Origin: an uncultured Candidatus Binatia bacterium
GTDB lineage: Bacteria > Desulfobacterota > Binatia > Bin18
Length of the DNA stretch: 64,000 bases
Direction: 5' to 3'
NCBI GenBank assembly: GCA_965214605.1
Contig: OZ243961.1
Span: 1,888,001-1,952,000 of the forward strand
In this document: positions 1-64,000 of the stretch, in pieces
Layout: each line of letters starts with the position of its first letter
How positions within the stretch are numbered: the first letter of the stretch is position 1
Program-made: the position numbers and the translations under genes
Notes under the pieces: model-generated
Told to the model about the DNA's origin: nothing
What the model saw: only the letters and a program-made list of their open reading frames with translations
Databases searched by the model: none

Positions 1-145
1 CTTGCGGCTTGGCCCCCTAAGCCTTAGCTCAACACACACGGGACGTAAAGAAAACACCGCTGCGGCGGACATGGGCCAGACAGTTGAGGAGAGCGGGCAA
101 ACCCGCTATGGTGAAAGATCAGGTTCAATTTTTTGTGGGTAGGCG

Positions 146-880
146 ATGCGGATTACTGTACTCGGGTCGGGTGATGCCTTTAATAGCGGCGGCCGGCGTC
201 ACAGTAGCTACTTTATTGAAGCTGAGCAGACAGGTTTCCTGCTCGACTGTGGGACAACAACCTTACTGGCACTAAAAGGACTGAAGATCCCGACTGAGCG
301 CGTAGACTTTATTGCCATCAGCCATATGCACGGTGATCATTTTGGCGGCCTCCCTTTTTTTTTCCTGGAGAGTTTGTACCAAGAGCCCCGCTCCCGCCCG
401 CTCGTCATTACCGGTCCCCCAAATCTCCAAACGCGCGTCGAATCACTCTATGCGGCGATGTTTGGAGAGCTAGCGGAGCGCCCACTCACCTTCCCTCTTG
501 TGTACAAGGAACTCAGGGCCGATCGCACCGTCAGCGTGGGGGAAGTCGAGCTCACCCCCTTTGCCGTTCCTCATCTGGAAAAAGAGATGTGTTTCGGCTA
601 TCGGACACGCTTGGACGGAAAGACCCTCCTGTACTCGGGAGACTGTGGTTGGAACGAAAACTTGGTCCAGTATTCACAAGGCGCCGACGTCTTTATCTGT
701 GAGTGTTGCTATTTTGGCTCACAAACGCCTTTTCACCTGAGTTATCCCGAACTTGTTCGAGAACGTGATCGCTTGGGTTGTAAACGCCTTGTCCTCAGCC
801 ATCTCGGGCGCGAAGTCCTCGCCCACCAGGGAGAGGTTCGCTTTGAATGTGCTCACGACGGCTTTGTGTTTGAGGTATAG
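146..880 (+). CDS. MBL-fold metallo-hydrolase (RNase Z/BN-like)
   Basis: LGSGDAF start, LLDCG, SHMHGDH (HxHxDH), YSGD, LSHL motifs. Confidence 0.85.
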   Translation: MRITVLGSGDAFNSGGRRHSSYFIEAEQTGFLLDCGTTTLLALKGLKIPTERVDFIAISHMHGDHFGGLPFFFLESLYQEPRSRPLVITGPPNLQTRVESLYAAMFGELAERPLTFPLVYKELRADRTVSVGEVELTPFAVPHLEKEMCFGYRTRLDGKTLLYSGDCGWNENLVQYSQGADVFICECCYFGSQTPFHLSYPELVRERDRLGCKRLVLSHLGREVLAHQGEVRFECAHDGFVFEV

Positions 881-915
881 ACCACACGCAAGAGAAGAAG
901 AGAGGATTGGACGAG

Positions 916-988
916 TGGAGCCGAGCAGGATCGAACTGCCGACCTCTTGACTGCCAGTCAAGCGCTCTCCCAGCTGAGCTACGGCCCC
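916..988 (-). tRNA. tRNA-Ala(GGC)
   Basis: Minus strand reads GGGGCCGTAGCTCAGCTGGGAGAGCG-CTTGA-CTGGCAG-TCAAG-AGGTCGGCAGTTCGATCCTGCTCGGCTCCA; cloverleaf, G3:U70 pair, CCA not encoded. Confidence 0.97.
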
Positions 989-1037
989 ACAAAGGCCAGG
1001 CGATGGTGCCACTTTCTGTCTCAGGAGTCAACCGTGT

Positions 1038-4000
1038 CTAGCCTGGGCCACCCGCCATAGCAATGGGCCCATCCCCAACCTCAACGGAGGCCTCAAACCG
1101 GTGGTTCAGCACGCTATAAACGCCCAGATATCCGCCCTGTCCACTCCGACCAAACAGCGAGACGTAGAAGCGCAGTCCATTTGGAGGAATAAAGATTCCG
1201 TTTGGTTCGTCATAAATCGTGCTGTAGCTCCGTCTCCTGACAGAAAGTTTATCCAGATTGGTCCGTGTTGCCGTATCAATAATTGACACCGAGTAATCGA
1301 GCGAGTTCGTAATAAAAGCCTTTCGTCCATCCGGAGAAAACGCGACCTTCTGCGGCAGGAGTCCAATACGGCCCTCATCCTCTTCCCTGGTGAGAGTCTG
1401 TACGCTGTTCGTGTTCGTGTCGATAATCGACACGCTGTTATCATCCAGATTCACGACGTACACTTCCGCAGCATGCGGGCGGACCGCGATACCGTTGGGT
1501 CCGTTGCCAACGTCGATCGTGGTCAGCAGTGTATTTGCCGCCAGATCAATAACCGAGACCGTTCCGTCCCCATAGTTCGTGACATACGCCCGTGTGCCGG
1601 CAGTATTAATTGCGATCTCTTGAGGTTCACGACCGACTCCTATGTCTGTCTCAACGGCCCGTGACGCCGTATTGATCACGCTGACCCGGCTCTGGGCTGC
1701 GTTGACTACATAGGCGTACCTTCCATCTGGTGTAAATGCCACACCAACAGGAGTGTCGCCAGCTTCAATTGTATCGATAACGGTCTTCGTGTGAAGATCA
1801 ATGACTGAAACGGACCCACTTTCTGCGTTGGTAACATACGCGACCGCTTGGGTCGGGCTGATAGCTATCCCCCGAGGATTTTTGCCAACAGGTATGGTGA
1901 GGACCTCCTCATAGTTCGTGGTGCTCACCACGGACACCGTATCATCTCCGCTATTGGCGACCAAAACCGGCGGGGCCCCCGTACAGTTGGTAAAATTTAG
2001 AGTACATCTGTCTGTACAGCTCAAACTGCCGTCAGCAAACCCTGAGCTTTGGCACGTTTGTCCACTGAGAGCCCCGCCGTCGCACTCTTCGTTGGATTCG
2101 CTACTCCCATTGCCGCATTGGCCTTGAACAACAAAACACTGGCAGCTCTCCTGCCAGATAAAACTAGCGCTGATCTCGCGCTCGTCTTGGCTCGCTTTAT
2201 CCCGAACCGTAACCTTATCAATGAATAAAGTTTCGGAAGATAATTCAACTTCTGCATCCGACATATCAAAGCTGTCAAGAAACTCCGCATCCCCCAGCCG
2301 CACGGTCTCTACGCTGCGGCTCTGGGTGTATGAAGCGCCGTTAGTGTCCTCCACGGTCAGCTCAAAGGTGTGGAGTCCAGTAGGTAAGAGATTAAAGTTG
2401 GTGACAAATCCAAAACCACTCTCCGCTGCCCACGGACGCTCAGGAAAAAATAGTTGGACGTCCTCGCGAGGAGAACAACACGGCACATCTATGGGTTCGT
2501 TGTCGTCAATTCTGATTTCAACATTGTTCAGAGCGACAGCGGGGGTATTGGCGAATGCCCAGCCCGACACCAATCCGATACCGCCGGCAAAATCTCCAGA
2601 GGGATTTTCAAAGACGGACGATAGAGGCGCACTATCGACGACGATCAAACGACCGTCGGACGCGGTGGCGATGTCAACCGGCACGCGCAGTTCAGGCCCA
2701 CTGCCGGTGTCCGGCCCAGAGATGATGGTCCGCCCGCCGTTGCTCGGATCGACACGGAACACCGCCCGGGCGCCTTCATCGAGGACGGCCAGCTGACCAT
2801 CGGCCTCAATGGCCAAGGCTCGGACTCGGTTGAAAGGGGGACCACCACCAGCCCCTGCACCCGACACAAACCTCCGAGTTCCGTTTGTTGGATCGACCCG
2901 GACAATAGCGTTCCGGCCGACATCAACAACAAACAGCTGGCCGTTGGACGCAACGTCAATGTCAACCGGGGTTATCCATCCCTCACCTGAAACAATGGTC
3001 CGCTCTCCAGTGTCCCGATCAAGACGAACAATCGCCCTGAGGCCGGCATCGGCCACCACGATCCGACAGTCACCTTCTGTGCAGTTGTTTTCGATCGCGA
3101 TACCAAACGGAGCACGCAGGTTTACCGGTTCGGCCTCATCCTCAAACTCTTCATCCGAGATGATTGTCTGGCGGCTACTAATCTCAATCACACCTGATTG
3201 GCCGGAATCCGCGATCACGAGCGTGCTCCCCAACTCCGATGGTTCAGAATAGGCCGCGAGCCCATTTGGCCGCACAAAAACCGCTCCAGCTCGAGACAAG
3301 GCTTGCCGGCGGCCTGTCACAGGATCAACCCGGATCAGAGCCTTCCGGCCAAAATCGGTCACCGCGATCTGGCCGTCGGGCTCAACCGCGACTCCTTGGG
3401 GTATCAGCCAAGTCGGTCCAGGATTGGTCTGTGTCTCGTCGCCTTCGGTCTCTTCATTGATCAGGTCTTCTTCAGTCGGAACATCCATATCAGACAGAAT
3501 CGTTCGACGGCCACTGACCGGGTCAATCCAAATGAGAGCCGGATTTTGCACCCAATCAGGTTCAGCTGCTTGGTCCTCAACGCCCATCTGAATGAGTTCG
3601 GCCGCTCGGTCTGTAGGACCCTTCTGAACAGTCTGGAGACTCTGGCTCTGTGCAGCAGTCGCAGAGGCGCTTGGCTCATCTTCGTCTTCGTTGCGCGCTG
3701 CAACAATGCCCATCGACTGCAGGTTCTCCTGCCAAGCTAGGGTGAGATCAATCTCCGCGGACTCGCCGCCGGCTCTGTCCCAGGCGACCGCTCTTTCGAT
3801 CAGAATCTTTTGTTTATCTTCGCTCAGTTCTGCCCTAGCCAGCTTGAGATCAAGCGGACGGAGAAAGTCAAATCCCCCAGGTCTGACGGTTTCAATTCTA
3901 TGTTCCCGTGTCTCTCGGGCGCCGGTCGTATCCTCAATCTCAATTGTTAGAGTATAAGCACCCTCTTCGAGCGCACTAAAATTAAAGACCCGCCCAAATC

Positions 4001-4292
4001 CACTCCGCAGAGCTTGAGGATAATCGGGATATGCAGCCGCAACATCTGCGCGTTTGGAACAGCACGGTACCCCACTGGCTTCCCCATCATCAATCCATAA
4101 ACGGACAGTGACCAACGCGCCCGGCTCAGTCGAAAAGGCCCAGCCCGATATAACGCTCACTCCGCTGATGAGCTGACCCTGAGTCGGATTTTCAAAGGAG
4201 AACTCAATAGCGGTCAGTCCGGTACGGGGGAAAACGAACACCAGACCACTCCACAAAAGCACGGCGCCGAATCGGCGCAGTAGGGACATCAT
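1038..4292 (-). CDS. Large exported modular protein: two copies of an Ig-like module, NHL-like propeller, Cys-rich repeat, YVTN beta-propeller
   Basis: Signal peptide; duplicated FENP..SGWAF..VPCCS..SGFG..NF module; CGNG..EECDG repeat; AYVTN/VSVID repeats. Confidence 0.8.
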   Translation of the reverse strand: MMSLLRRFGAVLLWSGLVFVFPRTGLTAIEFSFENPTQGQLISGVSVISGWAFSTEPGALVTVRLWIDDGEASGVPCCSKRADVAAAYPDYPQALRSGFGRVFNFSALEEGAYTLTIEIEDTTGARETREHRIETVRPGGFDFLRPLDLKLARAELSEDKQKILIERAVAWDRAGGESAEIDLTLAWQENLQSMGIVAARNEDEDEPSASATAAQSQSLQTVQKGPTDRAAELIQMGVEDQAAEPDWVQNPALIWIDPVSGRRTILSDMDVPTEEDLINEETEGDETQTNPGPTWLIPQGVAVEPDGQIAVTDFGRKALIRVDPVTGRRQALSRAGAVFVRPNGLAAYSEPSELGSTLVIADSGQSGVIEISSRQTIISDEEFEDEAEPVNLRAPFGIAIENNCTEGDCRIVVADAGLRAIVRLDRDTGERTIVSGEGWITPVDIDVASNGQLFVVDVGRNAIVRVDPTNGTRRFVSGAGAGGGPPFNRVRALAIEADGQLAVLDEGARAVFRVDPSNGGRTIISGPDTGSGPELRVPVDIATASDGRLIVVDSAPLSSVFENPSGDFAGGIGLVSGWAFANTPAVALNNVEIRIDDNEPIDVPCCSPREDVQLFFPERPWAAESGFGFVTNFNLLPTGLHTFELTVEDTNGASYTQSRSVETVRLGDAEFLDSFDMSDAEVELSSETLFIDKVTVRDKASQDEREISASFIWQESCQCFVVQGQCGNGSSESNEECDGGALSGQTCQSSGFADGSLSCTDRCTLNFTNCTGAPPVLVANSGDDTVSVVSTTNYEEVLTIPVGKNPRGIAISPTQAVAYVTNAESGSVSVIDLHTKTVIDTIEAGDTPVGVAFTPDGRYAYVVNAAQSRVSVINTASRAVETDIGVGREPQEIAINTAGTRAYVTNYGDGTVSVIDLAANTLLTTIDVGNGPNGIAVRPHAAEVYVVNLDDNSVSIIDTNTNSVQTLTREEDEGRIGLLPQKVAFSPDGRKAFITNSLDYSVSIIDTATRTNLDKLSVRRRSYSTIYDEPNGIFIPPNGLRFYVSLFGRSGQGGYLGVYSVLNHRFEASVEVGDGPIAMAGGPG

Positions 4293-4323
4293 CTCTAGTC
4301 CACCTCTCCTTGAAGCCGGTCTC

Positions 4324-5154
4324 TTATTCGGAATCCCTGTCTGTTTTGGTCGTTGCGACGGCCACTACACACAGCCCGGTGGCATCAGCTTGGCGGATAA
4401 CGGAGGGTTTATCCACAATCAAAGTTGTCTCAGCCTCGACGGCAAGCACACGGGCCTCAACGGCCCGCATCTCTTGAATCGTCTCCGGTCCAACCGTCGG
4501 CACATCAAAGCGCAAATCTTGGTGTGGTTTACTAACTTTGACAATGACCAGCCCGGGACCACCCAGCTCTCCACCGCGTCGAATCGTGGCATTTGTGCCC
4601 TCCAGCCCCTCGACGGCAAACACCGTGCCGCGCTTGACCACCACGCTCTGACCAATGTCCCAGCGCCCAATTTCCTTGGCCACCTCGACCCCCAGTTGGA
4701 TGTCCTGCCACTGCTTGGCATCGGGAGCGATTTCGGTAAGCACTCCCGGCTGGGGAACCAAGTCGGACAGCAAACGGGTGGATTCCACGACCCTGATGCC
4801 TTCGCTTTCCAGCTCTTGGGCAATGCTCCGTAAGATCACGTCGTCCTTCAGACTCGGCAGCCGGCTGAGAAACGCCAGGCCGCGCGCGTCGGGTTTGATA
4901 TTGGCCAGCGCTCCGGCTTTGTGGATCCCGCCAGCCATAACAGCTTGAGTCACGCCGGCGGCTTTGAAGATATCAATAATCCTACCCAGCTCTCCCACCC
5001 GAATCCAGCTCAGATCGGATACCAGGTCATTCAGCGTTTCCAGCGTTTCGCCCTGATGGGCAACCGCCACAATGTCTATCCCTTGGGTACGGGCCGCCTC
5101 AACAAAGAGGATGGGAAAGCGGCCGTTACCGGCAATCAGCCCTAGGCGAGACAT
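4324..5154 (-). CDS. lpxI: UDP-2,3-diacylglucosamine diphosphatase LpxI
   Basis: GLIAGNGRFP, DIGQSVVV, AVEGLEGT, QDLRFDVP; follows lpxA. Confidence 0.92.
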   Translation of the reverse strand: MSRLGLIAGNGRFPILFVEAARTQGIDIVAVAHQGETLETLNDLVSDLSWIRVGELGRIIDIFKAAGVTQAVMAGGIHKAGALANIKPDARGLAFLSRLPSLKDDVILRSIAQELESEGIRVVESTRLLSDLVPQPGVLTEIAPDAKQWQDIQLGVEVAKEIGRWDIGQSVVVKRGTVFAVEGLEGTNATIRRGGELGGPGLVIVKVSKPHQDLRFDVPTVGPETIQEMRAVEARVLAVEAETTLIVDKPSVIRQADATGLCVVAVATTKTDRDSE

Positions 5155-5190
5155 TCTGTCTGCAATCTGTTGGCGAGAGTCCGCCCGACC

Positions 5191-6018
5191 CTAGCGAGAA
5201 GCCTCATCGGTGTCAGCAGACACCCCGCTCCGCGGTCGACACACTCCGCGCTCGGAATGCGCAATGAACTTCACGAGGTGAGCGATCTCGGGACAGGTGC
5301 TATACTCCTGACCGACACGGGCAAGAGCCTGTTTGAACGGTTTGTCCTCGACAAACAAGGTTCGATAGACCTTTTTCAGTATCTCCAGCTGGTCGGTCGT
5401 AAACCCGCGCCGTTTGAGCCCGATCAGATTTAAGCCAAACAGATAGGCCCGATCTCCTTGCGCCATGCAGTACGGGGGAACATCAAGAGAGACCATGGCT
5501 CCGGCGCCTAAAATCGCGGATTCGCCAATCCGAGCGAATTGATGGATGCCGGCCAGGGCACCAACTACCACAAAGTCTTCAAGCGTGACATGGCCGCCCA
5601 AATTGGCGCTGTTTGCCATCACAATATGATTGCCCAGCGTGCAATCGTGAGCGACGTGCGAATAGACCATAAATAGATTATGGTCACCGACTCGAGTGAC
5701 CAGGCCGCCTGCGGTCGTACCGGGCTGGAGAGTGGCAAACTCCCGAACGGTATTGTGGTCGCCAATAATCAGCCTGCTGTCTTCGCCAGCGTATTTTTTA
5801 TCCTGGGGAATCGCTCCGATACTGGCAAATTGAAAAATGTGGTTCTGCCGCCCAATTGTCGTCCGGCCTTCAATAACGGCATGTGGACCAACCTGGGTCC
5901 CTCGTCCGATCCGGACGTTCGGCCCAATGACCGTATACGGTCCAACCTGGACTCCGCTATCGAGCTCGGCACCCGGCGCAACGACTGCCGAGGGGTGTAT
6001 ATGTGTGGCTGCCGTCAT
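5191..6018 (-). CDS. lpxA: Acyl-ACP--UDP-N-acetylglucosamine O-acyltransferase
   Basis: Hexapeptide repeats, PQDKKY, SHVAHDC, GLNLIGLKRRGF. Confidence 0.96.
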   Translation of the reverse strand: MTAATHIHPSAVVAPGAELDSGVQVGPYTVIGPNVRIGRGTQVGPHAVIEGRTTIGRQNHIFQFASIGAIPQDKKYAGEDSRLIIGDHNTVREFATLQPGTTAGGLVTRVGDHNLFMVYSHVAHDCTLGNHIVMANSANLGGHVTLEDFVVVGALAGIHQFARIGESAILGAGAMVSLDVPPYCMAQGDRAYLFGLNLIGLKRRGFTTDQLEILKKVYRTLFVEDKPFKQALARVGQEYSTCPEIAHLVKFIAHSERGVCRPRSGVSADTDEASR

Positions 6019-6494
6019 GATTGCTTCCCATCTTTTCGCTTGTCAGCTTTACGACTGTCATGAAGGTCCGCTTCCGCAAGCGTAAATTCCAGTTCAGCCG
6101 CCACCGTATTGGCCACCGAGACAGTACCACGCATCTTCCAAAATTTTCCCCGCCGGTGGACGGTTTCGGACTCCAAACGGAGTTGATCTCCCGGAATGAC
6201 TTGGCGCCGAAAGCGCACCCTGTCCAGCGCTGTCAGCAGCGCATATTGGGGCCGGTTGATCCCTTCTGGAACAGACGAACATACTAGGATGCCTCCGGCT
6301 TGAACAACCGCTTCACACAGCAAGACGCCGGGCATGACTGGATAATCGGGAAAATGACCTGGGAAGAAAGGCTCATTGATGGTCACGTTTTTGAGCGCCA
6401 CGATCCGCTCGGCAGCGACGATCTCCACGACCCGGTCGACGAGCAGGAAAGGATAGCGGTGGGGCAGCAGGGCCGCGATAGGCAGGGTATCCAT
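6015..6494 (-). CDS. fabZ: 3-hydroxyacyl-ACP dehydratase
   Basis: LPHRYPFLLVD, NEPFFPGHFP, PVMPGVL. Confidence 0.96.
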   Translation of the reverse strand: MDTLPIAALLPHRYPFLLVDRVVEIVAAERIVALKNVTINEPFFPGHFPDYPVMPGVLLCEAVVQAGGILVCSSVPEGINRPQYALLTALDRVRFRRQVIPGDQLRLESETVHRRGKFWKMRGTVSVANTVAAELEFTLAEADLHDSRKADKRKDGKQS

Positions 6495-6524
6495 ACAGGC
6501 AGAGAGTGGAGCACGAGCCGTGGA

Positions 6525-6794
6525 CTAGCGTCTCAGCTGCGTAATCTTCCTCCCTCTTTTATTGTAGGCAGAAATCACGGGTACGGATGCGGTGAGCCCA
6601 ATGATTGCTGCATCGAAGAAGCGGTTCACTGCGGCACTACACACCTCTGTGGCTGTTCTACCAGCGTTCGAACCGGTCAGCTCCAGCAGGAGGCCAACAT
6701 TGCCAATCTTCATCTTCCGGTCAGCAACGGCCCGGCCGGGCAGAGATACCAGGTTCAGCGCGCGGAGAAAAACTCCGAGACCAGTACACCGCAC
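6525..6794 (-). pseudogene. Internally deleted or degenerate OmpH/Skp remnant
   Basis: Lies between bamA and fabZ; MKIGNVG..GSNAGRTA resembles the Skp N-terminal strand and helix; DAAIIGLT..VISAYNK resembles the Skp C-terminus; central coiled coil absent. Confidence 0.6.
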
Positions 6795-6820
6795 AGAGGT
6801 TCTCCACTATTCGGCTGGGA

Positions 6821-9340
6821 CTAAAACAGCGAACTAAAACGGTTGCCACCACCACTCTGGCCGATACCGCCAAAACCACCGAACGAAAAGTGAACGCTAC
6901 TGGTGCGCTCATCCTTCTTGGCGTTCAGCGGTCTTCCCAACTCGATTCGAATCGGACCAAACGGTGATTTCCATCGCACTCCCGCTCCAACAGAATAGCG
7001 TAAATCGCCAAGGTCGATACCTTGGACGTTGGTAAAAGCGTTTCCAATGTCGTTAAACAGCACCCCTTTAAGGTTGAGGGCCGGGACAAGCGGGACAAGG
7101 ATTTCATTGTTAATAATCAGCTGGTGGCTCCCACCGATAGGACGACGATAGGTGCGTTCTTTTCGCCCATCAGGCGAGCCACCGTCACTGACCACGACCA
7201 CCACTTCCTCACGAGGACCAAGGCTCCGCTCACCAAAGCCCCGAATCGAGTTGATTCCGCCGGGGAAGTAACGATCAAACAAGGGCACATCATCCTTTAA
7301 GATGCGCGTACGTTGACTCGCAATGTGACGATTTTCAGTAAAGTCGATATCGCCCATGCCATAGCCGAAGACGCCGCCAGTCATCAGAGTGAACTGGCCA
7401 AAGCTGCGGCTACGCCAAATGGGCAAAAAGTAACGTCCCTCAAGCTCAATCTTGGTGTAATCGGCACTTCCGCCGGGGCCGGCATAGGAGAAGGAGATTT
7501 GTTGTAGCGATCCGGCTGTCGGCTCAAAGGGGTGGTTCAGCGTATCCCGCATGAGCACCGGCGAAATCAAGGAGGCGATTTGCGACCCCCGCTCGGCGCG
7601 GACGGCGTCCGGCGTAATCGGATCAAAGTTACTAATCCGCGACCGTTCCCATTGATACTGGAAACCAACCTCCACATCTCTCAACGAATAGCCCCAGAGC
7701 GAACTATAGCCCAGAGCGGTTAGGGGATAGAAAAGTCGGAAGCCGCCGCCAGTTCCTGAGCGGTCAAAGTCTTCAAAGACGAACCGCCAGTCAAACATCT
7801 CCAGCCCAAGGCGCAGGTGGGTATCCATGAGATATGGATCCATGAAATTGATCTGCGTATTCCGATACCGGGTTCCTATGCTGCCCCCGACAATGAGCCG
7901 CTGACCACGCCCCATGAAGTTATTTTCCTGAATCCGGGCATTGCCGACCACACTGGTTGCCGAGTTAAACCCGGCCCCTATGCTAAACGAGCCGGTCTGG
8001 GCTTCTTTGACATCGACCAACACGTTCAGCAGATCTTTTCGTTTGCCCCGCTGGGTGGTCAGATTGACATCGTCGAACAGCCCCAGCCGCCTCACCTGGT
8101 CACGGCTGAACTGGAGTGCCGAGGCGGCAAACAGACTTTGCTCAACAATCGACAGTTCGCGCCGAATGACTTTGTCTCGAGTTTTGCGATTGCCGGCAAT
8201 AGCGATCTGGTCGATGTAGACCTCAGGCCCCTTATTCACTCGGTATGAGACATGCACGAGCTTCTCGTCAGGCTGGACATCGGTTTCCGGCTCAACGTTG
8301 ACAAAGGCGTAGCCCTGGTCACTAAAATACCCGGTCAGGTTGAACACATCGTCGCGCAGTACACTGGCCTTAAACGTTCGCTTTGAGCGCAAGGTCAAGA
8401 CCTGCTTTGCCGCGACTTCGCCTCCCACAACATCGCCCACGACCCGAACCTCACCGACTTTATACTTCGGCCCCTCCTCAAGGCGGATGGTAACGACCAA
8501 GCCCTCTCCACGGTGTGTCACCTCCGGCTCATCAATACGGACATTGATATACCCATTATCATAATACCATGCCGTCAAGCGTTCGACATCAGTCTTAAGC
8601 GCTTCGTTACTCAGCACGCCAAACGGGAGAAAACGAGACAACCAGTTCTTCTTCTTGGTCTGCATAAAGCCAGCGAGAATCTTATCAGAGAAAGCCTGGT
8701 TGCCCTCAAAAACAATATCAATCACGCTCGTTTTTGTGTTCTCAGAAATCGTAAAAGAGACGACTGTTTCACGGTTGACCGTCGATTCGGTCCGGTACGA
8801 GACGTCTGTATCTAGATAACCTTTTTTCTCGTACAAGGCTTTGACATCGAGAATTCCACGGCGGATTCTGATTGGATTTAGAATGGTCCGTGGATGGATT
8901 TTTAGCTCTGTCAGGATCTCTTCTTGGCTGACCCTCTTATACCCTTCCACCCGAACCTGACGAATAAGCGGGCGTTCCCACACCCAGTACGTCAACACAT
9001 TTTGGCCGTCGTGCTTGTCCAGACGAGCCTCGATATTCTTGAAGAAGCCCATCTCGTAGATCGATCGGATATCCTCATCGACCGTCTCAAGGTTGAGCGG
9101 ATGGCCGGGCCGGGATGATACACGAATGCGAATCGCCTCAGTATCGACCTGCTCATTGCCGCCGATCGCAATTGCGCTCAGAATCGTCTGCTGAGTCGGT
9201 GCTTCGGCTGGTGCTGAATCCGCAGGAGGGCGAGGCGGTTGACCCGTCGCTGATGTTTCTCCCTGCCCTTGACCGGGAAGACCGAGCAGGGCGAGGCTCA
9301 GGGTCGGGACCAGCCACCATACTCTCAATATTCCCCCCAT
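6821..9340 (-). CDS. bamA: Outer membrane protein assembly factor BamA
   Basis: POTRA repeats, GNRKTRDKVIRRE, SIRGF, WKSPFGPIR. Confidence 0.96.
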   Translation of the reverse strand: MGGILRVWWLVPTLSLALLGLPGQGQGETSATGQPPRPPADSAPAEAPTQQTILSAIAIGGNEQVDTEAIRIRVSSRPGHPLNLETVDEDIRSIYEMGFFKNIEARLDKHDGQNVLTYWVWERPLIRQVRVEGYKRVSQEEILTELKIHPRTILNPIRIRRGILDVKALYEKKGYLDTDVSYRTESTVNRETVVSFTISENTKTSVIDIVFEGNQAFSDKILAGFMQTKKKNWLSRFLPFGVLSNEALKTDVERLTAWYYDNGYINVRIDEPEVTHRGEGLVVTIRLEEGPKYKVGEVRVVGDVVGGEVAAKQVLTLRSKRTFKASVLRDDVFNLTGYFSDQGYAFVNVEPETDVQPDEKLVHVSYRVNKGPEVYIDQIAIAGNRKTRDKVIRRELSIVEQSLFAASALQFSRDQVRRLGLFDDVNLTTQRGKRKDLLNVLVDVKEAQTGSFSIGAGFNSATSVVGNARIQENNFMGRGQRLIVGGSIGTRYRNTQINFMDPYLMDTHLRLGLEMFDWRFVFEDFDRSGTGGGFRLFYPLTALGYSSLWGYSLRDVEVGFQYQWERSRISNFDPITPDAVRAERGSQIASLISPVLMRDTLNHPFEPTAGSLQQISFSYAGPGGSADYTKIELEGRYFLPIWRSRSFGQFTLMTGGVFGYGMGDIDFTENRHIASQRTRILKDDVPLFDRYFPGGINSIRGFGERSLGPREEVVVVVSDGGSPDGRKERTYRRPIGGSHQLIINNEILVPLVPALNLKGVLFNDIGNAFTNVQGIDLGDLRYSVGAGVRWKSPFGPIRIELGRPLNAKKDERTSSVHFSFGGFGGIGQSGGGNRFSSLF

Positions 9341-9415
9341 TTGCGCACCTTTCCCCAGTCGGTCTCCCCTAACAAAATCTCCTCAGATTGTAAAGCCGTT
9401 CAGCCTGACTGAGAG

Positions 9416-10129
9416 CTAGCCGGGGCTGGGGTGAGCCCCGGCTTGGAACGGGAGCTCACGCAGCAGGCCCGCCTCAAGCCGGAGCGTCCGACTCATCAAG
9501 GCCGCCACTTTTTCGTTATGGGTCACAATCACCAGAGTGATGCTCCTAGCCTGATTCAGATTGAGCAACAGCTGCAAGACGCTCTCCCCAGTGTCAAGAT
9601 CAAGATTTCCCGTCGGCTCATCGGCCAACACCAGGTGGGGTTGTAGCACCAGCGCGCGTGCCACGGCAACCCGCTGCTGCTCGCCCCCAGACAGTTCTCC
9701 AGGCCGGTGTGTCAGCCGATCCTTGAGCCCAACTTGCTCGAGAATTTCAATCGCTCGCCGGTTGGCCTCAGAGCGATGTACTCGGGCGATCAATCCGGGC
9801 AACATGACGTTCTCAACAGCGCTAAAATCGGACAACAAATGATGGAACTGAAAAATAAATCCGATTTTCCGGTTGCGCAGTACAGCCAACTCCTCGCTCG
9901 GCAAGGCAAAAACGTCCTGGCCGTCTAGCCATACCTTGCCCGCGCTGGGGCGATCAAGCGTGCCGAGAATGTGGAGCAAGGTACTTTTACCAGCCCCAGA
10001 CTCACCAATAATAGCGATGCGTTCCGCCCGTCGGACGTCGAAGTTCAGCCCGCTCAAGACCTGGATCGCTTGTTCCTGCTCGCCGTAGTGTTTGCTGAGC
10101 TGCTCAGCTCGAATCAGAACCTGCGTCAC
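9416..10129 (-). CDS. lolD: Lipoprotein-releasing ABC transporter ATP-binding protein
   Basis: GESGAGKST, FQFHHLL, LSGGEQQR, ADEPTGNLD; GTG start at 10129 inferred. Confidence 0.9.
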   Translation of the reverse strand: MTQVLIRAEQLSKHYGEQEQAIQVLSGLNFDVRRAERIAIIGESGAGKSTLLHILGTLDRPSAGKVWLDGQDVFALPSEELAVLRNRKIGFIFQFHHLLSDFSAVENVMLPGLIARVHRSEANRRAIEILEQVGLKDRLTHRPGELSGGEQQRVAVARALVLQPHLVLADEPTGNLDLDTGESVLQLLLNLNQARSITLVIVTHNEKVAALMSRTLRLEAGLLRELPFQAGAHPSPG

Positions 10130-10192
10130 ACCGTCTCTTTTGGCATATGGATCGTGCTCTCTTCCCTGTCTAACGGTCAGGATGATCCACAT

Positions 10193-11458
10193 TTATTCGT
10201 AGCGGATGACTTCAACCGGCGCTAAACGGGCAGCCTGACGGGCGGGGTAAATCGTTGCGCCCAAGCAGATAACGATGGAGGCCAGGCCAACGATCAGAAA
10301 ATTGTGGAGAGACATCTTGATAGGCACGGTCGAAACATACCACACGTCGGGTGGGAGCTCGATGAACTCGTAGCGCTGGAGCAACCAGCACAGGATAAAA
10401 CCCGTCAGCGTCCCCAAGAGCGTGCCAATCAGTCCAATAATCAGTCCTTTGTAGACGAAAATCCGACCGATCGCCGCATCCGAAGCCCCCATCGATTTCA
10501 GCAGAGCAATATCTTTACGTTTTTCCATAACAACCATGATCAGGGTCGCAATGATGTTAAACGCGGCAACCAGCACGATCAGCAATATCACAATCGAATA
10601 CACAAATTTTTCAAGGCTCAGGGCCGTAAACAGGTTACGGTTGATTTCGGTCCAATCGCGGGCCTTGTAGGGAAAACCGAGCAGATCCTCAATCTGTCGG
10701 GCAATCGGCTGCGCGTTGTACACTTCCTGGAGCCGAATTTCAAGCCCAGACACCTGTTGGCCGAGTTTGAAGAACTGCTGGGCATCCTGAAGGGCCATAT
10801 AGAGCAGACCACTATCGTACTCGACCATGCCGGCATCGAACAGGCCAACCACCACAAAGCGTTTCAAACGAGGCGCTATGCCGAGCGGTCCAGGGGTGCC
10901 GCCAATGGGAGAGAACAGGGTAATCGGATCGCCAAGTAAGAGGCCAAGCTGATCGGCTAGCTCCTCACCGATCACAATCCCTGGTAGCTCAACGCTGTGC
11001 TGGGTCGTGCCATTGTGAACGCTCACCACCTGCTTTTGGCCGAGCTGGGCAAGATCCCCCTCTTTCATATGATTGGCGATATTGACCACCGCGCTAGCCA
11101 GGGCAGGTTCGACCCCGCGCACGACAACCCCAGACACTCCACGTTGTGAACTGACCATCACCTGGCCGTAGAGGAAAGGCGCGGTCGCGGCGATCCCTGG
11201 CACCTGACGTATCTGTTCCATCACCGACTCATAGGCGTCTAGGGGACCATTCAGGCTGGACAGCAGGATATGTGGATTAAAGCCCAGAATCCGACTCCGT
11301 AAATCTTCTTCAAACCCGGTCATAATAGCCAGGGTGACATTGAGCACCATCACCCCAATTAAAACCCCGAGGGTCGATATCGTTGTAATCAGAGAAATAA
11401 AAATCTCACGCCGCTTAGCGCGCAGATAGCGGAAGCTGATAAAGAGTTCGTAGTGCAC
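10193..11458 (-). CDS. Lipoprotein-releasing ABC transporter permease LolC/E family
   Basis: YELFISFRYL, AIMTGFE, VAAFNII, IYPARQAA..P.E.IRYE; GTG start at 11458 inferred. Confidence 0.92.
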   Translation of the reverse strand: MHYELFISFRYLRAKRREIFISLITTISTLGVLIGVMVLNVTLAIMTGFEEDLRSRILGFNPHILLSSLNGPLDAYESVMEQIRQVPGIAATAPFLYGQVMVSSQRGVSGVVVRGVEPALASAVVNIANHMKEGDLAQLGQKQVVSVHNGTTQHSVELPGIVIGEELADQLGLLLGDPITLFSPIGGTPGPLGIAPRLKRFVVVGLFDAGMVEYDSGLLYMALQDAQQFFKLGQQVSGLEIRLQEVYNAQPIARQIEDLLGFPYKARDWTEINRNLFTALSLEKFVYSIVILLIVLVAAFNIIATLIMVVMEKRKDIALLKSMGASDAAIGRIFVYKGLIIGLIGTLLGTLTGFILCWLLQRYEFIELPPDVWYVSTVPIKMSLHNFLIVGLASIVICLGATIYPARQAARLAPVEVIRYE

Positions 11459-11689
11459 GGAAAAAAATCGCTCTCGGGCCGGATATATCCCTGATTCTTC
11501 TGAGGAATTAAAATTTATAGCAGAAAATTTCAGACAACGCTTGCAATAGACGACGCCATGGGCTGTGAGATGGATGAAGGTGGCGGGACTGAGAGGAGAC
11601 GATATTTCCAGACGCTGCTGGTTTATTGTAGCCCGTGGACGCTGAACAGCCTCTCTAGAGACCTCTCTGTGGATCACCTGTGAGCAGTG

Positions 11690-12769
11690 CTAGTCTTTGA
11701 CAACTTCGACCCAACGTTCCGTGTGGGCGACGACCTCGCCAATCACGGCAGCGGCTGAAATACCGGCATTCTTGAGCGCTTGCACACAGGCGCCCGCCTC
11801 AGACTCAGGAACGGCCATGAGCAAGCCGCCCGAGGTTTGTGGGTCAAAGGCCACTTCATCAAGCTCGGCGGCAACCTGCGGGGATACGTCAACTTTATCG
11901 GCCAGATAGGTCCTGTTACGTTTGCAACCGCCGGTAGTATAGCCCTCGCCGGCCAGGCGCAGCGCGCCCGGCAAAATCGGGAAATGGGCGGCCCGCAACC
12001 GGAGGCTGACCCCACTCCCGTGCGCCATCTCATATCCGTGGCCCATCAGGCTAAACCCACTCACATCGGTACACGCGTGGACCGTATAGCGCGCCATGAC
12101 GTGGCTGGCGGTTCGGTTCAGGCTCAGCATCGAATCAACCACGGCCGCGTATTCCGTATCTTGGAGGTGGCGGCGTTTGAGAGCCGTTGTCACAATACCC
12201 GTGCCAAGCGGTTTGGTCAGGAGCAGCACATCGCCTACCTGAGCGCCGACGTTGCGAACCACGCGTTGGGGGTGAACCACTCCGGTCACGGCCAAACCGT
12301 ATTTAATCTCATCATCGGCAACCGAATGCCCCCCGACGAGCACCGCCCCAGCCTCGCGTACTTTTTCGGCCCCACCCTGGAGGATTTCGGCCAGCACCAT
12401 CTTGTCGATGCCATCCTGGGGAAAGCAGACGATATTCATCGCCGTTTTTGGTTCGCCACCCATGGCGTACACATCGCTGAGCGAGTTGGTGGCTGAAATA
12501 CGCCCATAGGTGTACGGATCATCCACCACTGGGGTAAAAAAATCGACCGTATTAATAATGGCCACGTCATCCCGTAACCGGAAAACACCGGCATCATCAG
12601 AGGTCTCAACACCAACCAACAGATCGGGATGCCGCTCAGTGGAGAGCTTGCTCAGGACGTGTTCGAGGTCCGCCGGACCCAATTTCCCTGCTCAACCGGC
12701 GGCTTTCACTTTTTCGGTCAAGCGTATTCTGCAACGCTGATCCTCAGCCTGCGGATGTGTTGTCGTCAT
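11690..12769 (-). CDS. selD: Selenide, water dikinase (selenoprotein; Sec26 at UGA 12692-12694)
   Basis: ATG 12769 reads MTTTHPQAEDQRCRIRLTEKVKAAG-UGA-AGKLGP in frame; DDAGV, TVDFFTP, SDVYAMGG, DPQTSGGLL. Confidence 0.95.
12667..12679 (-). promoter_or_regulatory. Candidate bacterial SECIS hairpin in selD
   Basis: GGTCC-GGC-GGACC stem-loop starting about 11-12 nt 3' of the UGA. Confidence 0.6.
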
Positions 12770-12804
12770 AGTGTCCTTTACGGTGTAGGTCTTGCCAGGT
12801 GTCT

Positions 12805-14724
12805 CTAGGCTTTTCGCAATTTCCGAACATCGCCAACCCGCAGCGTCAGCCCGGTACGGTCAAAGTACTCCAGTAACGGGATAGCTGTTCTCCGACTAAT
12901 CCCCAGCATATCCCGAAATGTTGCGGCCGATATTTCTCCGTGACCGGTGAGCTGTTCGACCAGGACAGCCCGGGCCCGCTCTAGACTCGTCCAACTCAAG
13001 TAAAATTCTGCGGCAACCTTCACCACCTTATGTTGGGACTCTAAAACGCCGAGCAAGTCTCCGAGCTGCTTGCGCGAGACGGCCAGCTTTGCCTCCAAGT
13101 CTTTGACCTCCGGCGGCGTCAAACCACCGTCGACCAACAGCCGCTCAAGGCTGGCACTCAGAATTTGCTCATCCTCGCTTAATTCCACACGATGCGACGG
13201 CAGGCGGAGCGTGCTCTGCTCGCGCCTAACGCTGTTCTCGGCGACGAATTTATCTATCACCGCCCGAAAAATTTTGGGCGAAAAGGCAAGCTGGCTGCGC
13301 AGCGACTCCAGCTCCATGCCTCGGGCCAGGGGCGTACGGGCATGAAAGTCGGTCAGGATACGATCTACCGCTGTGGTGAGCCGCTGCCACTTGCTGAGCG
13401 CCGCGTATGCCTCAGGATGATCGGCGTCCGGCAGGGGAAAGATATCCGCATCGTTGAGCAAGAGTGGAGCGACTTCTTTTTCCTGAGCGTTGACTCCCAA
13501 ATAAATGTCCTCAAGTGAAACGGCAAACTCGGGCCGAACTTCAATATAGGCGCGACAGGCTTGGAGGAGGTCGGTCGTCCGTAGCAGCGCCAGCTGCTCT
13601 TGTATGCTGCCCTGCTCGGCCGACCGAGTCCGCAATCGACGATGCCGCGTGGCAAAGGGGTTGACGACCTCGCCGCCCCCAAGCGTGGCTTGGGCAGTTT
13701 GATTGCGCAGAATAAAGCGGTCGCCGCGCAGGGCAAGTACCGCCTCTTCTAGGACAATCTGGGCAAAGGCGGTCGAGCGGGGAGCTAGGCTGTCTTGACC
13801 TCCTAGCAGGATGATTTTCCCGAGCGCCTCAGCCGTTCCAACGTGCACCCGGACCCGCTCATGGTTGACGACCTCGTGCTTGGCCCCAGGTCTGATCTCA
13901 ACCCAGGCGTCAAAGCGCTGGGTCGTGCGGGTAATGTTCGGATGACACACCACATGGCCGCGCGTAATGGCGCTCTTTTCCAGACCAGCCAGATTGAGCG
14001 CCACTCGCTGGCCCCAGTTGGCTTTGGAGACCGCTTTGCCATGCACCTGCACCGAGCGCACCCGGGTCTGCTCTCCGCCGGGAAGGATCCTGACGGTCCC
14101 TCCCCTCTCCACGCTTCCGGCGGTTGCCGTACCCGTCACCACCACGCCATGTCCCTTCATCACAAACGCCCGGTCGACCGGCAGCCGAAAATAGCCCGGC
14201 AGGACCGGCCGTTCATAGCCGGCCAGTTGATCCGCGATAGTGTCGCGGAGTTCTTCAATACCCCGACCGGTCACAGAAGAAACCGCCACCACCGGTGCGC
14301 CCTCCAGAGTGGTGTCAAGGCTCAGGATTTCGATCTCTTCGTGGACATCGGCCAGGCGGGCGGCATCAACGAGGTCGGCTTTGGTAATGACAAAGATCCC
14401 ATTTTTGAGATCCAACAAATGTAAAAAATCCAGGTGCTCTTCGCTCTGCGGCATAACGCCGTCATCTGCCGCTACGGTGAATAAGACCAGATCAATGCCG
14501 TGCGCCCCGGCCAACATATTTCGAATGAAACGTTCGTGGCCGGGCACGTCGATAATCCCCGCTCGCTCACCATTGGGCAGGTCCAGATACGCAAATCCCA
14601 GTTCAATAGAGATGCCGCGTTCCTGTTCCTCCTGGAGACGGTCAGTGTCGTGGCCGGTCAGGGCTTTAATCAAGGCCGTTTTTCCGTGGTCGATATGACC
14701 GGCAGTCCCAATAACGTGTGGCAT
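12805..14724 (-). CDS. selB: Selenocysteine-specific translation elongation factor
   Basis: GTAGHIDHGKT, DVPGHERF, TKAD, C-terminal SRRTAIPLLEYFD winged helix; ATG 14724 with GGGAG SD. Confidence 0.96.
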   Translation of the reverse strand: MPHVIGTAGHIDHGKTALIKALTGHDTDRLQEEQERGISIELGFAYLDLPNGERAGIIDVPGHERFIRNMLAGAHGIDLVLFTVAADDGVMPQSEEHLDFLHLLDLKNGIFVITKADLVDAARLADVHEEIEILSLDTTLEGAPVVAVSSVTGRGIEELRDTIADQLAGYERPVLPGYFRLPVDRAFVMKGHGVVVTGTATAGSVERGGTVRILPGGEQTRVRSVQVHGKAVSKANWGQRVALNLAGLEKSAITRGHVVCHPNITRTTQRFDAWVEIRPGAKHEVVNHERVRVHVGTAEALGKIILLGGQDSLAPRSTAFAQIVLEEAVLALRGDRFILRNQTAQATLGGGEVVNPFATRHRRLRTRSAEQGSIQEQLALLRTTDLLQACRAYIEVRPEFAVSLEDIYLGVNAQEKEVAPLLLNDADIFPLPDADHPEAYAALSKWQRLTTAVDRILTDFHARTPLARGMELESLRSQLAFSPKIFRAVIDKFVAENSVRREQSTLRLPSHRVELSEDEQILSASLERLLVDGGLTPPEVKDLEAKLAVSRKQLGDLLGVLESQHKVVKVAAEFYLSWTSLERARAVLVEQLTGHGEISAATFRDMLGISRRTAIPLLEYFDRTGLTLRVGDVRKLRKA

Positions 14725-14727
14725 GAG

Positions 14728-14829
14728 GTTACTCCCGCGCAGGCGAGCGGTATTCGCAAAGAGGGCTTGCAGAAACACCCTGTCTTGAGTGACGCCCGCG
14801 CAGGCAAGGGGTATTCTGGCAAAAAGGAC
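14728..14829. repeat. Imperfect ~40-bp direct repeat in the selB leader
   Basis: gttactcccgcgcaggcgagcggtattcgcaaagagggc (14728-14766) versus gtgacgcccgcgcaggcaaggggtattctggcaaaaaggac (14789-14829). Confidence 0.75.
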
Positions 14830-15426
14830 AGGAAAAAGGAATCCCACCGTGGGGGCCCCCCGCACGGGTCAGTCTGAATTGTCTTTCTCTCCTGAGAGAG
14901 TCCCCTATTCTCCACAACCAAGAAGGATGGTCCCACCCTTGGGAATCTCCGTTAGCGGCAACGTCAATCTGTCTACGGGTGGGATTGTTCCCGGGACCGA
15001 CCTCCGGTCAGCTTAAACTGCCCCACAGGGAGGGGCCTTGCCCAAGGCTCACAGCCCGCTGGGGCAGCTGAGGCGCGGCCGACCGGACGAGTGAGCCCGG
15101 CATGACGAGCGGCAACGTCTCAATGGGGAGAAGGCAGAATTTCTCTTTGCGGCCAACCTGGCGAGATAATGGATGTTGTCGGCCGGGAAGGCGGCGACCT
15201 CATCGAAGCTGAGGTGTTCCTGTTGACTCCCCAATCCGGACATCGATAACTCTCCCCACTTCTCCTTAATGGAGCTGAAGGAGAGCTCTTCATACCCGGT
15301 GCTGCCGCCAGTCTGCATATCCGCGCGCTCATCACCTCCGATTTGGCCATCCGGACATTTTACTCGCTCTGGTGACGTGTTTGCGGGAGTTCTTCATTGT
15401 TCGTTGCCATTGGTGCTGCCTTCTGC

Positions 15427-17064
15427 TTAGCTGCCAGCGTCCGCGCGTTCAATCTTATCCACCAGAAAGGCCGCGACCTGGTTGAGGCTGATACGCTCCT
15501 GCTGGAGGGAGTCACGGTGACGCACGGTAACGGTCTGGTCGCTCAGGGTCTGGCCGTCAATGGTAAAGCAGTACGGGGTGCCAGCCTCGTCCATGCGCGC
15601 GTAGCGCTTACCAATGCTCTGTTTTGCGTCGGTCTGGACGGCATACTTGGGTCGCAGTTCGTGGTAGAGCTTATTGGCAATCTCAGGCATGTTTTCTTTA
15701 TTGACCAGCGGAAAGATGGCGGCCTTGATCGGGGCGAGCCGGGGGTGGAATTTCATGTACACCTTGCTGGGCCGCTGGTCATCAGGTGTGTAGGCTTCAC
15801 ACAGCACGGCTAAGGTGCCACGGTCAGCCCCGGCGCTGGGCTCAATGACATGCGGGAAATAGCGTTCGTTGCGGTCCGGGTCAAAGTAGCGCAGCTTATC
15901 GCCCTGTCCACAATGAACGGCGTGTTGGCGGAGATCGTAGTCGGCACGGTGAGAAACACCTTCTAGCTCGCCATAGCCGGGGGCAGTGAACGGGAAGCGA
16001 TATTCAACGTCGCTCGTTCCCGCTCCTTCTCTGGCGTAGTGGGCGAGTTCATCTGGGTCGTGCTCGCGCAGAGTCAGGTTCTCACCGGCCAGGCCAATCG
16101 CTTGCCACCAGCGAAACCGCGTATTGCGCCAATACTGGTACCATTCCTCAGCCTGCTGGGGGTGAATAAAGAACTCCAGTTCCATCTGCTCAAACTCGCG
16201 AGAACGAAACGTGAAGTTGCGCGGGGTGACCTCGTTGCGAAATGCCTTGCCGATCTGGGCAATACCAAACGGCACTTTCACCCGGTTGCTATCCAACACA
16301 TTCCAGAACTGGGTGAAAATGCCCTGTGCGGTCTCCGGCCGGAGGTAGGCGACTGCAGACGGGTCTTCGACCGCACCGGTTGTTGTCTTGAACATAAGAT
16401 TGAACGGTTTTGGATCGGTGATTTCCCCACCACAAAATGGACATGGGAGCAGTTCTGTGTCCGCCTGGTCGGTGGCCAGCACGTGGACAAGTTGTCTCAA
16501 ATCAACACGCAGCGGCTCGTCCGCTTCCCTGTCGGCGGCCAACCGAGAGAGCGTTGTCGGTGGGTTTCTGACCAGCGCTAGGTTCGGGGCAAGCTTGCGG
16601 GCTTCGGTGTTGGCCCAACGCCTCAGGCCTGTGACACTCGGCCCATCCGCACCCGCCAGTGCGGCTAGCGAGGCATACCAGGCGCTCTCCTCGATCATCT
16701 CCCAGACGTGGTCATAGCGCAGGAGTTTTTTGCAGTGCCGGCAGGTACTCATCAGATCGGCAAAACCATCCAGGTGTCCCGATGCTTCCCAGACCTTGGG
16801 GTTCATGATGACGGTCGCGTCAACCGGAACGACAGCGATCGGCTTGCCGTCAGGACCGGCGGCTGGGCAGCGGACCACGTCCTGCCACCAGGCTTCCTTG
16901 AGGTTGCGTTTCAGCTCTGCACCGAGCGGACCGTAGTCCCAGAAACCATTGATGCCACCGTAGAGTTCGGACGACTGAAAAATGAAGCCGCGCCGTCTAC
17001 ACAGGGCAACGATGAAGTCCATGGATTTAGCTGCTGAGGCGGTCCGGGCGGTCGATTCATGCAT
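15427..17064 (-). CDS. glyQS: Glycine--tRNA ligase (alpha2 type)
   Basis: YLRPETAQGIF, FRNEVTPRNFTFRSREFEQME, VIEPSAG, SIGKRYARMDEAGTP. Confidence 0.93.
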   Translation of the reverse strand: MHESTARTASAAKSMDFIVALCRRRGFIFQSSELYGGINGFWDYGPLGAELKRNLKEAWWQDVVRCPAAGPDGKPIAVVPVDATVIMNPKVWEASGHLDGFADLMSTCRHCKKLLRYDHVWEMIEESAWYASLAALAGADGPSVTGLRRWANTEARKLAPNLALVRNPPTTLSRLAADREADEPLRVDLRQLVHVLATDQADTELLPCPFCGGEITDPKPFNLMFKTTTGAVEDPSAVAYLRPETAQGIFTQFWNVLDSNRVKVPFGIAQIGKAFRNEVTPRNFTFRSREFEQMELEFFIHPQQAEEWYQYWRNTRFRWWQAIGLAGENLTLREHDPDELAHYAREGAGTSDVEYRFPFTAPGYGELEGVSHRADYDLRQHAVHCGQGDKLRYFDPDRNERYFPHVIEPSAGADRGTLAVLCEAYTPDDQRPSKVYMKFHPRLAPIKAAIFPLVNKENMPEIANKLYHELRPKYAVQTDAKQSIGKRYARMDEAGTPYCFTIDGQTLSDQTVTVRHRDSLQQERISLNQVAAFLVDKIERADAGS

Positions 17065-17138
17065 AACAAGAACTCATCTTTCAGTGACGGGAATCAGAAA
17101 AACACGATAGGGGAAGGCCCAGAGTGGGCGCTGTAAGG

Positions 17139-17585
17139 CTAGTGTGCAGGCTTATTGCCGTGAAACTGAGAGAGCCGATCAATCACAAAGGCGCGCGAAT
17201 CGCTATAGTACAGGCCGCGCATTTTCAGCGCCCGTTTATTCGGTTCTTCGGCCAGCAATTCTTCCAGCAGATAGTCCGGGCCCCGGACATACATGCTTGG
17301 GGTTCGCAGGCGGAGATCGGCAAGAAAGCGCTCGCGGAGGAACCTGCGGCCGGAACTATGCAGACCGTGGAGGGCAAACAGGATTTTTTGTTTTTTCACC
17401 TCAAGGGTCAGGACATCGGGACCGGGCCAACTCTGAACCATACCGGTGAACTCGATCAGCTCGGTCCCTCTGGTGCTCATCTGAGCAACGAGCGGTGGGG
17501 CGAGCCACAACGGCAGGACTAGGCCACACAGCAAGGAGAGCGAGTTCTGAGCGGACAAGAGCAGCGTCAAGCGTTGTAATTTCAT
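17139..17585 (-). CDS. Hypothetical exported protein
   Basis: Hydrophobic N-terminal signal-like segment; co-oriented with neighbours and fills the gap between them. Confidence 0.65.
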   Translation of the reverse strand: MKLQRLTLLLSAQNSLSLLCGLVLPLWLAPPLVAQMSTRGTELIEFTGMVQSWPGPDVLTLEVKKQKILFALHGLHSSGRRFLRERFLADLRLRTPSMYVRGPDYLLEELLAEEPNKRALKMRGLYYSDSRAFVIDRLSQFHGNKPAH

Positions 17586-17599
17586 CGTCTGATGTGGCT

Positions 17600-18817
17600 C
17601 TAGGTCAACACATCGCTGGCCCGTAAGGCCATGACCTCCTCAGCCGAGTATCCCAGGAGATTCTGTAGAACCGCATCGGTGTCTTGGCCCAGACACGGGG
17701 CTGACCGGCGGACCTGACAGGGCGTGTCGGAAAAGACCCAGGGCATACCGGCATGGCGACGCACACCAACCTCAGGGTGCTGATGCTCGGCAAAAAAGCC
17801 ACGCTCTTGTAGGTGCTGATCTTGGGCGAGATCTTTGTTGGTGAGGGCCGGAAAAGCCGCTACTCCGGCGGCCTGCAGGGTGTGGGTCACTTGTGTCTCC
17901 GTCCGCACTCGGGTCCACTCACTCATGACCGCTTCAAGCGCCTCCTCATTTTTTTTGCGATTGGCCAAGCTGGCAAAACGCGCATCGGCCGCCAGCTCTG
18001 GCCGACCCATACCCCGACACAGGCGCTGCCATTCGTCCTCGTTGGCCACGACAATACTCACCCAGCGGTCTTGCCCCTGGCACGGAAACAGCCCGTGCGG
18101 GGCCATGTACGCGTCTTGATTTCCGGTCCGGGGCGGGGGTTCTCCGTGCATCTGCTGGGCTATCAGCCCCTCGCCCAACAGGGTCACCGACGTCTCCCAC
18201 TGGGACAGATCAATATACTGCCCCTCTCCCGTTCGGGCCCGGTGCATGAGCGCGGCCAGAACGGCAAACGCCCCGTGCAAACCACCGTTCGGATCTCCGT
18301 ACGAGAAGCCCACATGCATGGGTGGAAATCCAGGAAACCCCGTCACCGATGACAAGCCACTCATCGGCACCTGGGCCGGGCCGTACGACACATACGCACT
18401 CTCCGGTCCGGTCGTCCCATAGCCCGACATGGAGATCATAATAATATCAGACTTTAACTGCTTGAGGACCTCATAGCCGAGGCCCATCTTGTTCATCACT
18501 CCGCCAGCAAAATTCTCGGCCACAATATCACTGGCCGCAACCAACTTCTTGGCGATCGCTATCCCCTCAGGCTTCTTTAAATTCAAACACACAGAGGCCT
18601 TGCCCTGATTATACTGGTTGTAATACCCGCTACGATTAGGGCCCGGCTCGCCATCGGCAAAGGGCGGAATACGACGGGTCACACACAGCCGACTCTCGGT
18701 CTCAATGCGAATGACCTCAGCGCCCAGATGAGCCAACTGCAGGGTCGCAAACGGGCCGGCCCAGACCCAGGTGAAGTCGGCAACGCGAATGCCGGATAGG
18801 GGAAGTTGATTGTCCAT
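17600..18817 (-). CDS. Family III CoA-transferase (CaiB/BbsF-like)
   Basis: DFTWVWAGP, LGAEVIRIE, GYGTTGP, YGD catalytic Asp, APCLGQD. Confidence 0.9.
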   Translation of the reverse strand: MDNQLPLSGIRVADFTWVWAGPFATLQLAHLGAEVIRIETESRLCVTRRIPPFADGEPGPNRSGYYNQYNQGKASVCLNLKKPEGIAIAKKLVAASDIVAENFAGGVMNKMGLGYEVLKQLKSDIIMISMSGYGTTGPESAYVSYGPAQVPMSGLSSVTGFPGFPPMHVGFSYGDPNGGLHGAFAVLAALMHRARTGEGQYIDLSQWETSVTLLGEGLIAQQMHGEPPPRTGNQDAYMAPHGLFPCQGQDRWVSIVVANEDEWQRLCRGMGRPELAADARFASLANRKKNEEALEAVMSEWTRVRTETQVTHTLQAAGVAAFPALTNKDLAQDQHLQERGFFAEHQHPEVGVRRHAGMPWVFSDTPCQVRRSAPCLGQDTDAVLQNLLGYSAEEVMALRASDVLT

Positions 18818-18840
18818 TGTGATGTTCTCTTGATATCATA

Positions 18841-20055
18841 TTAGATGACGCTGCGTTCTTTTAGCCGATCCAACTCCGCCTGCTCCAGACCTAAGCGCCT
18901 GCCAAACACCTCGGCGTTATGCTGTCCTAGGCACGGGGCCGGACGGCTTAGCGCCCACGGTGAAGCAGAGAACTGATACGGGGCACCAGGGTAGCGGAGC
19001 AATCCCGCTTCAGGATGACCGATGGTGGCAAAAAAGCCGCGCGCATTCAGGTGTGGGGAGTCCAAGAGATCGCCCATTGTTGAGACAGGGGCAAACGGGA
19101 CGCGCCTGGCCTGGGCGGCATGATAGGTTTCCTGGACCGACTTATCCTGCAGGTAGTCTTCAAGCAAGGGCTTCAACGCATCCCAGTTGGCCGACCGTGA
19201 GGGGAAGTCCTGAAACAAATCCATCGACGCCCACTCAGGGTTGCCCATGAGATCCATCGCTCCATTCCATTGGTGATCTTCAATGGCCAAGACGTAGATA
19301 TAGCCGTCGCGGCACGGCAAAACGTCCTGCGGAATGAGACGAAAGCCGAGACGTGAGGCCACACTGCCGTCATATGGCCAGGAGATATAATTGTTCTCCA
19401 TAATAGCAACCAGACACTCCTGCACGGACACATCGATGTGTTGTCCCTGCCCACTCGTAACACGTCTAAACAGCGCGCCAAGAGAGCCAATCGCAGCGTT
19501 TACCCCAGCCTGCAACCCGGCTTGCTGGCCGAACGCTTTCAGCGGCGGGAGATCTTCTCGCCCCGAGGCGCCGCTCAGATAAACAATACCGCCCGCACTC
19601 CACATAGTCAGATCGTGGGCGTGATAGTCCCGGTTGGGGCCGGTCTGGCCAAATGGAGAGATTGAGGTCATGACCAAGCCAGGATTCAGCTTGTGGACTT
19701 CTTCATAGTCCAAGCCACGCGCCGCCATATGCGGCGGCGGATAATTATGGACGAGCAGATCGGCCTCTTGCACCAGGCCTCGGAACAGCTCTTGCCCCCT
19801 GTCGTCGAGCAAGTCGAGCGTGACTCCAAGCTTGTTGGTGTTCAGATATAGGAACAGGCCACTCTTTTCCAGATGGGCACTATTGCCAGGATAGGGCCCC
19901 CGCCGTCGGGCGTCATCGCCGCCGGGCTCTTCTACCTTGATCACTTCAGCGCCAAGGTCGGCCATCAGCTTTGCGGCATACGCCGCACCGACCATATGAC
20001 CACACTCAACAACACGAATCCCCTCCAGAGGACCTACGGAAATCTCGGCGACCAT
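18841..20055 (-). CDS. Family III CoA-transferase (BbsE-like partner subunit)
   Basis: DLGAEVIKVE, NTNKLG, PFGQTGP, APCLGQHN. Confidence 0.88.
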   Translation of the reverse strand: MVAEISVGPLEGIRVVECGHMVGAAYAAKLMADLGAEVIKVEEPGGDDARRRGPYPGNSAHLEKSGLFLYLNTNKLGVTLDLLDDRGQELFRGLVQEADLLVHNYPPPHMAARGLDYEEVHKLNPGLVMTSISPFGQTGPNRDYHAHDLTMWSAGGIVYLSGASGREDLPPLKAFGQQAGLQAGVNAAIGSLGALFRRVTSGQGQHIDVSVQECLVAIMENNYISWPYDGSVASRLGFRLIPQDVLPCRDGYIYVLAIEDHQWNGAMDLMGNPEWASMDLFQDFPSRSANWDALKPLLEDYLQDKSVQETYHAAQARRVPFAPVSTMGDLLDSPHLNARGFFATIGHPEAGLLRYPGAPYQFSASPWALSRPAPCLGQHNAEVFGRRLGLEQAELDRLKERSVI

Positions 20056-20155
20056 GGGTGTCCTTTGCTTTGACTCAGATACAGATCATCTGATACTAGA
20101 CAACCAACTTATGGCCCGCAAGGGCACGCTCTTACATCTTGAAGGAGGAGAGAGC

Positions 20156-20530
20156 ATGGCAGAATCAGAACGCTACCAAAAAGGCGCCGCCAAAATGAAA
20201 GAGCTGTTTGGCGCGGAACCACGACCGGGCATGATGCAAGAGGACTTTCTGAACATCACGGTCGAGAATCTGTTTGGTGATATCTGGGGCCGGCCGGGAC
20301 TCGAAACCCGCGAGCGCTCAATGATCACGGTCGCTGCGCTAACCGTCCTCTCCCGCAGCCCGGAACTCAAGGCTCATATTCGGGGAGCCCTCAATATCGG
20401 CATCAGCCGCGAGAAAATTCAAGAGATCATGATTCATCTGGCCCACTACGGCGGCTGGCCGGTCGGGGTGAACGGTCTGCGGATTGCGCAAGAGGTGTTT
20501 GACTCAATCGATAAAAAGGATGCCGGTTAG
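20156..20530 (+). CDS. Carboxymuconolactone decarboxylase family protein
   Basis: FGDIWGRPGL, RSMITVA, HIRGALN, YGGWP; GGAGGAG SD. Confidence 0.88.
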   Translation: MAESERYQKGAAKMKELFGAEPRPGMMQEDFLNITVENLFGDIWGRPGLETRERSMITVAALTVLSRSPELKAHIRGALNIGISREKIQEIMIHLAHYGGWPVGVNGLRIAQEVFDSIDKKDAG

Positions 20531-20547
20531 GACTGGAGACGCTGTCC

Positions 20548-20577
20548 CCCTCCCCCCTGAAGGGGTCGGGGGGAGGG
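20548..20577. terminator. GC-rich hairpin between convergent genes (terminator or REP-like)
   Basis: ccctcccccc / ggggggaggg perfect 10-bp stem. Confidence 0.55.
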
Positions 20578-20622
20578 CTGCCCTCTGTCTTATCCTCCCC
20601 GAGATGAGGGAACTCCTCACCT

Positions 20623-21630
20623 CTAGAGGTGGATGAGACGTCGGTAGGCGTCCAGCATGGACGATTGGCCGCTGGCTGAGTAAAACACATTGACACAGAT
20701 GACCTCATCGACGACGTCCTCGTAGTCGGCCAAACGTTTGCGCGCCTCGTCTGCCGTCCCGGCAATCGTCAAACGATCAACTGCCTCGTCGGGGATTGCC
20801 TCGACCGCCCGCTCAAGCTTATTCTCGGGGACGTACCGCCGGGCCGCATCGGCCGCAGCCGAAAAGCCGTGTTCACGCAGCATGTAGTCATAGTAGGGGT
20901 GCGGCAGAGGCGCAAAGAGGCGACAAATAGCTTCGCGGGCAGCCTGCCGCGCCTGCTCGCGGTCATCGTCAATCGCGACCATCGCCCCCATCAGAAAGCC
21001 CAGCTGGCGGGGATCACGTCCGGCCTCTTCAGCCGCCGTCCTCGCGGCCGGTTGAATCACCTCCCGCGCATACTCGGCGGACAGGATGGCGCCGAGAGCC
21101 AGGCCGTCCGCCACCCGACCGGCGACCTTGACCATGCGGGGAAAAACTGCCGACAGATAGATGGGCACATTGTCCCGGAGCGGCGTGACAGCCGGCACCC
21201 AGTTCATACGATGGATCTCTCCCTCGTATAAGACCCGCTCGCCGGCCTTGGTGTGGAAAATTTGGCGGAGCAATTCCACGTACTCTGTCATCTTTTGGTA
21301 CGGGCGTTCGTGCGGCACCCCCTGCCAGTCGGCATTGATGAAACGGTTTCCGCTCCCAACCCCAAGCACTAGCCGACCGCCGGATAACTCGTCGACATCC
21401 ACCGCGCTCATCCCGGTAATAAACGGGCTGCGGCCATACGCGTTAAGGACATACGTGCCGAGCCGCACCCGTTCGGTTGACAGCGCCAGAGCAGTGAGAG
21501 GTACAAAGGCGCTCCGCCACGCCTCGGTGACATACAGCGAATCAAGCCCCGCGGCCTCGGCTTCCTGGGCGATCCGAATCATGTCCTGTTGAGCCATCCC
21601 ACCGCCGGGAAAAATCAGTCCCCGTCGCAT
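20623..21630 (-). CDS. LLM-class flavin/F420-dependent oxidoreductase
   Basis: AEAAGLDSLYVTE, TERVRLGT, LSGGRLVLGVGSG, AGRVADG. Confidence 0.88.
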   Translation of the reverse strand: MRRGLIFPGGGMAQQDMIRIAQEAEAAGLDSLYVTEAWRSAFVPLTALALSTERVRLGTYVLNAYGRSPFITGMSAVDVDELSGGRLVLGVGSGNRFINADWQGVPHERPYQKMTEYVELLRQIFHTKAGERVLYEGEIHRMNWVPAVTPLRDNVPIYLSAVFPRMVKVAGRVADGLALGAILSAEYAREVIQPAARTAAEEAGRDPRQLGFLMGAMVAIDDDREQARQAAREAICRLFAPLPHPYYDYMLREHGFSAAADAARRYVPENKLERAVEAIPDEAVDRLTIAGTADEARKRLADYEDVVDEVICVNVFYSASGQSSMLDAYRRLIHL

Positions 21631-21658
21631 AGGCTTCTCCTCCTTCAGTCCGAGCGGT

Positions 21659-22540
21659 TTAGGGACGCAACACCACGAGCCCGTCCCGTACGGCAGGGCC
21701 GCCGTCCTCGGTTCGGACCTCAAAGTGAATCGCCTCGCCGTGCGGGGTAGTTTGACGCGACAGAATACGAACAGTGACCTCTGAGGGCATCAGCACCATC
21801 GCCCCAAACCGACACGCCACGCGTTTGACTCGCTCGGGTCTGTTCGCGATTTCTAGCTCAAGCACACGCGATACTCCTATCGCCAAGGTCGCCGTGCCAT
21901 GCAGAATAATCGCCGGCAGTCCCGCCGCGGTGGCAACCTCCACGTCGGTATGGACCGGGTTCCAGATGCGCGCGCACTCAGTATAGACATGGGCGGCTCC
22001 AGGAGCAATTGGGACTGACACTTCGGCCCGTATCGCACCGTCGTTGCTGGGGGCAGGAATGGGGGCGGGAAGATCTCGCGCCCCACGGTCCGGACCACGG
22101 ACCTCAACCCCACGATAAATTGCCCCCTGCCAGGTGGAACTCACCAATTCGCCCTTGGCGTTTGTCGTGTCCAGGCGGAGGATTTGATAGGCTCCGGGTC
22201 TGCGTTTCTCGACCCCAACAATCGTGGCCCGGGTGGTAAGCCTATCTCCGGCTCGGATAGGACGGTGGATCACCAGCTCATGGGTAGCGTGGACCGCCCG
22301 CATATGCTCCTCTTGGCTCAGCGAAGCGTTGACCGGATGATGACGCATAGCCACAATGACCGGCCACTCCACACATACCGGAAACACAGGATGCGCAAGC
22401 ACACCCTCGGGGCGCAAGGTATCAAGGTAACACGGCAAGCTATCCCCAATGCCGGCAGCGTAAGCCATCACCCAGCGAGCGTCGACTTCATGTACAGCAG
22501 ACTCGCCCGAACTTCCAACACTGTCTGAACTGAGTGGCAT
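21659..22540 (-). CDS. Double hot-dog MaoC-family dehydratase/hydratase
   Basis: YAAGIGD, AVHATH, IWNPVHTD..ILHG hydratase-like motif. Confidence 0.8.
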   Translation of the reverse strand: MPLSSDSVGSSGESAVHEVDARWVMAYAAGIGDSLPCYLDTLRPEGVLAHPVFPVCVEWPVIVAMRHHPVNASLSQEEHMRAVHATHELVIHRPIRAGDRLTTRATIVGVEKRRPGAYQILRLDTTNAKGELVSSTWQGAIYRGVEVRGPDRGARDLPAPIPAPSNDGAIRAEVSVPIAPGAAHVYTECARIWNPVHTDVEVATAAGLPAIILHGTATLAIGVSRVLELEIANRPERVKRVACRFGAMVLMPSEVTVRILSRQTTPHGEAIHFEVRTEDGGPAVRDGLVVLRP

Positions 22541-22684
22541 GCTTTCCTCCTCACGTCTACGGCAAGCTAAGCTCGTACTGGCCTGGTACAACAAACTGCC
22601 TGCTCCTGCAAGCTGTTTGCGTCTCATCCGTGTCTCGGGGTAAAAAAGTCCAGTACCGAGGCGATCTACACGGGGAGAACGGCA

Positions 22685-23665
22685 ATGCGATACATCATCT
22701 ATGGAGCCGGGGGGATTGGCGGGGGGATTGGCGCCCAACTGTTCCAGCACGGTCACCAGGTCATCCTAATCTGTCGTGGAGACCACCTCGCTGCCATCCA
22801 ACGCCAGGGCCTGACCCTCAAGACCCCACACGGAAGCCCGACTCTCAACATCCCGGCCGTCGGCCATCCGTCACAGATCCGCTTTCGCGATCACGATATT
22901 GTTCTGCTGAGCATGAAATCCCAAGATACGGAACAGGCCCTGCGCGATCTGTACCAGGTCGCCAACGACACGCTTCCCGTCGTGTGTGCCCAAAACGGTG
23001 TCGATAACGAGCGCATGGCTGCCCGGCGATTTCAACACGTGTACGGCATGGTCGTATGGATGCCCGGAACCTATCTCGAGCCTGGTGTGGTGCTCAATCA
23101 TGCAGTGCCAGTCGGTGGCATTCTTGATGCCGGCCGCTACCCCAGCGGCGTTGATGAACTCATCACTCAGGTGACTGCCGATCTGACCCAGAGTGGCTTT
23201 AGTGCCCACCCTGAGTCCGATATTATGCGCTGGAAGTATACGAAACTGCTGTCCAATATTCGCAATGCCCTGCAGGCTGTGTGCGGGGTCGATGCCCGCT
23301 CCACAGAGTTTGGGCGGGCGGTCCGGGCAGAGACCCGGGCGTGTTATGAGGCGGCCGGCATTGCCTTCGCCCCTGAAGAGGAGTTCCAAACGCGTGTACG
23401 CACCCAGCTCAAGCTGGCCGAGATTGAGGGCCAGGTGCGCCAGGGCGGCTCGTCGTGGCAGAGTCTCAAACGTGGCCTGGCAACAATTGAGACCGATTTT
23501 CTGAACGGCGAGATTGTGCTCCTCGGTCAGCTGCATGGCGTCCCCACGCCCTATAACCGGGTCCTCCAACGAGTGGCCAACCATATGGCAGCGCTCGGCA
23601 AAGCACCCGGCAGCTACAGCGTTGAAGAATTGCAAAAGCTGGTCGAGGCGGAACGCGCGGGCTGA
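22685..23665 (+). CDS. Ketopantoate reductase family protein
   Basis: GAGGIGG, QNG, KYTKLLSN, SSWQSL, ETDFLNGEIV. Confidence 0.85.
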   Translation: MRYIIYGAGGIGGGIGAQLFQHGHQVILICRGDHLAAIQRQGLTLKTPHGSPTLNIPAVGHPSQIRFRDHDIVLLSMKSQDTEQALRDLYQVANDTLPVVCAQNGVDNERMAARRFQHVYGMVVWMPGTYLEPGVVLNHAVPVGGILDAGRYPSGVDELITQVTADLTQSGFSAHPESDIMRWKYTKLLSNIRNALQAVCGVDARSTEFGRAVRAETRACYEAAGIAFAPEEEFQTRVRTQLKLAEIEGQVRQGGSSWQSLKRGLATIETDFLNGEIVLLGQLHGVPTPYNRVLQRVANHMAALGKAPGSYSVEELQKLVEAERAG

Positions 23666-23728
23666 AGATCATACGCGCTCCCCGGTCAGAGCCTTTCGGT
23701 TCTGTCTGAATCGGTTATACTGGGGCCT

Positions 23729-25429
23729 ATGTTTTTTCCTTTTGTTGCAAGCCTGCCGGACTGGATAGAGTATATTGAGGGCAAAGCACCCATCGTGCTG
23801 GTGGCCCCACACGGCGGACGCAGGCCGAGTAACGCGCCAATCCGGGACAGCATCAAGGTCAATGATCTGCATACTGCTACGCTCACCCGGCAGTTAGCCT
23901 CCCGAACGGGTGGCTATGCTCTCATTAACCAGTCGCTCGATCGCAACGAAATTGATCTCAATCGGGTCAGCCAGGTGCGCACCGATGCCCCATGGTTTCC
24001 CGATGCACTACTCGAGCTCATGTCCCATTTGGTGGCCCGGCACGGTACGGCCAAGGTGTTTTTTGTGCACGGCTGGAATGTGGTCCAGCCGGTGTGCGAC
24101 CTGGGGGTTGGCTTGAAACAACATGGGACCCGCCTCGTACCCGCTGGCAAGGGCGCGCCAACCATTGGAGCCGCCTTTTTGTCTGAAGAATTGCTGCCGT
24201 TTCAGACCGCCGGGATGGCTGCCGGGCTCGACGTGTCGCTCGGCCGCCGCTACCCAGCTGCCGCAAAAAACAACTTTATGCAGGTCTTTAGCCCCCGTTT
24301 TGCCGAGGATGAATCGTTTCCGATTCGAACCCTGGCAGAGCTGTCAAGCCAGGAAAAGATTCACGCCGTCCAACTCGAACTGGGCGTGGGGCTCCGCTGG
24401 CCTGGTCCTGATCGGGAGCGGTTTATCGATCTCTTCTGTCGGACTTTAGGTCAAGCGTCCAAGCCCCTACCGCAGCACGGCCGCGATTTTTCTCACTTGA
24501 GCCTCGCCGGCTCGGATGTCTCCACCGGTCGAGACGGCGCGTTTCTGCCTGTTCATCACGACTCGCAACCGAGCCGTATAAGCCTCCATTTCCACGATCC
24601 GGTTAGCAGCTTAGGCCTGATGGGCGGGATTGAATTCGACACCAACGCGTCTACCCACTCGGGACGGCTGCTGTTATCGCTAGGTGGTACCGAGATGATG
24701 CTGTTTACCGGAGAGGACGAGGCCAGCCCACACCCCAACCAAGTCCGTATTGGTGGCTATATCTGGCAGCGTAACGCCGACGGCCTGTCAATCTCGTACC
24801 GTGGCACGGCCATGCGTTTTTCACACCCGCAGGCGTTTATCCGCTTAGAGGACGGATTGGCTGCCTCCCGGATTGAACCGGTTGAAATGCAGCTCCAACT
24901 GGTTATCCCCCACCCCTCAATCCTGCCACCCGCTCCAATCTACCTCGCCCGCCTGTACGGTGAAATCCGTTTGCGCAACCGCACAGCCACAATTGACGCC
25001 TGGGGTTTCATGGATATGTTGCGTCCCGAGGAAGCCGGCCGCCTGCTCCCCCGCCAGCTCGTCTCGCTACCGTTTGGTCCAGATTTGGGAATCTTTCTGG
25101 CCCGGACTGAGCTTCCAGAAGGAGCGCGGTCGACTGGGGTACTCTACGCCCACGGCAGGCCCTATCCGGTGCGCCCCACCGACTGGAACCTGGACTATGT
25201 CCACGACCATGGCCGTCCGGTCACCTTTAATCTCTTCCTCAATCCAGACCTGCCGGATTTCTCCCTCAGCCTGAGCTGCCGCGGAAAAACCACGACGGCT
25301 ATTCCGGTGGTCCGGCACGTGGCCCAGGGCCGAGCGTTGACCGTGACGTTTGGGTTAGCCAAGACCTCCTGGCAGGGTCGCCAGGCCCGTGGCGTGTATG
25401 AATTTTCAGAGTTTCTAAAAACCCCCTAA
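23729..25429 (+). CDS. Hypothetical two-domain protein (N-formylglutamate amidohydrolase-like N-terminus plus beta-rich C-terminus)
   Basis: VLVAPHGG, NDLHT, DLNR, HGW, QLE motifs in a long ORF. Confidence 0.65.
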   Translation: MFFPFVASLPDWIEYIEGKAPIVLVAPHGGRRPSNAPIRDSIKVNDLHTATLTRQLASRTGGYALINQSLDRNEIDLNRVSQVRTDAPWFPDALLELMSHLVARHGTAKVFFVHGWNVVQPVCDLGVGLKQHGTRLVPAGKGAPTIGAAFLSEELLPFQTAGMAAGLDVSLGRRYPAAAKNNFMQVFSPRFAEDESFPIRTLAELSSQEKIHAVQLELGVGLRWPGPDRERFIDLFCRTLGQASKPLPQHGRDFSHLSLAGSDVSTGRDGAFLPVHHDSQPSRISLHFHDPVSSLGLMGGIEFDTNASTHSGRLLLSLGGTEMMLFTGEDEASPHPNQVRIGGYIWQRNADGLSISYRGTAMRFSHPQAFIRLEDGLAASRIEPVEMQLQLVIPHPSILPPAPIYLARLYGEIRLRNRTATIDAWGFMDMLRPEEAGRLLPRQLVSLPFGPDLGIFLARTELPEGARSTGVLYAHGRPYPVRPTDWNLDYVHDHGRPVTFNLFLNPDLPDFSLSLSCRGKTTTAIPVVRHVAQGRALTVTFGLAKTSWQGRQARGVYEFSEFLKTP

Positions 25430-25464
25430 AAAAACCTCCCCCCTCTATCGCGCGGCGACGGCGG

Positions 25465-26385
25465 CTATCGCGCTTCAAGCGCAGGAAGACGGAGCTGGCG
25501 AACGACTTCTCCAGACCGTCCAAGCGGTGGCAGCCGAGTACCGTCAAAGGTCAGCTCAACGCCCCCCGCATTGCCAACCGTCAAGGTAAAATTCTTCTTC
25601 GCTTCCCATCGCACCTGTTCGTTTGGTTGAAGCAGGACCTCTTGGGGGAGATCTTTATCAATCACGACACGTAACCAGGTTTTTTCCAGCGCCTCTATGT
25701 GAAGCTGATGGACTCCGGGGGAGACTTGTGAAATCTGACTGTCCTGCGGGCGTGATGGAAGTGCATCGGTCGGAGGCAAAGAAGGTCCCGGAGCCGATTC
25801 CGGCGGCTGCCCCTCGTCTTCCTGTTCAATGGAGAGCGAGGCTGTCTGAGTGTCCTCGCTGTGTGTCGTTGCCGGCTCAACCGCCGGCTCCTGTGGCTCG
25901 GCCTCAACCGGCTCTCTTACCACCCCCTGTTGTACATTATCCGGCAGCTCAGCGAGTGGGACAGGCGCGGTGTCCTGCGGCTGCCAGAGTGGCCACCAGG
26001 CGCGCAGATCAGCTGACCGTATGAAAAACGAGAGGCCAACCAAGCTGCCCACGAATAGCATCAGCGGAATAATCCAGGCAGAAAACCGGGCGGGACTAAG
26101 AGGGCTGTCAGGTGGCTTTTTGACCCTAACAGCTTCGCTCTTTTGCAATTCTATCATGAATTGTCGTACCACAGTATTAGGATCGAGTCCCAGATAGGTG
26201 ACGTAGGCTCGCAGAAATGGGATGAGATACGTTGGGTCGGTCGGCAGACGGTCGCCCCCCTCCAAGGCTTGGAGGTAGTGTACGGGGATGTTCAGCGCCT
26301 CGGCTGCGTCTCGTACAGAGATACCGTGATGCTCCCGGGTCTGCCTGAGCAGCATAGCAACTGACTTAATCGCCTGTCCATCCAT
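25465..26385 (-). CDS. rodZ: RodZ-like protein (HTH, transmembrane helix, DUF4115)
   Basis: LRQTRE..YLQALE..FLRAY..YLGLD, transmembrane helix, VGNAGGVEL..LG.SGEV. Confidence 0.82.
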   Translation of the reverse strand: MDGQAIKSVAMLLRQTREHHGISVRDAAEALNIPVHYLQALEGGDRLPTDPTYLIPFLRAYVTYLGLDPNTVVRQFMIELQKSEAVRVKKPPDSPLSPARFSAWIIPLMLFVGSLVGLSFFIRSADLRAWWPLWQPQDTAPVPLAELPDNVQQGVVREPVEAEPQEPAVEPATTHSEDTQTASLSIEQEDEGQPPESAPGPSLPPTDALPSRPQDSQISQVSPGVHQLHIEALEKTWLRVVIDKDLPQEVLLQPNEQVRWEAKKNFTLTVGNAGGVELTFDGTRLPPLGRSGEVVRQLRLPALEAR

Positions 26386-26446
26386 AGTTGCTCTTCTCTC
26401 GTCTACGAGGACACCTGCCTTCGGTGCAGAGTCACCTCAGAGCACT

Positions 26447-27385
26447 TCATACCAAACCTTCGAGCGTTCGGTTGGTCTGCTCAGCGTTCTCCTTTGGCCT
26501 CTGGGCTGTCTTTTCCTGTAAAAAATCGAGGAACTCCTGCACAGCAGGCGTAAACTGCCGCCCCCGTTTAGAAATAATACCAAGCGGCCGGGTCAGGACC
26601 TCATCGCGAATCTGCACCGCAACCAGAGTTGCATTCTTCACTTCTTGGCCAATTGCCGGCTCCGGCACGATGGACACCCCAGCCTCAATCTCGACCCCGC
26701 GCTTAATGGTCTCAATATTGTCCATCTCCATCACATACCGCACCTTGACGCCATTACGCCGGAAGATGCGGTCCAAGGCCCGTCGGGTGGCAATATCACG
26801 CTCAAAGCCAACGAATTTTTCGGTATTGAGCTGCGTAATCGACATCTCGGACAATGCCGCAAACGGATGCTGTGGGGCACAGATCAGCACGAGTCGGTCT
26901 TCGCGAAAGGGAGTGACGAGAATCTGTGGGCGTTTGCTGGGATAGGCGACAATACCGAGATCGACATCCCCACGGCTCACCTCATCATAGATTTTATTGG
27001 CCCGGGTATATTCGAGATGAATGTTGACCTCAGGAAAAGCCTGGAGGTAGCGTTTAAGCGGGGAGGACAGTTCGTACAGGCCGACACTATACACCGTTGC
27101 GACCCGGACCGTGCCAGCCACCGAGTGCGACAGGCTGTGTAAACTGTCCTCTATCTCCCGATATTTTTGAATAATCTCCTTGCCGACCTCGTATAATACC
27201 TGGCCAGCCTGGGTGAGCCGGACATTCCCTTTTGAACGCTCAACCAACTCTCGGCCGTAGCGCTCCTCAAGACTCCGGATCTGCTGACTGACCGCAGACT
27301 GGGTCACAAAATTCTTTGAGGCCGCCAGCGAGAAGCTCCCCGTCTCGGCCAGATCACAAAAAACCCTGAGAGTTTCAATATGCAT
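26447..27385 (-). CDS. LysR family transcriptional regulator
   Basis: GSFSLAA..TQSAVSQQIRSLE HTH plus substrate-binding domain. Confidence 0.93.
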   Translation of the reverse strand: MHIETLRVFCDLAETGSFSLAASKNFVTQSAVSQQIRSLEERYGRELVERSKGNVRLTQAGQVLYEVGKEIIQKYREIEDSLHSLSHSVAGTVRVATVYSVGLYELSSPLKRYLQAFPEVNIHLEYTRANKIYDEVSRGDVDLGIVAYPSKRPQILVTPFREDRLVLICAPQHPFAALSEMSITQLNTEKFVGFERDIATRRALDRIFRRNGVKVRYVMEMDNIETIKRGVEIEAGVSIVPEPAIGQEVKNATLVAVQIRDEVLTRPLGIISKRGRQFTPAVQEFLDFLQEKTAQRPKENAEQTNRTLEGLV

Positions 27386-27500
27386 GTTTCTAATAATGTT
27401 ATAAAGGTTTTTTCACTTTACTTATAGCTCAGATTTCGTTATCCTGCCAGGCTCATACACGGACAGTGGGGTGCAGCTCTTCGCTCGTAGCGCTGTGGTA
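27386..27500. promoter_or_regulatory. AT-rich divergent promoter region, probable LysR site
   Basis: Strongly AT-rich stretch (taataatgttataaaggttttttcactttacttata) between divergent genes; exact site not resolved. Confidence 0.4.
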
Positions 27501-27512
27501 AGGAGAGGAATT

Positions 27513-27899
27513 ATGTTTGAGCCGGATACCCTTCTCCCAGAACAGTTTTTTAGTATTCTGGGAAAAAAACCTTTGCAGGGAGAAAAACGCCTTCTCTTAG
27601 CTATGCTAGAGGATGCGGTGCACTGTTTCCAGACCTATCTGCTGGCCCGAAAACCCCATGAACGCCGCCTGTTCCAAGAGGCACAGGAATGGATTGAGTC
27701 GGCCGACACCCAGTGGTTTTTCTCATTTGAGAACATCTGCGAAATCCTTGGCATCAATCCCGGGCGGATGCGTGAGGCGCTTCAGAAATGGAGAGAAGAA
27801 CAAATTATCCTCCAACAGACAAAAATAGCCGAGCCTGAGGCGAGCCAAGGCATCTCTGTTCAAATCTCTCATCCCGAAATGACCCAACCCGCCAACTAG
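27513..27899 (+). CDS. Small helical hypothetical protein
   Basis: AGGAGAGG SD; MFEPDTLLPEQF..EKRLLLAMLEDAV..FSFENICEILG. Confidence 0.75.
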   Translation: MFEPDTLLPEQFFSILGKKPLQGEKRLLLAMLEDAVHCFQTYLLARKPHERRLFQEAQEWIESADTQWFFSFENICEILGINPGRMREALQKWREEQIILQQTKIAEPEASQGISVQISHPEMTQPAN

Positions 27900-27908
27900 G
27901 CCCGTCAA

Positions 27909-27929
27909 GCGGGGTACTCAGCACCCCGC
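27909..27929. terminator. Hairpin between convergent genes
   Basis: gcggggt / accccgc inverted repeat. Confidence 0.5.
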
Positions 27930-27957
27930 ACCCCTTCCGGCGTCTGGACGCCGAGGC

Positions 27958-28731
27958 TCACCCGATCACGCTCTCCAGCACCGCAAACAGACACACCGTC
28001 CCGGTTTCGACGATCTCGCCGAGCGCCCCGATGTTATCTCCGGTCACCCCGTCCAAGCGCTGATTACAGTACAAGATCCACCCGATCATGACACTCGCCA
28101 GTCCCAGAAAGACAAGCAAGCCCCCTACTTCCACCAGGATCAACACCAGGATGAGCGTCAGAACGCTCGCTGCACCGAACTCCCGAAACTCAACGCCCCG
28201 CATGAACAGGGCGCCAAGCCCGTGGCTGCGAGCCGGACGCGAGCTATAGGCCATCACGACACACGCCCAGCGGCCCAACATCGGACATAGGAGTACTGCC
28301 ACCCCTCGGTAGCCAGTGTCGAGACAGGCAAGAGCCAGCAGTTTCAGACTAACAATAGCCACCAGCGCTGTCACCCCACCGACATCCCAGGGGCGGCTTT
28401 TCATGTCGGCCAGACGGGCGGCTCGCGATTTGCGGCCCAGCAGTCCAACCGCGCTGGCAGCTACGGCTCTGAGCTGTAGGCCACGACTCAACAGGGCCAA
28501 AAGGACGATCAAGACTCCGCTCAGTAGGCTGAGCGGCAGGACCGGCCGCAGCATGCTATCCACACTCCAGACCGTGGCTCCGAGCAGCAGACCGATCAGC
28601 GGAAAAAAGACACCCGACCGACCAAAATGAGGGGAGGCGAGCACTGGTGGGCGGACAAGATAGAGACAGGTCAGGAATTGGAAGGCCGTCAGGAATTCAC
28701 GCAGCACCCCGGCTGCTATAGCACGTCCCAA
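27958..28731 (-). CDS. CobS-like membrane protein with degenerate acidic motif
   Basis: AFQFLT, FFPLIGLLLG, YSSRPAR..GLG, GVTGDNIGA..E match CobS; HxDG..D..D motif missing. Confidence 0.75.
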   Translation of the reverse strand: MGRAIAAGVLREFLTAFQFLTCLYLVRPPVLASPHFGRSGVFFPLIGLLLGATVWSVDSMLRPVLPLSLLSGVLIVLLALLSRGLQLRAVAASAVGLLGRKSRAARLADMKSRPWDVGGVTALVAIVSLKLLALACLDTGYRGVAVLLCPMLGRWACVVMAYSSRPARSHGLGALFMRGVEFREFGAASVLTLILVLILVEVGGLLVFLGLASVMIGWILYCNQRLDGVTGDNIGALGEIVETGTVCLFAVLESVIG

Positions 28732-28849
28732 GACCGGCGCAAATGCGGCCCTGTCTTGTGTTGCAGATACGGAGGTGGGAGCGTATGCTCAGCGGTGTCG
28801 GCTTTGTCTGTCAACATGGGCACCATGCAGCACACAGGGAGAACACGTC

Positions 28850-30592
28850 ATGGGTGGGCCAACGATTGTGGTCGAGAAAGATGTTCCTGTTCCGATGCGC
28901 GATGGGGTTGTCCTGTACGCCGATGTCTATCGACCGGCTACAGCCGGTCGCTATCCGGTCATCCTGCAACGCACGCCCTACGATAAGAGCCTCACCACTA
29001 TTGGCATGCTGATGCTCAACGTGATCCGTACCGCGGGCGAGGGATATGCCGTTGTCATTCAAGACTCGCGTGGTCGTTACACTTCGGAGGGCGAATTTTA
29101 TACCTTTCGAGATGATATCAATGACGGCTATGACACAGTCGAATGGTGTGGCCTCCAGCCATGGTCGGACGGCAAGGTTGGCATGTACGGGGCCTCGTAT
29201 GTCGGCGCCACGCAGTGGTTAGCGGCCATCAGCACCCCGCCCCATCTCAGAGCAATTTTCCCCCTCATTACCGCCTCACACTACCACGAAGGCTGGACCT
29301 ATCAAGGAGGAGCGTTTGCTCTCGGCTTTAACGAGAGCTGGACGATGACTAGCCTGGCCCCCGATACCTACCAACGCCTGGCCAAGACCACGCCGAAAGC
29401 GGCCGAGCGCATGGAAAACATGCTGGCCGGAATCGACAATATGTGCCACTGGTTTCGCCACGTACCGCTCAAGGACTTTCCGCTGTTTGGTCAAGCTGCG
29501 GAATATTTCTACGACTGGCTCAGCCACCCGGACGACGATGCATACTGGGCGACTTGGAATATTGAGGCTCAGCATCACGCGGTCACAGTCCCGGCCTGCA
29601 ATGTCGGCGGCTGGTACGACATCTTCCTGGGAGGCACAATCCGCAACTATCTAGGCATGCGCGAGCGTGGCGGCAGCCCAGCGGCCCGGCAGGGACAGAA
29701 GCTCATCGTGGGGCCGTGGCATCATACCTTACCGCTGAACAACGTAGTTGGCGAGGTCAACTACGGCTTATCAAGTACCGCACTGGCGGCTGACCTCGAC
29801 GGGCTGCATCTCAAATGGTTTGATTACTGGCTCAAAGACAAGCAAAACGGTCTGTTAGAAGAGCCGCCAGTGCGCATTTTTGTCATGGGTGAGAACATTT
29901 GGCGGACAGAAAACGAATGGCCGCTGGCCCGCACCCAATACACCAAGTATTACCTCCACAGTCAGGGTGATGCCAAGAGTCTGCGCGGCAACGGGATTTT
30001 GAGCCGAGAGCAGCAGCGCAGCGAGCCGGCTGATGTGTACGTCTCCGACCCCCGCAATCCGGTTCCGACCAAAGGCGGTGGTCTGTGTTGCTGGCCAGCG
30101 GCCGTACCGGGAGGCGCGTTTGACCAACGTCCTGTTGAAGAGCGCGCGGACGTCTTGGTGTATACTACGCCGGTTTTGGAACACGATATCGAGATCACTG
30201 GACCGGTCAGCGTGACGCTGTACGCGGCCAGCAGTGCGGTTGATACCGACTTTACCGCCAAGCTGGTCGATGTTCATCCTGACGGCTATGCTCGGAATCT
30301 GACCGACAGCATTATCCGAGGCCGCTACCGAGAGACTCGGGCCCGCGCAAAGCTCCTCACACCGGGAGAAGTATACGACTACACGATTGACCTGTGGTCC
30401 ACCAGCAATGTGTTCAAAGCCGGGCACCGCATCCGGGTCGAAATCGCCAGCTCAAACTTTCCCCGCTTTGATCGCAATCCCCAAACTGGAGAATCCAGCG
30501 GTGAGACCAGTCGTTTAGAGCCTGCCTTGCAGCATGTGTTTCACGATGAAACACGGCCGTCGCATATCACCCTGCCCGTCATTCCCCGTTGA
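28850..30592 (+). CDS. CocE/NonD family hydrolase
   Basis: MRDGVVLYAD, RTPY, GASY, GGWYD, GPWHH, SSNFPRFDRN. Confidence 0.93.
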   Translation: MGGPTIVVEKDVPVPMRDGVVLYADVYRPATAGRYPVILQRTPYDKSLTTIGMLMLNVIRTAGEGYAVVIQDSRGRYTSEGEFYTFRDDINDGYDTVEWCGLQPWSDGKVGMYGASYVGATQWLAAISTPPHLRAIFPLITASHYHEGWTYQGGAFALGFNESWTMTSLAPDTYQRLAKTTPKAAERMENMLAGIDNMCHWFRHVPLKDFPLFGQAAEYFYDWLSHPDDDAYWATWNIEAQHHAVTVPACNVGGWYDIFLGGTIRNYLGMRERGGSPAARQGQKLIVGPWHHTLPLNNVVGEVNYGLSSTALAADLDGLHLKWFDYWLKDKQNGLLEEPPVRIFVMGENIWRTENEWPLARTQYTKYYLHSQGDAKSLRGNGILSREQQRSEPADVYVSDPRNPVPTKGGGLCCWPAAVPGGAFDQRPVEERADVLVYTTPVLEHDIEITGPVSVTLYAASSAVDTDFTAKLVDVHPDGYARNLTDSIIRGRYRETRARAKLLTPGEVYDYTIDLWSTSNVFKAGHRIRVEIASSNFPRFDRNPQTGESSGETSRLEPALQHVFHDETRPSHITLPVIPR

Positions 30593-30795
30593 AGCGAGGT
30601 CTATCTCAGAACCCGCACAAAAGGAATACGCCATGGAGCTGGAAACAGCAGCGATTGTGGTGAAGGGGGGGGTCCTTGCGGGCCATGAATTCGACCGGAC
30701 AGCAGGAGCGGAGGAAGCTGATTCCGATAATTTCTTTCATGCCGGAGAGGGATTCCTCTGACTGATGCTGAACGCGAACAGGGAGGACCGTAGCT

Positions 30796-31749
30796 ATGAC
30801 TCAGTGGAACTATACCAAGGGACTCCACGATCTAGGCAACCAGGTCTACGCCTATCTCCTACCCGACGGTTCGTGGGGCTGGAGCAATGCCGGTCTGCTT
30901 GTTGATGGCGGCCAGTCGCTCTTGGTCGACACCTTATTTGACCTGAGACTGACCCGAGAGATGCTTGATACCATGCGAGCAGCCGTCCCAGCCGCCGCCT
31001 CAATCAAAACCTTAGTCAATACCCACGCCAATGGCGATCACTATTTTGGCAACGAGTTGGTCCGGGATGCCGAAATTATTGCTTCGCAAGCCTGTGCCGA
31101 CGAAATGGGTGAGCTGCCCCCCGAGCGGCTGGCCGAGATGATGCAGGCCACCCCAAGCCTGGGTGAATTGGGCGCGTATCTGTCCGAAATCTTAGGCCCT
31201 TTCAAGTTTGATGACATCACCGCCACGCTTCCTACCCTGACGTTTGAGAACCGTCTTGATCTACAGGTCGGTGACAAGGACGTGCACTTGATTCAGGTCG
31301 GTCCGGCCCATACCAAAGGCGACGTGCTGGTCTATGCCCCGGACGACCGCACCATCTTTACCGGTGATATTTTATTTATTGACAGTACTCCCCTGATGTG
31401 GAACGGCCCGGTCGCCAATTGGATTAAAGCCTGTGATCTGATACTGAGCCTTGCGCTTGAGACGGTTGTGCCAGGCCATGGACCGATTACCGACAAACAC
31501 GGCGTGGAGGCGGTCAAGGGCTATTTGCAATATATCGAGGCCGAAGCCCGTAAACGGTATGACGCCGGTCTGTCGTGGACCGAAGCGGCAAACGATATTG
31601 CGCTGGGCGATTACTCCGCCTGGGGCGACGCCGAGCGTATTGCGGTCAATGTCAATACGCTCTATCGGGAGTTTAGTAGCGACCCAACTCCCCCGGTTTT
31701 TACCGATCTGTTCAGGACGATGGCTCGCTTGGCCAAGGGGAAGCGTTAG
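30796..31749 (+). CDS. MBL-fold metallo-hydrolase (cyclase-like)
   Basis: GWSNAG, NTHANGDH, PAHT, FTGD, VPGHG. Confidence 0.88.
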   Translation: MTQWNYTKGLHDLGNQVYAYLLPDGSWGWSNAGLLVDGGQSLLVDTLFDLRLTREMLDTMRAAVPAAASIKTLVNTHANGDHYFGNELVRDAEIIASQACADEMGELPPERLAEMMQATPSLGELGAYLSEILGPFKFDDITATLPTLTFENRLDLQVGDKDVHLIQVGPAHTKGDVLVYAPDDRTIFTGDILFIDSTPLMWNGPVANWIKACDLILSLALETVVPGHGPITDKHGVEAVKGYLQYIEAEARKRYDAGLSWTEAANDIALGDYSAWGDAERIAVNVNTLYREFSSDPTPPVFTDLFRTMARLAKGKR

Positions 31750-31829
31750 ACGTGACAGGCTGGGATGCTGCACTCCAGAACTTTTCCCAATCCGTTATGG
31801 CCGAGAAGTTTGTTGCCTTTTCGTTGACC

Positions 31830-31990
31830 GAGGCGCCACTGCCGGTCGTGAACTCGCACGTGTCTTTCCGGGAAAACGGAGGACAATAAATCCTCCGCAT
31901 TGTCAGTCCTGGAAGCAAGATCGACAAGGGCTAAGACCCCAGAGCCGACGCGCGAGCGGCAGCACGGCTTTTATCAACCAGAAATCGCAC
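31830..31990 (-). pseudogene. Possible DUF5615/PIN-like toxin remnant
   Basis: GTG-RFLVDKS start just after the DUF433 remnant, then a stop and frameshifts; 3' boundary uncertain. Confidence 0.4.
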
Positions 31991-32023
31991 GCTCTGGTCG
32001 GCAGAGGAAGACACGGGAGTGGC

Positions 32024-32212
32024 TTATCTCTTGGTAGGCGCGGCGTAACCACGCACGGCGCGCATATCCTCTGAGGTCAGACGTGGAGAGACGTTGAGCA
32101 GGGCGGCTTGTGTTGCTCCTTCGCGCATTTTTTACACGATGCGTTCGGCATAAATTCGGGTTTCACAAATACCCCCAAGTCCCACCCTGGGAGCTATTTC
32201 GATACGCTCCAT
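32024..32212 (-). pseudogene. DUF433 antitoxin remnant with internal stop
   Basis: MERIEIAPRVGLGGICETRIYAERIV*KMREGATQAALLNVSPRLTSEDMRAVRGYAAP; TAA at 32132-32134. Confidence 0.7.
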
Positions 32213-32489
32213 CACGACTAGTGTCTTTCTCTTGATGATCGCTCCCTGCTCCCCCTGCCACCGGCGGAAAAATGCTCAGACTATCCCCGTCGACCAAGAC
32301 CCGGTCAAGCGCACGGGTTTGTTCGCCGTTGACGAGCACCATGTGGGCCAGAGCTTCCGGGATATCCAGTTGCTGGATCACCTCGCGTATAGTGGCATCT
32401 TGGTCGAGAGCTAGGATGATCTTACCAGCCTTTGAGCCGGGCGGTAGGTGCTTGCGCAGCGTGGCAAACAGTCTGAGCTTGACTTCCAT
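32163..32489 (-). CDS. MoaD/ThiS family sulfur carrier with a C-terminal extension after GG
   Basis: VKLRLFATLR, VLVNG, SIFPPVAGG followed by 28 aa. Confidence 0.85.
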   Translation of the reverse strand: MEVKLRLFATLRKHLPPGSKAGKIILALDQDATIREVIQQLDIPEALAHMVLVNGEQTRALDRVLVDGDSLSIFPPVAGGAGSDHQEKDTSRDGAYRNSSQGGTWGYL

Positions 32490-33943
32490 TACTCGGCCTT
32501 TCCAATCCCTGGTGTGGGCGTCGGATTCAGATCACGGTAATGCGTGGACTGGGTGCTGACCAGCGGCGTGTGGTTGGCGGTCTTATCCCAGACGAGCGGC
32601 GTTTTCCCGTCAACCCGATAGGGGCGGTCGCGAGACGGCGAGCCTAACAGCGTCCGCCCAATCAAGGCCTGGGCAACTCCGCTGGCAACATAGGCACGGC
32701 GGATATCGGTCGGATGGGTCTTGACATAATCAACCCACTCGCCGAGGGGCTGCTGGGTCTGGATCAAGCCCTTGACCATACCCACATCGTTCAGCATCGT
32801 CACGTCATCAATCGGTCCGACGAACAGGGCACCAACGATGCGATCTTCGTGCCACACATACTTGCGGTAGATCGGCCGGCTGGGGTTGAACACTGTCGTG
32901 GTGTCATGTCCCTCGTCCCGCCAGAGGCCAAAGCTGGCGCAGTGCAGATGGACCACGTCCAGAACGTTGAGCAGCAGGCTGCCCGGATAATGGGTCTCTT
33001 GGCCGGCCATATTTGCCCCGGCAATCCGGCCGTGGTCAACCGCGGTGGGCTGGACGGCGTGGGCGGTGGCGGCGGTGTCAAGCGCCGTACGGCCAGACAG
33101 AATATCCGGACCAATCGCGACGTCGCCTGCCGCATAAATCCCCGGAATATTGGTCTGCATTCGGTCGTCAACCGGGATACCGCCAGGTTCTATATTGACC
33201 CCCGAATCGTCCAAAAAATCAATATTGGGGCGAATACCAGTCGCCATAATGACAAGATCCGCCTCAATCGTCTGCCCCGAACTGAGCGACAGCAACAGTT
33301 TCCCGTCATCGTTGCGCAGAATCTCTTGGACCTGAGTTGCGATATGAACGGCAATATCGCGAGCCGTCAACCAGTTCTTCACCGCGCTAGCACCGGTCGC
33401 ATCCAGCATCCGTGGCAGGACTTGGCTTTCCGCTTCCACCACCGCCAACGTCCAGTTCAGCTTAGCCATGGCATTCAGAACGATAAAGCCGATAAAACCC
33501 GCACCGATGAGCACCGCGCTCGGCGTGGCCTGGGCTTTAGCAATCACCTTTTGCGCGTCATCCAAGGTCCAGAACGAGTACACTCCCTCAAGATCGCTGC
33601 CCGGAATCGGCGGCTGTTGGGCGGACGAACCGGTTGCGAGCAGCAGGCTGTCAAACGCGCGGATCGTGCCATCGCTGAGCGTCACCGTCTTTTGCGCGCC
33701 ATCGACCCGTATGACTTCGGTACCGAGCAACGCCTCAATATTCCGCTTGGCAAAATAGTCCTCATCGCCGGTCAAGACGTGCTTTTCCGGAATTTCCCCG
33801 GCCAGATAGTACGGCAGCACCATCCGGGAATAAGCCGGTTCGTCAGAAATGAGGCTCACCGACGCATTGGCGTCGTAGGCCCGAATAGTTTCGGCCGCGG
33901 AAACGCCGGCCGGACCCGCACCAATAATGATATGTCGTGCCAT
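32489..33943 (-). CDS. FAD/NAD(P)-dependent oxidoreductase (AOR-associated subunit)
   Basis: GAGPAG, ATGS, GAGFIG, GIYAAGD; in an operon with AOR. Confidence 0.88.
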   Translation of the reverse strand: MARHIIIGAGPAGVSAAETIRAYDANASVSLISDEPAYSRMVLPYYLAGEIPEKHVLTGDEDYFAKRNIEALLGTEVIRVDGAQKTVTLSDGTIRAFDSLLLATGSSAQQPPIPGSDLEGVYSFWTLDDAQKVIAKAQATPSAVLIGAGFIGFIVLNAMAKLNWTLAVVEAESQVLPRMLDATGASAVKNWLTARDIAVHIATQVQEILRNDDGKLLLSLSSGQTIEADLVIMATGIRPNIDFLDDSGVNIEPGGIPVDDRMQTNIPGIYAAGDVAIGPDILSGRTALDTAATAHAVQPTAVDHGRIAGANMAGQETHYPGSLLLNVLDVVHLHCASFGLWRDEGHDTTTVFNPSRPIYRKYVWHEDRIVGALFVGPIDDVTMLNDVGMVKGLIQTQQPLGEWVDYVKTHPTDIRRAYVASGVAQALIGRTLLGSPSRDRPYRVDGKTPLVWDKTANHTPLVSTQSTHYRDLNPTPTPGIGKAE

Positions 33944-33953
33944 CGTTGATCCC

Positions 33954-35804
33954 TCAGGCTTCGTCTAAGCCCAACTCTCGCCGCTTCTCCGGCGTCACCT
34001 TGCCGTCTTTATCCCAACCGCGCAGCTGATAGTACTCGGGCAGCATCTCGCCTAGACGGTTGACCTTGCCTTTGGCCGGGCCGGACGGTAAGGGTTCCTC
34101 CAGAATCCGCTTAGGCAGAGTATCTGCGCTTCCACCTACGCCAGCCCGTTCGTTCCAGCACCGCTCCAGATTCCAGATCCGCTCACCAATGGTCAGCAGC
34201 TCTTCCAGACCAAAATCCACCCCGGTTGCCGCCACTAGCTGGGGCAGCATTTCTTCCAAACCTACGCCAAAGGTCAGGAACTGGCACAGTCCGGTTGCGT
34301 CGACCGTCGAGGTCGCGTCCTGAAAGAGTTTGGTAATTTCGGCCTTGCCCTCGGTTTCGTTAGGGTCCATCTGACGCGGCAGACCCAAAATCTCAGCTGC
34401 CACCGTATACGCTTTCAGATGGCACGCGCCCCGGTTCGAGGTGGCGTAGCCCAGGCCCATGCCCTGAATCGCGCGGGCTTCATAGGCGGCAAACTCCTGA
34501 CCGCGCACTCCCATGAAGAACTCTGGACGACCGAACTTCTCGGTCATCCGTTTCGAGCCTTCGGCCAGCTCGGTGCCAAACCCCCGACGATAGGCGATCT
34601 GCTCAGCCATGCTTAGCAGCGCTTCAGAACTCCCAAAATCCAACGGAATCTCGGTCTGTTCGAGCGACACGACTTTCTTTTCGTACAGTTCCATAGCAGC
34701 GGCCACGGTAGCGCCAAAGCTAATCGCGTCCATCCCCAGATCGTTGCATAACCAGTTGGCCTTAATCAGGGCGTCCAAATCGCCGATCCCGCACTCCGAG
34801 CCCATGGCCCAGGCGGCTTCATACTCGGGGCCCTCGCCCGCAATCTTCCAGTTCCGGGGGCTGGTGCTGACCTCATATTTACCCGCTGCCTCGCCCGGCA
34901 GGGTTGAAACCCGTCCACACGCAATCGCGCAGGAAAAACAAGCTTTATTCGCCACCAGCCGCGTCTCTGTCAGCGTCTCTCCACTGATGTCTTCGGCCTC
35001 TTCAAACACCGACTGCTGGTGGTTACGAGTCGGCAGAGCTCCGTGTTCGTTGATCACGTTGACCAAAACCTCGGTGCCGTACATGGGCAGCCCCTGAGAG
35101 GTGACCGGCGACTCGCGGAGCTTTTCCTTCATCTCCCACATACCTTTCATAAAAGCCATGGGGTCGGCCAGCGTGACCCCGCCAGTCCCTCGTACAGCGA
35201 TCGCTTTGAGATTTTTTGAGCCCATGACCGCACCAACCCCGGATCGGCCGGCCGCCCGGTGCAGATCGTTCATAATACAGGCAAAGCGCACCAGGTTCTC
35301 ACCAGCCGGACCGATGCTGGCGATAATCGTGTCAGGCACGCCAAGCTCGGTCCGCAACGCTTCCTCGGTCTCCCAGACCGTTTTTCCCCACAGCTGGCCG
35401 GCCTCTCGGATCTCAACGGCTCCGTCATAGATCCACAGGTAACACGGCGACGACGCCCTCCCTTCGAGAATCAACATATCGTAGCCAGCAAACTTGAGTT
35501 CCGGTCCCCAGGAGCCGCCCGAATTTGAGGTGGTAATCGCGTTGGTCAGCGGCCCTTTGGTGACAACCATATAGCGCGATCCACACGAAGCGCTAGTTCC
35601 GGTCAGGGGGCCGGTCACAAACAGCAGCTTGTTGTCAGGGTTGAGCGCGTCGACCGTTGGGTCCACCTCATCGGTCAGGTATCTAGCTCCGAGTCCACGT
35701 CCGCCAACATACTCTCTGGCCCACTGTTCATTCAGAGGCTCTTTAACGATGGTCCGCTCTGTCAGATTGATCCGCAGAACCGTTCCTGTCCATCCGCTTG
35801 ACAT
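33954..35804 (-). CDS. Aldehyde:ferredoxin oxidoreductase (tungsten-type AOR), catalytic subunit
   Basis: SIGPAGE, GRSGVGAVMGSKNLKAI, CFSCAIAC, GPEYE, RGACH, YYQLRGWD. Confidence 0.94.
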   Translation of the reverse strand: MSSGWTGTVLRINLTERTIVKEPLNEQWAREYVGGRGLGARYLTDEVDPTVDALNPDNKLLFVTGPLTGTSASCGSRYMVVTKGPLTNAITTSNSGGSWGPELKFAGYDMLILEGRASSPCYLWIYDGAVEIREAGQLWGKTVWETEEALRTELGVPDTIIASIGPAGENLVRFACIMNDLHRAAGRSGVGAVMGSKNLKAIAVRGTGGVTLADPMAFMKGMWEMKEKLRESPVTSQGLPMYGTEVLVNVINEHGALPTRNHQQSVFEEAEDISGETLTETRLVANKACFSCAIACGRVSTLPGEAAGKYEVSTSPRNWKIAGEGPEYEAAWAMGSECGIGDLDALIKANWLCNDLGMDAISFGATVAAAMELYEKKVVSLEQTEIPLDFGSSEALLSMAEQIAYRRGFGTELAEGSKRMTEKFGRPEFFMGVRGQEFAAYEARAIQGMGLGYATSNRGACHLKAYTVAAEILGLPRQMDPNETEGKAEITKLFQDATSTVDATGLCQFLTFGVGLEEMLPQLVAATGVDFGLEELLTIGERIWNLERCWNERAGVGGSADTLPKRILEEPLPSGPAKGKVNRLGEMLPEYYQLRGWDKDGKVTPEKRRELGLDEA

Positions 35805-35815
35805 ATGCTGCCTCC

Positions 35816-36295
35816 TTATTTGTCAGCCGGTCCGGCACCAAAGCCGTGATTGACCCGGTCCGCCCAGCCGCTCAACCAGTCGGCCTGTTCCATGTCAACA
35901 TATTCGAGGGCTCCGGTCGGGCATGAGTGGACACAGGCCGGCTCGCCGCCACACAAATCACACTTAAACGCTTTATGGGTGTCTGGATGATAAAAAATCG
36001 TCCCATACGGGCAGGCCACCGTACAAACGGCACAGCCAACACACACATCATCCATCACAACCTTAGCTTGTGTGTCGGGATCAATGGCAATTGCGTTGAC
36101 CGGGCAGGCTGTCAGACACCAAGCTTCGTCACACTGAAAACAGGTGTAGGGCGAGTAAACGGCCTGCTCATCAAAGATATGGACTCGGATCACGGAGCGG
36201 GCCGGTTGAAAAGTACCGGTTTGGACAAACGCGCAGGCCAGTTCGCACTGCACGCAGCCCGTACATTTATCGGTGATAACACGGAGCTGTTTCAT
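35816..36295 (-). CDS. 4Fe-4S multicluster protein (AOR electron-transfer subunit)
   Basis: Four ferredoxin Cys motifs, KCDLC. Confidence 0.92.
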   Translation of the reverse strand: MKQLRVITDKCTGCVQCELACAFVQTGTFQPARSVIRVHIFDEQAVYSPYTCFQCDEAWCLTACPVNAIAIDPDTQAKVVMDDVCVGCAVCTVACPYGTIFYHPDTHKAFKCDLCGGEPACVHSCPTGALEYVDMEQADWLSGWADRVNHGFGAGPADK

Positions 36296-36507
36296 GCACC
36301 CTCCTTCCTCTGAAACGGGACCAGCCCCAGAGCACTCAGCTAGGGTCATCTTAAACCCCTGGGCTCAGAGATCAACTGTCAGAAGCAGTCTCGGTCGAGG
36401 AGCGATTCGAGAACCAGTTCCACACGACCGAGCTCGTACATGTGGCCCTCTCCCCCGTTTGCAACGAATGTGGTATACTGGATAGGTTTCCAGCAGGAGG
36501 AATTGTT

Positions 36508-37854
36508 ATGTCTAAAGCTTACCGGCCGACAGCTCGATTGGTGGGATGCCTGTTTGCTACACTCCTTGTGTTCCATCCGCCGACCTGGGCCGCCGACAAT
36601 AGCACTCCACCGCCGGCCGAACGCAGCTGGCGGCTTTTGTCGGAACTGTCCCCTGAAGAACGGCAGCGGCTCGACTTTTCGACCAATACTCCACGCGACG
36701 CCAATGTTCCATATATGCCGGCCGAGCCATATCCTTTTCAGCCGCCCTATACGCCCGAAGAGATCGGCTTTCGCACGATGGAATTCCCCCACATGCCACG
36801 CTGGAACTGCGTTCAGATCGAAGACAGCGGGACCCTTACCCCGACCGGCTACTTGTTTATTAACCAGATTATCGTCCTAGTCCAATATCAGGAGCCGGCC
36901 GGCCTCATGGGCCAGATTTTGGCCAAACCTGGCGACATCTTCTCACGCTGGCTGAGCCAAGATATTGCTCCACCAGAAAACCACGGCAACCAGCTCCTGT
37001 TTAATACCTATCGGACTGACAAAGAAGTCACCAAGAAGGCCGATATGTTCGGCTACTCGCCGACTCTCCGTCGCGTGCGGCGCTTTCCCCAACCGCGCCG
37101 TCAGGATAAGTTTCCCAATCAGCCGGTCGCCTATGACGACTTTTTGGGCCGTGACGCCTGGGAGTTCTCGTGGCGGGTGATTGGCACCGATGTTCTGTAT
37201 GAGACAGCCCGGTTTCCGACCACTCGTCAGTTCATGACCCTCCGCGCAAAAGACGGCTCCTTCATCGATGTCCCAGCGTCAGCCCTCAAGCTAATGGGCG
37301 AAGAATATCCGTACTATACCGAAGACGGGGGCGTCCGTACGTATGTGATGGAGGCGACGGCAAAACAGGACTGGCTGCCCAGCTATTATGCGCCCCGGAT
37401 TCTGTACTGGGTCGATCAGGAATACTTCTATCCCTTGCGCATCGAATCCTACGGATCAGAGGGCGAGGTTGTCTTAATTGAAGAGCGCATCGCCGAGCTG
37501 ATGAACCCCGCGCTCAAGGAGCGGGGCTATCACAACCTGCTCTCCCTGTGGTGGGACCCGCAGCAGGACTTCTATTCCTACGGAGTACACGACGCGATGG
37601 AGCTTCGCGAGTGGAGCCGGCAGGATAAAGACGTGTTTTTTAATCCCGACTTTATGCGTCGCGGCTGGTTTCCGGTACCGCTGAAAACCCAATCCGGGGT
37701 AAGCACCCCCGAAGAGTTTTATCTGCGCCCCCATCTGTACCGAGACAAGTTTCCGAGTGAACGAACGATTGAGCTGCCAGCGACTCTTGAAGCCCGCATT
37801 AAAGCCCAGAACGAAGCCGGGCATATTGTCTTTATCGGCGGCGGGGAGAGTTGA
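36508..37854 (+). CDS. Exported DUF1329-like protein
   Basis: Signal peptide; APPE..G..L, YSPTLRRVRR, DDFLG motifs; AGGAGG SD. Confidence 0.7.
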   Translation: MSKAYRPTARLVGCLFATLLVFHPPTWAADNSTPPPAERSWRLLSELSPEERQRLDFSTNTPRDANVPYMPAEPYPFQPPYTPEEIGFRTMEFPHMPRWNCVQIEDSGTLTPTGYLFINQIIVLVQYQEPAGLMGQILAKPGDIFSRWLSQDIAPPENHGNQLLFNTYRTDKEVTKKADMFGYSPTLRRVRRFPQPRRQDKFPNQPVAYDDFLGRDAWEFSWRVIGTDVLYETARFPTTRQFMTLRAKDGSFIDVPASALKLMGEEYPYYTEDGGVRTYVMEATAKQDWLPSYYAPRILYWVDQEYFYPLRIESYGSEGEVVLIEERIAELMNPALKERGYHNLLSLWWDPQQDFYSYGVHDAMELREWSRQDKDVFFNPDFMRRGWFPVPLKTQSGVSTPEEFYLRPHLYRDKFPSERTIELPATLEARIKAQNEAGHIVFIGGGES

Positions 37855-37912
37855 TTTTTCAGGACAGCGAACGGTGGAAGGTGAGCAGGGCGGGGAGAGG
37901 GAGGAATCGACC

Positions 37913-38194
37913 TCAGCCACCAGCTATGCCAACCATAAAAACGATCGTCTCGCCGTCTTCCAGGCGATCGTCAATAAAAAGCCGGTTGCCTTTCGAGTCG
38001 AGATACAGGGTTCCCTTGGTGTTCAGGTCATTCGTATCGGGATCGATCAGGAGCGCCTGCATCTCCGCGCCGTATTTGTGAGTAATCAGTTCGGCCAGCT
38101 CAGACACCAGCGGCTGCTCAAGCTGGAAGCTCTCTCCTAACACCTGGGTAATTTCTCGGAAACGAGCTTGATATTCCGTGTGTACCGTAATCAC
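37913..38194 (-). CDS. MoaD/ThiS family sulfur carrier
   Basis: Beta-grasp size, ends LEDGETIVFMVGIAGG. Confidence 0.85.
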   Translation of the reverse strand: MITVHTEYQARFREITQVLGESFQLEQPLVSELAELITHKYGAEMQALLIDPDTNDLNTKGTLYLDSKGNRLFIDDRLEDGETIVFMVGIAGG

Positions 38195-38254
38195 GAGAGG
38201 GTTCCTCCTTAGCCTCAGGGTCCTCTTCCCTTTGGAGAGGACCCCGCTCAGGCT

Positions 38255-40279
38255 TTAGTCCGGCAGGTTGGGCGCATTGCTTGGTGCTTTGACCACCTGT
38301 ACAGACTTGCGGCCTTGTTCGCCGACCAGGGCTTTCTCCGCGGCCAGCACGTCGGCCACATCTTGCAGACCCAAGTCGTCGAGTTTGGCACGCGTTTGCA
38401 GGCCAGTTGTTTTATCCCAGCCACGCCACTCGTAGTACTCGTCCAGGACCTGATCAAACATATCGGCCGCCACTCGCCCTTCGTACATACCTTCCGGCGT
38501 AGGCTCGTGCATCCAGCGCTCACAGATGGTGTCGTGTTCACGCCGCATCCCTAAACGCGAGTTAAAGGCTTTCTCCAGATTACAGATCCGCTCGCCATCC
38601 CGCATCAGCTCTTCTTTGGTTCGGTCGATTCCAGTCACCTCAGCGTAGGCTTTGCCATAGTAGCTCTCCGGTGCATAGCCCAGAGGATCAAGTAGCCAGT
38701 GAAACATACACACCCCGTAGGAGTTGATCAGCGCCACCTGGTTCTCAATGACGGCAGTGCAGGCGCCTTTAAGATCGGGCACGGTTGGATCACCAGCGAT
38801 CGGTGTCCCAAAATACGCCTTGGACAGATCTTTACGCTGGAATTTTTCGATCAGGCCAATGCCTTTAAGATGGTCGGCCCCGCGCGACGCCACCGCCATG
38901 TTGTTCATCCAGGTCGGAAACGGGCGCATCTCCTCGGTGAAACTGGCTCCGCCCTTGCCGTAGATGGCGTACTTCATAAAGTTTTGGCCCATCTTCTCGG
39001 AGTAGCGCAGCGCACCCCAGTAGGCTCCGTCACGGAACATCCAGCCGAACGGGTTCTCTTGGTGGACCACACTCCGCACCAGGCTCTCAATATCCTCCAT
39101 ATTGCCCCATTCGAGCCGCTGGGATTTGCCGAACAGTTCGGCCACGTCAGTATCGGAGATCAGCTCCCGTTGCCTCAGCTCCATGATGAAGCTGATGGAG
39201 CAGCTCAGGTCCTGATTATCAATGCCGTACTCGTTGGTAATTTTGCCCCAGTGTGCGACTTCAGCCCAGTCTCGGACGTCCATTGCCCCAGCGCTGCTGC
39301 CGGTTGTTAGATATTCGGGATGGCGAAAGGATTCGCCGATATATTTCTCGGCCCGGTCTGACTCATGGCCCTCGATTTTATACCGACCGTCGCAGGCGAT
39401 GTAGCAGTCGGAAGAGCACACCTCGGAGTATTTGTGGTACTTCTTGACCCAGTTGTCGGAGCGGACTTCTTCACCTCGAAACATGCTGCCCTGGTTATTG
39501 CGCCAGAAATTCCCGCCGATCCGCTGGTACATCTCCACCGCTCCCAGCGTGCCCCGCCGTTTGAAGCCGTAGCCCGCCTCATTGGTATCAATCTTACTGC
39601 GAAAATCGTCCGACCAGTCCAGCAGACCCGTCGGGTTTTCTACCTTGATGCCCAGATTACCCTGGACCGCAATGGCTTTGAGGTTCTTGGAGCCCATCAC
39701 CGCTCCACCGCCACAGCGGGCGTGAATCCGCCAGCCGTCCGATATCACGCCGGCAATACCGACCTGGTTCTCGCCTGCCTGACCTATCGACAGCGTATAC
39801 GCCTGTGACGGATAGGGACCCAACTCTTTTTGCAGCGCGGCGTGCGTCTCCGAGCTGTTTTTGCCCCACAGGTGCCGAGCATCGCAGATGGTCACCTCAT
39901 CGTTGGCAATATGCAGATAGACCGGCTTGGGCGCTCTGCCGGTAACGGCAATATAATCATAGCCGCTAAAGCGAATGGCGTAGGGGAACTTGCCACCACC
40001 GGTGGAGTCGCCAAAGATCCCATAACATGGGCTCTTGAAGGTAATGCGCCCCTTGACCCCAATACCGGCACCGGTGCCAGCCAGCGGCCCAACACCAAAC
40101 ACAAAGATGTTATCCGGCCCACGCGGATCACCGTTAATATCGTGGTTCAGGAAGTGTTCCCACATGATCCAGTTGTTAATCCCCGAGCCACCAATCCAGC
40201 GTTCGAATATCGAGTGGGGAAGAATCTCGGTCTTGATCTCGTTAGTGCTTAAATTGATCCGTAGTAGTCGACTTTCCAT
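38255..40279 (-). CDS. Divergent aldehyde:ferredoxin oxidoreductase-family (WOR) protein
   Basis: KSP, SIGQAGE, GAVMGSKNLKAI, CSSDCYIAC, SRGADH, YYEWRGWD. Confidence 0.9.
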   Translation of the reverse strand: MESRLLRINLSTNEIKTEILPHSIFERWIGGSGINNWIMWEHFLNHDINGDPRGPDNIFVFGVGPLAGTGAGIGVKGRITFKSPCYGIFGDSTGGGKFPYAIRFSGYDYIAVTGRAPKPVYLHIANDEVTICDARHLWGKNSSETHAALQKELGPYPSQAYTLSIGQAGENQVGIAGVISDGWRIHARCGGGAVMGSKNLKAIAVQGNLGIKVENPTGLLDWSDDFRSKIDTNEAGYGFKRRGTLGAVEMYQRIGGNFWRNNQGSMFRGEEVRSDNWVKKYHKYSEVCSSDCYIACDGRYKIEGHESDRAEKYIGESFRHPEYLTTGSSAGAMDVRDWAEVAHWGKITNEYGIDNQDLSCSISFIMELRQRELISDTDVAELFGKSQRLEWGNMEDIESLVRSVVHQENPFGWMFRDGAYWGALRYSEKMGQNFMKYAIYGKGGASFTEEMRPFPTWMNNMAVASRGADHLKGIGLIEKFQRKDLSKAYFGTPIAGDPTVPDLKGACTAVIENQVALINSYGVCMFHWLLDPLGYAPESYYGKAYAEVTGIDRTKEELMRDGERICNLEKAFNSRLGMRREHDTICERWMHEPTPEGMYEGRVAADMFDQVLDEYYEWRGWDKTTGLQTRAKLDDLGLQDVADVLAAEKALVGEQGRKSVQVVKAPSNAPNLPD

Positions 40280-40327
40280 GGCTGGGACTCCTTCTTGTTA
40301 TCCGAATCCACTTCGAGCGCCTCGCCG

Positions 40328-40981
40328 TTAGGCAGAGCTGCTAATTTTCCCCTTCGACAGCATGGCTTGCATGATGCCGACTTCATCGCGTTTCTCTGGC
40401 GTTTGGCGCAGTATGTTACTAAACACCGCTTTTTCCTCAAAGAACAGCACGCTTGACCGGTTGTACTGTTTTCCCGCGTTCAGCATTTCGGGCCGAGTCG
40501 AACACGCTTTGACGCACGCTGGGTCACCGCCGCACAGGTCGCATTTGAGCACCTCGCCACTTGGAGCGACAAAGACCGTGTCAAACGGACAGGCGGGCAC
40601 GCACTCCATGCACTGGATGCATTTATCCTGATCAATAATAGCGGCCTGGGTGACGGGATCGTAATAGAATGCGTCCGTCGGGCACACCTTGGCACACGGC
40701 GGAGGGTTGGCACAGTGGTGGCAGATCTCGGCCGTAAAGCCGAACCCGTCCTTACTGACCCGCGTTTCTACGGTTGGGGCGTGTTCAATTTTGATGCGTG
40801 TCCACAGCGGATTGAGTTCTCCGTCGGGTGAGTGGATGAGAGAGCAGGCAACCTCGCAGATTTTGCAATCAGTGCAAAGGTTTTGTAGGGCAAAGAGCTT
40901 TTTATTGACGTTAGGGATTTTTTCGCCCGGTTGATACCAGACCTCCCCGTTAGCTAGCTCCTTTTGGGGCGATACAGGCAT
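40328..40981 (-). CDS. 4Fe-4S multicluster protein
   Basis: CTDCKIC..C, CHHC..C..CP, CIQCMEC..CP, KCDLC. Confidence 0.9.
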   Translation of the reverse strand: MPVSPQKELANGEVWYQPGEKIPNVNKKLFALQNLCTDCKICEVACSLIHSPDGELNPLWTRIKIEHAPTVETRVSKDGFGFTAEICHHCANPPPCAKVCPTDAFYYDPVTQAAIIDQDKCIQCMECVPACPFDTVFVAPSGEVLKCDLCGGDPACVKACSTRPEMLNAGKQYNRSSVLFFEEKAVFSNILRQTPEKRDEVGIMQAMLSKGKISSSA

Positions 40982-41046
40982 ACGGCCCTCCTTCCGTGCC
41001 CGCTATGTAATCCGGTTCTTGATTGCCTGTCAAGGAAAAAAGACGT

Positions 41047-41370
41047 ATGGAGGAAGAGAAATATCCAACGACGCCGAAGGAGACCAGCCGTATGAGGGAC
41101 ACCAATCCAACGGAGGCACTGTTGCACCCCACTCTGGGCAAACTGCCCGCCCGCAAAGTTCTCGAGTGTATCTTTGCCCTGTCGCCTGAGGGTCCGTATG
41201 TGCACTATCATCTTGAAGAGGTCACCGTGACGGAAGACACCGACGGTATCGTCTACAGCCTCAACGGCCGACCCCCGGCTGCCGGACGTGAGCGGTGCCG
41301 GATTATTCCGCCTCTGGTCAACCAGTTTGATCGCTTCGAGAGTGTGGCCTCAGCGCCTCGAGAGTTGTAA
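41047..41370 (+). CDS. Hypothetical protein
   Basis: ORF directly upstream of and co-oriented with the rhodanese gene; start uncertain. Confidence 0.55.
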   Translation: MEEEKYPTTPKETSRMRDTNPTEALLHPTLGKLPARKVLECIFALSPEGPYVHYHLEEVTVTEDTDGIVYSLNGRPPAAGRERCRIIPPLVNQFDRFESVASAPREL

Positions 41371-41380
41371 GGAGCCCGCT

Positions 41381-41821
41381 ATGGATCACTCAGTCATGAG
41401 TCCCCAGGAAGTCAAAGCCGCCCTGAGCGGCGACAAGCCCGCGACCTATGTTGATGTGCGGACGGTGGCCGAATTTTCCAGCGGCCACCCCAAGGGCAAG
41501 GTGGTGAACATCCCGCTGGTTTTTTTCCATCCTACATCCAAAGAGGTCTTTCCCAACCAGAGTTTTTTGCAGGTAGTCGAAGACTTATACGTCAGAGATG
41601 CGCGGCTCATCACGGGCTGCGATGACGGAACGCGTGCCGGGCAGGCAGCTCAAAAGCTGGCCGAAGCCGGCTATAGCAATGTGTACGTCATGCCGGACGG
41701 ATTTCCCGGCTGGCGTAAACACCATCTTCCCACCACCCAGGACAATCGGGACGGCATCAGCTATGCCTCGCTGCTGACCCGGGTCAAACGCAAGAAGGGC
41801 AAGAAAAAAGTGGCACATTAA
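41381..41821 (+). CDS. Rhodanese-like protein
   Basis: YVDVRT..EF..GHP, NIP, GCDDGTRA active loop, GFPGW. Confidence 0.88.
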   Translation: MDHSVMSPQEVKAALSGDKPATYVDVRTVAEFSSGHPKGKVVNIPLVFFHPTSKEVFPNQSFLQVVEDLYVRDARLITGCDDGTRAGQAAQKLAEAGYSNVYVMPDGFPGWRKHHLPTTQDNRDGISYASLLTRVKRKKGKKKVAH

Positions 41822-41835
41822 GACAGCAGGAGCCT

Positions 41836-42801
41836 TCAAGGAGAGAGAGGCTGGCGGCTCCGATTTCCAGGAACAGCCTTTTGACAGTCGAAGCAATAGA
41901 CTTTGCCGCTGAACCGCGCTTTGTGCTGACGGCAGAACTGCACGACTTTTTTCGAGACACCCTTCCCACATCTGGTGCAGAAGAAAGGGCCGGCTTGCGG
42001 GCTTTGTCGGGGTTCGGTTTTGCGTTTCACCGGGTTTGAAATCGCTCTCCCGCTGACCGTGGGAGGCCGTATGGTCCCGGCGCGAATTCCGAACTTCTTC
42101 CGATAGTCGATACGGGCAGGGCAATGCCGCAAGGCCAAAGAACGGGCAATTCTTTGGAGCGTGTTTTTCCCGACAAGTCCAACGAGACGGTCAAGGTGGG
42201 AAAGGAGCGACAGGCGCTTATCAAGCACCACTTTCAACATATCGGACTTCACCACCACACTCGTATCGAACGTATCCGGGGAAGGCCGTATGATCCGGGA
42301 TGTCGGCGAGACCAGGATGATATTTTCAAAAAGGGGTTCGACGTTGACCCACAGCCGCTTTGGCATGAATGCCTGGTTTTTCAAATACCGTTCCAGAAAA
42401 AAGATGTGCCGCTTATTCTGCTCAATAGGTGAGGGAATCGCTCGGACCTCCTCTTTGAAAAAAAACGAGAATTCTCCCGCCTCAGAGATTGTGAGCCCCT
42501 GGCGAAAATGTTTTGATTCGACAACGATGAACTCCAAGAAACGATTGATGAGCAGATGGTCAATCTGGGCAGTATTGCCAGCATCTTCCAGCCGGAGATC
42601 GTGCAGAATTGCCCAGTTCTTGGAGCTTCCCCAATAAAAATCAATATAATAGGCAGAGTCCTTTTCCCCTTTTTCGCCGGAGCGGAGGAGTTGCAACTCT
42701 CTTTCGATCATCTCCCGTTTGCTGTGTGGTAGGTCTAGCGTAAGGAGCGCCTTCAACTCGTCTACTTGGCCTTTCAACGAATCCTTTTTCTTAATGATCA
42801 T
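41836..42801 (-). CDS. NERD nuclease-related domain protein with C-terminal zinc ribbon
   Basis: GEKGE, LHDLRL, QIDHLLI, VESK, SPIEQN; C-terminal CTRC..C..CFDCQ. Confidence 0.85.
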   Translation of the reverse strand: MIIKKKDSLKGQVDELKALLTLDLPHSKREMIERELQLLRSGEKGEKDSAYYIDFYWGSSKNWAILHDLRLEDAGNTAQIDHLLINRFLEFIVVESKHFRQGLTISEAGEFSFFFKEEVRAIPSPIEQNKRHIFFLERYLKNQAFMPKRLWVNVEPLFENIILVSPTSRIIRPSPDTFDTSVVVKSDMLKVVLDKRLSLLSHLDRLVGLVGKNTLQRIARSLALRHCPARIDYRKKFGIRAGTIRPPTVSGRAISNPVKRKTEPRQSPQAGPFFCTRCGKGVSKKVVQFCRQHKARFSGKVYCFDCQKAVPGNRSRQPLSP

Positions 42802-43057
42802 TTCCAGGAGATCCCTCCTTAGGCCAGGAGCTGCCAGTCTGTTATCGTCACTCCTTGTCGGTGTCAATGTGGCTCACAGCTCGTCTGAATCCCGGTCAGT
42901 AGCCTTCTTTGCCCCTTGCCGCATAAGGGTCCGACGTGACGTGCGTTTCCCTGCTGCTCAAGTCATTCTCCGGCTAAAGCGTGCCACACCTTCCGGCCTA
43001 GCCAGCCCGGCCACGATCATGCTAAGAAGGCATGAGGCATAGCTGAAGGCCCATACC

Positions 43058-43417
43058 ATGCACCACCTTCCCCAAGGATTTCAGGATCTTGAACCGTTCC
43101 TCGACTGGTCCCTAGCCACAGAAGGGGAACGCAGCGCCAAGCGTCAGGCCAGCAGTATGATCGAACTGCGCGCCTTCTACGCCGCCATGCTAGCCCGCAT
43201 GGAAGCAATGCTTGCCTACCTGGAGCAGTTTTCGCTTGACGCCCTGCCCCCAGACGCCAAGCGCCTCCTGCTCCTAACCCTCTCACTGGCCGAGGTCTCT
43301 CCCGCAGTCGAACTCTTTGGCCAACCCAGCGTCGTCGATGGCTACGATATTGCCCGCTTCACCCCACAGCACGGCCAGGAAAGCCCTGTGGAGGAAATCG
43401 AAAAAAACGAGTATTGA
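43058..43417 (+). CDS. Hypothetical helical protein
   Basis: Clean ORF heading the VOC-HpaB unit. Confidence 0.7.
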   Translation: MHHLPQGFQDLEPFLDWSLATEGERSAKRQASSMIELRAFYAAMLARMEAMLAYLEQFSLDALPPDAKRLLLLTLSLAEVSPAVELFGQPSVVDGYDIARFTPQHGQESPVEEIEKNEY

Positions 43418-43469
43418 GGAGTATTAAGGATCAGGATCGCAGTTCCACATTCCACACAGGAGGTTTCTC

Positions 43470-43964
43470 ATGATTCGCCCTGAACGTCTTGGCCACGCCG
43501 TCATTAAAGTCCGCGACCTCGACCGCTCGCGTCAATTCTACACCGAAGTCCTAGGCATGCAAATCATGAAAGATGTGCCCGAGATTCGGGCGGTCTTCCT
43601 AGCCAATCACGGCCGCGACCACCACGAACTCGCTCTGTTTGAGATCGGCTCTGAGGCCGAGGCTCCCAACCACAAAGCGGTCGGGCTCGCGCATATCGCC
43701 TTTCGCCTCACCACTCAGGAAGAACTCGAAGCTGCCTATCACGAGCTCAAGGAAAAAGGCGTACCAGTGCACTTTACCGTCAACCACGGCATTACCAAGA
43801 GTGTCTATTTTGAAGACCCGGACGGCTACGAACTCGAAGTCTATTGCGACAACGACCCGGCAGAATATGTGCGTTACCCCAACGCCTACCTAGGCCTAGA
43901 GAAGCTCGACTACGCCGCACAGGACAAGGGCCTACGCGACATCATCCCAGCCCTGCGGCAATAG
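43470..43964 (+). CDS. VOC family protein (glyoxalase/extradiol dioxygenase-like)
   Basis: LGHAVIKVRDL, HHELAL, GLAHIAF, SVYFEDPDG..LE. Confidence 0.88.
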   Translation: MIRPERLGHAVIKVRDLDRSRQFYTEVLGMQIMKDVPEIRAVFLANHGRDHHELALFEIGSEAEAPNHKAVGLAHIAFRLTTQEELEAAYHELKEKGVPVHFTVNHGITKSVYFEDPDGYELEVYCDNDPAEYVRYPNAYLGLEKLDYAAQDKGLRDIIPALRQ

Positions 43965-43983
43965 CCGCGGAGGAGGCATTGTC

Positions 43984-45426
43984 ATGGGTATTCGGACCGG
44001 TGTGGAGTATCGGAAAAGCTTGCGCGACAAGCGCAGCGTCTATGTCAACGGCGAACGAGTCACCGACGTGACCACCTATCCACCCTTTCAGGGCGCGATC
44101 GATACCCTCGCCATGCTGTACGACCTCCAACACGACTCCCAGCACCAGCCTCTCCTCACCTACCCGTCCCCGGCCGACGACCAACCTGTCAGCCTGTCCT
44201 TCCTCATTACCGACACCGCCGCAGACGTCGACCGTCGTGTCCGCGCCGAAGAGTTTCGAGCCGAGGCGACTTTCGGGCTCATGGGCAGGTTGCCCGACTT
44301 TATGAACGCCCTAGTCACAGACGCCGCGGTCGTCCATACCTTTATCGGCCAGTATAGCAAACAGTATGGCGACAATATCCTGCGCTACTACCAAGCCTGT
44401 CGGGACCAGGACTTATGCCTCACCCACACTTTGGTTGATCCTCAGATCGACCGCTCAAAAGGACCGGCCGAGCAAGCCGACCCCCAAGCCGCTCTGCACC
44501 GTGTGCGAGAAACAGACCGGGGCCTCATCGTCCGGGGGGCGCGCATGCTGTCCACTCTTGCTCCGTTTGCCAACGAACTATGGGTCGGCCCGTTCTATCC
44601 CCGCAGGCCGGGCGAAGAAGCCTACGCCCTGTGCTTTGCTGTGCCCATGGATACCCCCGGCCTCACATTCGTCTGCCGTGAGTCGTACAGCACCGGCCGC
44701 AGCACCTTTGACCGACCTCTGTCGTCCCGCTTTGACGAAGAAGACGCGCTGGCGATTTTCGACAATGTCGAGGTCCCGTGGGAGCGGGTTTTTATCAACG
44801 GTGATATTGAAGCGTCTAACTACATTCTCGGCCACGCGCCCGGCTATGCTCTACTCCAGGGGGTAATCCGTGGCACGGTCAAGCTGCGCTTCATGGCCGG
44901 CCTGACGTGTTCAGTGGCCGAAGCAGTAGGCCGGGCCTCAGCCCCGCAGGTTCAGGCTCAACTCGGCGAGCTCGTCGCTAACGTCGAAATTGCCAACGGC
45001 TTGCTGCGGGCGGCCGCTCAGGACGTGGCCAAGGGTCGCAAAGAGGGCACCTCGCTCCGTGCCCTGGCGGCTAGCCTGTGGGTGTTCCTACCCCAAGCCC
45101 ACATGCGCGCGGCAGAAGTCCTGCGTCAGGTCAGCGGGAGCGGTTTGATTCTGACCCCGACCGAAAAAGATCTCCAGAATCCCGACATTGCGGCTTATCT
45201 CGAACAATACCTCGTTGGCAAAGACCTGCCGGTTCGAGAGCGCGTTCAGCTGTTTAAGCTCGCCTGGGATATGCTGGGCGAGCAGTTTGGTGGCCGCCAA
45301 CTCCAGTACGAATGGTTTTACGCCGGCGACCCCCATTTCACCCGCGCCCGTTTCTATCGCTCACCCGCGGTCAAGCAGTACAAGGCCATGGTTGAGCGCC
45401 TGTTGAACAAAACCGCCACTGCATGA
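43984..45426 (+). CDS. 4-hydroxyphenylacetate 3-hydroxylase family oxygenase (HpaB-like)
   Basis: MGRLPDF, PQIDRS, PLSSRFDEED, VPWERVF, FGGRQLQYE. Confidence 0.9.
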   Translation: MGIRTGVEYRKSLRDKRSVYVNGERVTDVTTYPPFQGAIDTLAMLYDLQHDSQHQPLLTYPSPADDQPVSLSFLITDTAADVDRRVRAEEFRAEATFGLMGRLPDFMNALVTDAAVVHTFIGQYSKQYGDNILRYYQACRDQDLCLTHTLVDPQIDRSKGPAEQADPQAALHRVRETDRGLIVRGARMLSTLAPFANELWVGPFYPRRPGEEAYALCFAVPMDTPGLTFVCRESYSTGRSTFDRPLSSRFDEEDALAIFDNVEVPWERVFINGDIEASNYILGHAPGYALLQGVIRGTVKLRFMAGLTCSVAEAVGRASAPQVQAQLGELVANVEIANGLLRAAAQDVAKGRKEGTSLRALAASLWVFLPQAHMRAAEVLRQVSGSGLILTPTEKDLQNPDIAAYLEQYLVGKDLPVRERVQLFKLAWDMLGEQFGGRQLQYEWFYAGDPHFTRARFYRSPAVKQYKAMVERLLNKTATA

Positions 45427-45434
45427 GGTCGTCC

Positions 45435-45962
45435 TTAGCTGGATTCCTTAAGATCGCTCGTATCTTCGAGTCCCAGTGCCCGGATCGAGGTTTGGAAGCG
45501 ATCTTGCATAACAGCATCGTCGTCAACAAAATCCCGCGTGAGGCAGCAGAACTCCAGCTGAACCCCGTTGGGGTCTTTGAAATAGATCGACTTGGCCCAA
45601 TCGTGGTCAACGACCTCAGAGACGGCGACACCCTTGTCCAATAACTCTTGACGCTTGGCCTCTAAACCGGCCTCAGTCCCCGCCTCAAAGGCAAAGTGAT
45701 AAAACGCGTTTGGCACTCCGAGTCCCCGGTTGATACCGGCGTCGTATTCCTTGGGCACGCCCGGCACGTCGCGCGCTTCCATAAAGGCCAACAGCTGGTC
45801 GCGCCCGGTATCAAAAAAGATGTGCCGGATACGACCGCCCTCTTTAATATTGATCGTATCGCAGCGAACGGGCTTAAAACCCAGAATATCCTCGTAAAAG
45901 TTACGGGTTTTGTCTAGATCTAAAGTGGACATCCCAAGATGCGAAAAACCTTTTTGAGTCAT
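45435..45962 (-). CDS. VOC family protein
   Basis: SHLG..D, FYEDILG, HIFFD, HFAF, SIYFKDPNG..LE. Confidence 0.88.
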   Translation of the reverse strand: MTQKGFSHLGMSTLDLDKTRNFYEDILGFKPVRCDTINIKEGGRIRHIFFDTGRDQLLAFMEARDVPGVPKEYDAGINRGLGVPNAFYHFAFEAGTEAGLEAKRQELLDKGVAVSEVVDHDWAKSIYFKDPNGVQLEFCCLTRDFVDDDAVMQDRFQTSIRALGLEDTSDLKESS

Positions 45963-46193
45963 AGTGACCCCCTCCTTCTAACCACCTACGTAGCGTGCGT
46001 CATTACAGGCAGGGCGGCGATTTCATCTGTGTGTTTAGCATAGCCCGGCCCCTTATGGAAAGCCACGGTCCGTCGCCCTGCGCCTGAACTCTCACGGCAC
46101 GTGAAGAAGCATGCCTCTGCGGTCTGAGCAGCCGCAGTCTCGTAGATCAGATTGGCGCAGCGTAATCCGGCACTCCCCTAACCACTGCCTCTG

Positions 46194-46370
46194 TACTACC
46201 GCCGCGCCTTCGTCAGCGCTACAGCCGCTGGGCTCTGACGTCGGGCGTTTCGATACATCGCCAAAAACGGCCTTTTCCGGTCAACGCTATGGTCGTCCTC
46301 CCCGACCTAGAAGTGACCCTAATGCCATCGGCATAGGCCGACTATTCAACACGCTCCGCTATATCCGCAA
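46194..46370 (+). pseudogene. Decayed REP-associated tyrosine transposase (RAYT/Y1) remnant
   Basis: Frame-shifted fragments YYRRAFV, RAFRY, RQKRPFPVNAMVVLPD and ADYSTR in RAYT order. Confidence 0.65.
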
Positions 46371-46747
46371 GCCGATGGATTGGCTGTATTCAGCAATCAG
46401 TGGTATCGGAGGACGCCTAGGAGCCAATCCGCCCCTGCCAGCGTTTACCCTTGACAGCTCCGGGCGGTGTGCAGTACTGAGGCATGTAGTTCGCCTGGAG
46501 TTCGACACCGATAAAGCGCTCTAGGCAGCCGGGACGAAGAAATTTTTGGCTGAGACAGTTGGCGACGCCCTCGGTGAGGCCACCGTCACCAAGGCGACCC
46601 TGACTGAAGTCGAGACTGAGAGGGGCGGCTTGGCGGAAGTGGGTGATGGCCGCCAACATTGTCAGCCTGACGGTCAACTTCACCGCCGCCCTGGTCAAGC
46701 GAATATCGTGACCCTGCGCCCCTCCTAGCGGATACGGAGGTGAGAGC

Positions 46748-48319
46748 ATGTTACCACGGCCCAGTATTGAGGATGTTTTGGAATACAGCAGAGCACTCGG
46801 CTTAACCCTCAGCCAGGCGGAAGCCCATAGCATGCAATCCCGCATACTTGAGCACATTGCCAGCTTTGAGTCTTTTCATGAGCTGCGCATTGAGGAGGAG
46901 CAGTTGCCCCTCGACATCACTGATCGCGATCCAGGCTACCGTCCGACACAGGACGAAGATCCGCTCAACGTCTTTATCCGCAAGTGCTGGGTTGAAGGAG
47001 CTGCTGATGGCCCGCTAAAGGGCAAGACTGTCGGTCTTAAGGACCATATCAGCGTGGCCGGGATTCCGCTTACCCTTGGCTCGCATTTCATGGAGGGTTA
47101 CATCCCCGACTTTGACGCCAGCATCGTCACCCGCTTGCTAGCCGCCGGTGCAACAATCGTCGGCAAGATGAACATGGACGACTTTTCGCTCGGCGGACCG
47201 GGCTTGAGCGGGACTGGCGATTTTGGCCGCCCACTAAACCCCCACAATCCCGACCATGTCACCGGAGGGTCGTCATCTGGATCGGCCGCGGCGGTGGCCG
47301 GCGGACTGGTTGATATCGCTTTTGGCGGTGATCAGGGTGGTTCGATCCGCCTCCCCGCAGCGTGGTCTGGCACCCTGGGCCTGATGGCTACCCATGGGCT
47401 TATTCCGCATACTGGAGTGTGTGGCCTTGACCCAAGCATCGACTACGTCGGCCCAATGACGCGCACGGTTGAAGACCTGACTGCGGTACTGGAGTGTGTG
47501 ACTGGCCCTGACGGCTACGATCCCCGCCAAACACAGCTGCCGGCTCTGCCGCCCGGCTATAGCCAAGCGCTGACACGCGGGGTCGACGGCCTCACCATCG
47601 GTATTGTGTCAGAAGGTTTTGGCTTTACCGGCAGTCAGCCAGCAGTCGAGCAGACGGTCCACGAAGCACTGGCCAGCCTAGAGGGTGCGGGCGCCCAACT
47701 CATCTCGGTGTCCGTTCCACTGCACGACAAGGCGCTGATGGCCCTGCTGCCGATCTACTTTGAGGGCGGCAAGCATATGTTCGATACGAATCTAGGTGGA
47801 GCCTTTGCCCGGACGTATTACCCTACCTCCATGGTCTCTAGCTTTGGGCGCTTTAAACACAGCCACGGCCACGCACTTCCGCTCAATTATAAACTCGGCC
47901 TGATGCTCGGCTCCTACCTGAACCGTTTTACCCACGGCCGTTTGTACGCCAAAGCTCACAATGTCCGGCCCACCTTCGTCAAACAGTACAACCAAGCCCT
48001 GTCACAGGCGGATATCTTAGCTCTGCCGACAACACCGATGACCGCGCCCGTCTATCGGCAACCTAAAGACGCCCAGGAAGCGATCGAACACACCCTGTTT
48101 GGCGGTCAGCTAGGCATGGATATAGGCCTGGTCGCCCACAACACTGCCCCGTTTAATCTGACCGGTCACCCAGCACTCAGCATACCGTGCGGGAAAGTCA
48201 AGGGCCTGCCAGTCGGACTGATGTTGGTCGCTCCGTATTTCCGTGAAGATTTGCTGATCCAGGTCGCGGCCGTATATCAGTCACTGATCGCTTGGACTCC
48301 GGCCGCAGCCCAGGAATAG
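46748..48319 (+). CDS. Amidase signature family protein
   Basis: GLKD, GGSSSGS, GGDQGGSIRLPA, NTAPFNLTGHP. Confidence 0.93.
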   Translation: MLPRPSIEDVLEYSRALGLTLSQAEAHSMQSRILEHIASFESFHELRIEEEQLPLDITDRDPGYRPTQDEDPLNVFIRKCWVEGAADGPLKGKTVGLKDHISVAGIPLTLGSHFMEGYIPDFDASIVTRLLAAGATIVGKMNMDDFSLGGPGLSGTGDFGRPLNPHNPDHVTGGSSSGSAAAVAGGLVDIAFGGDQGGSIRLPAAWSGTLGLMATHGLIPHTGVCGLDPSIDYVGPMTRTVEDLTAVLECVTGPDGYDPRQTQLPALPPGYSQALTRGVDGLTIGIVSEGFGFTGSQPAVEQTVHEALASLEGAGAQLISVSVPLHDKALMALLPIYFEGGKHMFDTNLGGAFARTYYPTSMVSSFGRFKHSHGHALPLNYKLGLMLGSYLNRFTHGRLYAKAHNVRPTFVKQYNQALSQADILALPTTPMTAPVYRQPKDAQEAIEHTLFGGQLGMDIGLVAHNTAPFNLTGHPALSIPCGKVKGLPVGLMLVAPYFREDLLIQVAAVYQSLIAWTPAAAQE

Positions 48320-48321
48320 CT

Positions 48322-49443
48322 ATGGGACGGATTATTGACGCCGACAGCCATTTTATGGAACCGCTCGATATCTGGCAGCGGTATATTGACCCCCAGTACC
48401 GGTCGCGCTGTCTGCGCTTTGTGCCCAGGCCGGACAGTGACCGGTACACGCTCCTGATTGAGGACAACACGCGGGCCCGTTTCAACGTCGAGGACTTTTT
48501 GGGCGTGCTGATTGGCTATGGCCAAAAAGAGCAGGGCGTAGGACTCGGCTCTTTTGATCTAGCCGCGGTCTCTAGCCATAACCTAGAAGACATGCAGGCC
48601 CGTATTGCATTTCTCGATCAAGAGGGGATAGCCTGCCAGTTTTTGTACCCCTCGTTGGGACTGCTGACAGATGGCCTGGTCGAAGACCCCGAGCTAGCGG
48701 CGGCGCATTGTCGCGCCTATAACACCTGGGCGCTGGACGTGTGTGCCGGATACCGTGACCGCTTATACCCGGTTGGTCATATCTCGCTCCGATATCCGTC
48801 CGAAGCAGTCCGTGAGTTGCAGCGGCTTGCCAAAGCAGGCCTGCAAGCGGTCTTTATCGGAGCAATGCCGGTCGAGGGTAAAAGTTTCGGTCATCCAGAC
48901 TTTGATCCGGTCTGGACAACAGCCCAAGAGCTGGACTTGGCGGTCAGCTTACATCTGGTTGTCCACCCCTTTTATCTGGGCAACGAGTGGCGCAAGGAGC
49001 CCAAACCAGACTTTATGTTTGTCAGCATGAATGTCATTCAAGATCCGCGCATGGCCCTCACTACCATGGTCTACGATGGGGTCTTTGAACGCTTCCCACG
49101 CCTGCGGGTCGCGGTCGTCGAGTCGGCCAGCGGGTGGATTGTTGAGTGGCTTGACCGGTTTGACTATCGCTACAGTTACATGGGTCATACCACGGCCATG
49201 AAGCGCCCAGCCAGCGAATATTTTACCCGCAACATCTGGATCTCGGCCGACCCGGACGAGCGGAGCTTGCCCTATGTGGTCGAGCTAGTTGGCGATGATA
49301 AATTTTTCATCGGCTCGGACTACCCGCACGCCGAGGGCTTTGTTCGACCGATTGACAAGGCTCGCGCAGCCTTGACCCGCCTGCCGGACACTTCGGTTAA
49401 AAAAATCTTGGGCGAGAATGCGGCTCGTTTCTTTGGCGTCTGA
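48322..49443 (+). CDS. Amidohydrolase_2 family protein
   Basis: IDADSH, LYPS, FERFPRL, GSDYPH. Confidence 0.9.
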   Translation: MGRIIDADSHFMEPLDIWQRYIDPQYRSRCLRFVPRPDSDRYTLLIEDNTRARFNVEDFLGVLIGYGQKEQGVGLGSFDLAAVSSHNLEDMQARIAFLDQEGIACQFLYPSLGLLTDGLVEDPELAAAHCRAYNTWALDVCAGYRDRLYPVGHISLRYPSEAVRELQRLAKAGLQAVFIGAMPVEGKSFGHPDFDPVWTTAQELDLAVSLHLVVHPFYLGNEWRKEPKPDFMFVSMNVIQDPRMALTTMVYDGVFERFPRLRVAVVESASGWIVEWLDRFDYRYSYMGHTTAMKRPASEYFTRNIWISADPDERSLPYVVELVGDDKFFIGSDYPHAEGFVRPIDKARAALTRLPDTSVKKILGENAARFFGV

Positions 49444-49455
49444 TCACGAGCACGG

Positions 49456-50670
49456 CTACCAGGCCACACCCTTCTCCTTGAGGGTGACGATTTCCTCCAT
49501 CGAATAGCCACACACCTGCTGGAGAATCTCAGCGGTGTGTTGACTGAAGTCTGGCGCGCCTTTTCGGAGCAGTGGAGTCTTTTCTAGACGAAAAGGCGCC
49601 GAGACCGTCTTGAGCCCATTGTCCAACTCCATCAGGTAGTCGTTCGCCACCACTTGCGGATCATCGGGCAGATCACTAACCTTGTTGACGACCGAGAACC
49701 AGAAACCTTTTTCTCGAAAAACCTTCTCCCAGTAGTCGCGCGGTTGCGTGGCAAATGCCCCTTCAATGCGGGTGATCAACTCCCTGCGATTTTCGGCCCG
49801 TTTTTCATCGCTCCTGAAATGCGGGTCGTGCTCAAGATCGGCCAAGCCCAACACCTGACAAAAATCCGACCAGAAACGCGACGCAACAAACAGCCCACAT
49901 GCAATCCAGCGCCCGTCGGCGCAGCGGTACAGATTCATCAGCGGGTTCGCCACGTCGTGACGATCATACGGAGCAAAATCCTCTCCCACGTTCGTATATT
50001 GGGCTACGTTGTAGTACTGGAGCCACATCATGGTGCTCAGCTGCGAGGCCCAGACTGACTGACTCGTACCGGTTCGCTCCCGGGCCAGTAGGGCAGCTAT
50101 CACCCCGAACCCGAGCATCGTTCCGGACAGGATGTCACTCAGCGCTCCAGTCGGATACACGGGCGCCCCGTCCGCATCCGGTGTGTTGAACATAAACCCG
50201 GAGCGCGCCATGCCAACCGTGTCCTGACACGGGTCTTCGGCGTGCGGACCAAGCGGTCCAAAACCTGTCGCGTGCGAGTAGATCAGTTCGGGATTGATCT
50301 TGAGCAACGTCTCACGGTCAGCGCAAAATTCACGCAGCGCACTAGGGTGGAGGTTGGAGATAAAGACGTCAGACTTTTTAATCAAACGGCGGAACGCCTC
50401 CTGGCCCTCGGCTTGGCGCAGGTCGATACTGATCGCCTTCTTATTACGATTGGTAATCTCGAACATCAGGTTTTTTCCGTCAGGTAAGAACTGGGGCCTC
50501 CCAAACAGGGACCGCACCCCACGAGAAAAATCGCCCTGCCCCGGCTTCTCGACCTTAATGACCTCGGCCCCCAGGTCGGCCAGCATCATGGCACCCAAAG
50601 GCCCTTGGGCCCAGATCGTCAGGTCCACGACTCGAATGCCTTCAAGCGGCATGCGTCCATTGCGCTCCAT
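49456..50670 (-). CDS. Family III CoA-transferase
   Basis: QGP..LADLGAEVIKVE, NRNKK, GFGPLGP, LSD catalytic Asp. Confidence 0.9.
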   Translation of the reverse strand: MERNGRMPLEGIRVVDLTIWAQGPLGAMMLADLGAEVIKVEKPGQGDFSRGVRSLFGRPQFLPDGKNLMFEITNRNKKAISIDLRQAEGQEAFRRLIKKSDVFISNLHPSALREFCADRETLLKINPELIYSHATGFGPLGPHAEDPCQDTVGMARSGFMFNTPDADGAPVYPTGALSDILSGTMLGFGVIAALLARERTGTSQSVWASQLSTMMWLQYYNVAQYTNVGEDFAPYDRHDVANPLMNLYRCADGRWIACGLFVASRFWSDFCQVLGLADLEHDPHFRSDEKRAENRRELITRIEGAFATQPRDYWEKVFREKGFWFSVVNKVSDLPDDPQVVANDYLMELDNGLKTVSAPFRLEKTPLLRKGAPDFSQHTAEILQQVCGYSMEEIVTLKEKGVAW

Positions 50671-50685
50671 AGCCTGCCTCCCGGC

Positions 50686-51462
50686 TTATTGGTCTCTCAC
50701 AGCGTTGACGTGTTTGTGTTCGACACGGATTTCTCTAGCCTTAGCTTCCAGCTCAAGCGCCTCAGCCTGGCGATCTGTTCGGCGCAGTAGTGGCGCGTAC
50801 TTCTCGATGAGCAGGGCGACCGCAGGATGCTTTGCACCGAGTTTTTGTTGTCGGATTTCCAAGGCGCGCTGAAAAATCGGAGCCGCCTCTTCGTCCCTGC
50901 CCTGAGCAACCGCAACCTCTGCTTGGCCGCACAGGGTCGTTGCCACCGAGTGATGGTCGGGCCCAAAAAACCGGGTGCGAATACTGAGCGAGCGCGTGAA
51001 CAGAGCGGACGCCTCATCGTAGCGCGTCTGCTCCATATATACCGCGGCCAGATTATTGAGACAGTTGGTCACCCGCCAATGGTCCGGGCCAACAATGGCC
51101 TCGGCAATGGTCAAGACTTTTTGTAAAAACACCTCGGCTTCGTCCAGCTTGCCGAGCTCGCGGTATAGCGAGGCCAGATTATTCAGGCTCTGGGCGACAA
51201 AAGGATGCTCCGAGCCGTATTTTTCCCGCCGGATATCCAGCGCCCGCCGATAGTGCTGTTCGGCCTCTTGGAGTTTGCCCTGGTTATGGCACAGATTGGC
51301 CAAGTTATTGAGCACCATCGCCACCCGCGTGTCTTTCGGACCAAACCTCTCCACTATTTCCAAGGCCTCACGAAAATGCTGTTCGGCCCGGTCATACACC
51401 CCCTGTTGATACAGACGAAACCCGTCCTCATTGATCTTTTGCCACCGCGTCTCTGTACTCAT
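50686..51462 (-). CDS. Tetratricopeptide repeat protein
   Basis: Repeated LNNLA..Y...G...EA......AL.I ~42-aa TPR units. Confidence 0.9.
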   Translation of the reverse strand: MSTETRWQKINEDGFRLYQQGVYDRAEQHFREALEIVERFGPKDTRVAMVLNNLANLCHNQGKLQEAEQHYRRALDIRREKYGSEHPFVAQSLNNLASLYRELGKLDEAEVFLQKVLTIAEAIVGPDHWRVTNCLNNLAAVYMEQTRYDEASALFTRSLSIRTRFFGPDHHSVATTLCGQAEVAVAQGRDEEAAPIFQRALEIRQQKLGAKHPAVALLIEKYAPLLRRTDRQAEALELEAKAREIRVEHKHVNAVRDQ

Positions 51463-51518
51463 ATTCCCCCCTACCAGCCCTGTAATCGAGAGTCGAGCAG
51501 GTCGGTTTGAAAGCCCTC

Positions 51519-52388
51519 TCACCTCTCTTGAGGCTGACTTTCCATAAGCCACTTTTCCATGAGATCTTTGAGTTCTTCAACAGAAAAGACGCCAAGCTCT
51601 TGCCAGGCTGAGCGGACGCCAATGAGCCGCAGAATCTTTTTCAAGGTGCTCGTTTTGAAGACCGGATTCTCTGGGTCCGCTATCCGTTCGGACAAGGCCC
51701 ATATCAGGGCAGTACGGACTTCCCCGTCACCCAAAACGGAATTTCTTGAGACAAGGAGGTTGATTAACTCTTCCCAATACTGCTGCGAATATCCCAAAAC
51801 CTTGGCGACGGATGTCAATTCCGCTCCTGTGTTATCACAGACCTCATTCGCCAGATATCGACGCCACCACGCCCGCGCGAACGGGCAATTTACATAAACG
51901 CTTCTGTTGCCTCGGGCCTCGGGCAATCCGCTCATACGCCTCAACGCCGTGCGGACAGTCCCATCTATTTCCTTGTCACTGCCGTCTTGCAAAGCCTGAC
52001 CAATCCGCGCAAGACCGCTCGACGTACTTCCACTGCCGGCGGCAAGAAAACTCGACTGGATTCTGCCCTCCTTGATATGGCGTAGGGTCATACATCCCCA
52101 AAATCCGACGCGACAGGCAATCGCTGGAGGGATGGACTTCCACAACTCAAAAATCTGTCGCTCGGTACTCTTTGGCGGCTCCTTGAATTCGGCCTCGGTC
52201 AGATTCTCCTCAAGGGTTGGCAGGCCGTCACCGGGCACTATCTCGACCTGTTCTCTCATCCACGCCGAATAACGATCACTCGAGCACAGGACATTCAGAA
52301 ACTCTTTTTGCCTGTCGGACCCTTTTGTTCTGAGAAGGTCTTTACGCAGCGCGGTATAGGAGGCGTCATCAAACTGCTCGTAGTTCAA
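51519..52388 (-). CDS. Hypothetical helical protein (DUF6339-like by recollection)
   Basis: FWGCMTLRH and FARAWWRRY motifs; TTG start abuts the upstream stop. Confidence 0.7.
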   Translation of the reverse strand: MNYEQFDDASYTALRKDLLRTKGSDRQKEFLNVLCSSDRYSAWMREQVEIVPGDGLPTLEENLTEAEFKEPPKSTERQIFELWKSIPPAIACRVGFWGCMTLRHIKEGRIQSSFLAAGSGSTSSGLARIGQALQDGSDKEIDGTVRTALRRMSGLPEARGNRSVYVNCPFARAWWRRYLANEVCDNTGAELTSVAKVLGYSQQYWEELINLLVSRNSVLGDGEVRTALIWALSERIADPENPVFKTSTLKKILRLIGVRSAWQELGVFSVEELKDLMEKWLMESQPQER

Positions 52389-52389
52389 G

Positions 52390-53223
52390 CTACCCCTCCG
52401 GTTCTGTCTGAGAAGGTTTGTGGGGATAGCGTTTAGTTGCCACCAAATCAGCAGAAAAATTATCGGCGTCCCAAAGGGGCAGATCGTACCCTTCCAAATC
52501 AGCTGCCAGTGCTTTCAGATTACTGTACTGCTCCCATTCTCTACCACCGTCCTCACTCTGGCCGCTGTAGTCCTTTCTGAGAATCTCAAAGCAGCGACTC
52601 ACAATATGGGTCAGAATGCTACCGCGATGATTTTTGTGCTCTCCAGCGTTTTGGAGAAATTGGCATAAATCCGAAGCGGCAGAGACCTTAAAATAAAATC
52701 CATCATCCGTACACGGAGCCACCTCAAAGCTGCCCGCTGGGAGTTGTTCATTTCGATTGATTTGAAGCAATTCGTGGACAGATGAAGACGGTCTCAAATA
52801 GCCCCGTAATGCCAACCGCGCACCTTTGGGAAACGTGATCTCCCGCCCCTGCCAGACTTCCGCCGCCCCACTGTCGCTTCCCAGGGTACGAGAAATTTCA
52901 GCAACGGAAACAATGAGGGGACGCAGCATGGGCGGCTCACCCACTACGGTCATGTCCAACTTAATGTGCTGACGCTCCTCATCGGAGAGGTGCAACTTTC
53001 GGTGTCCGGTAAGAGGGACTGCAATCAGGCATCCATACCTGGCCTGACCTTGGCGGATCAGGCGGTCCAGAAAAGGGACGTTGCGAACCTTGTGACGGAT
53101 CGTCACGGAAGTGTCGTCGGTCTGTAGTACATCAACCGCATACTCTCCCTCTGGATAAGAGAGATTACCATCTACCAAAACCGGATACGGAAGCGCTCTG
53201 AGAACTTCGCCGGCCCGTGCCAC
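52390..53223 (-). CDS. Hypothetical protein of the GHKL cassette
   Basis: GAGGAGG SD, LPYPVL N-terminus; 12 bp after the ATPase stop. Confidence 0.8.
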   Translation of the reverse strand: MARAGEVLRALPYPVLVDGNLSYPEGEYAVDVLQTDDTSVTIRHKVRNVPFLDRLIRQGQARYGCLIAVPLTGHRKLHLSDEERQHIKLDMTVVGEPPMLRPLIVSVAEISRTLGSDSGAAEVWQGREITFPKGARLALRGYLRPSSSVHELLQINRNEQLPAGSFEVAPCTDDGFYFKVSAASDLCQFLQNAGEHKNHRGSILTHIVSRCFEILRKDYSGQSEDGGREWEQYSNLKALAADLEGYDLPLWDADNFSADLVATKRYPHKPSQTEPEG

Positions 53224-53235
53224 CGCTGAGCCTCC

Positions 53236-55257
53236 TCATTTTGCAGAATCGCCGGCACGACGAATAATCTCCGTCTTCAGCACGATCGGACTATCGGCGG
53301 AAACGTGAACGCTTTCGGGGAGCTCATAATCAATTTCTATGTTCAGGGGATTATCACGATCAAGGGCACCAAGTCGGACTCCGAGCACACGATTTTTCTC
53401 ATCGCGGATCAGATTTTCACCGGACACCGCTTCACCATCGACTTTGACAGTCTTCAGTCTCACAAATTCTTCACCTCCTACGTCATCGCATGTTTCATCC
53501 AGGCCTTCATCTAACACGAATCGGATTTCGCTGCCGACGCAGCGTTCTTCAGACCTGATGTCGAATCGGTAGGACCGTGCGCCGGTAGGGACGGAAAGTC
53601 CGCGTATCCGAAGGGCATTACCCGTCCGGCGAAAGCTGCCACGTCCGCTCCTGCGCCGACGGCTACCCGTGCCATTTCCTTTTCCTTGGTTTTCAAATTC
53701 GTCAGGATCTAAACCCTCTTCTGTTTGACTCTCGCCTTCGGTCGGTGCTCTGCTCCTCCGTCTTGGCACTTCGCGGAACTTGCCCACTAGAGAAGAACGC
53801 TGTCCACCCGGGGCAATGCCATGTTTACTGATCGACAGGACATCGTGGACTTTGAATTGTTCATTACTCGTAGGGGGAATAATCTCGTGGACTTTAGAGG
53901 CTATTGCTTCCAGAGCTTTGTACACCTGTTTACGTTCGTCTGTCCGAAGTTTTTTCAACGACACTTCATTATGCAGTGGCCCCTCAGCTTTACGCACGAG
54001 GCGATGAATGCTTCCAGCATCTTCGGCTTCAGCCTTGAGCAGTACAACACAATGAAATGGCTTTAAACTGGCAAAATTGGCTTCTCGAAGCTTCCCCGGC
54101 AGCTTATTCGTGATCCACATCCCATTTCGGCATAGCTCAATGCTTGTCTTGCCATCATCTAATTTCCGCAGTTTCAAGGCAACATTACCAACCTCTGTTT
54201 CAACGGAAACGTCATCTCCTTTCTCTACCGTATCGAGCGCAGCAGCAGCCCGAGACCCGGATAAAAACTTGCTATAAGCCCGCCTCTGGTCGCGGTATTC
54301 AGCCAATGTAGCCCTAATAGTAGTATGATCGAGGACCTGAGTTTCGCCTTCTTCCTTTATAAACTCAACTCGAAGTTCTTTCTGTGCAAATGCAGCGAAG
54401 AAATTGCACGCTGCAGCCTTCGATATCATATCCCACAGAGACTTCGATTCACGAAAATCGTTGAATCCCGGAACAGCCACAACGGTGCCTGACTGCCACC
54501 GGTCAGCGATCCACTTCAGCTTGCTCATGATATACTCAGGGATCTCGCTGTTCTGTAGAAAAGTATATGGATCGTACAGGTCTTGGTTGAGGCGCTTGAC
54601 AAAATAGCCGTCCTTACTTTTGCTTACACGTCTGCCGTCCTTACTTTTGCTTACACGTCTGCCGTCCTTGCTTTGGTGGGACGCAAGGATAGCGTGGCCT
54701 GCTGCGATCATCTGCTTCTGTTGAGTCAGACCACCATATAAGACATATCGCAGGTCTGAAGCAGGGATAACAACAAAATGGCCGTTCCCGACAGCACCGG
54801 CACTGTTCTCGCTCTTAACGCTCACCCCATCTGCTAAGATTCCTTTCATCCTAGCCTTATCAAGGCCGATACCATTGTCGAGAATGTACAGGGTCCTACA
54901 CGATTCCGACTTCAGACAAGTCTCAATAGCCTCCACAATGTCCTTTGCTTGGTCAGCCAAGGCGCCATTACGCAACCTCTTTTGAGCCTGCTTCGCACAA
55001 TCAAACGCCTCTCGATACTGCTTGATACCTGGTACCTCATCCAGAGCATGCTTTTTCAGTTCAAAGCGAATACAGGCATCCCGCCCAGCTTCACGTGCCG
55101 CGTCCAATGAATTTTGCATGATCTCCCGAACAATGGCCTCCGGATTAAGGTCACCAAAGGCAGCGATGCCGGCTGCGGTAAAACCCGCGATCTCTCCCCC
55201 CACCTCGAAATGGAGATCAGGGCTTCCCGACCGCCGCTGCTTGTTTTTCTTATTCAT
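53236..55257 (-). CDS. GHKL (Hsp90/MORC-like) ATPase domain protein
   Basis: Bergerat motifs REIMQNSLDA, LDNGIGL, GAVGNG, SGTVV; charged linker; beta-rich C-terminus. Confidence 0.82.
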   Translation of the reverse strand: MNKKNKQRRSGSPDLHFEVGGEIAGFTAAGIAAFGDLNPEAIVREIMQNSLDAAREAGRDACIRFELKKHALDEVPGIKQYREAFDCAKQAQKRLRNGALADQAKDIVEAIETCLKSESCRTLYILDNGIGLDKARMKGILADGVSVKSENSAGAVGNGHFVVIPASDLRYVLYGGLTQQKQMIAAGHAILASHQSKDGRRVSKSKDGRRVSKSKDGYFVKRLNQDLYDPYTFLQNSEIPEYIMSKLKWIADRWQSGTVVAVPGFNDFRESKSLWDMISKAAACNFFAAFAQKELRVEFIKEEGETQVLDHTTIRATLAEYRDQRRAYSKFLSGSRAAAALDTVEKGDDVSVETEVGNVALKLRKLDDGKTSIELCRNGMWITNKLPGKLREANFASLKPFHCVVLLKAEAEDAGSIHRLVRKAEGPLHNEVSLKKLRTDERKQVYKALEAIASKVHEIIPPTSNEQFKVHDVLSISKHGIAPGGQRSSLVGKFREVPRRRSRAPTEGESQTEEGLDPDEFENQGKGNGTGSRRRRSGRGSFRRTGNALRIRGLSVPTGARSYRFDIRSEERCVGSEIRFVLDEGLDETCDDVGGEEFVRLKTVKVDGEAVSGENLIRDEKNRVLGVRLGALDRDNPLNIEIDYELPESVHVSADSPIVLKTEIIRRAGDSAK
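54607..54669. repeat. Perfect 27-bp in-frame tandem repeat (2.3 copies)
   Basis: gccgtccttacttttgcttacacgtct x2 plus gccgtcctt; encodes SKDGRRVSK repeats. Confidence 0.95.
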
Positions 55258-55299
55258 TGCTCCGTCTCTCTGATAGATAGCCAATCGTAGATGTCATCA

Positions 55300-55530
55300 A
55301 TCTCCTCCCTGCTGTGACGTAGCGCTCAATCAACGCCTGCAGCACCTCTCCGTGTTGACGTAACGGCTTCCGGCCTTTCCTTGTGGCGGTCAGGCGTATT
55401 CGGCCCCCGCGACCGTGACTCTCGACCCACACGAACAGCAGCCCTCCGGCCCACACAACTATCTGCCCAAGGTCGGCCCCCAAAGCAGCGAGCGTTGGAC
55501 AGCTACAGTGGCCATCTCAAAATCGGTCAT
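55300..55530 (-). pseudogene. Possible winged-helix (MarR/PadR-like) regulator remnant
   Basis: PTLGR* followed in another frame by GLL..GRGGRIRLTATRKGRKPL. Confidence 0.3.
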
Positions 55531-55603
55531 GGTTGTGACCTGAACGCGAGTCGCTAGGCGAAATAATTCCCACCCAAGAGCAAGCAACTGAGGTGCTAGG
55601 CGT

Positions 55604-56920
55604 TTAGTCTGTACAATCGCAGGGCAAAACACTGTCTTCGTAGGGAGAGAGCGCTGTGTCATCATCAGGTAACTCCGCCAGCCGTTTATAGGAAAAACCG
55701 CTTTGTGTCCCAAAAAACCCGATGAAATTATTGGCGACAGTAGCACGAATAGCGCGCCCTTCCGCCTCAAGATCACGGCCGTATCGCTGTTCAATCCCGA
55801 CCCACCAAGCGAGATCGCAGGGCGTATTTTTGAGTCCTACTGTCATGTCCTTCAGGGATACACGCGCTTTGCGCAACCCTCGGATACCTTTGAGGAAACA
55901 GTAGGTACAGTTGGACAGCCCGTTTTCAACGTCGAGCGCTAAGTCCCACGCCTGCTTTTTCCAGAACGTCTCCACATCCTCCTGAGTGATACCCATATCG
56001 CTCAGGGGCAGGTAGACGTGTTCCCCTTCATACCCGGCGGCGTGGACCTCACTGGTGTTGCGTTGTCGCACTCGGATCACACGCCGCATTTCATCGCGCC
56101 GGAGTCCCACGAAAGCAAGATATTCGACGCCCTCAGAGCCGAAATACACCTGGTGACTGAGACTTTCTTTCGTAAGGTAAGGATTTGTGATGGGGCACGT
56201 GGCGGCTGAATAGTCCGCAAACCGCTGTGCTGACCGAAACACTGGCCGTGACCGAACAAACCGCTTTTTCTCCAGAAAAATGTCCCGGGGAACCTCCCCC
56301 TTATGGCGTAGGTGATGTTCGTACATTTCGTCGTCGTCAAGACGGCTGTTCTTCCCAAAATGGCCAAGGCGTTCGGTGTGCGGCTTACAGGTCAACCAAT
56401 CCTTCAGAAATGCTCTGGTCGTCTCGAGCTTGAGGCGCGAGGTGCAGGTACGTCTGAATTGGTTCGGCGCATACCCCGTCCAGGACAGTAGTTCCTCAAA
56501 GGCTTCGCCACGCCAACAGTATCCATCTGTATTTGTCTCAGAGCGGGGAACGGGCTGAACGAGGCGGTATGAGGGCAGGCGTACCCACTCCCCGTTTCTC
56601 GCATCCTCATAGGTCTGAAATTCGACGAGAAAAAACGGGAGACCATAGCGATTTTCGACAAGCTCTTTACAACGACTCACAAATTCATAGGTGGCGGGAT
56701 GCTCGGCAGACGTGTTGTTGAACACCACTACATCACCCCGTTCGGGCTGTAAGAGACCGGCTTCGAGCAGGACAAAGAGCATCATGCCGCTCGTCCTGCC
56801 GCCTGAAAACTTGACAACGTGGGGCAGATCTTCATGGCCGGACAGGTCGTACCAGAATAGCTGATCCGCGCCGTGCTTCCTTCTCAGTTTCGGGACCGCT
56901 CTTATCCCTCGCCCAGTCAT
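55604..56920 (-). CDS. PAPS-reductase-like (PP-loop) Fe-S protein
   Basis: VKFSGGRTSG, NTSAEH, PNQFRRTCTSRLK, GLRRDE, SNCTYCFLKG, terminal PCDCTD. Confidence 0.82.
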   Translation of the reverse strand: MTGRGIRAVPKLRRKHGADQLFWYDLSGHEDLPHVVKFSGGRTSGMMLFVLLEAGLLQPERGDVVVFNNTSAEHPATYEFVSRCKELVENRYGLPFFLVEFQTYEDARNGEWVRLPSYRLVQPVPRSETNTDGYCWRGEAFEELLSWTGYAPNQFRRTCTSRLKLETTRAFLKDWLTCKPHTERLGHFGKNSRLDDDEMYEHHLRHKGEVPRDIFLEKKRFVRSRPVFRSAQRFADYSAATCPITNPYLTKESLSHQVYFGSEGVEYLAFVGLRRDEMRRVIRVRQRNTSEVHAAGYEGEHVYLPLSDMGITQEDVETFWKKQAWDLALDVENGLSNCTYCFLKGIRGLRKARVSLKDMTVGLKNTPCDLAWWVGIEQRYGRDLEAEGRAIRATVANNFIGFFGTQSGFSYKRLAELPDDDTALSPYEDSVLPCDCTD

Positions 56921-56979
56921 CGTGTCCCCCGGTATGCCGTACTCTGCGCTGTGTTCTTTAGTTGGAAAGAGAGACCGAT

Positions 56980-56995
56980 GGGGCAGACGTGCCCC
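56980..56995 (-). terminator. Hairpin downstream of the deacylase gene
   Basis: ggggca / tgcccc stem with a pyrimidine-rich tail on the minus strand. Confidence 0.4.
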
Positions 56996-57012
56996 GCCGG
57001 TGAGAGAGGGCT

Positions 57013-58728
57013 TTAGGCATGGGCTAAGGGACCGCGCAACAACTGGCCGGGCAGCGCCCCGGTATGTTCGTTATTATGCAGCACGACCTGACCGTTGACT
57101 ACAGTGGCTAGGAAACCGGCTGCTTTTTGCTTGAGCCGGCGCGCACCGGCCGGCAGGTCATAGGTCAGCTCCGGCATCATCGGGGCGACCGTGTCAGGAT
57201 TAAAGACCACCACATCGGCCGTCATCCCCTCACGCAATAGGCCACGGCTGCTAAGCCCCCACTGTGAGGCCGGCACAAAGCTCAGCATCCGCACCGCCTC
57301 TTCAAGCGTCACCTGCTGTTTCTCACGGACCCAATAGCTGAGCAGATGGGTCTGCAACGAGGAATCCATGATCTGGGATACATGTGCCCCAGAATCCGAG
57401 AAGGTCACAACCGAACGCGGGTGTTTGATCATCTGGAGAGCGTGGTCCTGATCCTCGTTAGCTAGGGGTTGCAGGTAGAACTGCTTGAGGCCCTTGTCAA
57501 GAGCCAGATCGATGAATACATCAACCGGGTCTTTGCCCTGCTCCGCAGCGATCTCGGCGATCGAGCGGTGGGGCGGATTGGGCCGGTCCATGACGAACAG
57601 CCAGTCATAGTCTGCAGCTCTTGCCTCGGGGCCGGTCCCCCGACCGCCGTCGGGATCCTGATTGTGGGCTTCTTCGACGAGCTTACGGCGAAAGTCAGGA
57701 TGGCGAAGCGCAGCGTCTTTTTCTTCCAGCGAGCCCATTTTTTTCAACCGTCGCCAGGTCGGCAGACGGTCAAATGGCGTATTGGTCTCAAACGACAAGA
57801 CCGCGTTCAGCGACCGACTATGGACCTGAAGAAACATCCGTCCCCCGGCCGCTGCGGTCTCATCGGCCAACTCATAATAGGACTGCCAGCAGTCCGGGGC
57901 TCGCCGCATGGTGAACATGCCGTAGGTCACCGGCACGCCAGTCTCAACGGCCAAGGCTTTAAGACGGCTCTGATAGTCCTGGATGCGTTCAGGATCACGG
58001 CCGGTGTCTTCCCCGGCGATCTCAAAAATGCCGGCCCCCAGCTCGCCCATCACCCCAACTAGTTGGCGGACTTCCTCCCAGTTCGCCAAGCGGCTGGCCA
58101 CCGGCTGGCGCTGAGGAGTCTGATGGTTGCGCGTCCGTGAGGTGGTAAAACCCATTGCGCCGGCCTGAATGGCCTCACGTACTTGCTGCTTCATACGCCC
58201 CAGGTCGTCCTCGGTCGCCTCATCGGTAAACGCCCGCTCGCCCATGATATAGGTCCGCAGTGCCGAATGACCCATATAGGCCCCATAGTTAATCCCCTTG
58301 GGCAAACGCTCAACGCTATCCAGATATTCAGGGAAGGTCTCCCAGGTCCAGTTGATGCCAGCGTTCATAGCCTCGGGGGCGATGTCTTCGGCGCGCTCCA
58401 GATTGCGCATCACCATGTCTTTTTCGCTCTCCTTGCACGGCGCGAGCGAAAAGCCACAGTTGCCCATAATCACGCTGGTAATGCCGTGCCAGCATGAGCA
58501 GGTGCCCAGCGGGTCCCAGGACACCTGGGCGTCCATGTGGGTATGGCCGTCAATAAAGCCGGGAGCGACAATATGGCCCTCGGCGTCAATCCGCCCCTTG
58601 GCGCTCTCTCCCCGAATCCGGCCGATCGAGGCAATTTTGCCGTCAAGGATGCCAACGTCAGCCCGAAAGCGGGGCAGGCCCGAGCCGTCTACCACCGTTC
58701 CATTATGAATAATCAGATCGTACTGCAT
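57013..58728 (-). CDS. N-acyl-D-amino-acid deacylase family amidohydrolase
   Basis: GTVVDGSG, APGFIDGHTH, GNCG, SDSGAH, DLPAGARRL. Confidence 0.9.
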   Translation of the reverse strand: MQYDLIIHNGTVVDGSGLPRFRADVGILDGKIASIGRIRGESAKGRIDAEGHIVAPGFIDGHTHMDAQVSWDPLGTCSCWHGITSVIMGNCGFSLAPCKESEKDMVMRNLERAEDIAPEAMNAGINWTWETFPEYLDSVERLPKGINYGAYMGHSALRTYIMGERAFTDEATEDDLGRMKQQVREAIQAGAMGFTTSRTRNHQTPQRQPVASRLANWEEVRQLVGVMGELGAGIFEIAGEDTGRDPERIQDYQSRLKALAVETGVPVTYGMFTMRRAPDCWQSYYELADETAAAGGRMFLQVHSRSLNAVLSFETNTPFDRLPTWRRLKKMGSLEEKDAALRHPDFRRKLVEEAHNQDPDGGRGTGPEARAADYDWLFVMDRPNPPHRSIAEIAAEQGKDPVDVFIDLALDKGLKQFYLQPLANEDQDHALQMIKHPRSVVTFSDSGAHVSQIMDSSLQTHLLSYWVREKQQVTLEEAVRMLSFVPASQWGLSSRGLLREGMTADVVVFNPDTVAPMMPELTYDLPAGARRLKQKAAGFLATVVNGQVVLHNNEHTGALPGQLLRGPLAHA

Positions 58729-58747
58729 GGGACCTCCTTACTGTGCC

Positions 58748-59170
58748 CTACGGGTCAAGCCGCGCTGAGGCGTAGCCGCTGATTACTTCGACGCCGTCCT
58801 GATTCACGGTTGAGACGTCAAGATCGACAATCGGCTGTTCGCCTTCCATCCGAATCTCTTTGACGGTCGCCTTGGCGGTCAGGCTGTCGCCAGGCCAGAC
58901 CTGGCGGGTAAAGCGCACCCCATACTTGGTCAGACGCCCGTCACCAACATAGTTGGTCAACATTTTGCCGGTCATACCCATGCTGAGCATACCGTGGGCG
59001 AACACTGAGGGATAGCCGGCAACCTTGGTGGTAAAAACCTCATCTGTATGAACCGGGTTGTAGTCCCCGGACGCGCCTGCATATTGAACCAGCTGGGTTC
59101 GGGTGAGATTTTCGACAACTTGCTCTTGGTAGCTATCACCGACGTTGAGCTCACGCGCTGATAAGGCCAT
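58748..59170 (-). CDS. MaoC family dehydratase
   Basis: YAGASGDYNPVH..AHGM. Confidence 0.9.
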   Translation of the reverse strand: MALSARELNVGDSYQEQVVENLTRTQLVQYAGASGDYNPVHTDEVFTTKVAGYPSVFAHGMLSMGMTGKMLTNYVGDGRLTKYGVRFTRQVWPGDSLTAKATVKEIRMEGEQPIVDLDVSTVNQDGVEVISGYASARLDP

Positions 59171-59172
59171 AG

Positions 59173-59673
59173 TTATCCTCCTTGCTGATCAACCGGCCGT
59201 TCGGTCTGCACTCCAACACCGCGGGCGGTGATCACCAACTCACCGTTCTGATCCCGATACTCGATGATGGTCTCTGAAAAGATCAGTTTGCCTGACCGCC
59301 GCCCCTGCTTTTCCCACTTTTTGCCGGGCTTCTGGGTCGCCGTTAACATATCGCCCGGTTTAAGATGGCGATGATACTCGAAGTGCTGCTCGGCGTGCAG
59401 ACCCCCGCCCCCGCCTCCGCTCCCGCCTTCCTTTCTCTGTATGCCGGTGGGTTCCTTCCCCGAACCGATCCAGGGCTGTCCACTTTTAGGCCGCAGAAAA
59501 TAATCGGGATCGAACTGGGCACTGGCCTGGGCAAAGGTTGGCGGAGCGATGATCGTCCCCGGCTCCGTAGTCTGGGCATAGTTTTCATCGTGATAAATCT
59601 TGTTCTCGTCTCCAACCGAACGGGCAAACATCATGATATGGCCGGCCTCGACCGGGAATTTGTCTACTGCCAT
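59173..59673 (-). CDS. MaoC-like dehydratase, N-terminal-type hot-dog partner
   Basis: VEAGHIMMFARSVGD, APPTF, LHAEQHFEY. Confidence 0.85.
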   Translation of the reverse strand: MAVDKFPVEAGHIMMFARSVGDENKIYHDENYAQTTEPGTIIAPPTFAQASAQFDPDYFLRPKSGQPWIGSGKEPTGIQRKEGGSGGGGGGLHAEQHFEYHRHLKPGDMLTATQKPGKKWEKQGRRSGKLIFSETIIEYRDQNGELVITARGVGVQTERPVDQQGG

Positions 59674-59725
59674 GGTGCTATCTCCCTCCTGATCGTGGGG
59701 GTGGGCAACGCCCCACTCGACTGGA

Positions 59726-60487
59726 CTATGCGCTCAGATGTGTATCGTAGAACGTTAAGACCCGGTGCCACATATCCTGTGCGGCAACCGGCCGATAGCT
59801 GTCCCGATAGTCGGCGAAGAAGGCATGTCCGGCGTTGGGATACATCCGCATTTCATACGCCTTGCCATGCTTGTCGAGTTCGGCTTTGAGCCGCTCGGCA
59901 TGCTCGGGCGACGGATTAGGATCTTCTTCGCCAAAGAGCCCCAGCAGTGGGCAGTTCAGATCCGCAATCATGTTGATCGGTGGAACTGGACGAGTGCCCT
60001 CATGCTCGTTGGGGCCGTCTTGGGTGATGAAACCACCGGCCGAATCCACCGCGGCATCTAGGTTGTTGCTAGTACAGCCGAACATCAGCGTATAGCGTCC
60101 GCCCGAACAGAAGCCGATCGCGCCAACCTTCCCGTTGGAGTCGGCCTGGCTCTTGATGTACTGCGCGCCAGCGTCTAGGTCGCCCATGGCTTGTGAGTCG
60201 GGGACCGAGAACATAATTTTCATCACATTCTGGAGCATGGTATCCGGGTTGCTTAAATCAGGTGTTCCCTCACGAGTGTACATATCCGGTGCTAGGGCAA
60301 TATAACCTTCTCTGGCAAAGCGGTTGGCCACATCCTTGATATGGTCGTTCAGACCAAAAGCTTCCATAATTACAATCACGCCGGGATGCGGGCCCGACGT
60401 AGTTGGACGGCTCAGATACGCGCTGACGGGAGTGCCGCCATGACCAGAATAGTGCATCATTTCAGACTGGACCTCTGGTGGTCTCAT
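59726..60487 (-). CDS. Dienelactone hydrolase family protein
   Basis: EAFGL, GFCSGG nucleophile, AGHAF; GGAGG SD. Confidence 0.9.
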   Translation of the reverse strand: MRPPEVQSEMMHYSGHGGTPVSAYLSRPTTSGPHPGVIVIMEAFGLNDHIKDVANRFAREGYIALAPDMYTREGTPDLSNPDTMLQNVMKIMFSVPDSQAMGDLDAGAQYIKSQADSNGKVGAIGFCSGGRYTLMFGCTSNNLDAAVDSAGGFITQDGPNEHEGTRPVPPINMIADLNCPLLGLFGEEDPNPSPEHAERLKAELDKHGKAYEMRMYPNAGHAFFADYRDSYRPVAAQDMWHRVLTFYDTHLSA

Positions 60488-60637
60488 ACGCTTCACCTCC
60501 TAATATAGAGAATTGTGTGATGCCGGGAGCATACGTCCGCCGTTCTTTTCTTGCAAGCCTAGGCCACGTGCCAAAGCTTGCCGATAAGATCGGAAGGTGC
60601 TAGGCGTCAGTGACGAACGAGAGCAAGGAGGACTGTC

Positions 60638-61747
60638 ATGGAACGCACCTATAACGTCATTGATTCTGACGGTCACGTGTTAGAGCCGCCCAATTTCTGG
60701 ACCGAGTACATTGACCCTGAGCACCGTGAACGCGCGCCCGAGCTGTTTATTGATACCGATGGCAGAGAGCGCCTGCGCATCGAGGGCAAGGTGTACGGTG
60801 GACCGACTGGTTTGGGTCTCGTCGGGGCCATTGGCGCCCGACAGGGCGACACCTCAATCAAGATCAAATACACCGAGGGCAGAAAGGGAGGTTTTGATCC
60901 CCACGCCCGGATTCCGGACCTGGATCTCGACGGTATTGACGCCGTTTTTCTGTATCCGAGCATCGGTCTGTTCGCCGGAGCAATACAGGATCCGCAGCTC
61001 GCGGCCGCGGCCAGCCGGGCCTATAACCGCTGGTTAGCCGACTACTGCAAACCGTATCCCGATCGCCTGTTCGGCGTGGCTATGCTGCCCATGCAATCCA
61101 TTGACCTGGCGATTGAAGAGATGCGTTACGCCCGTAACGAACTGAACATGAGCAGCGGCTTTCTGCGGCCCAACCCCTACAACAACCGGATGCTCGGCCA
61201 CCCGGACTACGATGTGTTCTGGGCTGAAGCCCAGGAACTCGACTTTTCGATCGGCATCCATGAAGGCACAGGCGGCATGCCCGCGGTTGGCGTCGAACGG
61301 TTTGAGAGCCTGAGCGCCAAGCACATGGTATCCCACACCATGGAGATGATGCTGGCTAGTCTGAGTATCATTTGGGACGGGGTGTGCGAGCGCTTCCCCA
61401 AGGTTCGGATCGGCTTTATGGAATCGGGCGGCGGCTGGATTGCCCCGTGGCTCGACCGCATGGATCGTCACTTTGACGATAAGGGGCTGTTCAACGACTC
61501 CTCACTGACTATGCGCCCCAGCGAATATTTCCAGCGCCAGTGCTGGATTTCCTACGAACCAGTTGAGGGCAGCCTGACCCATCTGGTCGATTATGTAGGT
61601 CCGACCAAGATTCTGTGGGCGACCGATTATCCTCATCCGGACGGTTTTTTCCCCGGAGCCCCAGCCCAGATTGCCGAGAAACTGCCCGAAAAATACCGCC
61701 GCAAAGTCCTGGCTGAAGGGGCCATGCAGTTCTACGGTCTGAGTTGA
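60638..61747 (+). CDS. Amidohydrolase_2 family protein
   Basis: IDSDGH, LYPS, IHEG, ATDYPHPD. Confidence 0.9.
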   Translation: MERTYNVIDSDGHVLEPPNFWTEYIDPEHRERAPELFIDTDGRERLRIEGKVYGGPTGLGLVGAIGARQGDTSIKIKYTEGRKGGFDPHARIPDLDLDGIDAVFLYPSIGLFAGAIQDPQLAAAASRAYNRWLADYCKPYPDRLFGVAMLPMQSIDLAIEEMRYARNELNMSSGFLRPNPYNNRMLGHPDYDVFWAEAQELDFSIGIHEGTGGMPAVGVERFESLSAKHMVSHTMEMMLASLSIIWDGVCERFPKVRIGFMESGGGWIAPWLDRMDRHFDDKGLFNDSSLTMRPSEYFQRQCWISYEPVEGSLTHLVDYVGPTKILWATDYPHPDGFFPGAPAQIAEKLPEKYRRKVLAEGAMQFYGLS

Positions 61748-61869
61748 GAAACACGCGCTCGCCTTAGGGGTCCCCCCCTCCTCCGTCCGTCAACAGCACG
61801 ACAGAATGAGCGAGGTGATACGCCCTCTTTCCCAGAGAGGGGGCTGAGATAAGGGCCCCTGCCGTGGCC

Positions 61870-62688
61870 TCAGGTTTGGTCTGGCGCAAAAAAGACCAGC
61901 GTCCGGGCTTCGATGCTCTCCCGGGCCCGGGGCATTGGGCGGACTAGTGGGATCAATAAACCCGGTGTGAGCTGTAAACCGCGCGCGGCCGTCTTCCATC
62001 GAATCGTAGCCTTTGATCAACGCGACCTCGTTGCGCTGCATGCGTGGAAAGTAAAACCAGCAGTGACGAGGGGTAAAGCTCACCCGGTAGGTTTCACCGA
62101 CGCGGTGGCGCAGCTCAGCCGCCACAAAGTCCTTTTGGTCCATGCTCTGTGCGTCGCACAGAGCTAGTGGGCTCTCCTCCACCGGCCCCAGGATCGGCCG
62201 CCACACGTTGATCTGGGCAAAGCGGTGCTGGAGGCGCAGCCCAGCCTCCTCGGCCTCCACTAAATCCCGTACGCGTTGGGGACCGGAATGCACGGGGTAG
62301 TCGTTGTGGGCCAAGAGGCCAGGTTTGCGGGCGTCGTTTTCCCCACGCCCGGCCATTGGGGTGCAGCGCACGTTGTGGTCAAACACCAGCACTTCGACCG
62401 CCCCGGCGACGTCCTTGACCAACTGCTCCACCTCTGGATAGTAGACGGCCCGGACCTCCGCGGCGGCGTAAAAATTTACCATCTTGCTACTGTGGTCGGT
62501 CAGGATGAAGCCCTGCTTGTCCAAAGACAGCTGGTCCAGAATGGCCGGGCCGTTCTGGACAGGCATGGTGTGGTGGGTATATTTGCCGGACTGCTGAGGG
62601 ACGCCTGGGGGTGGCGGATAGGCATAGTTGACCGGCTTCTCTCCTGTGTCCCAAAATAATGCAATTCGGCCATACCGGCCTCGCTCAT
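61870..62688 (-). pseudogene. CmcJ/NvfI-family oxidoreductase with two frameshifts
   Basis: FDHNVR, HND, NVWRPI, PLALCD, AHTGF; N-terminus shifts near 62640 and the RESIEAR end lies in another frame after about 61930. Confidence 0.78.
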
Positions 62689-62826
62689 CTTTCGTCAGGT
62701 TCCTGAGTCTGGATCAGCCAGATTGTGGGCCCGCCAGAGCCTGTGTGTCAACACAATCCCAGGGCTGCTGTATCTTGACTTGTTTCGGCTCAGGATTCTA
62801 GAGTGCGACAGGCAAAGGAGGAAGCT

Positions 62827-63774
62827 ATGGCAGTCGAGAAAGTTGATGCAAAAGTCGAAGACGTAATCTCTCTCAACGCCGAGATTGAGTGGTTGGGTAA
62901 GGGCTACGGTGGTTTTGACGAAAACGGCAAGATCCGGGGTGTGGCCGAGGGTCCGGTGTGGTGGAAGGCTGGCGGCTGGTGGGATGAGGGAGGATTTTTG
63001 CTGTTTAGCGATAACGCCACCAACAAGCGCTACAAGTGGCAGGAAGGCCAAGGCGTCAGCCTCTACAAAGAGCCGACCAACGATGCCAACGGCCTGACCC
63101 GTGACCGTCAAGGCCGACTCATCGCTTGTGAACACGCCAGCCGCCAAGTGACCCGAGAAGAGCTCGACGGCAGCATGACCGTTGTGGCGAACAATTACCG
63201 CGGCCAGCGCTTGAATCGTCCCAACGATGTGGTGGTCAAGTCCGATGGGGCGATCTATTTTACCGACCCGGTCACTCTCGGCGTTCAACCCGAACTTGAC
63301 TTTGCCGGCGTGTACCGTGTTTCGCCCGACCTGGGCCTGATCAATCTGCTGGTGCGTGACTTTGTCTTACCCAACGGCCTGGCCTTCTCTGTGGACGAGA
63401 AAACACTATACATCAACGACTCTCTCAGACGCCATATCCGGGCCTTTGATCTGGACGTAATGTGGGACTCAGGCATGTTGAATTTGGCCTCAGATCGGGT
63501 CTTCTGTGACATGAGCGCTGACCCTCGTCCGGGCGCTCCGGACGGTATGAAGGTCGATGTGGAGGGCAACGTCTACTGTACCGGCCCAGGCGGTATCTGG
63601 ATCATGGATTCCTCGGGTAAGCACCTGGGCACGATTCCGAGCGGCGGCAAGCATGTCACAAATGTATGCTTTGGCGGGGACGACTGGAAGACATTGTTCC
63701 TCACGACCTTTGGAGAGATGGGTCGGATTCCGGTTAAAATTCCGGGTATTCCGGTTCCCAGAGGCGAGGCGTAA
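62827..63774 (+). CDS. SMP-30/gluconolactonase/LRE family protein
   Basis: AEGPVW, NRPNDVV, PNGLAFS, PDGMKVD. Confidence 0.92.
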   Translation: MAVEKVDAKVEDVISLNAEIEWLGKGYGGFDENGKIRGVAEGPVWWKAGGWWDEGGFLLFSDNATNKRYKWQEGQGVSLYKEPTNDANGLTRDRQGRLIACEHASRQVTREELDGSMTVVANNYRGQRLNRPNDVVVKSDGAIYFTDPVTLGVQPELDFAGVYRVSPDLGLINLLVRDFVLPNGLAFSVDEKTLYINDSLRRHIRAFDLDVMWDSGMLNLASDRVFCDMSADPRPGAPDGMKVDVEGNVYCTGPGGIWIMDSSGKHLGTIPSGGKHVTNVCFGGDDWKTLFLTTFGEMGRIPVKIPGIPVPRGEA

Positions 63775-64000
63775 GTCGGACCACACAAGCCACAGGGCGG
63801 GCAGCTCTCACTCGCCCCGTCACTTGAACCGGCAAAAACCCCGAATTAACGAGTGTCCAGGCGAGACCTAGTCTCGGAAGATGAAGCCAAGAGAGTCATC
63901 CTAAATGGGCGATGGGGAATGAACTATGGGGCCACGCTTCGATCCAGCCGGGGCACCCAGGTTTTAGACTGAGCCCGATCACTTCATTTCCGCTCCGCGG

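Follow-up and report, generated by a model that had tools for sequence, protein, structure and literature searches.

Described systems for phosphorothioate (PT) modification of DNA combine a PAPS-reductase-like enzyme and a cysteine desulfurase with an ATPase of varying class, namely the ABC ATPase DndD, the Orc/Cdc6-type AAA+ protein SspC, or BrxC, as given in the available parts of two sources (PMC10853773; PMC12914056). According to the available text of the second source, DndA and SspA can be replaced in trans by IscS or SufS, and a desulfurase encoded elsewhere suffices for Dnd and for BREX type 4, whose PT-making proteins are an ATPase and one with a PAPS-reductase domain (PMC12914056). 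The same text describes TdpABC, in which TdpC alone suffices for PT synthesis through an adenylated DNA intermediate, and reports that PT was undetectable in a Bacteroides isolate whose PAPS-reductase gene adjoins an ATPase (PMC12914056). PDC-M33, a gene triad, is one of the 145 PADLOC candidates, which are defined as stand-alone defence candidates embedded in other systems.

Here we describe a four-gene cassette in a 64,000-nucleotide stretch of a contig from an uncultured Candidatus Binatia bacterium (the window). All coordinates are positions within the window, and the cassette genes are numbered G1-G4 in order of transcription:

55604..56920, minus strand: G1, 438-aa ORF, SspD-like PP-loop ATP-pyrophosphatase-type protein, putative sulfur-inserting subunit
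55285..55603, minus strand: G1-G2 spacer, 319 bp
53236..55284, minus strand: G2, 682-aa ORF, GHKL-type ATPase (PDC-M33A), putative ATP-driven DNA-clamping/scanning subunit
52390..53223, minus strand: G3, 277-aa ORF, PDC-M33B-like
51519..52388, minus strand: G4, 289-aa ORF, DUF6339-like all-helical protein (PDC-M33C), predicted docking subunit for G1
50686-51552, minus strand (co-oriented with the cassette): TPR protein (TPR_12, E = 2e-63), between G4 and the catabolic genes

An earlier sequence-only reading had marked 51519-56920 as four minus-strand genes, the last three tightly coupled, in a block that looked AT-rich. The ORF list agrees exactly: all four ORFs are intact, and the gaps are 12 bp between G2 and G3 and 1 bp between G3 and G4. 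GC content is 0.48-0.56 over 51500-57000 versus 0.57-0.60 in most flanking 500-bp bins, a modest but genuine dip. The cassette had also been said to interrupt a run of catabolic genes; the flanks do encode an amidohydrolase, a CoA-transferase and an amidase (translations read by eye), but the TPR gene intervenes as a fifth co-oriented gene. Taking ATG 55257 as the start of G2, which is probably correct and fits the public gene call (P0271, 673 aa), widens the G1-G2 gap from 319 bp to ∼346 bp. The spacer shows no promoter or terminator signal exceeding chance, and tblastn with desulfurase and DUF262 proteins detected no remnants of such genes there. A spacer piece (55388-55533) resembles a stretch located after G4 in a syntenic sister genome (L194, 13646-13799) at 75% identity.

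The PP-loop and cysteine motifs read in the first gene are family features. G1 carries FSGGRTSG, of which SGGRTS at residues 39-44 is invariant in the family (S39, G40, G41 and S44 in 24 members), as are C84, C159, C338, C341, C434 and C436. The public gene call (P0001, 393 aa) begins after the PP-loop, and for that reason the 438-aa ORF is the better gene model. Pfam PAPS_reduct matched G1 under its gathering score (E = 0.004), and the PADLOC profiles for SspD, BrxP and DndC matched at E = 7.8e-8, 2.3e-5 and 7.4e-4, respectively, the SspD HMM covering residues 34-89 only (30 bits). Comparison with an SspD family alignment by hhalign gave 97% probability (E = 1.1e-10, 174 columns) and paired the PP-loop, RxCT..LKL (C159 with C96), VGLRxDE and CxxC (C338/C341 with C181/C184). 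Similarity to DndC was marginal (hhalign 48% probability, N-terminus only), with 15.4 bits for the DndC equivalog TIGR03183 against a cut-off of 290.4, and no solved structure among PDB chains matched G1 by sequence. Judged by these alignments, G1 is a divergent, remote SspD homologue that differs by its length (438 aa versus ∼280), two large insertions and a C-terminal domain absent from SspD.

G2 contains all the GHKL boxes that had been noted: REIMQNSLD (ExxxNxxD), LDNGIG (DxGxG) and GAVGNG (GxxGxG), with N58, D61, D136, G138, G140, G163, G166 and G168 invariant among 45 members. These Bergerat-fold motifs place G2 in the GHKL ATPase superfamily. There was no Pfam match at E ≤ 0.1; the weak profile matches were Hsp90 (E = 0.0048), MORC3 (E = 0.37, 40 residues) and MutL (0.95) among PDB sequences, and sacsin, TopoVI-B and HSP90 in NCBIfam (E = 0.006-0.07). 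The "MORC-like" label given earlier is weak, the MORC3 match being insignificant. Positions R386, G388, M389, E434, H438, D592, E593 and D596 are conserved outside the GHKL domain, and a search of G2 for nuclease domains, PD-(D/E)xK included, found none.

The adjacent, co-oriented genes G2 and G3 match PDC-M33A and PDC-M33B, and G4, third in the same order, tentatively matches PDC-M33C, an assignment made by HMM scores and gene order: E = 1.5e-35 and 121 bits for G2 (residues 29-486, aligned with positions 12-426 of the 627-position profile), E = 4.9e-9 and 34 bits for G3 (residues 9-139 only), and E = 8.9e-4 and 16.8 bits over a short stretch of G4. DUF6339 also matched G4, under the Pfam cut-off (E = 0.004, 17.4 bits versus 23.2). 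Plasmid triads of PDC-M33 have the same sizes and order as G2-G4, and their third gene is annotated as DUF6339. The G3 model (pLDDT 88.8) combines a beta-sandwich at the N-terminus with an alpha/beta-plus-helical part at the C-terminus; G3 belongs to no Pfam family, Foldseek with the model returned nothing at E ≤ 1e-3, and the VIA matches were of the generic FN3/Ig-like sort (highest Z = 8.9, residues 12-145). Its invariant residues include no acidic cluster, and profiles, Foldseek and VIA found no catalytic motif in G3, as had been stated. The G4 model (pLDDT 93) is all-helical and without neighbours in the PDB (best Foldseek E = 1.3; best VIA Z = 6.4). The structure and profile comparisons and the PADLOC check that the sequence-only reading proposed therefore lead to SspD for G1, to PDC-M33 for the triad, and to no significant Foldseek match for G3 and G4. 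Its description of the system as unnamed has to be divided: the triad matches PDC-M33A/B/C, while literature searches found no name for the four- or five-gene combination, and PDC-M33 as defined, unlike the cassette, has no PAPS-like or desulfurase gene.

Several known systems resemble the cassette. With SspABCD the cassette shares an SspD-like G1 and, in relatives, an SspA-like desulfurase and frequently a DUF262 protein, the domain type of SspE; it also shares the logic of a desulfurase, a PP-loop enzyme, an ATPase and a DNA-binding partner, as set out in the available part of the source (PMC10853773). It differs by having neither SspB (DUF4007, triple wHTH) nor SspC (Orc/Cdc6-type AAA+, DUF6079), its ATPase being of the GHKL class. 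The SspB and SspC HMMs had no match in G2-G4 at E ≤ 0.1, no other Ssp HMM matched them, and hhalign against the SspB of the host gave probabilities of 0.05% for G3 and 0.4% for G4. Relatives resemble DndABCDE in a DndA-type desulfurase, a PAPS-reductase-superfamily enzyme with conserved cysteines and adjoining PbeA/PbeC-like modules, whereas HMMs for the DndD ABC ATPase, DndE and DndB found no match in the cassette. The window's cassette differs from both systems in having no linked cysteine desulfurase (SspA/DndA). The likeness to BREX type 4 lies in the gene pair described above and the weak BrxP match; G1 carries no fused DUF4007, the ATPase belongs to another class, and BrxC/PglY, PglZ and BrxL are absent (no HMM match for BrxC, PglZ or BrxL). 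TdpABC is likened by description only: the ATP-dependent step that we propose below for G1 has a precedent in its adenylated intermediate. Among the PDB chains searched, the profiles of G1 and G2 matched none named Tdp. MORC/paraMORC and defence GHKL ATPases share the GHKL N-terminal domain and the defence or modification context, another example being the V. cholerae Shedu protein VcSduA (PMC12137116), but their partner proteins are unlike those of G2.

We next examined the recurrence of the genes in 80 G1-anchored loci from many bacterial groups. The PAPS-like gene had been expected to accompany the triad elsewhere, and it does: all four genes are present in 73 loci, with order and strand conserved in 72. 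Five loci break off at the end of a contig or flank, and two have G1 and a desulfurase without the triad, one of these genomes containing no G2 homologue at all. Searching from the ATPase side, as had also been suggested, gave the same picture, G1 adjoining G2 in each of the eight genomes with G2 among 300 genomes of one class; one locus (L193) has the permuted order G2-G3-G4-G1-desulfurase-DUF262. Identity to the window copy co-varies between G1 and G2, G3 or G4 across loci (Spearman 0.62-0.71). We concluded that G1 and the triad are linked far above chance.

In 66 of the 80 loci an SspA/DndA-type cysteine desulfurase (class-V aminotransferase) directly follows G1, scoring 6e-79 for Aminotran_5, 1.4e-139 for SspA and 9.8e-139 for DndA. 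The position of the G1-G2 spacer is occupied in most relatives by the desulfurase gene, a DUF262 gene, or both. GmrSD/BrxU-like DUF262 or PbeA/PbeC-like modules lie in or beside the cassette in 42/80 loci: DUF262/GmrSD_N proteins (HEC-05/BrxU-like) in 27 and PbeA/PbeC-like modules in 15 distinct ones. The absence of DndA and SspB/C/E read from the DNA holds for the window's copy, but desulfurase and DUF262 genes are present in relatives, and the host genome has its own SspA-SspBCD. Canonical DndC or SspD is present in 26 of the 50 cassette genomes searched and in the window's own genome, so the neighbouring Pbe- and DUF262-type modules could serve those systems instead; neither protein was found in the other 24, nor in 6 of the 12 genomes searched in which the cassette adjoins a Pbe-like module.

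Complex prediction for G1 with G4 gave a median score of 0.74 (best of three controls, 0.00), with at least 78% of contacts shared between runs and a partner pLDDT of at least 82. Among 80 solved complexes, 58 reach the mark that this pair reached, as do 2 of 110 mismatched pairs; both counts are only rough because we used our own alignments. The predicted contacts are residues 35, 61-75, 120-130 and 239 of G4 and residues 106-112, 186-189, 193, 205 and 253-256 of G1, the latter in stretches unaligned with SspD and including the invariant D106, G110, G186 and H187. The docking motifs are kept in triad-linked G1s and not in members of the G1 family fused to C5 cytosine methyltransferases, and plasmid DUF6339 proteins appear to have neither the loop nor the segment contacted by G1, in an alignment of only 12-15% identity. 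The prediction supports binding of G1 to the DUF6339 subunit G4 via segments absent from SspD.

The SspD homology, the desulfurase in 66/80 loci, the GmrSD/BrxU- and Pbe-like neighbours and the predicted docking support the earlier suggestion that the PP-loop enzyme is a putative modifying arm. With slightly better than even confidence, we propose a PT-type DNA modification in which a GHKL-ATPase complex replaces DndD/E or SspB/C and the desulfurase is supplied, here, in trans. G1 would be the catalytic subunit, whose conserved cysteines could bind an Fe-S cluster or carry a persulfide; it would activate the DNA backbone with ATP and insert sulfur mobilised by the cysteine desulfurase. G1 would dock on G4, and G4, G3 and G2 would form an ATP-driven DNA-binding and scanning complex filling the role of DndD/DndE in Dnd and SspC/SspB in Ssp. 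The sulfur mark may be read by interchangeable restriction modules, either GmrSD/BrxU/SspE-like DUF262 or PbeA/PbeC-like, near about half of the relatives' cassettes. What the analysis shows directly are the homologies, the linkage of the genes and the predicted interface between G1 and G4. The PT chemistry is put forward from homology and neighbourhood only, and we likewise infer the DNA substrate, the role of the triad and the part in defence.

The same genes could divide the work differently. The triad occurs without G1 in 16 plasmid records of Lactococcus, Ligilactobacillus and Paenarthrobacter and can therefore function independently; one of two plasmid loci inspected has it beside a DNA methyltransferase, the setting named in the sequence-only reading, and there it is apparently embedded in a type I restriction-modification (R-M) system. 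In type I and type III R-M the modifier docks onto an ATPase complex. G1 and the desulfurase might accordingly mark self DNA while the GHKL triad acts as a restriction or abortive effector in one complex, which would suit the solitary triads in plasmid defence islands, the definition of PDC-M33 as a candidate defence system embedded in others and the predicted docking; E434, H438, D592, E593 and D596 of G2 could be catalytic. Yet profiles and structure comparisons recognised no nuclease fold or motif in G2, G3 or G4 (a weak result for the C-terminal half of G2), separate restriction-type modules already occur in the 42 loci, and in one relative (L192, a single case) an IS4/5 transposase splits G1 while DUF262, G2, G3 and G4 are intact, a state that speaks against the triad being lethal when the G1 mark is missing. 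We regard this division as rather unlikely.

A second question is whether the window's copy works at all. By the ORF list and tblastn, no desulfurase, DUF262 or Pbe-like gene lies in or next to it, and without a reader module the cassette here would be a solitary modification module under the PT proposal. It could instead be an inactive or decaying remnant that has lost both genes, whatever the family does elsewhere: G2 is broken into five frame pieces in the sister genome, G1 is IS-split in the relative just mentioned, and the cassette diverges faster than its flanks (76-77% versus 83-85% nucleotide identity). We consider decay improbable, a shade more so than the divided roles above, given that the four ORFs are intact with every family-invariant residue kept, that six further loci (L001, L003, L004, L008, L014 and L042) have the same four-gene form, and that misassembly could account for the broken reading frame of G2 in the sister genome. 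The host genome encodes three IscS/NifS-like desulfurases and, ∼120 kb from the cassette, a canonical SspA-SspBCD cluster whose true SspD scores 3.3e-138; a genome-wide search found no DndC. Supply in trans is plausible, in which case the donor in this host would be one of its three IscS/SspA-like enzymes, and Dnd and BREX type 4 function with a desulfurase encoded elsewhere, according to the available part of the source (PMC12914056).

Some G1-family members form a single protein with a complete C5 cytosine DNA methyltransferase, an enzyme type that flips bases; in P0176 a DNA_methylase domain (3.9e-70) precedes a full G1 domain of 37% identity. PP-loop enzymes generally adenylate carbonyl oxygens of bases, and TtcA and TtuA are PP-loop/Fe-S enzymes that thiolate tRNA. 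Sulfur or adenylation chemistry by G1 on a DNA base (thiolation), on RNA or on a small molecule, with no backbone phosphorothioate, would accommodate these fusions and the insertions and C-terminal domain absent from SspD, but it is very unlikely, since the nearest detectable relatives of G1 are the PT enzymes SspD, BrxP and DndC, the neighbourhood of SspA/DndA-like desulfurase and DUF262/Pbe-like modules is classically that of PT systems, and the fusions indicate DNA instead of RNA as the substrate.

Against the PT reading we counted the remote kinship with SspD, the marginal DndC similarity and the lack of a solved structure matched to G1; the plasmid triads without G1 and the two loci with G1 and desulfurase without the triad; the co-resident canonical DndC or SspD in 26/50 genomes and in the host; the window's copy without desulfurase and reader, and the broken G2 of the sister genome; and the PT-negative Bacteroides case in the available text of the source (PMC12914056). 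The recurrence of the genes as one unit in many unrelated bacteria suggests a DNA-marking immune system of a kind not yet described.

The four genes at 51519-56920, which the sequence-only reading had described as co-oriented on the minus strand, appear in the ORF listing at these coordinates, each with an intact reading frame. Together with the gene directly after G4 they are:

55604-56920, minus strand, G1, SspD-like PP-loop protein, 438 aa
53236-55284, minus strand, G2, GHKL ATPase, 682 aa
52390-53223, minus strand, G3, PDC-M33B-like protein, 277 aa
51519-52388, minus strand, G4, DUF6339-like protein, 289 aa
50686-51552, minus strand, TPR protein (TPR_12, E 2e-63), directly after G4

The tight coupling proposed for the last three genes was confirmed (gaps of 12 bp for G2-G3 and 1 bp for G3-G4), and the G1-G2 spacer measures 319 bp. 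The AT-rich look of the block was also borne out: GC is 0.48-0.56 over the cassette (G1 plus the G2-G3-G4 triad) compared to 0.57-0.60 in most flanking bins. The public call for G1 (P0001, 393 aa) starts at an internal Met downstream of the PP-loop; we prefer the 438-aa ORF because homologues in the family alignment conserve residues 24-45, within the 45 residues that the public call omits and that the alignment shows as conserved. The true start of G2 is probably the ATG at 55257, in agreement with the 673-aa public call. The TPR ORF as listed overlaps the end of G4 by 34 bp; the protein has an 86% identical copy in the syntenic sister genome and a 52%-identical paralogue elsewhere in the window's own genome. 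We rejected it as a member of the system, since a homologue was found in 0/80 related loci and the gene is kept only in the sister genome.

Several local features were recorded along the way. Within a poorly conserved region of G2, an in-frame 27-nt tandem repeat at 54607-54674 (two identical copies followed by the beginning of another) encodes SKDGRRVSK SKDGRRVSK SKDG. A spacer piece of ∼150 bp (55388-55533), unique in the window's genome and with a possible 23-codon ORF, shows 75% identity to positions 13646-13799 of the sister locus L194, where it lies after G4. The flanking genes at 49456-50670 (CoA-transferase-like) and 57013-58728 (amidohydrolase-like) belong to very large paralogous families; one related genome has 24 matches to the former and 10 to the latter. 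The flanks of the cassette hold no notable direct or inverted repeats, and promoter and terminator scans there gave results at chance level.

Next, we examined whether the PAPS-reductase-like gene recurs with the triad. The G1 alignment was scanned against one genome per species (185,579 species), which gave 176 relatives; the best 80 loci were examined by tblastn with the window's proteins. The proposed linkage held: all four genes were present in 73 of these best 80 G1 loci, and in 72 of the 73 they lie on one strand in the order G1-G2-G3-G4. The remaining complete locus (L016) has two triads with mixed best matches; both are complete and stand in tandem after a single G1 (11302-18295), and a canonical DndC is found in that genome just beyond the locus end. 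Five of the 80 loci are truncated past G2 or G3, where the contig or flank stops, and two (L011 and L063) have G1 without the triad. In both of these G1 is still followed by a cysteine desulfurase gene, beyond which lie either the gene of an HNH protein or unrelated genes; no homologue of G2 is present anywhere in the L063 genome. Identities of G1 to the window protein co-vary with those of each triad gene (Spearman 0.62-0.71), and therefore the four genes are inherited together. In a sample anchored on G2, 8/300 genomes of one class carry this gene, and G1 adjoins it in all eight (five already known, three new). At L193, one of the new loci, the order is permuted to G2-G3-G4-G1-desulfurase-DUF262. 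That the genes stay linked through such a reshuffling is strong evidence that they form a functional unit.

The distribution of the cassette is sporadic. In the window's phylum, a PDC-M33A profile match was found in 4/401 sampled genomes, and a true PDC-M33A only in the window's own genome and perhaps one fragment; the matches in genomes G163 and G129 were rejected as remote GHKL proteins that gave no tblastn match with any protein of the cassette. The titles of the records behind the 80 loci include Binatia, Entotheonella, Gamma- and Alphaproteobacteria, Spirochaetia, Nitrospinota, Acidobacteriota orders, Dehalococcoidia, Latescibacterota, and Longimicrobiales, among others, names that we take to cover at least ten phyla. 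Despite these distant groups, G1 is 49-69% identical across the 80 loci. Several titles are names of sponge-associated candidate taxa, presumably sponge symbionts. Genes for phosphorothioation (PT) are reported as enriched in sponge metagenomes (PMC5099237), and the wide spread of the cassette fits horizontal transfer in such a habitat. Searches of viral contigs gave two distant G1 relatives (27% identity) and no G2 relatives, and thus no sign of a phage-borne cassette in searches with these two proteins.

The G1 family is large and well conserved (1369 proteins at E<=0.001; 1142 representatives in a second search). Single-profile matches of G1 are weak: PAPS_reduct at E 0.004 and, in PADLOC, SspD at 7.8e-8, BrxP at 2.3e-5, and DndC at 7.4e-4. 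In a 24-member alignment, the PP-loop residues S39, G40, G41, and S44 and six cysteines (C84, C159, C338, C341, C434, and C436) are invariant. We then compared G1 with SspD and DndC profiles built from genomes that also carry the cassette. The hhalign comparison to SspD gave 97% probability (E 1.1e-10, 174 columns) and aligned the PP-loop, RxCT..LKL (C159 with C96), VGLRxDE, and CxxC (C338/C341 with C181/C184), whereas the profile comparison to DndC reached only 48% probability, at the N-terminus. It is on the difference between these two results that we class G1, by its sequence, as a divergent SspD-like enzyme. Unlike SspD, G1 contains two large insertions, at about residues 97-140 and 178-262, and a C-terminal domain of its own that ends in an invariant CDCTD. 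In the ESM Atlas, G1 retrieved its own cluster first and then PAPS_reduct clusters, mostly viral. Comparison of the G1-G4 profiles with solved structures by sequence gave nothing meaningful; a 14-3-3 match of G1 was rejected, as it aligns to a His-tag. The full G1 domain is also found in nature fused to complete C5 DNA methyltransferases (P0176, P0169, and P0160). A metagenome scan with the fusion P0176 returned 80 loci, all 80 with ordinary C5 methyltransferases and none with G1 or the triad.

The companions of the cassette resemble those of PT systems. A desulfurase gene of roughly 385 aa lies directly after G1 in 66/80 loci, and its product is a class-V aminotransferase (Aminotran_5, 6e-79) matching SspA (1.4e-139) and DndA (9.8e-139). 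The gene for a DUF262/GmrSD_N protein of roughly 560 aa lies in the G1-G2 interval at 14 loci, follows G4 at 12, and is upstream at 1; the protein resembles HEC-05, which is given as BrxU in bioRxiv 2024.01.29.577857. In 15 other loci a Pbe-like module is found in or beside the cassette (PbeA down to E 5.6e-151, PbeC also strong). In PMC9239217 and bioRxiv 2024.01.29.577857, the restriction or sensing partners of PT systems are SspE (GmrSD-like) or PbeABCD; with 27 DUF262 and 15 Pbe-like cases, 42/80 loci carry a module of such a type. The bare four-gene form is found in the window and six loci (L001, L003, L004, L008, L014, and L042). Just before the PbeA-like gene there is regularly a gene for an unannotated protein of 545-793 aa (L025 1654-4035, L018 11380-13017, and L163 11901-14051), beside G1 cassettes and beside a canonical Ssp cluster alike, with no PADLOC match or a weak MzaA one only.

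Cassette genomes are themselves rich in canonical PT genes. We searched 50 of them, chosen from the 80 mainly as long assemblies, and found SspD in 12 and DndC in 20 (at least one in 26, neither in 24). Six of the 12 searched genomes with a Pbe-like module beside the cassette have neither DndC nor SspD. In the window's own genome, a genome-wide search found no DndC; a complete, canonical SspA, SspB, SspC, and SspD cluster (locus L163, C1:2063468-2074302, outside the window) lies ∼120 kb from the cassette. There SspA is divergent from the rest, which runs SspB, SspC (1132 aa), SspD, an uncharacterized protein of 716 aa, and a helicase resembling PbeA (E 1.3e-151). The genome also has three IscS/NifS-like desulfurases. 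Because of this background of canonical genes, the Pbe/DUF262 neighborhood supports a PT link without proving it.

The triad proteins match a PADLOC candidate system in order, G2 to PDC-M33A (E 1.5e-35), G3 to PDC-M33B (4.9e-9), and G4, over a short stretch, to PDC-M33C (8.9e-4). The PDC systems are 145 untested candidates, selected because their genes are found within BREX, DISARM, or type I R-M systems (bioRxiv 2024.01.29.577857). The GHKL boxes of G2 can be read directly from its sequence and do not vary among 45 homologues; its profile resembles Hsp90, MORC3, and MutL only weakly, and the C-terminal half retrieved only unnamed clusters in the ESM Atlas. AlphaFold models of G3 (pLDDT 88.8) and G4 (93.0) are confident predictions that are uninformative on function. 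The G3 N-domain is modeled as a generic beta-sandwich with FN3/Ig-like matches only (VIA Z up to 8.9), and Foldseek gave no match for the G3 model; fold searches with the all-helical G4 model found no neighbor above noise. These poor fold-search results are no evidence of new folds.

To predict contacts, residues 20-438 of G1 were modeled together with G3 and G4, each given as an alignment. The prediction supports binding (median score 0.74; best of three controls 0.00), with runs agreeing in at least 78% of contacts and partner pLDDT of at least 82. The mark was reached by 58/80 solved complexes and 2/110 mismatched pairs, a rough guide here since our own alignments were used. All confident contacts are between G1 (106-112, 186-189, 193, 205, and 253-256) and G4 (35, 61-75, 120-130, and 239). 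The G1 stretches are those that hhalign left unaligned with SspD, and they include the invariant D106, G110, G186, and H187; on the G4 side, the loop LTExEFKxPP has invariant E65 and E76 and a nearly invariant P71. Every triad-linked G1 displayed, the permuted L193 included, retains the motifs QTYEDARxGxW and GH(F/Y)G, which are absent from G1 domains in the C5 methyltransferase fusions. In plasmid triads lacking G1, the DUF6339 proteins have neither the loop nor the 120-130 segment, in an alignment of only 12-15% identity. The model thus supports a predicted docking of G1 on G4.

Those plasmid triads came from a tblastn search with G2, which found 16 plasmid records (Lactococcus, Ligilactobacillus, and Paenarthrobacter). 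The same search with G1 found four other records and 0 of the 16. The two plasmid triads inspected are three-gene units with an annotated DUF6339 protein, in defense islands, and therefore the triad has a life apart from G1. One directly follows a type I S subunit and N6 methylase and the other is near AlwI and AbiG genes; the association of such triads with DNA methyltransferases put forward in the sequence-only reading was thus seen at one of the two loci.

In the sister genome, locus L194 has the cassette at the same chromosomal place, with 83-85% nucleotide identity in the flanks and 76-77% in the cassette. It follows that the cassette predates the separation of the two genomes and has been evolving faster than the DNA around it. 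G2 of L194 falls into five frame pieces, perhaps by decay or through an assembly error; the window copy has four whole ORFs with every family-invariant residue kept. No empty insertion site was found: G163, a genome of the same family, was uninformative, as it has just the amidohydrolase gene in common and lacks synteny, and the sister genome is already occupied.

In the published plan of PT systems, as set out in two accounts, a desulfurase and a PAPS-reductase-like enzyme work with an ATPase of varying class (the ABC ATPase DndD, the Orc/Cdc6 AAA+ protein SspC, or BrxC) and a DNA-binding partner, often with a DUF262 protein too (DndB, SspE) (PMC10853773; PMC12914056). One of them argues that the ATPase and DNA-binder core is a scanning apparatus able to recruit PT enzymes or cytosine methylases (PMC10853773). 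Four established systems (dnd, ssp, tdp, and BREX type 4) are counted in PMC12914056. In three of these, Dnd, Ssp, and BREX type 4, the PAPS-reductase-like enzyme is paired with a P-loop ATPase (PMC12914056), whereas the cassette ATPase G2 is of the GHKL type. The cassette matches the general plan, bringing in a third class of ATPase. On balance we lean, by a small measure, toward a PT-type system in which G1, docked on G4, would insert sulfur into DNA, G2-G3-G4 would form an ATP-driven targeting complex, and DUF262 or Pbe-like modules, where present, would read the mark. The chemistry must be measured, because one PAPS-reductase and ATPase pair with no detectable PT is reported in the same source (PMC12914056).

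The main rival, in which the triad itself is the restriction arm of an R-M-like complex, is rather unlikely in our estimate. At L192, G1 is split at 13175-14035 by an IS4/5 transposase (two ORFs; DUF4096 6.7e-25 and DDE_Tnp_1 1.7e-18), yet DUF262, G2, G3, and G4 are intact; this single case weighs against lethality of the triad in the absence of G1. We give a smaller chance to a triad that is a general ATP-driven DNA scanner, its DUF6339 protein recruiting interchangeable modifiers, with a G1 mark in this clade that differs from the classical Dnd/Ssp phosphorothioate, such as base thiolation or another adenylate-dependent adduct. Such a mark is hinted at by the extra domains of G1 and its fusions to base-flipping C5 methyltransferases, and if real it would amount to a novel type of DNA modification, targeted by a new route. 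That G1 acts on a different substrate or with different chemistry, also hinted at by the natural methyltransferase fusions, seems very improbable.

GHKL ATPases linked to DNA sulfur modification were not found in the literature searched, nor were the terms PDC-M33 or DUF6339 in papers (supplementary tables lay outside that search), and none of the matches listed combined phosphorothioate, GHKL, and PAPS reductase in one paper. If confirmed, the PT-type reading of the cassette would add a GHKL-ATPase-based architecture to PT synthesis and give a first functional handle on PDC-M33 and on DUF6339 as a predicted docking subunit. New PT enzymes could offer new sequence specificities for site-specific sulfur labeling of DNA.
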